A stretch of DNA of 64,000 nucleotides from Chlorokybus atmophyticus (lineage: Eukaryota; Plantae; Mesostigma and Chlorokybus algae). The stretch is from the NCBI GenBank assembly GCA_009103225.1, contig RHPI01003041.1, forward strand, positions 401,001 through 465,000. The letters are read 5' to 3'. Below are positions 1 to 64,000 of the stretch, piece after piece. The notes below the pieces were generated by a model that searched no databases, was not told where the DNA came from, and saw nothing but the letters and a program-made list of their open reading frames with translations. Both the position numbers and the translations under genes were made by a program. The number at the start of each line of letters is the position of its first letter. Position 1 is the first letter of the stretch.

Positions 1-23
1 TCACAACGTTTTCTGCCCGTCAG

Positions 24-1335
24 GTGGCCGTCATTTTTGCGGAGATAATTGATCACATAGCAGAGTTGATGGTCGACCCGTTTGGCAATTACCTTGCTCA
101 AAAGTTGTTAGAGGTCTGCAACGAAGACCAACGTTATGCCGTGTTGAGACGGGTCACTTCTGGACATCAGCTTGTCCATATATCAGTGGACATGCACGGG
201 TAAGATTCAGATACTTCCCCTTCAAGTGCCAGTACACCTTTCTGGTGCCAAATGTCTGGTCATCATTGACTGTCAATGCTGCAACCCAACACAGTCTTGT
301 TGTTGTTTATGTTTCTGGTGGACAGGACTCGAGCGGTGCAGAAGTTGATTGAAACGCTAAAGGAGCCCGATCAAGTGAGCATGGTGGTGAGGGCGCTTTC
401 GGCGGGAGTGGTGACGCTAGTGAAGGACCTCAACGGCAACCATGTTGTGCAGCGCTGTCTACAGAGGCTGTCCGCTGAGGACAACCAGTTCATTTTTGAT
501 GCTGCAGTCAATAACTGTGTGGAGGTCTCCACGCACCGGCATGGTTGCTGTGTCCTGCAGCGGTGCGTGGACTACGCCAGCGGCGCGCAGCAGCACCGCC
601 TTGTCGGCGAAATAGCCGCACACGCTCTGGTCCTGTCACAGGTGTGCTATGTTGGCAACTGTTTCGACACTTGTATCTCTGTCTGCGCGTGTTTTATTGC
701 TTGCATGCAGTTGTACAAATCATGAAAAGCTACATATACACAACTGCATATTCTGTCCCTTATTGTATGCACTACTGCTCTGCAGGATCCGTTTGGAAAC
801 TACGTGGTCCAGTACGTGCTGGACCTGGGCATGCCTTGGGTCATGATTGAGGTCATTTCAAGGCTGGAGGGGCACGTCAGCTACCTTGCGATGCAGAAGT
901 TCTCGTCGAATGTGGTCGAGAAGCTCCTGAAGCTTGCGCCTGACGATCACCGCAGCCGCATTGTCCGAGAGGTGACCGCGTCGCCGCGCCTTGGCCACCT
1001 GCTGCAGGACCCATACGCCAACTATGTCGTGCAATCGGCGCTCACAGTTTCAAAGGTGCGTTCTGTGTGCTTATATGTGGCCAATTTGCAGGAAAATACC
1101 AATGTACCACTTGCATCCGAGAACGAGACTATGATAGGGCCTGTTGCAACAGCCGATCACACTCATGTTGGTGTACGACGCGTTTTGATCAGTTGCTAAC
1201 TTCTCTGTGGTATTGTTTTACATGCAGGGTAACTTGCATCAAGCCCTGGTAGAGGCAATTAAGCCGCATTTGCCCGCGCTGCGCAGCAGCCCTTACGGCA
1301 AACGCATTCTGTCACGCACCAATATCAAGAAGTGA
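24..1335 (+). CDS. Pumilio/PUF RNA-binding protein, C-terminal exons (5' end lies outside the window)
   Basis: GT-AG exons 24-199, 326-641, 786-1055 and 1228-1335 join in frame into successive Puf repeats: LMVDPFGNYLAQKLLE, ISVDMHGTRAVQKLIE, LVKDLNGNHVVQRCL, VSTHRHGCCVLQRCVD, LSQDPFGNYVVQYVL, LAMQKFSSNVVEKLL, LLQDPYANYVVQSAL, ending SSPYGKRILSRTNIKK* (TGA ends at 1335). Confidence 0.93.
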
Positions 1336-3162
1336 GTGGCGTCAGCAGGGCAAAATCTACGCAACATGCAGTGGAGCAGTGGACCCCATTAAGTTCTCCC
1401 CTTTCCCAGTCCCAGCCCCGCTGCGTTTGTGCTCACTTCGTGCATCTTGAGTACATATTGTACCGTACATCATCAACAGTATGCTTAGTGTAATTGTCAT
1501 TTCTAGACAGAGATTCCGGTCGCATCGGCCCCATCACGCGACCTCATGCCAAGTTTCACGCCCTCAACAAGCGCCTGTAGACGCATACAGGCGTCACTGA
1601 TCTCTGACCCAAATCTTCAAGGCCACAAGCACCGGGCGCGCGCATAAGGTGAAGTACATGGGGTTCATAAGTTGGGTGCATGCGAGTGGCGGATTGCGCG
1701 CGCGCAACAGCTCCTTTGGGACTTGGGGCCCTTTGTATGCACACATCATTCTCTTTTAGGTAGAAAAACGCTGTTTTGTACTATTTATTCAACTTGGCTG
1801 GCTTGGCCATTGTACCAATGCCACACCTGTCCAGTTGCTTATCCTGCCAATCACATTCATGCGCACACACTACATGATGATCGTACACACTGAGTCGTCA
1901 TGTTCTTGGCTTGTGACGTACATGTGTTTGTCACCGCACTGCATTCTTTGTACACACTAGAACAGTAATTTCATTTTGCTTAGGGATGCCCTTATCAAGG
2001 TCTATTGGCCGTTACTGGTGGTGGTCGCATTCTTGAATACCTTTACAATGAAACTCTGGCAGCGTAGAGTTGTGTACCGGGCTGGCATGAAACTGACTCT
2101 CTACTAACAGCAAAATCGTCACACCAAGCTATGTACTGTCATCCCTGCCTATCGTTGCACAAGCATACTCACATGCATGTCAGCTGCATGCAAGCACGCC
2201 TACACATGCAGGCACGCCTACACAACTACACCGCCGCAGCTGCCAGCACAGCGTCCGCTTCCGCCGTTGGCGCCGCCGTCTGGAACGGACCCCAGCCTAG
2301 TACTGCCGCTACGACTGCCGCCCCCCGCTCCAGGATGGTGATGCCCTACGCGCGCTGCAGCGCGCATGACACGCGCTGCCGGTACAGAGCCAAGTAGTGG
2401 CATACCCGACATACTCCACAACTGTTGCAGCTGCGTTGGTAGCATGCCTAACCTGGTGTGCGCTGCGTATGAGGACGTCTAGTTGATGTTGCTTCACCGG
2501 ATATTAGCAATAGCATTAGACGGTGTGGCGGTTGTGGTTGTTGCTTCTGATGGTGTGGTGAATGAATATGGACACTGGGCTCTGTGGAGTTCAAAGTTGG
2601 CAAAGCGATAATAACGGATTGCAGGCCCAATGTCATGTGCTGCATAAAGCTGAAGTGCAATTAGAGTGCCACACACACGTGCAGCCACAAAGATAAAACA
2701 AAGACAAAGATTTGAGGGGCAGACTTTGGCCCCTCAAGTTAAAGCAATGAGTCGGCGTTTTGGCTCAAATTCAGCAGACCATTACGACCATCTACACAGC
2801 TCTTCAACGCATACATACTTGTGACGACATGATAATCATTATGTCTTGCTATCGTTGTTGACTATTGGTGGTGATGCAATCGTCCATCTGATATAATGTT
2901 CAACACGAAGCTTGTTATGAATGTTGTTTATGATACATAAACACAATCATCCCGTGCAAATGCTACAGCGTAGCATATACAAAAGGTACTTATCACAACC
3001 ATTCCATGCACACAAGCACTCGGCATAAGCAAGGTATTGCATCAATATTAGGTGCGCTCAACAATAAACAAATCACAGTAGGAGACCTTCCGCACACTGC
3101 TTCTCTGCAGTGTGCCATGCATATCATGCAATGCACCGCATGATTGTGAGTTTGCGCACGAC

Positions 3163-3258
<96 letters not shown>

Positions 3259-3582
3259 NACAATAGTACAATTGTGCATTGTCTATGGCATGGTAGGAGT
3301 GAGGGCTAGGTGGCGACTAGTACCTGTAGAAGCGTTGGATGTGATGGCTGCCTACTCGTAGTGTATGTCGCTGGTGTCGGATGATATGCTTGTGCCTCTG
3401 CGCTTGTCAATGTGTGGTATAATTGGTGTCATGACAAGCCTCTAGGGTTGTTCATGAAATGTTGCACGTCCAGCAACATTTCATAGACACGTACTTATTG
3501 TGCTGGCACTGAGTACGAGCATCTCACGTATGCTCGCACTCAGTGCCAGCAAGATGCATGCAAGTGCAAGCTCAACACACAC

Positions 3583-3584
<2 letters not shown>

Positions 3585-3612
<28 letters not shown>
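3585..3612. repeat. (GA)n microsatellite
   Basis: About 14 consecutive GA dinucleotides, read directly. Confidence 0.9.
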
Positions 3613-3618
<6 letters not shown>

Positions 3619-4977
3619 AATCACAAACTGTTGCACGTGATGTGCGCAACGTACATTATCTACGCGGTGCTTCTTGCAACATGACCACAGCTTTGGTACT
3701 GGTTGAAATCTGCAAGCATTCACATGATGTGGTAGACCAACAACTGTAAGAGGAAGCAGACTTAAAAAAATTTAGGTTTATAAGCAGACTTAAAACAATT
3801 TAAGGTGTATAAGTATCATTTTGCGATTCACGAAAGGAGCCTTTGTTACAAATCATAAGTAGCCGCCATAACGTGGACTTTGTCAATATGCCGTATATGT
3901 ATTGCATATATTAATGCGATGAAGCTTGCATTTAATGTGGTAACAATTTTATGATTTATGTACGTATTGTACTCTTTATTGTATAAGACTCCCACTTGTA
4001 ATGCTTTGAAGGCCTCAATGTGCAATATAAGAAATTATATTTATACATGTATATGTGCGCAACTTACAATGTATGAAAATAATTCTATTATAATAATTGG
4101 CAATAATATTATAAAATATGATATGCGTTTTGGTACAGCATATCGTGAATAACTTATTGGATGCATGAGCATGTGTCACACTATGTTAAATGGATGACCT
4201 GAGTCATAAGCTGCACTCATACGGCAATCGTTGCGAGTTGTTATCTTCTACATGTACATTGTGAAACCATCCAATGTGTGCGTTACTCACTGAGAGTGTG
4301 ACACACTTTGCCCAACCAAGCAAGAGGGGTATTCTTACACACAATTTGCCAGTCGTACGTTAGGGCCTGCGACAATTTGTCCCTAACGTACGCTGTTGTC
4401 GACAAGGCTCGCCTTGGCAACAACGCCTGCCAGGGGAAAGTCTACAACATCAGCCCCGCTTATGCCTTTCATGGCGCAAAGGCGGGCGCCAAGCTAGGAA
4501 TTTGGGGAGAGGCGGCAATGATGGCGTTGGCGTTGTTGGTGGCGTTTGGTCCTCGCGTAAGCCAGCGCATGCCCACGCTGGGATGACCGGTTGGTATGCT
4601 CATACACGGCAATGCCAGCTGTCTTGTCAATGTGTCACATGTGTTAGCGCCTCCGCGAAGCATCCAAGTTTGGCGTCAGCCCGTATTGGCTCTTAGTGCC
4701 TTACTTGTGAGCTTAGCTGGCCTGCTTCCTTCTTTGAAAGTTTGGTGACCGGCAGCACAGCACGCAAGGCATGCTGCCTCTGCCACCTCCGCCGCCATTT
4801 GAGAATGCCATGTGCCCTTTGGGCTTGATGGGCCAAGCTTTATCTTTCCCCCCTACCGCCTGGCATTGGCGTTGGGGTTTAGCTGGTTAGATTGGCTTGA
4901 GCAGAGGAGGCATTTTGGGTTGAGCAGTTGTTGTAGTTTGCATTGCCGTTAGGGTTGTCGTTGTTTACCTCGCAAAC

Positions 4978-7137
4978 ATGGATCAGGCGCAGAGTGAGGT
5001 TCAAGATCAGGTTCAGGATTTAGACCATGCCTTGGTGTTGAGGCTGGCGTTCATGTACTACAACCCGATTGCGCTGTGCATACTGTTTGTCTGGCTATGG
5101 GGGCTCAACCTGTGGGTTTGGGAGCGCAACCACGTCAACTATGAGAGGGTTCTGGACCTGCCCGATTCCGGCAGCCATCTGCAAGTCAAGGACACATTTC
5201 GGTTTGCTGCCATCCTCTCACTACTGCTACTCGCCTCGCTTGGTAAGTGCATTGCACGCAAGTTACCAGCTTCTATCTTGAGTGACTCTGCTGGTAAGTG
5301 CAATCGTACATGTCATCGGCTACTCGTTCTTTTGCCTGACAACAATTCCGTTATCAGCACATAGCCGCAGATGCAAGCACAGGCACCCATGAACACACCC
5401 AAGCGCTGTGTGTGCGTGCGTTGCAGCATTGCTTGCAGTCAAGGTGGCGCGTAGAGTTCAGACTACCGTGTGTGCAATCCATTCATTGTGAACAAGTTTG
5501 TGTGCACTAAGCAGTCAGAAGATGTCACACTTTTCAATCACGTTGCACAGTTGCATTGGTTTTTGTTCTGTGCAATGCAAGTGGTGGTCCTGTCGTGCAT
5601 GAAAAAAGCAACTTGTATGTGAGGCAAACTTTTCATGCTTGCGTTGATCTTGAAGGCGCCTTCCTGCACGCCATCACCGCACAGTCATGGCATTTGGCGT
5701 CCCTCCATCCCGCACTGTTGTATGCGCTTCTCCCAGTGCTGATGCTGGCTCCTGTGCCGTACCTCTACCCCCGTTCCCGCGCCATGTTTACACGCTGCCT
5801 TCAACGCATGTTGATGCCCATTATGCAGCCCGTGTTGTTCGTCGATTTATTCGTTGCTGACGTGTTTACGTCTATGGCAAAGGTACACGACTTAGAGCAA
5901 GTCCGCATGCCTAGCGTGTGTGTCAGCACTGCAATTTTTGCACTGCTGCAACATGCATACAGAATGACTTGTTTGGAAGTGACATGCATCTGCTTGCTGC
6001 GTTGTGCAACTCAGCTGCAACAACTAGCTCTGTGCCTCTTACTGGTGCTTGTGCAACCACTCTTCAGGTCCTGTCAGATGTAGAGCGCGTGTTGTGTCGC
6101 TTGACATCCGGACCAATACTCTCTGTGCTGGGAGACGCAAATGACGTGTGTGGCTCGCATTCAGCCGCCATACCCGCCTTGCTGGCTTTACCTTACTTGA
6201 TCCGCTTGCTTCAATGCCTCCGCTCGCACCGGGACACTGGCGAAAAGGGCCATTTGCTCAATGCGCTGAAGTACTTCACAGCATTTCCTGTGATTTTTCT
6301 GTCCTTCAGCAAGTACTATGTCCCGCTCCCGCACTGGGTTGCCTTCTACAAACCCGCCTGGCTACTAGCAAGGTACATGTGCACCGTTTCGAGCAAGGCA
6401 CAATAAGTCCACATGACTGTTTAGTATGCCCACACGTGCATGCATGCATGCTTGCACACGCAGGCGTACGTGCAAATGCATGCACACCCCAAAACCACAC
6501 ACACGCACACCATATAGACCAAGCTTTGCATAGTTGCTGTTGAATAAACCTTGCTGTTAGCATGTAGCCATGTCTTCTGCAAACAATTATGCTCACATAG
6601 TTGTCTGGCTGTGTTAGACGCACAGTCCACTGGGCGCCTAGCGACACTCACATGGACCAGCCTTCACTCATGCAACACTTAGCCAATTGTGATAATAGCA
6701 GTCTTTTACAGCAGCTACTGCTACAAACCTCGGTATCTCTCTTTCTTGGCAGTGTTGTCAACTCATGCTACAGCTTCTACTGGGACGTGGCACGCGACTG
6801 GGACCTGACCCTGTTCTCAGCCAATAATGGTTGCTTATCGGGAGTGCCGGTGCGGCATCCAGGGCTGAGGTCAACGCTGTTCTTCCCGTGGCCTTGGGTG
6901 TACTACTGGGCAATATTTAGCGACGCGCTGCTTCGCGCCACATGGACATACAAGCTGTCCGCCCACCTGCGACATAATGAGTACACGGTCACGCTCATTA
7001 GTCTGTGTGAGATCCTGCGGCGCTGGCAGTGGATGTTTTTCCGGGTGGAAACGGAGTGGCGCCGCATATGCTTGAAACAGGGAACCTTGCCAGGTAAAAG
7101 TGGCTCTGATATACAGCTATACCACTTACATAGCTGA
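4978..7137 (+). CDS. EXS-domain (ERD1/XPR1/SYG1) multi-pass membrane protein, apparently without an SPX domain
   Basis: Exons approx. 4978-5242, 5670-5881, 6068-6372, 6749-7137. Motifs: WLWGLNLWVWERNHVNYERVL, VLFVDLFVADVFTSMAK, LPYLIRLLQCLR..HLLNALKYFTAFPVIFLS, VNSCYSFYWDVARDWDL, YYWAIFSDALLRATWTYKLS, EILRRWQWMFFRVETEW. Confidence 0.88.
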
Positions 7138-10069
7138 TTGGAACGAGTGTGTGCTGTCGCATGGGAGGATGTCTGTGTCTGGTGATGTCCACGTCAGCTA
7201 TAAGGGCACCTCCTTATGGAACACTAGCTGCCATGAACATGACTGCAGTGATGATGGCTTGAACCCATATCACGTGTCTGTTCAGATGCACCGGATGGAA
7301 CCACTGTACCGTTAATTATAGCCGCGCCCAAGCCCGTGAGCAACGGCTGGAGTGACTACAGGAGTGATTAGGGCAAATGTTGCATGGTGCAGTTGGAATT
7401 GATGGGTTGCTGTAGAGCAAGATTATCACTACTTCATTGTTGATACATATGCTCCTGCGTTTGCTTGACAACATTATATGCGCACTGGATGTCCCAGATT
7501 ACAAAATATGCAACGCAGACCACTACAGCTCTGCCTTGCCAAGCAGCCTGCTAGTGCCTGCCAGACCACTGCAGCTCTCCCTACACTATCGCACAACCAC
7601 ATCCCACACGCCTCTACAGCTAGTGACTCTCTGGCTAATATTGCAACTGTACATGATCTGGCTCCACACAATGTCACCTAGCCACACATCCGCACTACCA
7701 ACCACGCAAGATGTGCCGGCTTCGGCCGCTGATGTGTTCATGCTGTCGTTGCCAGCACTGGCTCACGGCGAAGAAAAGCTACTCGGGCGGCGCACGTGTA
7801 GCGCCCCGCATGTCTTGGGCTTGATGGGCATAGATGCTGAACACTTTGTGGAAATCCTTGCCTAGGGTGCCACAAATGTATGCTGCCGGGAAGAAGATGT
7901 TGCTGGGTACGCGCGGTATATTTGCCGCTCACCTTGTTTCACTTGGAGCACTCGCTTGCCGCAGGCCGTGATGGTCATGTTGAGTAGCATGCGAGAGTTG
8001 TACCTGGCTCCAACGCCACCAAGTCAATCCGGTGGTCTCGCTTGGGGCGATTGGCGCGAAGTTGGTATGCTCGCGGCTCACGTTGCACCTGTGTAGCTCC
8101 CGCAATGTCGAACCCAACCACACATATACAGATATTTGTAAGTCCAGTCTACAGGCAGCAGGTGGTGCGCGCGCCGCAGCGCGCGCAGAGCCTGGCAGTG
8201 CTGGAGTAGATGTTGCGGCGGCGGCTGCAGTGCCGGGGTGTAGCCACGTGCCCAGTCTGCACGGACAATGGAGGATGCAATGTTGGCTGTGTAGACCGTA
8301 CGTGTTGTGTGTATGAGGATAGGCATGGTTGTATAGGAGTTGACTGATCGCTGTAATACTGTGTAACAGAGCGCGTGTGTCACACTTTCCTACACACTCA
8401 CGAGCCATGCACCAGACGCAGTTACTCGCACACAGCAGCAGCCATATCACACAGCACACCCACACCAGCACGCGCCTAGTCTGAGCACACTACAGCACAT
8501 ATGCCGTCCAGCAGATTGACTATGCATGTTTAACAGCACTGCACATAATTTGTACACCCACACTAGCACGCGCTCACGCGGCGCGTCTGCATGCCACATG
8601 CTGGTCGTGCTCCGTCGTCGCGTCGCTCCCAGCAATCCATGGCGCGCGCCGCATCCACCTCAGTCACTGTCACACGAAGGGCTCGGGGTGATGGGCGATG
8701 GATAGCAGAACACCTCGTTGTGCAGGGCGTCGGCCAAGTGCCTGCCAGCAGCCTGCTGATGCTTACCGACCTGAAGCACTCAACTGTCTGTCATGCTATA
8801 CGGGTCTTGCGGGCTGCCATAGCCGGAGATGATAACATGATATCGTAGCGGTGCCTGCTGCTGAGCGCTGCGTGACAACGATCACAGCGTGTTGGCAACA
8901 CGCCTTGCATGTTATGGCCATATCATATAACTTACAGCAGAGCTGCGCGAAGCACGCTCCAAGAACAAAGGGTGTGCAAACGCATGGCATAAGCATGGGC
9001 ACACAGCAGCCCGTGTGGGCTAGTAATGTTAAACGTGTGCATGTACATGCATGTCTAACGGGGAAGGCTAGTAGCTGGTAGTTTATTGCAGTAGAATTAG
9101 CCTGGTGGTGACAACGGTGGAATGTATACTAGTGTGCATGTAATGCTTGAGTGGTTGTGATGCATTGCATGCGTGTGCCTGATAGCACGTCATATATCCT
9201 GTACACTACAAGCACACGCTCTTTTGTACACAAGCAAGCCAATGGATTAGGCGGAGGCCAAGGTAGAGCTTGTAAGATACAACTCTTGGCTAGACACAAC
9301 CACTAATCTAGACTCTCAAGCAGCAACGGTGGTGTGGGACGCAAGTGGGTACAGCAAGACAAGGGGTGGCAACCTGCAGAGCGCAGGGAGGTATCCTGCA
9401 TGATGATTATAGCGGTGCGCATGAGCGGCGTGCGGTGGCTACCAAACGGTGCAAGCTTGGCAGCCACACGCCGGGGAAAACCTGTACCCAGCGGTGATGC
9501 ATTGGTTGGGAGGACTCGCAGCACGCGCTCAACCTTTGCGCGCGCAACATCATGGCGCTTCCTCATCCAGTATCATTGACACCACTACCGGGCTATACAC
9601 ACTGTTCATTGCCACCTGACGTGCAACACAACCCAAGACCTCCCCATTAGGCATGCATACATGCGCATGACATTCTATTACCTTCCCATATGGGCCCCGC
9701 GATAGGAACTGAACTGACATGCAAAGTGACATTGTGGTACGTTGGTATATCAGGGGTTTTGATATTCTCTGTATGTTCTGTATGGGACTGAGTAAGCATT
9801 GCATGTTGATACTGCACAAGTAAGCTTACGTCAAGGTCAACTTTGGGGTAACGCACACTGGTTGCTACTACACCAAGGCAAAGCTGTGCTGGTAGTGAAG
9901 CAACTGCTTATTGTGTATAACCAACGCCAGTTTCCAGCCACCCAGCCACGAATTGCACTATCGCAACAATATAACCAACCTCTACTCAGCTTTATACTGA
10001 TACCTGCTGGCAAGGATTAGCACAGGTATCAGGCACCTAATGCACCAGTTTGCTGCCAACCATCATCGG

Positions 10070-13000
10070 CTAGTGTACAAGCGCTGGCTGCTTGACATCA
10101 TTGGCATGAGAGCTATTGACTGGAGAATCCACCTGCGACGCACAATAATAATCAATGTTGGTGTTGACATCACTGTTGCGAGATGGCACCTAACATGCAT
10201 GTGTGGAACTTACTGAGGCATGCTTGAAGAGCTCATCCAACACCTCAGACAACGTAGGGTGCGCGTGCACATTGAACTTGATGTCCTGAGAGAACAATGC
10301 AGGGCAAATTAGCGGTTGCATCTGCACCGCCGCGCATCATTTGCAACCAAATGACAGCATACTCAGCGCACCTCAACAGTTTGACCTGTGGCGATCGCAT
10401 TTGATGCCTCATGAATCAGATCCGCCGCATGCATACCCTGCAGGCAGTCGTAAATCAGAGTAGAGCGCATCTGTTGGTCAACACCCACAACCATCAAGCC
10501 TGACAACACCACTCTGTGCAAGAACAACGATGAAGCCTAGGCTTTCTCGAACTGAGGGTGGACGGCTGAGTAATACTTACAATGATATGTACACCAAGGA
10601 TTTCGCCAGTGTCTCCGCGGTAGATCATCTGCGTGTCAACAGCGTCATGTACAGCAAAAGTGAACAGGAATGTCGCAGCTTGCATCATCACATGTGTGTT
10701 CGGTTGAAGTACATCAGTTGAAAACGAGAGATACCTTCGCCATGCCCTCTCCCTCATTCTCAGCAAGAGCCTTGGAGTTGGCTTTGAAGCTGGTCTTAGC
10801 CACCTTGATCTTGAAGCCCTCAGCCGCAGCCTTCTCCTCTGCTTGCGGCTGCAAGCACGCAACATGTTTCAACTGCGCCTTAGCCAAGTAACTGTAGATT
10901 ACTGTCGGTTGAGTGTATATACCTGTGTCAGCCCAGCAAAGCTGATTTCTGGATGCGTGAAGCATGCAGCGGGCACACTGAGGTGGTTCAGGAGGTTGTC
11001 ATTGCCGCAGACATTCTCAATGACTGCAGAGCCACCACAGTGAGCGTGTAACCAAAGATTGTCAAAGGCGTTGACACCCAAATTGTGTCGCTCAAGTGAA
11101 CGTAACGCGCAGACACAATATCACCCCTGGTCAGGCTCTTATGATCATCTGCATGAGTGCAAACCTCTGACAAGCTTATACCTCAGCAGCATCCCAGTCA
11201 TGCAGACTTAGCTTCCATTTCTAAACTACTGCAGACTCTCTGGCAAGTACACAAGGCACGCCATGCAAGGATGTGTGCCATGGCAACAAGTACTCACCTG
11301 ATATGCCTTGTGCGCTGGCAGCGTGCGCGAGCATCATCAGGCCATTGGCATCACCGATGCAATACAAGTGGGGCACCTAAACATGCACAACATTGTACCT
11401 CAGTTCTCAACGGATGCCATTTTAGCTGACGATGATCACACAACACTACTGCAAGCACTACGCTACTCACCGGCTTGCCCTCAGTGTTCAGCACTTGGAA
11501 CTTGTCATTGACAGGAACAAACCCTCTCCTATCCGTGTCAGCATCCACCTGCAACCATGCTTGTGACTACTGAAGCAAAGCTTAAGTACTGGAGTACTGA
11601 TTTGAGACCGCACAGCTTCTCTTGAGCCTACGACTACGGCCGCACTATCTCTCAGTAAGCCAAAGCCTGCTGCTGGTGCATCATCATCATTAACTGGACT
11701 TACCGTAATCAAATCAAGGCCCTTGGTATATGGCGCCCTTCCAGTTGCGATCAAAGCCGCATCCACCTGCATGTGGCTTAGTCATTGCAACCACTGCATG
11801 AGGCCTGTGCATGTCTCGCCATGCTTGACTTGAAAGCCAAACCAAGTTGACATACACACCTCTAACACGTCCTTTGGCTCTCGTGTCTTGAAGTCAACCA
11901 GCTCAATCCTGACAGGTCCTCCATTGACACCTGGAGTAATCTACAGTACAACATGCCGCATTAGACAGAGAGTGATGCGACAGACATGTTGCATCTTGCG
12001 AGTGCATGAGTTCTTGGAGTGCTCACCGTCTGTGCAAGCACGCCAGTGTGGTAGTCAATGTTGCGAGGCTGGATAAGGATACGTTGCGCCATGCGTGCAA
12101 TCTCCGGGTCAAAGCCAGGCATGAGGTTGTCCAATGCTTCAACAAAAGTAACCTGTTGCAAGGCAGCATAAATGCGCTTGCACAACAGCACACCCACCAT
12201 TTCGAACAAACGGAAGCATTCAGCTCAGCTTACATCACTGCCCAATGCTGTGTATACATCGCTGAACTCCAGGCCAATGTAGCCCGAACCCACAATGCAC
12301 ACCCAGTTGGGAACCCACTCCATCTTCAATGCGTGATCACTGGTGAACACTGTCTTGCCTGTTACAAGTTGCAATCGTTAAGTAGAGGTATCAATATGCT
12401 GCCAGTGTGTCGTGAGATGCTAGCGTAGTAACAGTCGGGGAACAGGCAGTTGCTGTGACTGACATGGCTGGATAACATGCCACACAATGACTGTGCACGC
12501 AGCCTCTACCATGGCAACCTAGCAGTGTCCATTGTGCAGCAATGCATAATGGAACTCACCATCAACGGTGATGCCCGGGGGAACGAAGGGTGTGGAACCA
12601 GTTGCGATTATTATATCCCTCGCAGAGATGCTCTTCTCTGGATAGGTCTTACCAAACCCAACAACTTGTGGACCCTGCAATTGGTTGGTAACAGACAGCT
12701 ATCAACAAGTAGAACCTAATAACAGTCTTGCAAAGGCTGCACGGTCGTGACTAAGGCAGCTACAGTTGCTGCCAATATGATACAGGATGCACATGCTGAC
12801 ATATGATGCAAGAAGAACACGCTTGCATCATACATACATAGCTTGTGCATGTAGAGAAAACGATGCCTACAGACACTACCTTCATATGCACTGAAGTTAC
12901 TGAAAGAGTTGAGGAGGCAATACCCCAAGCCATATGAGTGTTTGCAATGCAAGGCAGTGCAGCACTCCGACCAAAGTACTGCATGTCGCATTGGCTTCTG

Positions 13001-14074
13001 TAGATGGCAATAAGCTGCTAACTCTTGTATATCCAATTTATTGCTCTCAACAGGGCATGACTCCTAGACATGATCTCAGAAAGCGCAAAAGCTTCAACTA
13101 ATGGACTGGGTTACCTGAATGGAACCAACACCCTCCAAGATATCCACACCCAACGCCTTCATGGAGTTCGCCAGGTTGCCCTGAACCTTTTTCGCTAGCA
13201 GGTTGGCGTGGTCTGCAATCCCTTGCCTGTCGTAACTGACACTGCCGACCTGTTGCACAAAAGTACTTGCGTGTTGAGCAATCTAGCGAGCAAGACAGCT
13301 GCAAGATACTTCTTGCATGTTCAATTGCATATGTGTATGTCCACTACCGACCAAGCTAGCGACAGATGTTGTTGCCCTGCTTGACAGAATACTTGGAGGA
13401 TGCACTCTATTGAGGGTTGAACAAGTGTAGTCTGTTCTTGTCTACAGCAAGTTGCAAGCATGAATGATTCGAATAGGAGAATGAAGCCATGCACAAACCT
13501 GAATTCCAAATTGCTTCAGGTGAGAAGCATTTCTCAGCTCTCTCAACCTTCCAGAGGCTGCCAGCAGCGCCTTGGAAGGCACGCAACCCCTGTTGACGCA
13601 GGTCCCGCCAATATCTTTGGACTCAATGATGGCAGTTTTGAGGCCCTGACAACAGCAACTGTGTGTGAGCGTTGTGTGTGCAAGTATGCTTGTGCATTGG
13701 CAATGCTGTGCAAAGCAGAAGCACATACACACAACCCAAACCTTAGAGACAGCGTGCAAAGCGGCTCCATGTCCTCCGACCCCAGCGCCGATGATGACGA
13801 CGTCATAATCGAATTGAGAAGTTGCTGAAACTGTTAGTGAGCGTCTTTGTGTGTTGACAGCTGGACCCGAGCTGTGAAGCTTAATCCGCCTCAGAGCAGC
13901 CGCATTGCCGCCCAGGCCCTGCGCTGAGCAGCTGCCAGGCTGCGACGACTGCAGCCTCCGCAGACCAGAGTAGCCCGCCTGGGGAGACGGTCGTCGGGGA
14001 GCTGCGGAAGGACCGGACGAAGGCGAGCAGCTCGACACCACCGTTCCGGACACCGCCACCGCCGCCGTCGCCAT
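10070..14074 (-). CDS. LPD1: Plastid dihydrolipoamide dehydrogenase (E3), multi-exon, with transit peptide
   Basis: ATG at 14074 followed by a Ser/Ala/Arg-rich presequence. Motifs: [18 protein letters not shown] (FAD), [16 protein letters not shown] (redox disulfide), [10 protein letters not shown] (NAD), [79 protein letters not shown]. Short last exon [20 protein letters not shown] with stop at 10070-10072. Confidence 0.95.
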
Positions 14075-15599
14075 GCTGAATGCCACCAACACGACCGCCC
14101 CACCCCTAGTTACGTATCTCAGAGAGTGAGAGACGCGTGACGTAACGGAGCTGCTGTAAAGAGCGTATCCCTGGCAGGCGAATTTCTTGCCGTGTGTTTT
14201 CTAGTGGATTACGCACCGTAACTTACGGTGCCGAGCAAAGCTGGTGGCAGGCTGGCTCGAACGCCGCTCCGCCGCTCACACCCGCCCGGCTTTTCCACGT
14301 CAGCCTGGGCGGGTGATGAGTCTCCCTGCCAATACAAACTCATGTGCCATACATCATGGACCATAATTCATTGCCCAGTCCGCATGCACGCGTATCTCGT
14401 TACCGGCACATGATATGGTCCCAATGGACTATAGACCAGTGGTTTACCAATGACACTGGTACACCGGATGAAAGTGGAACGAGTGGTGCGGCTGATTGGG
14501 CGGGGCGGCAATAGGGCACACGCAAACCTCCACCCCCCAAGGGCATCACATACGGCACCCGCGACTGCCGGGCTGCGCGGCCCGCATGCCGCTCATTGGC
14601 TAAGCGGCGTTTATCATCTATCAACCGTTCGATCTGTCAAATATAGATTTTGATCGTTCAAAGCACATCCCCATTTCATGCAATTGCTCAGAATATATGC
14701 AAATGAATATCAATAATGAGCACAATGTGCACGATGCACATGCCGGCATATTGTTGCATGTGGCTCACATAATTTTGAGATGTAACACACTTATTTAAGG
14801 TGGCAAAACAGTATCTTTGATGTGTTGCAATATGAAGCACATATGTTGCGATATGGTGCAATATGGCTAGCAACCTGCAGTTAAGTGTTACAAAACTTAG
14901 TGTTCAACGTAACGTTCACGCCACGGTACCTGCTAAGATATTCAGTAATGAATGCCAAGGTTACAACCATCAAAATAATGCTAACTTGAATTCTCTTAAC
15001 ATTAAGATTCAACTAAACGAAAAATTGCATCGTTAGGCCACCATTTGGTTACGCATGAATTTGATCAAATGGGATCGCTGCGGTGACAACAGCCGTCGCT
15101 GTAAAAGGCAGCGAATACGCCAATCATTGCAGAGATGCATAAAAGATGCTGAAAACTATCTCAGCGGCAACTGCTTACCCAAGGCGACCTAACATCGCTA
15201 GGGATTCGGTGCAATTGCAGCACAGTTAATGGTTAAAATGGCCGCGTTTTTTGCGATACGAGGACGGGGCAGGCCTCATACCCCAAAGACATGCCGCCAC
15301 TACTCACCCTTATTCTAACTAATTCACTCTACCATTTCACGCTAATTGATTACACGCTATAGTTACTGCGTCATTAAACATGGTCAACAACCGAACCAAA
15401 TGTTTGCATACAATGGTGTTACCATACCCGTTCGCGGTGCCCCCCTTTCATAGAATTATAGGATTATAACATGGTAACCCCTCAAATTTATTATGGACGG
15501 GAGGTTTATTGTATCGGGGGGCGCTCTATTAGGAAGGGGGCAATGAATCACATTAAACTTACGCTGATTAACCGTATTTAATTGCATTCATCACAAGTG

Positions 15600-15667
15600 A
15601 ATGTCACAAAATTTGCCACATAATCGTGACACTCAAGTCACGATTATGTGACAAATATTATCACATT
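15600..15667. repeat. Foldback inverted repeat (31-bp arms, 6-nt loop)
   Basis: Arm 15600-15630 matches the reverse complement of 15637-15667 at 27/31 positions; the inner 14 bp (CACATAATCGTGAC) are perfect; loop ACTCAA. Confidence 0.8.
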
Positions 15668-16816
15668 GAGTGTACCTTATTGTAATGAATGTGCCATCTT
15701 ATAGACGGGGAGCACTATATACGAGAAGGGGCATGGTGTAGCCTAACAGCGTGCCACCCTTTAACATTCAGGGGGATAATTGTAACAATAAGGGGCGTTA
15801 GAACGCGTAGGTACGATATGTGTGCTAAAGTGTCTCTTAGGTACTTTTATATGTACATGACCAAGTGATTAATTGACACTGTAGCATAGCATACAAACCA
15901 GCATGCAACGCACGGATCAAGTGGCGCAACTACACAAGCAAGTTAGCGTTAAAGAAGTGCACAAGCATACACACGGGCAATAAGCAAGTAGTCGGCAAGT
16001 ATTACATCACACAAGAGCATTGTCTTTCTGCATTAGGCAAGCAGGCAGCAACAATTAGCAACAGACAAGTACAGTAGCTCAACCAACAAGGATGTGCTGA
16101 ACCCCGCAATAGCACCTCTATAACCAACGGCAACAGCAATATCAGAGGCTCACGTAAACACAATTTGTACTATCTCGTACATAGACAAGCGCCAACAGTG
16201 AGCACGTTGCGATGGGGCAACCTTTCATTATGGTCTCCTCATCCTTAACTTCCCCAAATTAAGGTTAAGGTTTACACGCCCGCCTTACGACTCACAACGG
16301 CCAGCAAAGCGATGTAAATTCAGGATTGCCTGTGAATACCCACAATTGGGGTGGTTGAGGAACACCATGACCAAGCAACGTGTTGGCGTTAATAGCATGG
16401 CAGGTGTAGTCACGCAGCATGACCAAACATGTCAACAAACATAGGGACACTTGCGTGCTCCCCTCATGGTTTTGTAGCTTGCATGATAGCATGATACCTA
16501 AACATGCGCCCATATTACAGTGTATGAGCTGTGAACATGTGGAAGTGGGGGGGAGGTACGGTTTTTTTTGTTCATTGCCTGATTGTTCATTATCAAATTC
16601 GCATGTAGTTGTTAACATGGATACGTGCATACAACTTGTGAATGTTTTAAAATAATATAACATGTAAGTCGTATCAATTTATACTCATCCACCACTGGGT
16701 TGTGCACAGTTGCTAGCAGCACATATATCTAGCAACTTGCAATGTTGTGAGAGGAAACCATGCCGACCATCACAGTTTGCATGGCAGCATATCATCCCCC
16801 CCTGGACTTACCGTAA

Positions 16817-16923
16817 NNNNNNNNNNNNNNNNNNNNNNNNNNNNNNNNNNNNNNNNNNNNNNNNNNNNNNNNNNNNNNNNNNNNNNNNNNNNNNNNNNNN
16901 NNNNNNNNNNNNNNNNNNNNNNN
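16817..16923. other. Assembly gap (107 N)
   Basis: Run of N in the sequence. Confidence 1.
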
Positions 16924-17564
16924 GGTATATGGATATGCATTAATGTAATGCGCCAAACAAAAGGCTCTATACCGAGGGATTCATACGAGAGAAATGCGTT
17001 AAATGTGCTGAACTGCTTGAGCACTTATGCTTATGTATTGAACGCATCGGCATTGCAAGCGCTTTTCACCACACTTGCTGAAGTCTTCTCATACTACCTC
17101 TCGGTAGACACCTCTCCAAAATCGTCCCCAACACAGAAGTGGGGAGGGGGAAGGACGATTCTATGGTTTGGGAGAACAAGCTGTCGAGGAGATATCAGCA
17201 TCATCGTGCAATGTATGTGAGCAAGATCGTCGTCCATGTGACAAAGCTAATGGACACTCGGTGTTCTTGACGCAATGACGTCACTGGCCACCGAACAACC
17301 AGCCAATGACCTACCATACATCAGCATACACCAGTTCCATTGGCAAGTTCACTGTCTTGTCAACAGTTCTGTTCGTGCGTGTGGTTGCCTTGAGCATGTA
17401 GCCATGGATAGCTTTCCATCATGCTACCAACTTAGTTGGCATGTCCGATGTGTGTACTGATACAATGTGCATTAAGAATGCTCATCTTACTAGTGCTAAC
17501 TACTTTATGAGCTACATACTTGGTCAGTTGCAAGCACCCGCTACGGGACGGGCTACTACTATAG

Positions 17565-22452
<4,888 letters not shown>

Positions 22453-22542
22453 TGCTCACGCCTGAAAACCGCACAATGCCTTCTGCTACGCCGCCAGCTA
22501 TGCCGCCGCCCGCCTCAGAGCTCAGCTCTGCCTAACAGCCGT

Positions 22543-22579
22543 TTTCCCGCCAAATCGCTATCGCTATCTTGGCGGGAAA
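22543..22579. promoter_or_regulatory. Inverted pair of E2F-binding sites in the MCM2/TOP3A bidirectional promoter
   Basis: TTTCCCGCCAA (22543-22553) and TTGGCGGGAAA (22569-22579) form a perfect 11-bp inverted repeat; both match the E2F consensus TTTSSCGC; located 91 bp upstream of the MCM2 ATG. Confidence 0.75.
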
Positions 22580-23092
22580 GCCGACAGAATGTAACAAACT
22601 GTGGCGTTCCACTTCACCTCCGGCCTGCCGTTACACCCACAGCTTTGACATTGCCGCCAACGAGGTGCAGACGGAGGCCGCGCTTGCGGTGGCTGCACCG
22701 GTGGACCAACTTGCGGCTCAGTCTACGCTACTGCTCCTGACATGGAGCAACACGTCAAGCAGTGATGAGTGTAGCCAGCTAGGCAAGCTCGGCAGCTAGT
22801 TGGGCTAGTGCTTGCTGCATTTCACAGACACAGTTAGCGGTTCTGCGTTTCCATGTCACACACTCCAACTTAGCGGATGTTTGCATTGCAAAGCAGCCTG
22901 CAGCAGTGCCTTACACTGTTTACTACACAGCATACAGCTTAGGCATGATTCATGCCGCACGTTTGTTGAAGCCTGACGGCTGAGCTGACAACGAGTCACT
23001 TCTTACGCATGCCTGCTTGATGGCCGCACTGAAAGCTGAGGCTGCTTTCAAGCTGGGCTCAGCAGCAACGGTAGCAGCAGCTGCTGCTGACC

Positions 23093-26000
23093 ATGCCTAT
23101 CCGCGCGCTCAATGTGGCAGAAAAGCCGTCCGTGGCAAAGGAGGTGGGCTAGATTGTGTTGGTCGATGTGACTTGCTACAAGTTGTGAGGCTGTTCTCTT
23201 CTTAACTGGTGTAAGTGTGCGCTTGCCTATTTGCACAAGTGCAGGTGGCAAGGATCTTGAGCCATGGCCAAATGCAAACCCGCGATGGTTTCAGCCAGTA
23301 CAATCGCGTATTCGATTTCGATTATCAAATTAACGGCCAGGTGAGGAGCTATCCGTGTGCGTCATTTTGAATTCTCACTTAGCGCGTATTCAGGCGTATG
23401 TACCGAAAGCATCTTGCAGCACTGCATGCGTATTGTGCTGGTAAATATAACAGCAGCACACAGTTAACTGCATGCGTTCATCGTTGCTCCGTCAAGATAC
23501 TGCGTGCATTCATCATTGCATTGCTGACCAGCAGCCTGCTCACTGCAGAACATGGAGATGATGATGACCAGCGTTACTGGCCATCTCATGGAGCTGGAGT
23601 TTGATGCTGCATACAAGAAGTGGACAGCTTGCCAGCCGGTTGTACTGTTTGATGCACACGTGCGCAAGCAAGTGGCCAAGGTTAGCGTAATTATGCTTGC
23701 ATAATCTGCAGCGCAACACGTCAAGGGCACACATTATGTTACGCGTGTTTCCCAAGTAAGCATGCTGTCATTATTGCATATGTTCAATAGTTACAGCGTT
23801 GTATGTGACAGACTTGGCATGGGTTCTCTTGTAGTGGTAGCATGTTGTCCGTGATTCCAGTCACCATGTGCGTGGTGCCATTTGCATGCGGTAGTGCTCT
23901 CAACATAGCACCCAGCACTTTTGTAATCCACAGGACAAGCTACCATTGGAAAAGACGTTGCAGCGTGAAGCTCGCAGGGCGCAATGGCTTGTGCTATGGC
24001 TGGATTGTGACCGAGAAGGCGAGAACATTGCTTTTGAAGTGATTGAAGTGTGCAAAGGAGCGAACCCACGTCTGCAGGTGATCCCAGCTGGAGTGGTGTT
24101 GAAACTATGGTCTCTGCGGGCCTAATTTGCGAGTGTGCTGCTGTATGGAGTGCAGGTTTTTCGAGCAAGGTTCTCTGCTCTGATTCCGAGAGACATTGAG
24201 ATGGCTGCTCAAAACCTACAGGTGATGCATTTGGTTTCTGTGCTACTGGTGGTACAGTGCATACACGTTATAGGGCTGCACACACTTGTAGACTTGTAGT
24301 TGTTGTTGAAGCTGTGCACCAAGGCATTCATACCTGCTTGCAGTGACACATGAGTGCATGCTTGCACCATGTACAGCATGCCCTGTCCTTGAGTGACACA
24401 AGTATTTGCATGGTGGGCTTGTTGCTTCCACGCCTTGCACTGTTGCTGTTGTTTTAAAAGGTGTACCGCTGATATTGGCATTGCTTTCACAGGCACCAGA
24501 TGAGCGCGCAGCTGCCGCGGTGGACGCTCGACAGGAGATAGACCTTCGCATTGGAGCAGCGTTCACGCGGTTCCAGACATTGCTCCTGCAGGTTGGTGCA
24601 ACTGCCAGCCGCAAACCCAGGGTTCTGTTGTGGTGGCCGAAGGTGACCTGAGGTGTGCAGGATAGGTTTGACATGCCTGAAGAGTTCAAGGCATCCATTA
24701 TCAGCTACGGGCCCTGCCAGTTCCCAACGCTGGGCTTTGTTGTTGAGCGTTACTGGCAGATCAAAGCACACGTCCCCGAGGACTTCTGGCGCATAACTTT
24801 CAAGTAAAGCAGCTGCCGTTCTAACATGCGTAAGACAACTCACAAGACACACGATTCAACATAAACGCGCAGTATATTGCAGGTACGTTGACCCTGTTGA
24901 CAATATCCCGTGCCACTTTGACTGGGCGAGGGGACGCCTATTTGACCATGCAGCTGCCACAGTTTTGTATGAGATGTGTGTTGAGGACACCCTGGCAACC
25001 GTTGTGGACGTGAAAGGAAGCGAGCGCAAAAAGTATCCTCCTTTTCCTTTGAACACAGTTGAACTGCAGAAGCGCGCGTCCAGGTATGCACACAGAGTAG
25101 TATTGCATACTGATAAGCGTTATACATAGTGCTTACAACAGAACTTGTAAAGGTATCTGCGCCTCGGGTCAGAGACTGTAATGAAGATTGCAGAGGAGTT
25201 GTACCAAGAGGGTTACATCAGCTATCCCAGGACAGAAACGGATAGGTTGGCGGTGAAGGCTGCAATTACTGTAGCTTGCTCGCCTTTGTAAACCTTTGTG
25301 TGCGTCTGGTGGTCGATGTGACACATTTTATGTGCGTGTGCAGCTTTCCACAAAACATGGACCTTCGCGCAGTAGTGGCGGAGCATCAACACAACCCGGA
25401 GTGGGGTCAGTATGCCCAGCGCCTGTTGGATCCGCAGGGAGGACTATGGAGGAATCCAGCCAATGGTGGACACAATGATCAAGCGCATCCTCCGATTGGG
25501 CCTACAAAGGTTGGTATCACCTCCGCCACAAGCACAGGGCTTGGCGTATTGTACACACATAGCAACTGATGATGACAATTGCCTGTGTGACAACAGCCTG
25601 CAGCCGCCGGCATGGTCCAGTGGTCGGAAAACAAATGGAGGCTGTACGAGTTTATTGTCCGCCACTTTCTTGCGTGCGCCTCAATGCCAGCCATTGGCTA
25701 TGAAACCGTGGTAGACATCAGCATATCTGGAGAGGGGTTTACGGCACGTGGCATGATGATTACCGCTCGCAACTATCTGGACGTGTATCGTTACGAAAAG
25801 TAAGTATGGAAGGAAGTGTGTTGGCTAGTGTCTACAGCGCCTTGCCGTCTAACTGTGATCCGTCACATTGTTCGTTGTCAATTGTACGTTGTCTGTGAAT
25901 TGTTGCCACTACACATGCATGCATGTTCAGCATGTGGAGTTGTATGTGGTGTAGCTTTTAACTACATCATATCCATGAAGTGGTCCTTACAAGCACTGCA

Positions 26001-28209
26001 TTGGACGCACAGCACTGAAACTGTTGTCTGCAGTTGGGGAGATCGAAGCTTGCCAAGCTTCCACCCAGGTCAACAGTTCATGCCGACAGCGCTGGAGTTG
26101 GCTCAATCACAGACAGAACCACCCCACCTGCTGAGTGAGTCAGAACTCATTGGCTTGATGGACACCAACGGCATCGGCACAGATGCCACAATGCATGACC
26201 ACATCAAGACCATAACAAAGCGGTATGACACATTACCTTGGCGTGCATGGGCATGCATCCCTTGCGAGCATTTCTGTGCGCGCGTGTGTGTCTGTGCTGC
26301 TTAACTTACAAGTCTGTGCATTGCGCTTCAAAGAAACTATGCAATCAAGAACAACAGGCAACAATTTACGCCTACTCCACTTGGTGAAGCCTTGGTGCTG
26401 GGCTACGATGCTATGGGTTACGACTTATGGAAACCAGCGTTGCGGGCTGCCATGGAGGCAGACATGAAGCGCGTTGGGGTTGGTTCCAAGACCAAGCAGG
26501 CAGCTGTGCTTGAGTGCCTGACGATAATGAAGCAGACCTTCTCTCAAGCCAATGCGCAGAAAGACAAACTGCTAGAGGCCATGACGCAGTTCTTTGCACC
26601 AGCAGCAGGGAATCATCATGCAAACAACAGCGGCCACAATGGTGCTCAGGGCGGATCAGCCGGGGAGTTTGTGCGAGCATGCCCAATGTGCAATTGCAAC
26701 TTCCTTCTCCGCCAGCGTCCCGAAAATGGCAAGTTCTTCATAGGCTGCTCAGGCTTCCCGCAGTGCAGAAACGTCCTTTGGCTGCCCACTGCAACGCTCG
26801 AAACGCAGGTACTAGTACGCAAGAAACCTGATCATGCATGGGTTTCCTTGCCTGTTCTCATGCTGTGTTGTTCTTGTGCGTTGCGGTAGGTAACAACGGA
26901 GACTTGCGCAATGTGCCAACCAGCGCCTGTGTACATGGTGCGGTTCAAATTCAATCGAGTGAGCTTGCCGCTCAGCATGGGCCATATGGTCAATTATGTT
27001 GGGTGTGTCGGCTGCGATGGTCCGCTGCTTGACTTGTTTGAGATGTGCAACTATGGCGGCCCTGGTGGAGGAGGTGGCGGTGGCGGTGGTGGCGGCCCAG
27101 GTTTGTGTTAGCTGACCTCTGGGTGCCTATGATTTGGTTGGCAATGGAGCACATGTACGTTCAAAAATGCATACATGCACGCGTGACGCACACATGCAGG
27201 CACGCACAGAACAAAACACACTCACACATATGCCCACGTATGCTTGAACCCGCAGCACGTGTGCATGCACACACGCGCCCTGAAAGCGAACCTGATCTGT
27301 CATGCAGGCAATGGTGGAGGGGGCAACAGTCGACCGCCAGGAGGCTCCGCGCCATTTGCGGTTCCCACTCAGAACGCGGCTGCACGGGCCTCTGCTAGCA
27401 CCAACCACCATAGACCTGCTCCTGCACCTGCACCCTCAACAACTGCACCATCCCAGGCTCGGCCTGCAGCCCGCGCGCCACCCTTCAACCCTTACCAGCC
27501 CGCACCCAATCACGGCTTTCAACCCGCCAGCAACCTCAACATGTTCCCGGGAGGTACACTGCGTGTAATGACTGCACAAGTACACATGTAATTGGGCTGG
27601 CTTGCACACTCACACGCATACGTACTCGGCAGGTGGGTACCAGGCAGCAGCAGATGGTAGCGGCTTCCCCAGCAGCTCTCATCATCCAAGGTCTGGGCCT
27701 GGTTCAGCGAGGAGAGGCGGTCAACAAGAGACTGGCAACAGAGGCACGGCTCGCCGTGGCGCGCAGCCCACAGGACACAGTGCGATCCCGCACTGCAACT
27801 GCGGCACACCTGCAACAGAACGCACTGCCAACACAGCCACCAACCCCAACCGAGTTTTCTACACGTGCAACGTGTGCCACTATTTCCAGTGGAGAGACGA
27901 ACTTGGCAATGCAGGTGTGTGTATGTGTATGCTCTTCATGCTTGCTCGGAAGGGGGGGTCAACTGCTTGTGGGCTGAAGTGTATGCATGCATGCTTCCAG
28001 CCAGGAGCAACGCGGCAACGGGTGCAAGCAGAAATCGCAGCGGCAGCCAAAGCGCGGCACGCGGAGCGCGAGGTAGAGGGCGGGGAAGAGCGGGGAAGGC
28101 GAGGGGAGGAGCTGGTCGCGCCTCGGCGTCCGCATCATCGGGCTGCTTCAAGTGTGGGGAGCAGGGCCATTTCGCCAGTGGTTGTCCCAATCAGCACAAC
28201 TTTATGTGA
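23093..28209 (+). CDS. TOP3A: DNA topoisomerase III alpha, multi-exon
   Basis: [17 protein letters not shown] (Toprim), [79 protein letters not shown] (catalytic Tyr), [44 protein letters not shown]4 zinc ribbon [15 protein letters not shown] finger [22 protein letters not shown] knuckle [14 protein letters not shown]; stop ends at 28209. Confidence 0.96.
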
Positions 28210-29104
28210 GCAAACGAGGCACACAATACCAACATGCACCATGCAGAAACTGCAGTCACTCATCCATACTGTATAGTACTAAAAGCCCGTTGATCACATC
28301 TGTAGCAATTGAAGCTGAATGCACATGCCTGACAGCATGCGCCGAATGGATTATCCACTCTCATATTTTGATGTTAACCTTCAACCATGCTGTTCCGGGA
28401 GATGCGTTGCATGCAGCCAAGCCTGGCAGGCAGGGTGAGGGCGCCAAGGTCTGCGTGCTGAAGCATGTGCATGTGTGCATAGGAATGCACTTCCAAGGTA
28501 GGTCCTGGTAAACATACTCTGCATGGTGCAGCAACCCCATGTGTTGAGCACAGCCATGTTGATGTGTGGACATTGTCAGGTCCATGTCATCAACGGAACA
28601 TGCAGGTGCGTTGCTAGGGTTACCTCAATGTTGGAAATGTGCTTACAATTACTTGTCACTATGACAAAGCTTTTGTAAGTGCAATGTCTGAGTAACCAAC
28701 CACATTTTGCGCGGATACCACCATCCAGAGTACAGCATTATTGCAATGGTACAGCTGGCAGAACCAAGTGTACTGTCAATGAGGTTTGACAACTGTGGTG
28801 CAGCAGAGTAGGTACAGCCTGCACCTACAGAACAATACTGGCTACTGCACTTCGCGCAAAGTTGGCCTGCTGCTTGGTGGTTGGTAAGTGTCGTGGCAGC
28901 TTCAATGTTCATCAAAAGGGCGTTGCTCTCTGTCCAGAAGATGGACAAGCTGTGATTGAAAGATGCACAAAGCAGTCAAGCACATCTGATGACGATGTTG
29001 GGCGGAGTTGACATATTGCTGCTGAGTGTTACTACCCATAATATCCGTGCGCAATGCAGTTGATGCGCTCAACTACATTGGGCGTGGCCGGTGATTTGGA
29101 CATA

Positions 29105-29445
29105 CCGTATTTACCCGGATAGAAGCCCTCCCCGAATACAAACTGCCCTGGCAAAATAGGGTTGGGGGCTCGTATAAACACTTACAAGGCTCCAAGACCG
29201 TTTACAAGCCCCCACATGACTCAATGGTCCCCGATTGTGCTGCCTGGGTTACACTTGACGCGCGTGAATTTTACTGCCCTGCGTGGGACACGCGCGCAAC
29301 AAGTGACTCAGCCAATTCAGCGAATCTCGCGCCGAGTAGAAGCCCCCCCTTTCCAATAAAAGCCACCTCCCCCAAGTACAAGCTTCCTTCATTAAAAAGG
29401 GTGGAGGGCTTTGTAAAAAGGGGGCTTCTAACCGAGCAAATACCG
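29105..29445. mobile_element. Tc1/mariner(pogo)-type MITE, 341 bp, TA target-site duplication
   Basis: Left end TA|CCGTATTTACCCGGATAGAAGCCC and reverse-complemented right end TA|CGGTATTTGCTCGGTTAGAAGCCC match at 20/24; TA on both flanks (29103-29104, 29446-29447); no transposase ORF. Confidence 0.7.
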
Positions 29446-30118
29446 TACTGATTGTCTCCGCATGCTTGCTGATGCTGTTTTTTGATTACATCTGGCCCTA
29501 TCCGTGAGTTTGCTTGCTTGCCTTATCCAAACTCTCATATCAGTCATGCTACATGACAAACTACCCCATCTGAAGTCAAGTGCGCAGTAGCTCATGCCAG
29601 ACAGGGAGTGTAGGCAGGTAGGGGGAAAGGGGCGTATGCAAATGCAAGTACCAACCACGACATATGCAAAGACTGTGGCAGGATGACTCGGCAACATCCA
29701 CAGCAACCACAACTTCCACTCTCTATACAACATCACAACGCAAATGTGCCATGGGCGGACGGGGCAGGGAGTTGGCAGGAGCTGTCAGGCAGAAGGCAAC
29801 GTTAGAGTTAGACACAGCAACAGTAGCATGTGCGCTGGGCCCCACAGCAGCACATCGAGCAGGTAAAGGTAGCAGCCAAAAGGCAGCACATGACATGCAC
29901 ACTCCAATGACAGCCATTCCATCCGCAATGAGAACATTTGATGATGACAGGTCTATACCACCTGCCATGGTGTACTTGATATAGCGGATAAACACCGTTC
30001 TGTCAATGCTGCCAAAAACGCATTGACAAGGGCCTGAGAATGGTCAGACCCTGCGTACCACAACAGGCAAAACTGCTGCAATAGTCGTGTGCAACTCCAA
30101 AATTGTGGAAGTTCAACT

Positions 30119-33100
30119 TCAGTCCGTTCTGGCTTTCAGGGTGACGGTGAGAGTCTCGCCCAGCTGGGGTGACGCCATTTTGTGGCCTCGGTGTGCGACC
30201 CAGAAGGATGCGTACATGTTCACGCGATCCAAAAAGTCCCGCCCACTGCCATTGTTCCTCGCAACGCATGTCACTGCCAAGGCAAACAAGGCGACACATT
30301 ATCAGATGAGACTGCAGGCGCATTCACTTTCAACCAGATCAGTGAACTGGCACCAGACCGACAGCAATTGTGCCCAGTGATGCTAATGTTGATTGTTACC
30401 TTCAAATCCGGCCTTTCTGATAAGCTCAGCATAAGGCGGGTTGAGGGATGCGCTGCGCCAGATCACGCGACCGCCAGGGACAACATGTTTGCGAAGGGCG
30501 CTGGCCAGCTCCTTGCCTGCTGTCTCATCCAGCCAGTCGACATGATCCATCAGGATTACCTGCCAACAAAATAACCAAATATTACACTTGGCACAGTAAA
30601 CGGCTGTACACTACTCTGGCTGAGGTGGGATTGCACTTACCTTGGTGTACATCCGCTGCCGAAGTACATCAAGGAAGCGACCCGTGACAACCGTCACATG
30701 GTCTGCAACACCCTGCATGAGGCGCTTGTGCTCGGCCTCCTGCAGATAGCGAGGACAGCACTGCTTGGTGAAGCGGCCAGTCAGGCAGACCTGCAATCAA
30801 GAAAGCTATGTCAGCCAACACACTTACACGTACCAAAACAACAACCAACACCATACACAATCAGGGTAAGAGAACTGCAGAGCAACATACCAGGTAGAAG
30901 TGGTTTTCAGTGGCGAGGTGCGAGTTGTAGGCAACGCCACGCAGTGCTCGTGCAGCGTAATCGCAGATGTGCACCTTGTCATTTGCGATGAGTTCAAGTT
31001 GCTGTCGCGGTACACCCGCGCACAGCCACATCACAAAGCGGTTCATCATCACCACCGTCCACACAGTGTACACCCATGAGTAAAGCAACCTGAGAGACAG
31101 TCAGGTAAGCATATTGCCAGATTGTACACACAACGCGCAACACATCAAGCAATGACTAACCGTGGGCCAGAGCGGCAAAAGCTTGTCACCCATGACGATC
31201 GCCACATCTTTTGCTGGTCCTCTAATGTGGGTGCAGTGACCAGCTGGCGTACGCGTCCCGTCATGCCGCAGACCATGCACAGTATCCGAATGAACCAGAT
31301 CAAGTTGCCCATTCCCCCATAGTAGTACAAACCCCTGTTAAAGTAGTGGAGCCGACTAGCCCAGAATGTGCGCGCACCCTGCAAGAAGTTAAGGTGAGGA
31401 TATTGCAACCATTGGTATAGATCTACGCAACTGATGTGTATGGGTAAATGTAATCACCTCGCTCAGGAAGGGTGCGAGATCTCGCTCAAAGATCTGGTCA
31501 ATGTTGGGATGGCGACCCTCGCCAAACATCAACCAGGTGTCCTCATATGGTAGTCGCCTGGAGGCTTGCAGTTTCAGCTCCAAGAGGAAGCTCTGCGCTG
31601 GATTCATGTCAACTGCCACCACCTGCTTTGCACCCTGCAAACACATTGGTAAAGTTAGATTTGGACACAGCTCGTCATTTGCATGCTACTCATGAATGGA
31701 GGTGAGTATCAACCTGAAGGGCCAGGTCCATAGCATTGTCTCCACCGCTGGTGAGTGTGAGCACGACGTCACCCGGGCCAGTTTCCATCACCGGGGCGTC
31801 CACATCAGGGTCCTCCCAGGACACCGAGTACAGGAAAGTGTTGGGAAACAGGAGAGGGGTCTCAGTCTTCTGTTCCGCTGGGGGAGCCACCAACACTGAA
31901 AGAAGGAGCAGTTTCAGTCAGTGCATTCTCTCTAACCAACAAGTCATCCGCACACGTTGCAGTGATGCTTACGTTGCCCTGGCAGTGGTTTCTGCCCAAT
32001 CCACATGTACCAAGGAGCGCGAAGAAAAGGCACATATGGTATGGAACCCTGCATTGCGGCCATGATGATGTCAGCCATAGTCAATGAGTGAGCACATGTG
32101 TGCGCCGTCACTGGCTATGCATTGACAAGTTATGACGTGAGCTTGCTCACCTGGCTGTTGTACTCTGAGACTCGTGTCAACCTGTAGTCCAGGTACTCGC
32201 GTCGCGCAGAGCTGAGGTTGATGTTGTCTGTGTCGAACACACACCTGCAGACCAAGCCAGCGTCTCGTAAGCACAATACAACGCAGAATAAGGTGTTACT
32301 GTCTACAGCGGATATCAGCCTCACCTCCAGAACCACCGCTGCAGGGTGCCATGCTGCCTCAGCGGCATGTCATACTTGCTGCTGACATAGAAGTCGGCAA
32401 CACTTAGGAACCCGCCCTCACGAAGATAGGACACGGCCTGATCCACTGCCGCGTGGAAGGGTGGAATCACTGTAACAGGCGAAAGAGTGTTAGACCAAAC
32501 AGCCAAGAGCAGGCAGTGTTTAAGCAGGCAGTGTCACGTACTTGTGAGCGAGTAGGAGAAAGTCACGAGGTCAGCTTGCAAGCCATTGGCTGGTGCAAAC
32601 AGGCAGGCATCCGCCTCAACAACCTCCACATTGCTCCAGTTGTTCTTGATGGCCTGCATGCCAAACAGCAGAGTGTTCAGCCAGGCAACCCAACCACAAG
32701 TCTGTCACATCTCAGAGCAAGCTGTAAATTCGTATCCGCACCTTCTCCTTTGCGACTTTGCACAGGGAAGGGCACAAGTCCACAATGTAGATCTTCTTGA
32801 AGTTGCTGAGCGGCATGTAGTCTGCCATCATGGCTACGTTTTCCTGCGAATGCAAGGTGTGAAGCAATGCTGAGAGCACACGCAATGCAAACTGGTTGCA
32901 GCTCAAGTGAATGGTTAATACACAACAACATACCCCGGTGCCTCCGCCCAAATCCACCCACACCGCACCATTCACGCCTGCATCTTTCAACCTGGCAGCA
33001 CTAGCAGCCAGCATTGGCCTGCGGCCCCACAGGAAGGACGACCTGAACCTGTCATCTGTGCAGTTGCAAAAGCCATGAGACACATGAGCTTCACATTTGC

Positions 33101-33438
33101 GTGTCCACACACATGTACAGTATGTAGCTCAGCTGAGCAGAAGCTAGCAATGCACCGTAGTATGCTTGTGTGCTTGCTCGCTTACATGCATGAGCTTGAG
33201 GGCCATAGAAGCTCTCCAAACGGGCCTTGTGGTCGTCTCCGGAGGCTGGCTTGAGCCAGATGGCCCGCAGGACGGCCATATCGTCCCGAAAGGAGCGCAG
33301 CCGGCTCCCGAGCACCTTGGGCGACAGCGTCAAGGACAAGGAAGAGCCGGGCGCCCACCCCTCCCCGCTGCCCAGATCCCCAGCTGGCGCGTCCATTCTC
33401 TCGGCGCCGGTCCCGACCTCCCCACCCCACGGCGCCAT
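30119..33438 (-). CDS. BTA1: Betaine lipid (DGTS) synthase, BtaB-BtaA fusion, multi-exon
   Basis: [25 protein letters not shown]; [10 protein letters not shown] (SAM binding); [12 protein letters not shown]; [26 protein letters not shown]; [14 protein letters not shown]; [10 protein letters not shown]; [16 protein letters not shown]; [20 protein letters not shown]; [10 protein letters not shown]; [10 protein letters not shown]; TGA at 30119-30121. Confidence 0.93.
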
Positions 33439-35134
33439 GATGACGACGAAGACAACGGAAGCCTTTACGCCGTGTTCACCCTTTTCACCTCCACGCCGCC
33501 GCCACCCACCCCGACAGCCACATGCACAACGACAAGCTTAAAACGCCGTCTATGCCGTGAGCTATGCTCACTGAGCTCTCTTACGGCCGGCAAGTGTTGG
33601 CAAGTCGCCGAAGGCAATCGGCAGCCTCCCTGCAGTGGCTGCCCACTATTGTGCAGACAGTATCGGTCGTGAGCGAGGCTAGCAGCCGGATTCTGTCGTG
33701 ATACCTTCCGGCAGGCAGCGGTTGGCATCGCCAGTCAGTAGGTCAAAAAGTCCGGGTGGACTTGTGGCTTGGCTGCTGCGGGAAGAGCGGCGGACAAAAA
33801 GTTCCCGGGGGATCTTTTTCTCCGGCCGGAATCTCTTTCTTCCAGCGGAATCTTCCCTGTTGACAGGCGAACCTGGCTGGCAGTTGCATCTCTGTCGGTG
33901 TGGCCGCGGGAGACTGGGGGTTGCAAAATTTCCCGCGGACACTGGCGTGCGTTACGCGCTGGTGAATCACACCCGATGTGACGCATGCAGCGACATGACA
34001 TGTGCGTCGCAGTCGTGAGTCTGAGTGCAAGGCGTGACGCACAGTTTGCCCCTTGTACAGTTTAGTGAACAAACAACTTGACAACGCTAACTGCCTAGGG
34101 GCCCTCAGTCTGACCCCAGCCCTTGCACTGAAGGCCCATGGCAAGTCACGGTCACGAGCGATCAAGCAACAAGTGAGTATGGTTGAACATTTGATGGCAT
34201 TATCGGATAGGCATTTAAAAGATATTAATGGCTTTATAATAATAGGTATGGTTGTTGTGTGTACGAACGGAGTGGAGATTGCATTGGCATGTATAATGCA
34301 GACATATGTATCAATGGCACGATGCCATAGAGCAACATCATTGCACGGTCATAAATAGCGCACGTGAAACAGCATAGCAAGCAATGAATAGTCCATTGCA
34401 TTCACTCCCACAGTTGTCAGCATAAAGCATACCATAGTATGTGTTCAGCAGTGCTACATATACATACTCCTACTTAGCACCCAACCCTTCCATGCCACAC
34501 ACAAATGCACTTTAAGCTATCCACAATTGTGCATTTGCATAAAACTTAACGAATGTTGCATCTGCGGGGGAAGGCAACACCCTTTGGAAAACTTGGTTAA
34601 AGTGGTAAGTCAGGCTGTGAGGATGTCGCTTCCAAGGCTGAATCATGAGCATGTGTAGTGGTTATGAGGTGTGCTCACGCACAGGTTGCCCTTGAGCCCA
34701 TGCGGCCTTGAGCATAATAAACCGCACAAAACATGAGTAAGGTAGCACAGAGCTGCTCATTGCTGATATTACGTAGCTTGGTTATGTCACATCGATGTGA
34801 CACTATGTGTGAGCAGTGGTCACACATGCACGGAGCCGCTATAAGGCAGATCCAAATGCAAGATAATATCTCTTATTAGTCAATGTATCTACTAAGAAGA
34901 ACGCAAGGAGCCTTACCATTGATGCGCTTGGTTGGAGTCCTTGGGCAGCAAGGGGGAGTACATATATAAGGGTGTTGCCAACAGTGTGGTGGGCAACGGA
35001 GCCCGAGTGGAGCTACTCTACTCACGTGTGTAGGATGTAGTTGCTGATACTTGGTATATGCTGTTGTACTTTCTTGAAGCCTGCTGCACACCCGCCGGGA
35101 TAGGTATGTGTGTGGCGGATGACTGTACTCTTCT

Positions 35135-35759
35135 GTGCGAGGTATTGTTGCTGTTAATATTAAAACAAGTGTTGTTGTTTTTTCTCAAGTTGAAGTCTGC
35201 TCTACACCCGCCGGGACAGGCTATTATGGTAAGTGTGCAGTAGGTGTCACACATAAGGTGTGCGAGGTATTGTTGCTGTTAATATTAAAACAAGTGTTGT
35301 TGTTTTTTCTCAAGTTGAAGTCTGCTCTACACCCGCCGGGACAGGCTATTATGGTAAGTGTGCAGTAGGTGTCACACATAAGGTGTGCGAGGTATTGTTG
35401 CTGTTAATATTAAAACAAGTGTTGTTGTTTTTTCTCAAGTTGAAGTCTGCTCTACACCCGCCGGGACAGGCTATTATGGTAAGTGTGCAGTAGGTGTCAC
35501 ACATAAGGTGTGCGAGGTATTGTTGCTGTTAATATTAAAACAAGTGTTGTTGTTTTTTCTCAAGTTGAAGTCTGCTCTACACCCGCCGGGACAGGCTATT
35601 ATGGTAAGTGTGCAGTAGGTGTCACACATAAGGTGTGCGAGGTATTGTTGCTGTTAATATTAAAACAAGTGTTGTTGTTTTTTCTCAAGTTGAAGTCTGC
35701 TCTACACCCGCCGGGACAGGCTATTATGGTAAGTGTGCAGTAGGTGTCACACATAAGGT
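35135..35759. repeat. Tandem array of five apparently identical 125-bp units
   Basis: Unit GTGCGAGGTATTG...GTCACACATAAGGT starts at 35135, 35260, 35385, 35510 and 35635; a diverged partial copy (TTGAAGCCTGCTGCACACCCGCCGGGATAGG) lies at about 35074-35104. Confidence 0.95.
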
Positions 35760-36770
35760 AGGGGGAAAAGGCAGCCTCGCCAATTGTAGGGTTGGCGCTT
35801 GAAACCATGGTAGCCTTGTCGTTGTTGCTTTTTTTGGCCCTTGCTCCCGATGCCGATGTAACATGAGACTATCAGTAATAATCTTCGTTTGAATTGTACA
35901 TACGTTGTTGCTTTTGATGAGCGTAACGTTATCTGTTTGTTTTATATGTCTAGTTCAAGTGTTATTGACTGCAGTGGGCTTGTGGCATTGTATGCATGTA
36001 AAAAAACCTTTGGTTTGTGAGGCGCTCTCGTGCTCTCTGTTCTACCCTTCCTTCCAATGCTTGCTGCTCCCCCCCCCCCCCCCCCCCCCCCCNGTTGTCG
36101 GCTTCGGACGCGTCTCCAGAAAGACGCAATGGAGATTGAACGAAGTTGGCGAGCCTTGACAAGGGCTCCATGACGAGTTTTTTGCAGAGCAATGGAAAAA
36201 CCTTAACTTGGCTAACACGTGTATGGCCCTGCTTTAAATCAACCGTTATAAAGGATGAATTGCACGATCGTTTTTAAGGCAGAGTGTTTGAGCGGCAGAA
36301 GAAGATTGCTGATTTGTACAGGTTGAAAAAGAAAGGGCTAGTTGCAGAGTACCAAAAGGCTCGTGGTTTATGCAATACTGCGAGGGTTGCTTATTTTTCT
36401 TTTATCCTGTCGTCAATGACATTGTCGTTAGCTAATGCATGTGGGGCTTGTAATCGGGTGGAGGGGCTTACAGTAACCATTCACACAAGCTCCCCAGCCT
36501 TTGGGGGCTTTTATACAGGTTGTAACAACACCACCGTCGCCGGTGATGCCCCTTCAATCCTCTACCCCAACACCCACACCGCCTATGACAAGCCTTTCAA
36601 CGGCGTGGCCGCCACTGAGCAGAGAAGTGAAAGTCCCTCACATCAGTTTGATGTAACCTTTTATATAAAAAGTATATCAAATATATACCCCTCAATAATT
36701 AACTCACAACTAGACATCGACCCTACAGATAGGGTAGTAAGGAAATCTAGCGTGAGCCAATCACAGCTCA

Positions 36771-36828
36771 GATAAGGTACCTATCGATAAGGTACCTATC
36801 GAAAGACACCTATCGTAAGGTACCCAAC
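36771..36828. repeat. Short tandem near-palindromic repeat (GATAAGGTACCTATC x2 plus 2 degenerate copies)
   Basis: Perfect copies at 36771-36785 and 36786-36800, degenerate copies to 36828; core AGGTACCT is palindromic. Confidence 0.8.
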
Positions 36829-37149
36829 GAGATAGTGACCACATTATATCAAATGTGACACTAAATAAGCTTGAAAAAGCGGTTCTACACCCATTGGGAC
36901 TTATTTAAGCTATGATAAAGCATCATAGCCTTCAATAAGCGAGGAACCGTAGAAAAGAGGTATAAATAAGCATATATAAACACTTATTCATACAAAATGT
37001 GTTATTTAGGTAGCAATAATACCCCTATTATTGCTCCCGTTACACAGGTAGTTGCATTAATGTGTCGTGTAAAACTTTGGTTTGACCCCCACGTAATGTT
37101 ATTGTGCGCTTTGCTTGCTCCCCATGCATGGGCATTGTTGCTTTTTGAC

Positions 37150-40100
37150 CTACATCCAAGCTTTTTAAATGCAACTCTTGTGTGTTATGTGCGCACGTGT
37201 GTTGAGTTTTTACGCCTAAACACGAAAACAATGCCTTTATAAAATCACCATGTTTAAATGCAAGCTTCTGATTGTAAAGTAATGCGCGGTGTGAAATGGC
37301 AATCTATGCTATCGTTACGAGTTTGTTAAAAGATGAGTTTACCCGATTGGTATTATACGTGTTGCATCCACAAGCTGCATTGTGTGCCTGTGAATATGTA
37401 AGTATAATTCACATGAGCGCGAATCTTGTTATACACACGTAACACTACATTGCCGGGTAACTGTACTTTAAACTTGTATCAAAACTCTATTAGATAACTT
37501 TAATAATTACAACTTCGATGCCATGTGGGTAACATGCCACAATCATTGTAGATCATTAAAGATCACACTTCCTGGGAGAGCGTTCCTTACAATGTGTGCA
37601 ATAAAAGAGAAATACTCGTTGAGTTGATCAGCTCATGAATGTGACATGAAAAAACATGAGATGGTTATAGTGATGCAACCTACCACATGCTGCCATAAAT
37701 AGGCGTGCCGTATGCAAGTTGCGCAATGTGCCATACTGTTATCACTTAACACTGAATTTGTCAATGTACACTTGTGTGAGTGTACATTCGTAAGGCCCTC
37801 CTTGGCACGGCCTTCGTGACCGAAAGTGTTGACATTACATGGCATATGATATATCAATAGACAGAACTCGGCGTGAGGTATCCATCAAAATATTGTGCAT
37901 AAAATCTGGCGCGGTAAAGCGAAAGTTATGCTTGCTAACGTACGACTACGTCGTTGGGGCTCGCTGTTGGGACCTGTTTTGATGACAAGACACTGTCATT
38001 TAAGTGGGCTTAACTTTTTGTAGCAAAGGAATCTTTCGATGAGTAAACATTGAAAATTGTTCTGCTCGACGAGAGCAATCCAATGCGTTTATGATTTCCG
38101 CGAAATTTCCATACATGGAGCCGTATGGACGCTACAATAGGCCTTGCATAACTGTACACAAAAATGTACATTGACTTTTCTTGATTTAAATGCTTATCGT
38201 AATGCAACTCTGCACACACAAGAAACCAGAAGGTCTAAAACTCTGTACACTTGTTGCGTTAACTGTTGTTGACATGTGTATCAAGTTTTAGCCTTAAATA
38301 CCGAGTGATGCAAAAGATATGAGCGTGCCCACGAGGTGAGATAACTGTACACTTAAGTGTACATTTACGAACCTAATGTTAAAGGCCATCTTAAATTTGA
38401 TAATGTGTGCACAAGTGAATATAATATGTGATTGTTAGCATGCATAAATGCTAATACAAGGTGAATAGCTTAACTATGCATGGTATAGCAAGTGCTATCT
38501 CATGAGTACCCACGGAGTCATGTTGTGTTGCAGGTTTTGTATGATTTTAATAATTGTGACGTCGATACACTATGAGCCAGTAATTCAATTAACTTTCTTG
38601 TGTTGGCCTTCCTATTCGGTTGTTAACTATTTATGACAGGACATGTATCAATACTATACATTTTGCAAACTCGTGGTCAAGGAAGGCCGATGTTACAAGT
38701 GTTGAAGATGGTACAATAGCCATCATAACGTTGAAAGACGCTTTCCGCGCATAGAACGAAATTTACATGAGGACTCAACTGTTATCATGTATATAACTGC
38801 CAGCGATTGTGATGGTATCTTCAGAAAGTTTACGCATGCAAAGTCCTTTAACAAGCGAAGTATCATAGGGTACATCGTTTCGTCAATGATTGCAACAATT
38901 TGCTGTGACAAAAAACCGACTTGTTTAGTTGCTTATTCACAACGAATGTCTTATGGCGAGCTCGTTGAGTCACATGAAACATGTATCAACACTTATCTGT
39001 TATCTTGTATATGGTTGCCAATGATCATCATGCTAGCTTATCAGAGTATAATATGAACGCAATGTCTTTACATAAGAGAAATATTGTGGGTTACATTGCT
39101 TGATCAATAATTGCAATGAATTACACCTACTGCGACAAACTTTGACTTACATACGCCGTGATTTAGAGTCACAATGTTTGATGAGTTTACATATAAGCGA
39201 GACTTGGTAACAAACAGCGACATGTACATGGACGACAACAAGTGATAACTCGTGAATATTAACCGTTTGTATTGGATAATCCTTTTCGTTGTTATGAAGC
39301 AACACATATCCTTGTGTACGAAAGCAATGTATAAGGAGTGCAAGTTTGCAATTTGGATAAGTGTTGGTTACTTTGCTTACATGCAATCATCAGTGCAAGT
39401 AAGATGTGAATTAACTATGATCGTACTTTGCGAATACCATAATCAAAACATGGAGTGACACATGGTACCTTACATTGAATGCATCAAGTACATCATACAT
39501 GATGTATATTGTACTTGGTGCATCCACAGTGTTGCCAAAGATGACCGGATCGGTTGCGGGCCACTTCGCGCGGGTGAATGTTTTATATCGTTGATGTAAA
39601 ACGCATGATTGCATGTTCCTTGCGTTGCTACAATTTATGCAAATGGAAACACATGCTATGCGTCATCACACACGTGACGTGTGTGAGATGACGATTAAAA
39701 TGTGAGTAATTTTGTTGTAGTTTTTGCATAAGAATTGTTGATCAAAGATGTAATGGTCGCGTGTTGTATTCAGTATAACGTACCGCATATATATACGTTA
39801 AGCTCGCACTTGAAGCAATGTCAGTTATAGCGTTAATATTTATTGGACAGTTGAACAAGACATCCTATTGAATAGCATAAGGTATATGTTGTACAGATGA
39901 ATAAGACATGTTACTAAACAATATAGATTATGTATGTACATATTTTATCCAACATGAACATGATTGCCCTGCATGCAGGCGACTAAGACTAGAACTAGTG
40001 TCACACTATTAATACTACTAGCGTTTGTGGTGTAGTGGAAGTTGTTGTGTCCATGTAATGTCGTTGCCAGTGTGAGCAACTACCGATATGAATCAAATAG

Positions 40101-40530
40101 CATTCTTTCCCATAAGATGATAAGCTTGTCTTTAAAAACTCATTTTTTTTAACAAATGCAATACATTACCACAATGCGTACACGTGCGCGTGCGTAAGCG
40201 CTTGCCATGTGAGGGGCATTATCAATAATCGCTTTGACATGCTATACAATGACCCACGTGCATTGCGAACATTTTGCTGGAATCCACTTTTGTTTGACAT
40301 TAGGAACAAGCTTTACGAAACCCTTCATCGAGCCTTCCGCAAATGCACGACGCCTCATATACGTTACCGATGACACTTATGACACTTATATATTTATGAC
40401 GTGTGAGTATCATGACATGTTGACATCATTGGTTGATCGATACCACACCATCAAGCATATCCGAACAGCTTTATGCATGCAAGCTAGGGTTGTTGAGAAC
40501 GCCGTTCCACGTATCTGGGCAGCGTAAAAT
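37150..40530 (-). pseudogene. Possible highly degenerate KDZ/Zisupton-like transposase relic
   Basis: AT-rich block with stop-interrupted minus-strand fragments in an order compatible with this family: CSQC..HV (~40250), KWPATDPV..IY (~39530), CCNH*RNDVPYD (~38880), CTHCK..MIVACYPHGI (~37530), NTNRVNSSFNKL..LLYNQKL (~37300). Recognition is by eye only. Confidence 0.3.
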
Positions 40531-42736
40531 ATTGGTGTGTGAACAAAGTACACACGTGCCGTTGCACAAACAAGCGCTTACAACATCAGTGTTCGCCTGA
40601 TTTACACAGATGTGATCTTGTTGTAACTTCTGTGCGTACGAGTGTGTGTGCGTCTGCGTATGTCTGCATGGTGCTAAGTTTCACTAATGAACACATCATG
40701 ATTCTTAGTGATTATGCAGTGTTCAAATGTGCCACCATGGAGTTAGATGCGGCGCATGTGTAGAGTGATGTGCGTGCGTGCGCGCGCGCACATGCGCTTG
40801 CACACACATCTACGCAGCGCAAGCATATGAGGCCGTTGAGTACACATCCCTGTCAGACAAATTCATGAGTGCTGCAGGTTGCTGTCGACATTTACTGACT
40901 AATACCTGTCATTCTGTCTGTTTGCATTGTCACCAGCACCGTTAGCCATGCCATGTTGCCCCTCAACACCGAAGCAGGCTGAACTGAACACAAGTACACA
41001 CGTACCAGCCATGGTACCAACAACTACATTCACACTGCTGCAACGCAAAGAATAATGCATATGTGTGCGCGTGCCTGTGCGCAGGCATGCACACGCACAC
41101 GCACACACACACATATGCACGACCACATGCACGCAGGTGCGCGCTCGCGTACACACGCACGTGTGAATGCGTGCGCGTGCCTGTGCGCAGGCACGCGCAC
41201 ATGCCCATCCTCATGTGACATGTGCACGCTCGCACGCATCTGTGTGCGCGTGCACGTGTATGCACGCCCGCACCTATGTGAGTACATGTCAGACGCTTTA
41301 CAACCATCCTCTACCTGGTTGAGAGCGGCCAGTTGTGCACACAGCTAGCTATCCAGCGTCTGGTTGTGGCTTGTGCCTTTGCCGCTGCCAGGATTGGCTT
41401 GGTTGGAAGAAGCTGCCTCATTGAGAGTCACTGCGCCCGCGTTTGTCTGTGTATGCGCTCGAACGTGTACACGTTTAGGTGTGCGCGTGTGTGCACGTTG
41501 GTGTGCATTTGCACGTGTACACAAAACCTCATATTGCATACATACACACAACAGCTCTCCCATCAACAGTATAGGTACTCACCCCACTCTCTCTCTCTCC
41601 ATGTGCAGCTCTCAGCAACAACATGACCTGTCTGGCGCTGTCCATTCCTGCCCTCTTTGTCTGCGTGCGCGCCCGCAAGTACTGCGTGTGCGTGTGTGTA
41701 GGTAGGCTGAGAAGTTCTGTTTGTATAAAGAGTGAGGGGTAACTAATGGCATGCCCATGACTTGCATGGCACCGTACAGGCAATGTCGCACACGTAGGCA
41801 CCGTCACAAGCACTCCGTCATGCACAGACCACCGGGCTCACTACTTAGCTAAGTCTCTCACGTAGCTGTGTGTACTTACAATGCAAAACGGCAATGTGTG
41901 TGTGTGCGTGCGCGTGTGTATTTACAATACAGGCGATGCAAGAAGTTGTAACATGCATGAGAGTGTGTTACATGCATGAGCGTGGGTGGGTGTGCACAAT
42001 ATGCAGGACACGCATGCGCATGCATTGGACATGCATTGAGACTGTAACCGCATCACATGCACCACGCGCACAGCATCGACCTTAAATCAGTAAACTACCG
42101 GGCTACCTTACTACACGGCTAGTCTACTCTACTCTACTGCCCCGACGTGGGGGGTGGGGGGGGTGGGGGGGGGAGGACAAAAGATGCAAAGGGGAACTGT
42201 GTAGGGAGCTTGTAACGCAGTGAAGTGATGCCGAACAATGCGAATTAGTGGGGGGTTCGAATATGTACGGGTTCAGTCACCAGCCCACACACAGCGCCAG
42301 GAACATTTGGCCAGGGTGTGCATGTGTGCACAAAAGATGGAGTGCTGGTAAGACTGCATGCAAGGGCGTGTGCACAAGCAATGTTAACAAGATTACATCA
42401 CCACAAGCACATCATGTGCATATACGACCATGGTCAGCTTGCTTGCACATCAACTTGCACAAGGAGCGTCGAACATGTATTGCTAACGTACCCCCCCCCC
42501 CTTCAACAGCTCTAGTTCTCTCTTGCCACATCTTGAACATACACGCTGCTGGCGATTGAATTAGCCATCCGCCTGCTACAGCCATACCTATAGACCCATA
42601 TCACAACGTTTGGTCAGTCGTGTCTCAAGCCCAGCCCAACTGTGAACCTCAACTGCTTGCATTACAGCGGGGTGGACATAGTGTCGTGCATGTATATACC
42701 TACACACATACACGCAGTGCGAACACCACGTATTTC

Positions 42737-45700
42737 CTATTGTTGAGGGCACACTTGTATCGCGCAAACAAGCGCAGAGTCCTTGCTAGCCACCAGGCTA
42801 ATGGCAATGGCCTGGCCTGGTTTGTTCTGAACCACCACATTGAATGACTTCACCACCGCCGTGAAAGGGCCCTTTGCTGCCGCCACAATGTCAAAGTTGG
42901 GCAACACTGTTGCACCCTGCACGGGTGAACATGAATGCCATGTTAGTGTGATTATGTGATGAGTTGAAGAAAGTTGGGTCCAATGCATGTACCTGAAGTT
43001 TGATGTCGAACACGCGCTGGCCACTCTCATGCCAGTAAGTCTCAGCAAAGTGCAGCGTCACCGTATATGAGCCCGCTGTTGCTACCGGGACCGTGTAACT
43101 GCGCATCCAAATGTTGGTGTCTAATATTGCCTCACAGTTGCGCGTGCTACACAACAGCATGCGTTGATGCTGTATCATATGGAGCAGTCGTCACTGATGA
43201 GTGCATACAACACGCACAACATGACACCAAAGGGCAACTGAAGCTGCGAGAATGGTCATGTTGATACCTGAAGCTGCCGTATCGGTATGACTTGTATAAT
43301 TGTTCAAGCCCGACTTTGGCGCCCAGCATGGCGCAGCTACCTGCACACGAAACACACACATCAACGCGACATGATGTTTGCGTGCTGACACGCGTTGCGT
43401 TGACGTTTGATCACCCAGAGATATTCACACCTGCACTGGCTGTTGCACCTCCCTGGTAGTAATCATCTGCCTTCCACACATCACCCGAGAAGTCTGCATC
43501 ACCCGTGCACAAAGGCGTAAACAACTCGTCGACCCCATTGCTACCACCCCATGAGACTGCAACACACCCTCCACAACTTCCATCACAAAATAGTGTTACG
43601 AACAACCACAACGTTGCTCACCAGTGAAGCCGCTGTTGCTCCCTGCCGATATCAGCACGCACCTTCCCGGAAGCTTCGGTGGAGGCGTCGGCATGATGAG
43701 GCGCGGGCTTGGCACTTGTCCCGGCGCAGCCAACTTCATTGATAACCATGCACCAGATGCTGCACATTGATGGTGATGGTGATGATGATGTTGATGGTGG
43801 TGATGTTGTTGGTGTTGTTGATGATGATATTTATGATGGTGATGGTCTTACTTGTCAGCAGGGAATTTGGGCCTTGATAGGCAGCAGAGGAACAGTCGTA
43901 TGCTTCGCCATAAGGCACTGTTGCCTGCCGCAGTTGCATGATTGGTCATGCTGCGTTAGATAGCCCACACACAACACCATCATCACAGATAGACATATGC
44001 GTGTGCCCGCCTGTGCCCGCGTGTGCACGCATGCATGAGATGTTGTCTGCTGTCACATGTGAGCATGTGTGCGCAAGGACAGAATGCTTACATCAATCAC
44101 AACATAATCGCAGCCTGTGCCGGGGCAGAAATCCTCATCTGGGTCGGTGTGAATGTCGCGATACCGCTGCCCTCTTTGTCTGCACACAACCACAACAACC
44201 ACAACTTGTCTCACAAACAATACACATCAACATTCGTGTTGGTGTCTTGCAGTGATTCAGTCGGCTTCAGGCAGCTTACTTGACTGTGACTACCAACAAG
44301 CCCCGTCCCACATCCCAGTAGTAAGCATTGGCGTTGCTGGCGCGTTGATTCGCGAGGGTGTTGGCTTGTGCAAGCTGCGCCAGCACGCCGTCCTGCGCAT
44401 ACATAACGCGTATGTGTGTTACACTTGTGCATTATGAGCACTGACGCACAACCATTCATGTTGGAGTGCGTGAGCATTTAAGTGTGCGCACGCGCGCGCG
44501 TACTGCACGAGTGCACAATGCGAGTACCAACCACATGCATGCTTGCAGTCTTTGTCCTGCATGTTAGCAGCAACGTGATCACAAGTGGGTATGGTTGTTG
44601 ATCAATGAATGTCAAAGCACGTACCGAGTAGAGGCCAAGGCCTCGCTGGACGGAGATTATGACTGTGTCTGGAGGGTAACAAACGCCCAGCTCCACCCAC
44701 TCGCCCTGCAATGCAATACAAATTTGTGATGTGGTAGAGTGCCATATGCACAGTGTTTTGTTGCCTAGCATGTTCTGTATGAGACACAGGGACTCATACC
44801 TGATACGCATTGTCAAGCTGCAGTTGCAGCAGCTGTGGTGTTTGTGCATCGAAAACGAGCAGATACGACGCCCCAACCGACCTGTTAACATAGCCAGATT
44901 GGGGCCTGGCATTATGACATGATACCCTTGAGTCAATACATGCACAGCGGTAAACTTTGAATAATGACCATATTGGCTGCCAGGTTCCGGCGTTGCCACT
45001 CAACACGAGCTCGCCGTCATTAATGTTGTCGCTGCTGACTCTGTTGTTGAGTAACATGTGGAGAGAGTTGGGGTTGGCGCAAGGGCTGGACAAGCACTGG
45101 ACCTGTTGCAGCGATGTTGGGCGCCAAGTTTCTTGTGGTACTCAGGGTCATGTTTATGAGTCACAAGGCAGCAGTGTGGTTGAACAAACTTGTAGTTACC
45201 TCTGCGTTGGCGTATGCTTGTGGGCAGATCAAGCCGTTGGCACCATCATTAATGCAGCCAGGAGCTTTGTAGAAGTTCCAGCTTAAGGGTAAGACTACTG
45301 CCTGCAAGCATATGTAAACAATCACGCACACGCACACAATCAGGACCATAACCATGCATGTGTATGTACAGTACGCATGCAACCAAGCAGCACCACTTAT
45401 ATCTGACGGGGTCAATACGCATATATTGCTATAGATCCAGATGCATGCATATAGCGGGATGTGAATGAATCCCCAGGTATACGTACCCCTGCGTGTCCGG
45501 TCAATGAGCCGTCCGCATCATATATGTTGGTGGTCTTGCCTCCATCTGCCTGCATACGACATCAACACCGAGTCAACAATGCATACAAATCTGGCTTATG
45601 CTTGCGTGTGTAGTTCGTGTATGGGGCCAACGCGCAAAGTAACAAACACATGCATGCACTTACTTGAACATCTGAATTGCGTATATGAACGGGTGAGTTG

Positions 45701-48700
45701 ACGAACTTGGCAGCCTGCAAACGCACACGTTTTTTGACCAGACCTTGTCCATATATTTACAGGCTTGTAGTAGTGCACAGGAGTACCATCTCCTCACCCG
45801 CAGGTTTGTGCTTGTGTGCATGAAGAACACGTTGTAGACGCGAGGCTCCAGCGGCGTGCACTGCGCTCCATTGTAGTTGATGAAAGTACACCTGACACAG
45901 ACACGACATAAGCGCACGCACATAAGATGAAGTTCATTCTGGCCCTCAGAAACAACAACACCTCATAAGACTTCGTAACTCACCCATCCAGGCTTTGCGG
46001 CCCGTCATAAACTCTGTACCCCACAATAGAGTTAGACACAGACGTGTCCACAGGGTTTCCCGGGTTGCCGCTTCTCCCAACAAACACGTTGCCGACCAGC
46101 ATTGATAAACCGGGGTCCGGGTGGCCTCCCCTCCCTGCTATCTGCATGAAACATGAACAAATAAACAACCACAACCACAACCATGAGTGAGCTTTGTGTC
46201 TGTGAGCAGAGTAGTTGGGTGTATATGTATACACACAGACACACAGACGTGTATGTGTGATGTTTGTGATGTAGTGTGTATTGTTCATCATTGTATGGCG
46301 CATCATGCATACTTGAACTCCTTCAGGGGTGTCAGCCCAAATGCATCTTGTCAAGGTTAGCTTATAGAGTCTGCCCCAAAGCCCTGAGTTAACAAGCTTC
46401 CATCCCTGCAATACGACAACAGTTATCCATACACAGTCATAATCAACACAACGATAACAACAACATTAACACAACACAACAACAACACATGCTCATATAA
46501 CAGCTCTTTGCAGCAGCAGCAAGAGCTGTCATACACACCCATTGCTTACTTGGAAGTCCTGTATGTTGGGTGCGGTCCCGTCGCTGGGTGCCAACATGGC
46601 CAAGTTGGCGTGTTTGAACTGGTAGCCAACATCGTTATCATCAAGTATGCCGCTCTCCACATTGAGCCCTCTCCTGCAGCAATAACATGTTGGTTTGCAT
46701 GTTGATAGCATTGGTAATAAGACTCGAGTACTATCACTCACGCGCATGAGTGAGCCACATTGCGGGTGAATCCCGCAAACTTGGCTGCGGCGGGGTTTAA
46801 TGAGCCGTAAAGCCCGAGAAGGCCTGATAAACCCTCGACAGCGCCTCGTGTCTGTCATGCAGAGCCAAGCAAGTTGTTGTTAATGAATAATGTGTAATAT
46901 GTTGTGTTACATCACAGACATGTGTTATGCGACAGCAAGGACTGAGGTTTACATTGACACGTACCTGGAACCAAAAGCCTGTGCCTTGGCAGCCGGAGGC
47001 TACGTTGTTGTTGAACACGTTGTTGCCATCTGCCATGTAAACGTTTTTGTCATGGTGAAAAGAAGTACAGGGGAGAAAACAGAAAACCCACACATACAAA
47101 CACAAGCACGAAAGCAGGAAATAAGCAACAAGACAAGCAAAACGACAGCAAGGTGAATGATCAGGTAACGTAAGAATAAGGCAACAAACATCGCACAGGC
47201 ATGAAAACACAACAGGTATTTTGAAAGGGTAGGATACTTAGACTGCCAACAACCATGATACCAACCATTATATATATACATCCACATGCGATGCGTCACT
47301 CACTTGTGATCCAAAAAGCGGACACCGCGATGGCATCCGCATCACTCCCCAGTCTTGCTCCCGTATTCTATCAAAACACACCAACACAGTGTTGTTGTTT
47401 GAAACACGTGCAACAATACTCGCACACACACCATAGTTGATGCAGCACTTGCCTTGGTCATGGTGTTGATGGCGAGGTTTCTGGTCAAGACATTGCCAAA
47501 CTCTGCGCCATCCTCCAGCAGGAACGCGTGGCCTTGAGTGTTGAAGGCAACATTGCCACTCAACGCAACACCCTAGAAGCAGAGTGGTTGAAGTGGTTGT
47601 GACATGATGCATTTATGATTCTATCAGATGAGTACAAGTTATAAGGCAGTACTATCCCACTTACGTCAAATGATTTGAGCGTGTGACAAAGGCTCTAGGA
47701 GTGTCGTGTGATGCATGCATGTGGATGATCATGGAGTGAGTAAACTGTTGCAGGTTATAACACCCCATTCACGGCATCCCACCTGAGTGCCGTGTATGAC
47801 GTAAGCTCTGAAATTGGAGTTTGAGGCCACGCAGTCGCGTACGTAAGTGCCTGTTGGGACGCGTCCGCACACATGGAAATGAATTGGATACCTGACGGGC
47901 AAAATAAAAGAGGGTCAAAGGGGATGTGTTATGCGCTTAATGACGGAACCCAGATTTGATTGTTGCAAACAGACTTGGCAAAAGCGTCGCCTTGACCGCC
48001 ATTGATGACTGCCACCGCTTGGACGTGCACGGCTTTGAAACCCTGTTGTTGGTTTGGACACGTGTCCGGCTATCAGTGTTGAAGCTGTACAGTTCTACAG
48101 CACAACGGTGACAACTGACACACGTACACACCCGCACATACCATGTATGCACCCGCACATACACACAACACATGCGTGCGGACACTTATGCATACGTGCG
48201 TGCGTGCGCACATGCGCGCGCATGCACGCACACGTGTGCACGCCTACAATCGCACATGTATGCATGGTGGTGCGCAACAAGGCTGTGCGCGGTATGTCCA
48301 CAGTTGAACATCACCTTTACGAAAATGGTATGGCAGCCAATGGGAGCCCCGCCAACAATCTCAATACTGCGAGACAGCAGCGCAACCTCCGCCCTCTCAT
48401 CCACACCATAGGTGACCTGTTTCAAGCCAACAACAACATGGCCATTGTGGGGGACCATCTACCAGCAACATCAACAGTAAACAATTACAGCTTACCTGCC
48501 CATAGTGCATCCACTTGAGCGGGGCATCGACCACGATAGTTTGTCCTGCGATGCTTGCAATCTTCCGCACTTCACTCTACACAAGTACCACACAAATTGA
48601 CAGCAGTTGGATTGCAAGTTTGGGTAGAAGTTGTGCACACTGAGTGCACCATAATGTCACACATCGTTCACTCGCCTGCGTGTAAGCATAATCGGTGCTG

Positions 48701-49921
48701 CCTATCACAACAGCATCGCCAGCTTTCCAGGAGCTGTGCAAACATGCAGACAGTTGATACTGGCAAAACCAGGACACAACATGACAATAGTGTCCTTGTT
48801 GTGTCACAAGCACATAAACAAAAGCTCACCTCACGCTGCCAATGACGGCAACAGATTTGGTGCCCACCGATGCAGTGGCTGCGAGCTTTGTCCAAGACTG
48901 CGCCAAGCCCTTTGCTCCATGCAGCTCCAAAGTGCCACCTTGTAGACGTTATATTGGTTGTGACTGTTCGTATGCAAGGACACACACGCTCGCACACATG
49001 CATGAATATAGCCACTGTGGATGTGGCACATGCACATGCGCGTGCGTGCACACACGCACGCAGGCTCTCAAGTGCGTGCATACGTACACACAAGCGCATG
49101 CACGCAAGTGCGTAGGAGCGTGCATGCGCGCATGCACGCTCCTACGTGCGTGCATGTGTGTGTATGCACACACACATATTAGAACATATAAGACTGTCAC
49201 CTGGTAGCACTGCCAGGACCTGCGAGCCGGCGATACCCGGCACCAGGGCCGTGCCGGCAAGGTTTACGGTGAGCTTGCCAACGAAGGGGCAGCCTTCACC
49301 TCCAACGTGGAGTGCACCCTGTCCATGACGATTAGTAGTGGTGAATGCTGTCACTGAGTGTGTTGTGGTCACACAGTGGCATAGTCTCACTTGGACTGCG
49401 ATGAAGTCTGTCGTGAGAGTGGCGGGCGCGTCCTTGAATACAAGAACAGCGCCGGCAGCGATTGTAATGCCACTGTTGATTGTAACCTATTGAGTGACAG
49501 AGTTATAAGACACTGTTTCACAACGTAAGCAGCAAGAAGGCATGTGTAAACTGCGAAAGAACTAGGGTGAAAATGTGTGACTGTGTACTTGTGACACGCA
49601 TTGTCACACAAGTACACAGTTGTTGGCGCGTACCTCTTCGACATCAAATAGCACATTCTGGCCTGACTTCAGTGTCACCCCACCAGAGATGCTCTTGCTG
49701 CAGAAAGTCGGTCAGTGTTACTGATCCAAGCATTGCATGCTGACACAGGCAGTGCAGCACTGTTACTGTTTTGTGTACAATACTCACCTTTTGAACAGTT
49801 GCGACCATGGCGTGAGCGTCTTGTACGCCGAGTCAAAGGGACACAGTCCTGAGACTACGTGAAGACAAGAGAAGAAGAGCACAACAAGCACACCACACGC
49901 AAGCATGGTACTGTGCACCAT
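42737..49921 (-). CDS. Secreted G8-domain / CEMIP(TMEM2)-like parallel beta-helix protein with C-terminal malectin domain, many small exons
   Basis: Signal peptide MLACGVLVVLFFSCLHVVSG. G8: VTLKSGQNVLFD..GAVLVF..GALHVGGEGCPFVGKLTVNL. WKAGDAVVIGSTDY; YGVDERAEVALLSRSIEI; YPIHFH..AYVIHGT; NVAFNTQGHAFLLEDGAEFGN; NNVFNNNVASGCQGTGFWF; GEWVELGVCYPP; AYYWDVGRGLL; FCPGTGC; Pro-rich linker. Malectin: VWKADDYYQGG, SYRYGSFRY, SYTVTLHFAETYW..GQRVFDIKLQ, NFDIVAAA, ALVCAIQV. Start may be 49906; the 3' end is inferred. Confidence 0.82.
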
Positions 49922-52181
49922 TGCAGAGACACACACAGTGGAACACACTGGAAGGACTGTGGTGATGGCACTGTCCAGCGTCACACTGTGCTGTATGGTT
50001 ACACAACAGTTCAGAGACACACGCACACACACGTAAAGCTGTGCACACAGTCTTCAAGTAGTACCACAGGCCCAGGTGCTTTTATATGTGTCACACAGGC
50101 AGGTTGTGTTTTCACCATGACTGCAACGTAGGCAGATCAGACCATGGCAACTTCCCACTGGAAAGAAATCCAAGTATAACAGAATCAATCAATACCAACG
50201 ATGGCATACTATCAAAAGTAATGCTCTACACTAGCCCTGCTGCTTGAAAGCTACTCTTGGACTATGCAAACAGTATGATTGCCTTACCTTGGGTGTAATA
50301 CCAGGCACAAAGTGAGTGCAAACGTTGGGTTAGAGCAGTGTAGTCCATCATGATGACTCGTACACTGTGCCAGCTGGCATATCTTGTCAACAGAAACATA
50401 CAACAGATGTCCAGCAATGGTGATCCTGTGTTACATCACACAGGCAGCAGCACTCAACTCCTGTGTGCGTCTGCTTGTGTGTGCAAGCATGCGTTGAAAG
50501 CTGAGGCTTGCTGCAAAACAGTTCGAAGCAAACAAGCTAACGATCGAACAACAAGCAGGTGCTTGCCAGGTGTCAAGCAACACGAGAGCATTTTTGAGAG
50601 CAGATTCAACGAAGCGTTTTCTTATGTGTAACATTGCAGCCAGCCTCGTCATACACAAACTTGCTTGTCTGCTGGCAATGTACCATAGATGTATCAAGTG
50701 ATATATTATGACATGTACATAGGTAATGCAAATTACTGTAACTGCTTGTTGATGTGACAGACGACAGCAAATGGAGGCGTTTGTGTCGTCCAAGGCGGTG
50801 CATGCTGTCGCTTGCCTCTTTCTACCAAATTCACTGTTGCTTGCAATACGCTGACATGCATGTTAGCCAGCTGCACTAAGTACACTGTACATGCACAGTA
50901 CCAGGACCCATCACCTCCTCCGTAAGCCATGACGCAGACCATAACCAGGCGGTGTTCACTGAGGAGGGTTGCTCAGGCAAGCTAGTGGTAGCGCCTGGCC
51001 TTCACGCAAAGACGACTCCGCCGCCCATGCTGCCGCCCACACCCACGCCGACGACAGAGGCATGCAAGACGCTAGAGCAGCTCGTTGAGTAGCTCAGCAG
51101 GCAGAGGCGGTGCAGGCGGCGGCGGCGGAGGAAGAGGAGGAGGAGGTGGAGGCGATTAAGCGCAAGCACACTGGGGTCGCAGGCGAGGTGGGAAAGGAGG
51201 TGGGCAAGCTGGTGCCTTCCTGTGGTTACTGTGCAACGTGGGGGTTGGCCATTGGAAAGAAGGTGCTGCTTCAGGACACACCATACCATACCCCTTATAT
51301 ACACATTCAAGCTTGGTGCAGTTGGTCATAGTTAGTGGTTTGTCGTAGTAATGATCTGTTGGGAGTTGATGTTGTTTATTTTACATTGTGCACAAACTGT
51401 TGAACAACCTGCCAATGCATGGCAATGCACCAGTGCATTGCGGTCTGAACCATAATCCAGTTGAAAATCGCTTGATGCTGTACCACATTAGCAAGTTCCT
51501 CACTTGTGTGTTCGTGGTGTAGCTTAACCATCAGGAATGCAATATATATACATCAAGAGCAACAGTAGCATGTGTTGTTCGAAGTACAAACAAGCCCCAT
51601 ACTCATCAAGGCTTGCTTCATGCTGGCACATAACGTGCTTTGTGTGTCAACAAACTTGCAGTCGTACGCAATGAGGCATGTTTGTAAAACATACGCGATG
51701 CACGTATCCGACTGTGTCAGATGGTGGTGCTTTTGACTTATTGACGGCTATTGTTCACCTGATCAAGTAACACAACCGTTCATGTGCCGTCTGCCTGGCC
51801 TATCCGGCACTTGCTTTGTTTGAAAACATCATGAAGCAAATCCAGCGAGTGGATTCGAACATTATGCAGCATATGCTATGTTGCATCATGTCCGGTTGCA
51901 CTAGCAAGGCTCTATTGCTGGACCAACATTGCTAATTGAACCATATCCTTGCTCGCTAGTTGCATACCCTATGTGACATTCTTGCAATGAGTGAGACTCT
52001 ACTTAAGTGTACGTTGCAAGGTGTACATTACAATGCTGTACATCTGGTGTATTACAATAGATTCCCTTGCTGCGCAATGTGGTGTCATCCAAGGTACAGG
52101 CTACTACGCTCAGCGTTGCGCTGCATGCAACGTGGGCTGTGCAAAGTGCATGTGTTGCCAATGCAGTTGCAAAGCCAATGG

Positions 52182-52706
52182 TGTAACGGGAAGGTACATT
52201 AAATTACCACAAATCAACCATAAAAGCATCAAGTCTTTTGTGGTCGAGTAGGCTGTGACATTGGTCATCGGAGCTTGAAACCCGGGTTCGATTCCTGCAT
52301 GGCACACGAATTCCGCGGTCGTTGTGTCTCGATCCAATAACATCGTAAATGGTCACTTCATATGTGCCATTATCGATTGGTCGCGATTTGCCTAATGGCA
52401 GTCATGCGCCGGCGTTCCGTCGGTGCGGCAGGGCGCGACTTGCCTGTCGCGATGCGACCTGTGGGGCCGGCAGCGGTGCGCTATGCGCGCGTTGACCGGT
52501 ATGGGCCTAAATTAGCCGATCCTAGGGCGGCGGGGCCGGTGACTGACCCTAATCAGACCCCTGGGATGATTCCCCAGCTGATGGGAGCCAGCTGCCAAGG
52601 ACGTCAGCGTTCTTAAGTGGGGGGGAGTGTAACGGGAAGGTACATTAAAATCACCACAAATCGACCATAAAAGCACCAAGTCTTTGTGGTCGAGTGGGCT
52701 GTGACA
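52182..52706 (+). mobile_element. Complete TRIM (miniature non-autonomous LTR retrotransposon), 525 bp
   Basis: Two 79-bp LTRs (52182-52260, 52628-52706), both TGTAAC...GTGACA, differing by 4 transitions and 2 single-base indels; 5-bp TSD AATGG (52177-52181, 52707-52711); PBS-like TGGTCATCGGAGC directly after the 5' LTR; G-rich polypurine tract directly before the 3' LTR; 367-bp internal region with no retroviral ORF. Confidence 0.92.
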
Positions 52707-53515
52707 AATGGGTTGCATGCATTGCATGATAAGTACAAGGGACGAAAAAAGGGTGAACCTCATGTGAACTTGTATATAAGATATGCAACTGTGTGCGCTG
52801 TCTGTGTAGGAAAACATAGTGTACAAGTTGGTTGTATACTAAACAAAACAAGTCAAAGAATCTGTGTTGCACATAATTTATAGTGCACACTGCATTGTGA
52901 CTTGTACACTATTCAACGTGTTCTTAATGTACATATTGCGTGAGTTTAAATTCATCACGTACAATCCAACCTTATTCATCGCAAATTTTACACGGTGACT
53001 GACCAAGGACCGAGGGACTGACGGGTGCCTGAGCTTGCCTGAACCTGCCTGCCGCTGCCTAAAATGCTACTTTTGAACTGTTGGGTTTACCGATGGCTTA
53101 TGTGGACTGACGCAGACGACCGCGGGCCGAAAGTGGTTGTCAGTGGCACTGACCGGCCGAGAGTTGTCAACCAGTTACCCTTTGGTCGATGTGAACAGAC
53201 GGCCGTTAGCCGGTAGCTATGGACAGCTGACAACAATAGCCGGCAGTTTCCTTGCCGTTACACTGCTGTTAATATATGACCCTTAGCGTTTGACAAAAGT
53301 TGACAATTCTTGCCGTAAGCCAACACCAACATGCCACGCAGCTTATACAAACCTTAGACTAATGTTTGGTCTTGCAACTATAAGCCCACAATACTTACAC
53401 CATACCGGCAGTGTTGAGAGTATATCCACTTGCAACTGAGCAGCCGACTTGCGCATGAACTACCTACAACATTAAATCTAGGTGTCGCGCAGCTTGTCAA
53501 CCCGTGGTGCCTGCC

Positions 53516-55376
53516 TTAAAACTCCTCCTCAACCATCTCCTCATGTTCCTCCTCCAATAAGTATTCTGCTTTAACATCGGAGTCATCTTCATCTGCTGCC
53601 TTGCTCGCTGACAATATAGCGGCTACTTCGTCCTTCAGCTTGAATGTCGGCACCTCGCCGTGCATGCGCATGCACTTGATGGTTGCTTTGAGAGTGACCA
53701 TTTGCATTTGGTAATGCTATAAGAGTGGCATGGTGCCAAAGGACTAGCCCATTAGCATACACATGCTTACTTTGTCTTCCGCTTTGTCGCACTCCGCCAG
53801 GCAGACAGTCAGCATGCCGCGCTGCTCTTCGTTCTATCGGACCAACATGGCAATTTGCAAGCAACTGCTTACTTGCCGCTGGAAACATTAAATTAGATCA
53901 TGGATTACCCGTTCGTGGTACTCCGCAGCTTGTCTTTTGCGACTTGTGAGCTCCCGCAAGTAGAAATATGCTGTGCATATGTGAGATTGGTCACGCTGTT
54001 CATGTGCATGACACTGGAGGCTGTGCATGTAGTATTGACAGTGTATGTCATGTGCAAGATACTTGAGGCTGTGCATGTGCAAGATAAAAGAACCCTAGCA
54101 TGTGGCATTGACAGTGCATCATAACCCACGTTGGTTGTGCTCGTCTTGTTTAGTCCCCTAAATCATGTCGCTGTGGTTGCAGCTGCTGATGGTTCGGATG
54201 GTCACAGAGGCAGTATTGTGGTGTGCCTTTTTCCACTCGGAGGGGGAGCCCTGTAAGATATCGCCCAAGTCACTGTTATCATTGGCTATGCCCTTGGTAG
54301 GCATGGTGGGGGTTTTCGCCACCAATAACACCCCACCGGCACCTTGCCCGCCCTGTGCGAACATGGGCTTCATCTCGGACATCGACCATAACGCCCACTA
54401 CGCCTCTGGCAGCACCAACGATCCATCAAACGCCACATACCCTCGGCATCACCGCCGTGTTAGGGCATAGCTTGGCGGAGCCATTTATGGTGTTTTCATG
54501 CGCAGGGACTTGCATTGCCACTTGTCAATGGTACGAACTGCTATTGCCACTGCACAAAGGTACCATTTCAATGCCACCTTTTACCGAAGGCATCTTCGTA
54601 CCATTGAAATGATAAAATCAGGATATTTATGCAAACTCACCCCACCCTGGACGTGCAATGGCTCAATCGCACCATAATAATGGTACGACAGAGCCGTCAC
54701 GCCAGTAAATGGCGGCCAAGCTTCCCACCTCTGGCCTGCAAAAGTAGCGGCGGCGGTGGCGGCGGCGGCGGCGGCTGTGCATGTTGCTTAATATGATGAT
54801 GCAGGTTACATTGGCGACACCTTTGTCGACGTCAGTAGTGAGCTATGGGAGTCCTTTGTCCGTATTGCCAAATGCGCTTCGCCACACGCAGCTCGGTCTA
54901 TATGCACATTGTTGGCAACAAGGTGTGCAGCTAACTATCTGCTCTGGCTTCCGCAATGTTGGCTTGACTGTGGGGTGGGTATGGGTGATTAATGGAGGCC
55001 TGCAGCTACGCTACATGTATCGCATGGCCTGCACAAAAAAACAAACTGCTCTTGCAAGGAAATGCATGTGAGTGTTGAGCGTATCTTTGCATTCCTTTGA
55101 GCTTGTTCTCACAGCCGCAATAGGTCCCGCATGGTGTTAACAAGGGGCTCCAAGGACTGCAGCTCCTAATCCACTCCTTGCTGCAGCAAGCAGCTCTCTG
55201 TGAAGATGGTCCTTGATGGCTTGCCTGTTGGTTTGTCCAATGTTGGTGATGCATGTTGCACAGCCCCATTGCTGTCGCCTGCCATTGTGCATGACGTGGC
55301 GCCCGGTATTTAATGGCTTCGCTGCTTGAACTCTTACAACCGCTATTTCTCGCAAGATGTGCCACGCCGGCGCCAC
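53516..55376 (-). pseudogene. Possible degenerate hAT-like transposase relic
   Basis: BED-finger-like fragment AWHIL...WGCATC...IKDHLH (55137-55376), LTTD-containing fragment (~54830), AYFYLREL..VIHDL*..LAEC (~53800-53960) and an acidic tail; interrupted by stops; no TIRs found. Confidence 0.3.
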
Positions 55377-55805
55377 CTGGTCCTCCGCCTCTTAGTTGAA
55401 CCCAGGTCCACTATGTCTGACATTCGCCCCGTCATCAACTTAATGCCCCTGCATGCCATCATCCGGCCATGAATGAAGCTGTTTGGGAGAGTGTACGCTA
55501 ACTCCCATTAGGGCTAGTCGAACAATGGCCTTTGTCGTTCAATGGATGTCACGACAGAGCCATTGTACGCTAATGGCTGGGGTTGGACGAGAGATGCCTC
55601 CGTTGTACCATAAATGTAACGCCCAAGCCATTGGTACCCTTAGTTGTACAAAGTGGATGATACGAATGCATAAGTCGTACCATCAACCATAGGCGATAAG
55701 GACGCACTACAAGTGCGACACTAGTGCGGGACACTTGACGTTCAAAACCGCCTCATTTTCGTTTTCGCGCCTCGTACATTTGGGCGGGCCAATTGGCGGC
55801 AGCGT

Positions 55806-56559
55806 TGTTGGATGCGGCAGCGCCCCATCAGCTAAGCAGGCGGCACCCGACTATCAGTTAGAGAGATGCCTTGGGGTCCATTTGTAGGTGCACCTCGTTG
55901 TGAAGGTCGGCGCCCCAAGTTTACATTCCCCTCAATGTTCAACCAGGCAACCGTCGCCAACCAGCAGCAGCTACTTGGCCAACCAATCGCAGCAAGACCC
56001 CGCGCTAGCACCTAGCCCATCACAACGACTCCATCTGACACCGCGGTCGCAAGGGCAAGCTAAAATGTATGCGTTCTTGATGCACTGTGCACGTTGCTTC
56101 TTGCGCAACTTTAAACTTTGATGCATGCTTCTTTTATGACTGGCACAGTAACTCACTGTATGCATTCTGGATACACTGTGTACGTTGCTTCTTGCTCAAC
56201 TATGAGAATTGCATCTTTCATGGCTGGCAGCATGATTCACGTGGTTGTGCTTGCAGAGGGTTGATTGGAACCCCCAACTAGAACGCATTTGGCCGTGAGG
56301 TAACAACCTCGGCCGTCAACACTTTGTCGTGCCTGTCATGGTCGAGGGCAACCTTGTCTCGGACAGGCTGCAGAGGAGTGCTAGTGCTGCACGCATGCTA
56401 GTGCCGTGCACTGCATTGGAGTCATGCAAGCAAAAGACAACCCCCCAATCGTGGGCATAGGCTTGAAGATGAGCCTACGCGGTGTTTTAGTGCAGTGGAC
56501 GAGCCGATGTTGCTCGCCACCTTTGTGTACAGACTGTGTCGTAGTGCACACAGTCAACA
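55806..56559 (-). repeat. Candidate 3' LTR of the Ty3/Gypsy element (~754 bp)
   Basis: On the minus strand it begins TGTTG (56559) a few nt after the PPT GGGGGGG (56565-56571), and the nearest plausible CAACA end is at 55806. The 5' LTR is outside the window, so the distal boundary is unconfirmed. Confidence 0.45.
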
Positions 56560-56610
56560 AGCCACCCCCCCTGAGATTCTGGGGTAGCCCTCTGCTCCAG
56601 AACTCAGTTC

Positions 56611-59600
56611 CTACCGACTGTGTGGGGGACCGTTGATGCGGCAGTCATCACACCAGTACTCCCACAAGGGTACTGCGTCCAGTGGAGGGTCAAGGGAGTA
56701 GCAGTGCATGCCTTGATTACAGCTATCGCATAACATCATCAATGGGTCGTCGTCGGCGCTGCCACACTTCTCGCATCGGGTGCTGCGCAGCGGACGCGGG
56801 TGCTGGATCTGGGCGAAGCCAGCAATGTAGGGGAGATGACAGGGCGCACAGTTGACCATGTTGTCCTTCATGCGCTCGCCTCGTTGTCCCAACAGGTCCA
56901 GTACCCCTGTGGGGTGCACCTTCAATACCTTGTAAACAGCACGCCCGACGGAGGTATCGAGGGTGTCGCGTGTGGACGCCATACGGTAGACGAAGTCTCC
57001 TGACTCGAAGCGGCGCTCCCGCTCCTTGTAGAAACCACTGCGCACACGCTCATAACGCAGCGTGTCGCGGTGCTGCGCGATGCGCAGGTTGTTGAAGGCC
57101 ATGGGGACTGTGTGTTCGAACAGCGCACTGCGCACTGTCAGATCATACAACATCTCGTCGGGGTTATCGAGATTGTCCACCACTCTGTCGACCTCCTGCT
57201 GTGCGCGGAAAGGGAGCAGTGGCTGCCTTCCGAACAGTAGATAGTATGGGCTGTACTCTCGCAGGGCTGCCTGCTTGGACAGCCGGTAGCCCATTGCTAC
57301 CCATGGGAGGTGATCATCCCAGGTATTCTTCTCGTAGGCAAGGACGTACTTGCGCAGTGCCTTCTTGATGGTCTGCACGGTACGTTCGGCGAGGCCGTCG
57401 GCCTGCGGGTGGTCGCGTGAGGTGCGACGGTGGTCGATGAAGCATCTGTCGATAAGCTTGTCGAAGGCTCCTCTGAACTCCGTACCCTGGTCGGTGATGA
57501 CTTCAGCGCAGCTGCCGAAGCGTCCGAGTACATGGGAGAGGAAAGCCTGGGCTACTCCCTCACTGCTCTTGTCGGGCAGGGGCACCAGCTCCACCCACTT
57601 GGAGAAGTGCTCGATCATGACGAGGATGTAGCGGTTGCCTCGCGCTGAGGGCGCTAGGTCTCCGAGGATGTCCAGTCCCCAGCGGTAGAACAACCCGGAA
57701 ATGGGAAGGGGATGCAAGGTGGCATTGCGCGTGTTGAGGCTGGCGCGAACCATGTCACACTGCTGACAGTTGCTGACGAACTCCCGCACCTGTCTGTGCA
57801 CCCCATACCACCAGTACTGGGTCCTGACCAGGCTGACCGTGCGCTTGACACCGAAGTGCCCGAGCTCGGTGTGAAGGGAGGAGATGATGCCTTCACGTGC
57901 AGCTGGTGTGGGGACCTCCTGATCTGCATCTTGTATCCGTCGATACAGCCTGTCGTTGGCCCAGCGGTAACGCTGAGTGCGTTGCCGGACGCGGTCCTTC
58001 TCGCGTGCGCTCATGCCTGCTGGAAGTTGTCCAGTCTGAAGCAGTGCGAGCGATGGCTCGTCCAGCCAGATGTCTTGTCGTGTGTCGGTGGGTGCCAGCT
58101 CCTCATCATCCACCTCAGGGTCGGCAGCGATTGCTTCTTCTGATAAAGGATCGGTGGTGGTGATGGCGGGCTCGAGAGCGGGCATGTCCCCGTCTGCTGC
58201 TGCCTCAGCGATCTGAGTCCTGCGTCCTGAGCGTAGCGCAGCGACAGCGAACATGGTGGCCACACCTGAAGGTGCAGCTGTAGGACCCAACTCATGTCGG
58301 GCGCCTGTGGCGTCGTTGGTGCTGAGGTGGGGGTTACGGCTGAGGCCATCCGCATCCTGGTTGGCAAGGCCTGCGCGGTGTTCCACCTCGAAGTCGTACT
58401 CCTGGAGCAGCAGCGCCCATCGTGCTAACTTTCCTGTCAAGTGCTGGTTGTTCATTAACCACTTGAGGGGTTGATGGTCAGTGACCAGTTGGAACTGCCG
58501 TCCAAACAGGAAGGGTCGGAAGAAGGAGATGGCCCACACTGCGGCGAGACACTCCCCTTCGTAGCTGCTGTAGTTGGCCTCAGCACTGTTGTTGCTGCGG
58601 CTGGCGTACGACACTACGCGCTCCTTCTTGTTGTTGTCGTGCTGTACGAGCACGGCCCCCATGCCGAGCTTGCTCCAGTCCGTGTGCAGGATGAACGACC
58701 TGGTGTAGTCAGGGCGTTGCAGATTGGGAGCTGTGGTGAGGCGGAGCTTCAGCTCCTGAAAGGCCTCCTGTTGTGCCTCCTTCCACAAGAACTCGGTGTC
58801 CTTCTTCAGTAGTTCGTTGAGAGGCCTTGCGATCTTGGCAAAGTCTTTGACAAACCGTCGGTAATAGTTGGCAAGGCCGAGGAAGGCCCGCAGTCGCGTG
58901 AGGTCTGTGGGGGCAGGGATAGCCACCAGTGCTTCCACTTTGGCCTGCTGTACGTACACACCATGGGGCACAATCATATGTCCTAGGTAGGGTACCTTGT
59001 GGGTGAAGAAGGTGCACTTGTCAGGGTGCACCGTCATCCCGACTTCCTTCAGCCTCTGTAGCACCTCTTCGATGTGCTGGAGATGCTCCTCATTGCTGTG
59101 ACTGAAGATGAGGATGTCGTCGATGTAGCAGCGCGCGAAGTCCAACCCCTTGAGGGCTTTGTCCATGACGCGCTGGAACTTGGCCGGAGCGTTCTTCAGT
59201 CCGAAGGGCATGACCTTCCACTGGTACAGCTGCCGGTTTCCCCAGAAGGAAGTCTTGTGCTTGTCCTCCTCCTTGATGGCGATCTGGTTGTACCCTTGGC
59301 GCATATCCAGGATACTATAGACCGTGCAGTCTCCTACATCGTCAAAGATGCCTTCTGCGGTAGGCATCGGATACCTGTCCTGCTTGGTCTTGTTGTTGAG
59401 GGGGCGATAGTCGCCACACATGCGCCGGTCTGTCCAGTTGCCTGCTGAATCTTTCTTCAGGGGCATGACGGTCGCGGCCGCAAAGTCCGATGTGGACTCC
59501 TCGATCAGGCCTGCATCTAGCAGCGCCTTGCACCTCTGTTCCACCAAGTCTTCTTCTAGCTTGGAGAGGCGGTACTGTCTTCTGAACACCGGTTCGGTGT

Positions 59601-62600
59601 CCACTAGTTCAATGTCCATCTGATATGCTAAGCATATGCCCAGCTCCTTCACACTGAAACTGAATTGGCTCCTCCACTTGTTGAGGAGAGCCTCGAGTTG
59701 CTCTCGAGTCTGGCCTGTGGCCAGCGGTCCAATGGCGTGGGACCATGAGGTAGCGTTGGCGACCACTGGAATGTCTTCCACAGTAACTGCTGCCTGCTCC
59801 TCCATGTGGGCGGTCTCGAGGGCGGTGTGTGCTGCTTTGGTCTCTGAAAAGCGAGCAATCCACCCCCCAGCCAGGTGTTCGAGCTCCTGGAAGGACACAT
59901 GGCGGTCCTGGAGAGCAAAGCACATTTCCAAGTACCACACCATGCTGTTCTGATCCATGGCGCGCCCCAACAACTGACATTGTTGACTGGTTGTCAGCGT
60001 GGAGCCTGTGATGCTGCTTGGAAAGAATCCCATAGCACGCTCGCGCTCGCGGGCATTGGGTTCTTCCAGCTGTCCAGTGTTGGAGTCCAACACCATGCCG
60101 TCGCCTGCATTGCGGAACGCGTAGGAGCCTGGATAGGATACAAGTGTGGGTAGCGCGCGGCGCGGCTGACCAGGCTGGTTGCACTGGTAGAAGTGGTGGT
60201 GGTCAAGGCGTGTGACTGGTTGCGCTGTGCGTCCAGGGTCCAGGATGTCATCGACGACGAGATTTCGTGGCCGATTGCTGTATAGGTACTCTGCCAGAAA
60301 CAGGTCTTCCACAATGGCCAGGTTGGTCCACTTGGCGCGGACGCGGTGTGCGCGAGATCCATGACGCGCGGCGTTGATTTTGAGAGGATGCCCCAGCAAG
60401 GAGCATACTTGCCGATAGGCCTTGGCGACGTGATGCCGCTTGTCATCCTCGGAGTGCACATTCTCGATGATGTACCCCAAGGGTCTAGCGATCTGACTGG
60501 TCTGTAGGAGTTTGATGACTCTCATTAGCTCCCAGAACAGCTGTGAGCGAGGATCAGAGAGCCCTTGGCCTCTGCCTGCCCTGGAGTGCCCTTGACACTC
60601 CCATCCTGCTATCAGCAGGTCAATGTTGCCGACTGCCTGCAGGTGATCCTTGGTAATCCAGCGGATGTCCTGCGGCAGAGCCTTCTGGCTCCCTTGCAGT
60701 GCCGACAGCGGTAGCTGCTGCGGGTAGCGCTGGTGCAGCTGTCGTAAATGATGGCTCAGAGCCTCCTGTGCATGAGGGTCAGGGTCACAGTAGAGGTACT
60801 TGGTGACTGTTGTTCCTGTGTTGAGGACAGCCGCAAGCCCACTGCCTATGCCTCCGAACAGCTCCAGCACGGTGATGCCTTGTTGTCGGCGGAACATGTG
60901 GAACTCCACAACTCCCGTAGCTATGTGGTACTGCTCCTGCACTGTAGCCTGGTCTTTGTAGGCAGGGAAGTGTGCAGTGAGCTGAGGCCTGGTCAGCAGC
61001 ATGTGTGCTGCTACTTGTGCGCTCCAGCGACGCTCGGATGGCTCCTGAAAGGCCACTTCTTTGGTGACAGTCTCCTGAGACTCATCGTACGGTGTAGGGG
61101 AGTCCTCTTCAGCGTTTAGGCTCGGGCTCGAGCTCGTTGCAGTTGTCCTCGGCTGCGTTCGGGCACGAGGCACACGTGAGCTTTTTGTAAGACTGTAGGT
61201 GGCTGCTGCAGCCGATCTTCGTTGCGAGCGGTCCTTGGCCACCAGTTCGAGAGGTAGGAATCCCTGCTCCTCTCCATCGTCCTCATCCCAATGTGGTCGA
61301 AACCATGCCTGCTCAGTCCAGCAGTCCAGCCCCATGCCGACAGGGAAGTTGCAGTCCTGTCCCAACAGTAGGTCAAAGGACCCGGCATCGGTGACCACAC
61401 ACCTTTGTACAATCTCGGTGCTGTGGGAAGGGTTTAGTCCGGTGAGGCGGATGCTCACAGCCTGCTTGGTAAGGCCGAGTACCTTGTCGCGGTTGCCGGT
61501 TGCGGTGTCCAGCTGGTAGGGACAGGGAAGCAGCTCAGCGCTGGTGATGCCGAGATCTCGTGCGAGGTAGCGCCCAATGATGACAGGCTGTGCTCCAGTG
61601 TCCAGCATCACGCGTTTGGGTGCCCGCCCATTGACGGTCACGTGCTTGCCTTGGTTGGCGATCATGGCTGCATTGGCGTTGATGCGCAGCCTCTTGAAGC
61701 GACGGAACCTCTTGCGTGGAGAGACTGTTGCTTTACTCTCATCTGCGGGGCCTGACCGTAGGGCAGCCAGGGCTCCTCTGCCTGATGGATCTTGTGGGCC
61801 TCCTTGTCCTCGGCTTTGTCCAAACCGTCCTTGTCGCGGTTGCTGGTACACGCGTGGTGGCCTAGGCACTGGAGGTGCTGCTGCAACCTGTCCAAGTGGA
61901 GGTGCAGGAGGGTTGACCCTCTGTGCAGCTGTTGTCATGCCAGGAGGAGTGGCCAGTGGCTGTGGCGGGAACCCTGGAGGACCTGGTGTTTGCGGGACTG
62001 CCTCTCGTGCAGCCTGCTCCTCTGCATAGGTCCATCGCACAGCATGGGCTGCCTCTCTGACTAGTGTACCTTCCCATGTCGCCGTCGCATTGTTGTCCGC
62101 ATCTATATAGCGATGGTTCTGAGGCATGGGCTGCAGGTACACTGCGCGTAGGAGCCGCGCTCTCATGTCGTGGGTGATGGTGGGCACCCTGAGGATCCCT
62201 GCCATGTAAGCATCCCATCTGCCGTTGACCACTCCCACTTCCAGCACTGTTATTGCTCGTGTGCGTACAGTGAGGCGGGTCTCTGGCTGTTGGACATGCT
62301 GCTCGTAAGCAGCGGCGATGCGCCTGCGCTGACGTCCTGCCTCCACTCCTGGCAAACTCAGTATAGCCTCCAGAGCTCCCTCCAGAGTGTCAGTGGCGGC
62401 GGAAGCCACTTCATCATAGGCTTGCCGTATGGAGCGAAGGAATGCGTCCACCCACGCTATTCTGGCGCCGAAAGCGAACAACGGGACTGCGGGATGGTTG
62501 GTGACCAGCCACGTCACTAACCGTGCGCGTGCCGCGTTGCCATTGTCTCGCATCCCAAGCATCTGCCGAAGTCCGATGCCTTCTTGCCGATGCAGCATGG

Positions 62601-63960
62601 TTGCTTGTCGCAACAGAGCAGTGCGTAGTTGTTGCTCTCCAACCAGTCCTGCTCCATCTCTTTGTGTACACCCTTGTGGTGTAAGGTAGCCCCTCCCTGG
62701 CTCCCTTTGGTCCTCAGGTAGATCCTCCACCAGCGCAGGCAGCAGCGGGGCGATCACCCCCCTGGTTTGTTGAGCCAACGCCCTCGCTTGGTCAGAGTTG
62801 GTCTCGACGAAGAGCGGAGTGGTGCTGGAGGATGGACCAGCAGTTGGTGACTGAGGTATTGGTGCACGTGTAGCTTCAAGAGCTTGTTCACGTGCAGCAA
62901 TGGCGGCAGCTTGATCCTGTCGCCAATGATATGCTTGTTCCAGTGCGTGGTAGCGCTGATGAAGACGAGCGGTTGTAGGAGGTCCGAGTGCTTCATCAGT
63001 GCCCAAAGGCAGGTCGGCTGCGTCGGCGATTCGCTGCTGGATGGCGTCTCGGCGGTCCCGATACGTGTCCAACGGGCTGGGTTCAAAGGTGGTGGTTGGC
63101 ATGCGTGCAGGCTGGCGCGGGGCGGTCTGCATGTTGTTGTGCAACGCCCAGAACAGCTGCAGAGCCAACTCCAACACTACAGGTGGGCTGTAGCTCATCA
63201 AGAACACCCTGTCACGCATCGGAGGTGCAGTGCCAGCAAGGATCTCATCTTCTAACTGGTGTTGAGTGAGTGCTGGAAGGGTGTGAACCTCTGGCAGCGG
63301 GAAGACGCGATCATCGCGGGCGACACGCGTGGTGCGCTCCCCCCCCCGACCGAAGGCGATGGTAGTGGGGTCTGCTCCGCGCAGGATGGTTTCCCATGCT
63401 CGTTCAGCTTGCTGACCAGTTGGGACAGCCTGAGTGACGTCGAGAGCGGGCAGACTGGCTGCGCGCATCGCTGCAGAGACAGCGGGCTCGACGATGGCCA
63501 TTGTGGCAGTTGCGACGGTATCGGTCAGTGGTGCGAGAGTTGTCTCAACGCCCCCGGACAGAGGCGCTGCTGCAGTGGGAAGTGCACCGCCCACTGGCGC
63601 AGATTCGGTAGTGATGGCGGCTGCTGCCAGTGTGCTCACCAGCGTCCGCGTCACGGTGCCCACCGGTGTACCAGGTCGTGGTGCAACTGGAGTGGATAAT
63701 GCTGACGTTGATGGAGTCGACGTTGTAGCCGGTGTGGCTGTTGCTGCGGAGGCAGCACCACTGGTGGCTTCGGAGGAGGTGCCTGCTGATGTTGTTGCAG
63801 CTTCCCCTCGTGCTCGTCGCGATGGTTGCACGCGGGACGGAGTGTTCCTGTCTCTCTCGCGTTTTGCAGCCATCAGCGCCCATCGGGCCATGTAGCAGGC
63901 GCAGTAGTCCTGCTCCTTGTCTTCCTCCAAGCGTGCCATGCGTGCCATTAGGGCTGCCAT
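56611..63960 (-). CDS. Ty3/Gypsy Gag-Pol polyprotein with internal C5 cytosine DNA methyltransferase and C-terminal PHD finger (2449 aa, frame open to the window edge)
   Basis: Protease VMLDTGA (~61600); C5-MTase ~59900-60880 with ELFGGIG, AGWECQGHS, YIIENV, RAHRVRAKWTNL, RERERAMGF, LLGRAMD; RT RMCGDYRPLN, VMPFGLKNAP, CYIDD (59116-59127); RNase H LHTDWS..GAVL, EGECLA, TDHQPL; integrase H..GH..C..C with D(GLD)-D(TDQG)-E(AER); PHD 56641-56775. Confidence 0.95.
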   Translation of the reverse strand: MAALMARMARLEEDKEQDYCACYMARWALMAAKRERDRNTPSRVQPSRRARGEAATTSAGTSSEATSGAASAATATPATTSTPSTSALSTPVAPRPGTPVGTVTRTLVSTLAAAAITTESAPVGGALPTAAAPLSGGVETTLAPLTDTVATATMAIVEPAVSAAMRAASLPALDVTQAVPTGQQAERAWETILRGADPTTIAFGRGGERTTRVARDDRVFPLPEVHTLPALTQHQLEDEILAGTAPPMRDRVFLMSYSPPVVLELALQLFWALHNNMQTAPRQPARMPTTTFEPSPLDTYRDRRDAIQQRIADAADLPLGTDEALGPPTTARLHQRYHALEQAYHWRQDQAAAIAAREQALEATRAPIPQSPTAGPSSSTTPLFVETNSDQARALAQQTRGVIAPLLPALVEDLPEDQREPGRGYLTPQGCTQRDGAGLVGEQQLRTALLRQATMLHRQEGIGLRQMLGMRDNGNAARARLVTWLVTNHPAVPLFAFGARIAWVDAFLRSIRQAYDEVASAATDTLEGALEAILSLPGVEAGRQRRRIAAAYEQHVQQPETRLTVRTRAITVLEVGVVNGRWDAYMAGILRVPTITHDMRARLLRAVYLQPMPQNHRYIDADNNATATWEGTLVREAAHAVRWTYAEEQAAREAVPQTPGPPGFPPQPLATPPGMTTAAQRVNPPAPPLGQVAAAPPVPRPPRVYQQPRQGRFGQSRGQGGPQDPSGRGALAALRSGPADESKATVSPRKRFRRFKRLRINANAAMIANQGKHVTVNGRAPKRVMLDTGAQPVIIGRYLARDLGITSAELLPCPYQLDTATGNRDKVLGLTKQAVSIRLTGLNPSHSTEIVQRCVVTDAGSFDLLLGQDCNFPVGMGLDCWTEQAWFRPHWDEDDGEEQGFLPLELVAKDRSQRRSAAAATYSLTKSSRVPRARTQPRTTATSSSPSLNAEEDSPTPYDESQETVTKEVAFQEPSERRWSAQVAAHMLLTRPQLTAHFPAYKDQATVQEQYHIATGVVEFHMFRRQQGITVLELFGGIGSGLAAVLNTGTTVTKYLYCDPDPHAQEALSHHLRQLHQRYPQQLPLSALQGSQKALPQDIRWITKDHLQAVGNIDLLIAGWECQGHSRAGRGQGLSDPRSQLFWELMRVIKLLQTSQIARPLGYIIENVHSEDDKRHHVAKAYRQVCSLLGHPLKINAARHGSRAHRVRAKWTNLAIVEDLFLAEYLYSNRPRNLVVDDILDPGRTAQPVTRLDHHHFYQCNQPGQPRRALPTLVSYPGSYAFRNAGDGMVLDSNTGQLEEPNARERERAMGFFPSSITGSTLTTSQQCQLLGRAMDQNSMVWYLEMCFALQDRHVSFQELEHLAGGWIARFSETKAAHTALETAHMEEQAAVTVEDIPVVANATSWSHAIGPLATGQTREQLEALLNKWRSQFSFSVKELGICLAYQMDIELVDTEPVFRRQYRLSKLEEDLVEQRCKALLDAGLIEESTSDFAAATVMPLKKDSAGNWTDRRMCGDYRPLNNKTKQDRYPMPTAEGIFDDVGDCTVYSILDMRQGYNQIAIKEEDKHKTSFWGNRQLYQWKVMPFGLKNAPAKFQRVMDKALKGLDFARCYIDDILIFSHSNEEHLQHIEEVLQRLKEVGMTVHPDKCTFFTHKVPYLGHMIVPHGVYVQQAKVEALVAIPAPTDLTRLRAFLGLANYYRRFVKDFAKIARPLNELLKKDTEFLWKEAQQEAFQELKLRLTTAPNLQRPDYTRSFILHTDWSKLGMGAVLVQHDNNKKERVVSYASRSNNSAEANYSSYEGECLAAVWAISFFRPFLFGRQFQLVTDHQPLKWLMNNQHLTGKLARWALLLQEYDFEVEHRAGLANQDADGLSRNPHLSTNDATGARHELGPTAAPSGVATMFAVAALRSGRRTQIAEAAADGDMPALEPAITTTDPLSEEAIAADPEVDDEELAPTDTRQDIWLDEPSLALLQTGQLPAGMSAREKDRVRQRTQRYRWANDRLYRRIQDADQEVPTPAAREGIISSLHTELGHFGVKRTVSLVRTQYWWYGVHRQVREFVSNCQQCDMVRASLNTRNATLHPLPISGLFYRWGLDILGDLAPSARGNRYILVMIEHFSKWVELVPLPDKSSEGVAQAFLSHVLGRFGSCAEVITDQGTEFRGAFDKLIDRCFIDHRRTSRDHPQADGLAERTVQTIKKALRKYVLAYEKNTWDDHLPWVAMGYRLSKQAALREYSPYYLLFGRQPLLPFRAQQEVDRVVDNLDNPDEMLYDLTVRSALFEHTVPMAFNNLRIAQHRDTLRYERVRSGFYKERERRFESGDFVYRMASTRDTLDTSVGRAVYKVLKVHPTGVLDLLGQRGERMKDNMVNCAPCHLPYIAGFAQIQHPRPLRSTRCEKCGSADDDPLMMLCDSCNQGMHCYSLDPPLDAVPLWEYWCDDCRINGPPHSR

Positions 63961-64000
63961 ATGGTCATCAGCTGGTGGGTTGGCTGAAGCCTTGGCTGAA

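Follow-up and report, generated by a model that had tools for sequence, protein, structure and literature searches.

The window, the whole 64,000-nt stretch of Chlorokybus atmophyticus DNA analysed here, contains at its right-hand end a gag-pol-type polyprotein open reading frame of a Ty3/Gypsy-like LTR retrotransposon (56611..63960), encoded, as are all of the features of the element given below, on the minus strand. The frame specifies 2449 aa with 0 stops and 0 frameshifts, and its 7.35 kb are unbroken and contain no N. The Ala/Arg/Thr/Pro-rich N-terminal region (61681..63960, aa 1-760) is termed gag-like by position only, neither a Pfam match nor a CCHC knuckle being detected within these residues. 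It is followed by an aspartic protease (PR; 61354..61641, aa 774-869) with DTGA at 61591-61602 and by a DNMT3-type C5 cytosine DNA methyltransferase (DNMT; 59899..60888, aa about 1025-1354), the latter recognized from motifs, Pfam, profile and fold. Downstream, Pfam matches identify a reverse transcriptase (RT; 58972..59433, aa 1510-1663) with YIDD at 59116-59127, RNase H (RH; 58396..58785, aa 1726-1855), the H2C2 zinc-binding domain of an integrase (IN; 57742..57906, aa 2019-2073) and the integrase catalytic core, rve (57409..57684, aa 2093-2184), while a C-terminal PHD-like zinc finger (56641..56775, aa 2396-2440) scores below the Pfam threshold. Pfam order within the single frame is thus PR, DNA_methylase, RVT_1, RT_RNaseH, Integrase_H2C2, rve and PHD, with linkers of about 140 aa and 125 aa on either side of the DNMT domain. 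The Pol order PR-RT-RNase H-IN and the DDE integrase, as positioned by Pfam, are those of Ty3/Gypsy elements; the Chromo match of a chromovirus is absent at the integrase C-terminus, where the PHD-like finger is found instead. A reading made from the sequence alone (the sequence-only reading) had placed a methyltransferase in frame in Pol between protease and RT, free of lesions, and the single 2449-codon frame without an internal stop bears this out.

The first ATG is separated from the window edge at 64000 by 13 codons (40 nt) over which the frame is still open, so that the window may lack the true N-terminus and the entire 5' end of the element. At the other end, a G-rich polypurine tract (56562..56572, minus strand) is located about 40 nt past the stop codon. 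A similar tract precedes the 3' repeat of a relative, L001, and the 3' terminal repeat of the window element presumably begins just downstream of the tract. Repeat searches at rising sensitivity detected no LTR or split-repeat partner of the element in the window, and the 6.6 kb downstream of the frame contain just two repeat pairs, one of 45 nt whose copies are separated by 91 nt and one of 81 nt located 3.9 kb away. An A-coding-B-A-B layout is observed in relatives L001 and L004 (Closterium) and partly in L006; its B..B pair is absent within 6.6 kb 3' of the window frame, the 5' A position being outside the window. Elsewhere in the window, Pfam-level host gene calls comprise EXS, Pyr_redox_2 and Top1/GRF zinc ribbons, and Rfam and tRNA scans found nothing. 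A 223-nt perfect repeat at 20147/26310 was considered as the LTRs of another element and dropped: a single-N gap immediately precedes it, its sequence includes a Top3-like exon, and an assembly duplicate is the likelier explanation.

The methyltransferase motifs occur in the order I, IV, VI, VIII, IX and X, and the domain is not permuted. Motif I, ELFGGIG, is encoded at 60844-60864 (aa 1033-1039), motif IV, GWECQGHS, at 60583-60606 (aa 1119-1126) with the catalytic Cys1122 at 60595-60597, motif VI, ENV, at 60457-60465 (aa 1166-1168), motif VIII, RVRAKWTN, at 60322-60345 (aa 1206-1213), motif IX, RERERAMGF, at 60025-60051 (aa 1304-1312) and motif X, LLGRAMD, at 59953-59973 (aa 1330-1336). A motif set at these positions is far beyond chance. 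The motifs quoted in the sequence-only reading are thus all in place and in canonical order, but motif IV has Glu-Cys and not the canonical Pro-Cys. Pro before the motif IV catalytic Cys is near-universal in C5 methyltransferases. Among 192 full-length relatives, however, this Cys is preceded by E in 49% and by P in 44%, and since Glu-Cys is common to half of them it is a family trait rather than a lesion of the window copy.

Assignment of the domain was pursued with HMM, profile and structural comparisons. The curated Pfam cut-off for DNA_methylase (PF00145) is 22 bits, which the polyprotein exceeds with 39.9 and the domain searched alone with 44.5, the alignment spanning the motif IV-VI stretch only; the HMM match on which the sequence-only reading had staked its proposal of a Pol-borne C5 cytosine methyltransferase was therefore obtained, and Pfam, motif, profile and fold evidence agree on it. 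phmmer with the DNMT domain retrieved DNMT3A at E 7e-8, and a family profile searched against PDB matched DNMT3A at E 2.7e-27 over three stretches corresponding to motif I, IV-VIII and IX-X. DNMT3A/3C/3B rank first in PDB by both phmmer and profile, followed at lower rank by plant DRM (E 1e-15 to 1e-12), M.HhaI (E 1e-9) and DNMT2 (E 1e-4), with no profile match to DNMT1, CMT or DNMT5 at E<=1e-3. An AF2 model of the domain (pLDDT 94.2, pTM 0.92) returned DNMT3A/3B/3C catalytic domains as all of the best 50 Foldseek matches, with E down to 1.4e-19 and TM of 0.80-0.84 on the target. Both sequence and predicted fold set the DNMT domain nearer to the catalytic domains of DNMT3 than to those of any other DNMT class. 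The PWWP and ADD reader domains of cellular DNMT3 have no Pfam match anywhere in the polyprotein, and the element captured the catalytic part of DNMT3 only; no cellular algal DNMT3 was present among the protein search matches. Two other sources of the domain were considered and rejected: a scan of IMG/VR for a viral origin gave generic phage C5-methylases only, with 24-31% identity across roughly the first 200 residues, and a bacterial origin of R-M type was ruled out by the profile and fold rankings.

Relatives of the DNMT domain are numerous and distant. An exhaustive HMMER search of 1.84 billion representatives detected 2641 clusters at E<=1e-3, of which 256 reach E<=1e-30, with the whole domain covered in nearly all of them. 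An exact look-up of the polyprotein found no record, and neither a 15-billion-protein collection (candidates of 190-4285 aa) nor the HMMER search contained anything >51% identical to the window protein, the closest database relative having only about 50% identity. The relatives are Gypsy polyproteins of Closterium, Haematococcus and metagenomes, the named ones all being from green algae, and no Klebsormidium-named match was found in the protein searches, again at candidate lengths of 190-4285 aa. Conservation across the 192 full-length relatives is 100% for the catalytic Cys and for the ENV Glu, 99/99% for motif VIII RxR, 98/95/99/99% for motif IX E-R-E..G and 99/99% for motif X G..D. That catalytic residues have stayed fixed across a very wide radiation speaks for a genuine enzymatic function in the life cycle of the element. 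Identity between the window domains and those of 16 full relatives is 31% for PR, 41% for DNMT and 52% for RT. The comparison of dN/dS across copies envisaged in the sequence-only reading was possible in part: values were taken from the nearest pair of relatives, two related copies of the nearest sublineage, and are 0.095 for DNMT, 0.076 for PR, 0.06 for RT-RH-IN and 0.44-0.50 for linkers, whereas the window's own lineage offered one copy to compare, tblastn of the window with the polyprotein returning itself alone. The DNMT domain is thus under purifying selection in the nearest sublineage.

Position of the domain within Pol varies between relatives. One arrangement, PR-DNMT-RT (slot 1), is that of the window element and Closterium and recurs dozens of times, in independent relatives drawn from metagenomes and from other genomes, and the other, RH-DNMT-IN-PHD (slot 2), is observed in Haematococcus and places the DNMT directly beside the integrase and PHD finger; DNMT sequence clusters sort by Pol slot. 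One sublineage has a lone conserved in-frame stop, which leaves the DNMT on the Gag-PR side, and the enzyme would thus be produced in Gag-like amounts. A PHD finger is present on the integrase in most Gypsy-DNMT members. In the searchable literature no mention was found of the two Pol slots, the conserved stop or the widespread PHD finger in Gypsy-DNMT elements, nor of a green-algal radiation of such elements. Combined, these observations make it very probable that the window holds an intact Gypsy-type copy with a complete, non-permuted DNMT3-type domain, belonging to an old and diverse green-algal Gypsy-DNMT3 family. That Gypsy-Dnmt3 constitutes an ancient, very diverse radiation over both streptophyte and chlorophyte green algae, of which the window element is one deep branch, and not a peculiarity of Klebsormidium, is put forward more tentatively, as a view with clearly less than an even chance of being correct.

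The PHD finger had also been proposed to form, together with the methyltransferase, a self-contained reader/writer system. A PHD-like finger is indeed present, but the remainder of the proposal is weakened, for the window copy, by its properties. It scores 21.4 bits against a Pfam cut-off of 24, compared with 40-45 bits in relatives, and, while seven of the eight zinc-ligand columns agree with 80 relatives, one departs from 99% of relatives. In addition, the finger is positioned at the integrase C-terminus, about 1050 residues from the DNMT. By analogy with chromodomains, it would more plausibly guide integration. PHD fingers in Pol of green-algal Gypsy elements are already known (PMC9940879).

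A putative mechanism, which we rate as plausible at a little under an even chance, is that the DNMT is packaged with Pol and methylates the element's own new cDNA de novo before or at integration; cDNA self-methylation is the hypothesis of the authors who described such elements, and who saw SymbioDIRS-Dnmt3 domains methylate CG de novo in yeast (PMC5890265). The DNMT domain would be translated within Pol and enter the virus-like particle together with RT and IN, where the protease may free it by cutting its flanking linkers. Its de novo activity, probably directed at CG, would then act on the fresh double-stranded cDNA prior to integration or at that step, such that new copies would arrive with the host methylation mark already on. 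Possible outcomes are that the element hides from surveillance or editing, or that it limits its own expression. CpG o/e in the window is 0.63-0.74 and TpG/CpA o/e is 1.4-1.65, a CpG deficit and TpG/CpA excess that is the pattern expected of a CG-methylating host.

The conservation and dN/dS evidence is silent on substrate and fits equally an active methyltransferase that acts on chromosomal DNA, be it the integration site, resident family copies, as a self-limiting control of copy number, or the wider host genome. Host-genome effects and self-limitation are discussed as alternatives in PMC5890265, and a slot-2 DNMT beside integrase and PHD finger would suit target-site action. However, the window DNMT adjoins PR and RT, not IN, silent Klebsormidium nitens copies bear the CHG/CHH marks that host silencing typically leaves, and the K. 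nitens methylome shows nothing unusual (PMC5890265). Chromosomal DNA as the target is considered unlikely, while carrying more weight than any of the remaining alternatives. Prominent among these is that catalysis has been lost and the domain persists in Pol in a structural or DNA-binding capacity. Such a loss would accommodate the Glu in place of the canonical Pro, as well as the yeast test in which the K. nitens Gypsy-Dnmt3 domain showed no methylation, a result that its authors call inconclusive (PMC5890265). The same test also missed human DNMT3B, a known enzyme (PMC5890265). Moreover, conservation reaches 98-100% for the Cys, the ENV Glu, the motif VIII Arg pair and the residues of motifs IX/X in E- and P-type relatives alike, and retention of catalytic residues in 192 relatives is the pattern expected for catalysis, not mere binding, which makes loss of catalysis improbable.

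Methylation of RNA in the manner of DNMT2, with the genomic RNA of the element or a tRNA primer as substrate, is more improbable still. C5-MTase folds are able to switch to RNA substrates, and RNA methylation was raised for a LINE-borne DNMT (PMC5890265), but the DNMT2 match is far weaker than that to DNMT3 (E 1e-4 vs E 3e-27) and the best fold matches are all DNA-bound DNMT3 structures. Finally, the fusion itself could be spurious, representing a host DNMT3 gene or pseudogene beside retrotransposon fragments or a chimeric assembly, since the draft scaffold contains N gaps, at least one of which adjoins a duplication. This we regard as scarcely credible given that the frame is continuous and N-free over its entire length and that the same PR-DNMT-RT order recurs in independent relatives from other sources.

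Hosts rely chiefly on cytosine methylation to hold transposons in check, and a transposon with its own de novo methyltransferase therefore reverses the usual picture. The reason such elements retain the enzyme is a question standing since 2018. Conservation of catalytic residues points to an enzymatic role, by itself silent on which role. If true, the wide Gypsy-Dnmt3 radiation would mean that selection has, over a long time and repeatedly, favoured retrotransposons bearing a de novo methyltransferase together with a chromatin reader.

Comparison with known systems places the window element in a published class. By sequence and fold its DNMT domain best matches the mammalian DNMT3A/3B/3C catalytic domain (e.g. 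PDB 6w89, 8tci, 6u8p), with which it has motif order and catalytic residues (Cys, ENV, RxR) in common; it differs in being about 20% identical and about 60 residues longer, in having Glu-Cys for Pro-Cys, in the absence of PWWP or ADD and in its location inside a retrotransposon polyprotein. Dinoflagellates and a charophyte are published hosts of retrotransposon DNMTs (PMC5890265), in agreement with the statement in the sequence-only reading that the class was already known from these groups. The published prototype, KnitGypsy-Dnmt3 of Klebsormidium nitens (de Mendoza et al. 2018, PMC5890265; Ka/Ks<0.2), has, like the window element, an in-frame, intronless, non-rearranged Dnmt3-type domain in an LTR Gypsy Pol, and by its published description also shares retention of key catalytic residues, purifying selection and a green-lineage algal host. 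Of its published A-coding-B-A-B layout, no B..B pair was detected within 6.6 kb downstream of the window frame, and motif X, poorly conserved in K. nitens (PMC5890265), retains G..D in the window as in 99% of relatives. SymbioDIRS-Dnmt3 of Symbiodinium likewise carries a Dnmt3-type domain within a retrotransposon Pol frame and is the sole case with de novo CG methylation demonstrated (PMC5890265), but its backbone is of the DIRS type and includes a tyrosine recombinase, whereas the window element has a Gypsy backbone and a DDE integrase. Its host is a dinoflagellate, and the element is treated as an independent capture (PMC5890265). EpiLTRs (bioRxiv 10.64898/2026.05.21.726589) are also Ty3/Gypsy-like with a cytosine DNMT and a chromatin-reader domain; their DNMT, however, is sister to DNMT4 and attached 3'-terminally to pol, and they carry a DAM adenine methylase and a chromodomain, neither of which the window element has. 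Gypsy-7a_cRei of Chlamydomonas reinhardtii (PMC9940879) is similarly a green-algal Gypsy with a PHD finger in Pol, but is without a DNMT, and the published drawing places its PHD ahead of the integrase, while that of the window element is at the integrase C-terminus. The window element is thus a new, divergent member of a class that was itself published in 2018.

One open reading frame of 2449 codons with no internal stop occupies the minus strand of the window at 56611-63960 and is the sole ORF of more than 250 aa in the 64 kb. On this strand, Pfam detects an aspartic protease (PR; aa 774-869), a C5 cytosine DNA methyltransferase (DNMT; DNA_methylase, best stretch aa 1097-1176), reverse transcriptase (RVT_1; aa 1510-1663), RNase H (RT_RNaseH; aa 1751-1855), the integrase domains Integrase_H2C2 (aa 2019-2073) and rve (aa 2093-2184) and a PHD finger (aa 2396-2440; window 56641-56775). 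The order PR, DNA_methylase, RVT_1 confirms the sequence-only reading, in which the DNMT was placed in a single polyprotein between protease and reverse transcriptase, and the DNA_methylase match it proposed to look for is observed at 39.9 bits (cut-off 22), although aligned around motifs IV-VI only. Linkers of ~140 and ~125 residues flank the DNMT, and the element has a GC content of 59% compared with ~50% in its flanks. Ahead of the first ATG, 13 sense codons (63961-64000, minus strand) leave the frame open to the edge, thus the N-terminus, the 5' UTR and any 5' repeat may fall beyond the window. A second copy of the polyprotein was not found within the window, nor was a database record of the exact polyprotein sequence. 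Artefactual fusion of a DNMT and a retrotransposon is excluded for practical purposes.

The surroundings are those of a draft scaffold from a eukaryotic nuclear genome, in which genes are split by introns and several N gaps occur, none of the Ns lying inside the element. Pfam matches correspond to exons of an EXS-family (PHO1/XPR1-like) protein (5556-7137, plus strand), exons of a Pyr_redox_2 oxidoreductase (13442-14092, minus strand) and a Top3-like gene with Top1-type and GRF zinc ribbons (26392-28276, plus strand). At 3164-3259, 95 consecutive C precede a single N; a gap of 107 Ns is present at 16817-16923 and a further single N at 36093. A perfect 223-nt direct repeat (20147-20369 and 26310-26532) was considered as a pair of LTRs and rejected, as its first copy begins directly after a single N (20146) and reads as a topoisomerase III-like exon; duplication during assembly next to the gap is the probable explanation. 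A tandem array of a 125-nt unit is located at 35009-35884, with five 100% identical copies between degenerate ones.

DNMT motifs occur in the order I, IV, VI, VIII, IX, X at exactly the positions claimed from sequence alone, including the catalytic Cys at 60595-60597, and the domain is not circularly permuted, unlike plant DRM enzymes. The claim of canonical order without lesions is upheld, the six motifs being unpermuted in an uninterrupted ORF. Motif IV was correctly located but is not canonical in residue, reading Glu-Cys, which phmmer aligns to the Pro-Cys of DNMT3A. Since the Pfam alignment is confined to motifs IV-VI and their vicinity, the whole 346-aa segment (window 59881-60918) was tested by other methods. 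Searched with phmmer against all PDB sequences, it matched DNMT3A, 3C and 3B best (E about 7e-8), with M.HaeIII, M.HhaI, DNMT2 and DRM2 ranking behind them. When the segment was combined with 34 short relatives in a profile, the best match was DNMT3A at E 2.7e-27 in three stretches, one over motif I, one over IV-VIII and one over IX-X, followed by DNMT3C/3B, plant DRM (1e-15 to 1e-12), M.HhaI (1e-9) and DNMT2 (1e-4), while DNMT1, chromomethylase and DNMT5 gave no match at E<=1e-3. AlphaFold2 modelling on the same alignment returned a mean pLDDT of 94.2 and a pTM of 0.92 (306 of 346 residues at >=90), and the top 50 Foldseek matches to this model in the PDB were DNMT3A/3B/3C catalytic domains only, with E down to 1.4e-19, target-normalised TM of 0.80-0.84 and ~20% identity. 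The domain is ~60 residues longer than the mammalian DNMT3 catalytic domain. Pfam detected neither a PWWP nor an ADD domain in the polyprotein, indicating that the catalytic module alone is present. The element is thus very probably a Gypsy-type retrotransposon with a DNMT3-type catalytic domain.

Conservation of this domain was counted over 192 relatives spanning its full length. Two residues, the nucleophilic Cys and the ENV Glu, never vary; the ENV Asn is conserved in 96%, the two Arg of motif VIII in 99% and 99%, E-R-E..G of motif IX in 98/95/99/99% and G..D of motif X in 99/99%. Immediately before the catalytic Cys, 49% have E and 44% have P, both states being found in both architectures described below, which indicates that Glu-Cys in the window copy is a recurrent family state and not a lesion. 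Relative to 16 full-length relatives with the same domain order, identity is 31% for PR, 41% for the DNMT, 43% for the integrase zinc domain, 52% for RT, 54% for the integrase core and 57% for RNase H; the DNMT lies amid this range and so is conserved to the level of a working Pol domain. As the window holds a single copy, dN/dS was taken on L005 and L006, the most similar two related copies for which DNA was available, which originate from two different metagenomes and share 93% protein identity. The proposed dN/dS check holds for this related pair, with a DNMT value of 0.095 (333 codons, dS 0.18). The same pair gave 0.076 for PR, 0.06 for RT-RH-IN, 0.20 for the gag-like region and 0.44-0.50 for the linkers. 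As judged from these alignments, the catalytic residues are held by long-term constraint across the family.

Searched exhaustively with HMMER, 1.84 billion cluster representatives yielded 2641 proteins at E<=1e-3, of which 256 reached E<=1e-30; almost every one of the best 150 spans the whole DNMT domain. Word-indexed protein searches detected no relative above about 50-51% identity among candidates of 190-4285 aa. Named relatives are Closterium spp. (30-41%), Haematococcus lacustris (38-39%) and one Obscuribacterales MAG contig, the others being metagenome contigs. These relatives make a green-algal host likely, and with no match above 51% the searches speak against K. nitens itself being the source. 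The MAG protein, a 455-aa 'DNA cytosine methyltransferase' (P0212) on a 2.4-kb contig labelled Candidatus Obscuribacterales, is 48% identical to the element's DNMT and most likely derives from an algal retrotransposon, the contig having been binned wrongly. BLASTP of the window's own domain pieces onto 265 fetched proteins separated two architectures, whose domain orders were upheld by Pfam coordinates on four representatives. Type A, PR-DNMT-RT-RH-IN(-PHD), comprises 56 proteins including the window element and Closterium; type B, RT-RH-DNMT-IN-PHD, comprises 102 proteins and 29 probable ones, including Haematococcus and the majority of the metagenome matches. Mean DNMT identity is 44% within type A, 43% within type B and 36% between them, and RT identity to the window falls in parallel (52% for type A, 41% for type B). 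Average-linkage clustering of the DNMT segments divides A from B without exception; being unrooted, it is compatible with either a single capture then relocation or two captures.

Five related lineages (L003, L005, L006 and two contigs known from protein only) have, in place of one polyprotein, separate ORFs in the same frame: gag-PR-DNMT of 1427-1451 aa, then RT-RH-IN-PHD of about 1040 aa. The loci L003 (1055-8542), L005 (664-7785) and L006 (525-7985) each contain exactly one internal stop in about 2400-2500 codons; the window element lacks such a stop. The boundary is retained across first ORFs of 68-93% mutual identity, which suggests that the stop is a programmed read-through boundary rather than repeated damage. 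If so, the DNMT would be made in Gag-like amounts.

The PHD-like finger ends the polyprotein at the integrase C-terminus, the position at which chromoviruses carry a chromodomain. It is present in 80 relatives and scores 40-45 bits in the four tested; the window copy scores 21.4 bits, below the cut-off of 24, and departs from 99% of the 80 at one of eight zinc-ligand columns. It is separated from the DNMT by ~1050 residues, with RT, RNase H and IN in between, and reads as an integration-targeting module rather than a DNMT partner. The proposed 'reader/writer system' fairly describes the domain content of the polyprotein, any coupling of the two domains being hypothetical. A PHD finger in Pol has already been published for a Gypsy element of Chlamydomonas (PMC9940879).

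The complete DNMT3-type catalytic domain shares its translated frame with PR, RT, RNase H and IN. Being a segment of Pol, it would be carried into the particle alongside RT and IN, and the protease could have cleavage sites in the linkers around it. De novo DNMT3-type enzymes naturally act on double-stranded DNA that is unmethylated, the product of reverse transcription, and this one may methylate the element's own cDNA before or at integration. This mechanism is the hypothesis of PMC5890265, and we adopt it tentatively, at somewhat short of even confidence, as no more than a plausible proposal from the literature. In yeast, Symbiodinium DIRS domains produced de novo CG methylation, and the K. 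nitens Gypsy domain produced none, a result judged inconclusive as human DNMT3B failed too (PMC5890265).

Almost throughout the window, CpG is depleted (o/e 0.63-0.74, reaching 0.91 only at 36-42 kb) and TpG/CpA enriched (o/e 1.4-1.65); this deficit and excess are the expected trace of a CG-methylating host, and the element, with a CpG o/e of 0.74, resembles its flanks. The main rival to cDNA methylation, and a less probable one, is that the enzyme targets chromosomal DNA, either resident copies or the target site and its vicinity. Two minor rivals would assign the constrained catalytic domain another function: a non-catalytic role is improbable, and methylation of RNA more improbable still.

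That DNMT-carrying retrotransposons are known as a class, as the sequence-only reading stated, is correct, de Mendoza et al. 2018 having described exactly such elements (PMC5890265). In Klebsormidium nitens, intronless, non-rearranged Dnmt3-type domains lie in the Pol ORF of the LTR Gypsy element KnitGypsy-Dnmt3, with conserved key residues and purifying selection (Ka/Ks<0.2), with which the L005/L006 DNMT value is in line; Symbiodinium carries DIRS-borne Dnmt3 and LINE-borne DNMTs (PMC5890265). Papers after 2018 refer to 'Gypsy-DNMT3 in streptophytes' in passing only, and a full-text search for family names found no further literature on the family. Downstream of the window ORF, 6.6 kb contain no B..B-type pair, the only repeats being one pair of 45 nt, 91 nt apart (56066-56110 and 56157-56201; 89% identity), and another of 81 nt at a distance of 3.9 kb (52181-52260 and 52627-52706; 93% identity). 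A G-rich polypurine tract is located ~40 nt past the stop codon, as in L001. The repeats of KnitGypsy-Dnmt3 are arranged A-coding-B-A-B (PMC5890265), and this layout is found in the metagenome locus L001 (9368-18354) and the Closterium locus L004 (9441-17082), with the downstream B..B pair in L006 (8313-9156), which ties type A to the published element. Combined, these sequence comparisons place the window element in an already known class, as a deeply divergent new member.
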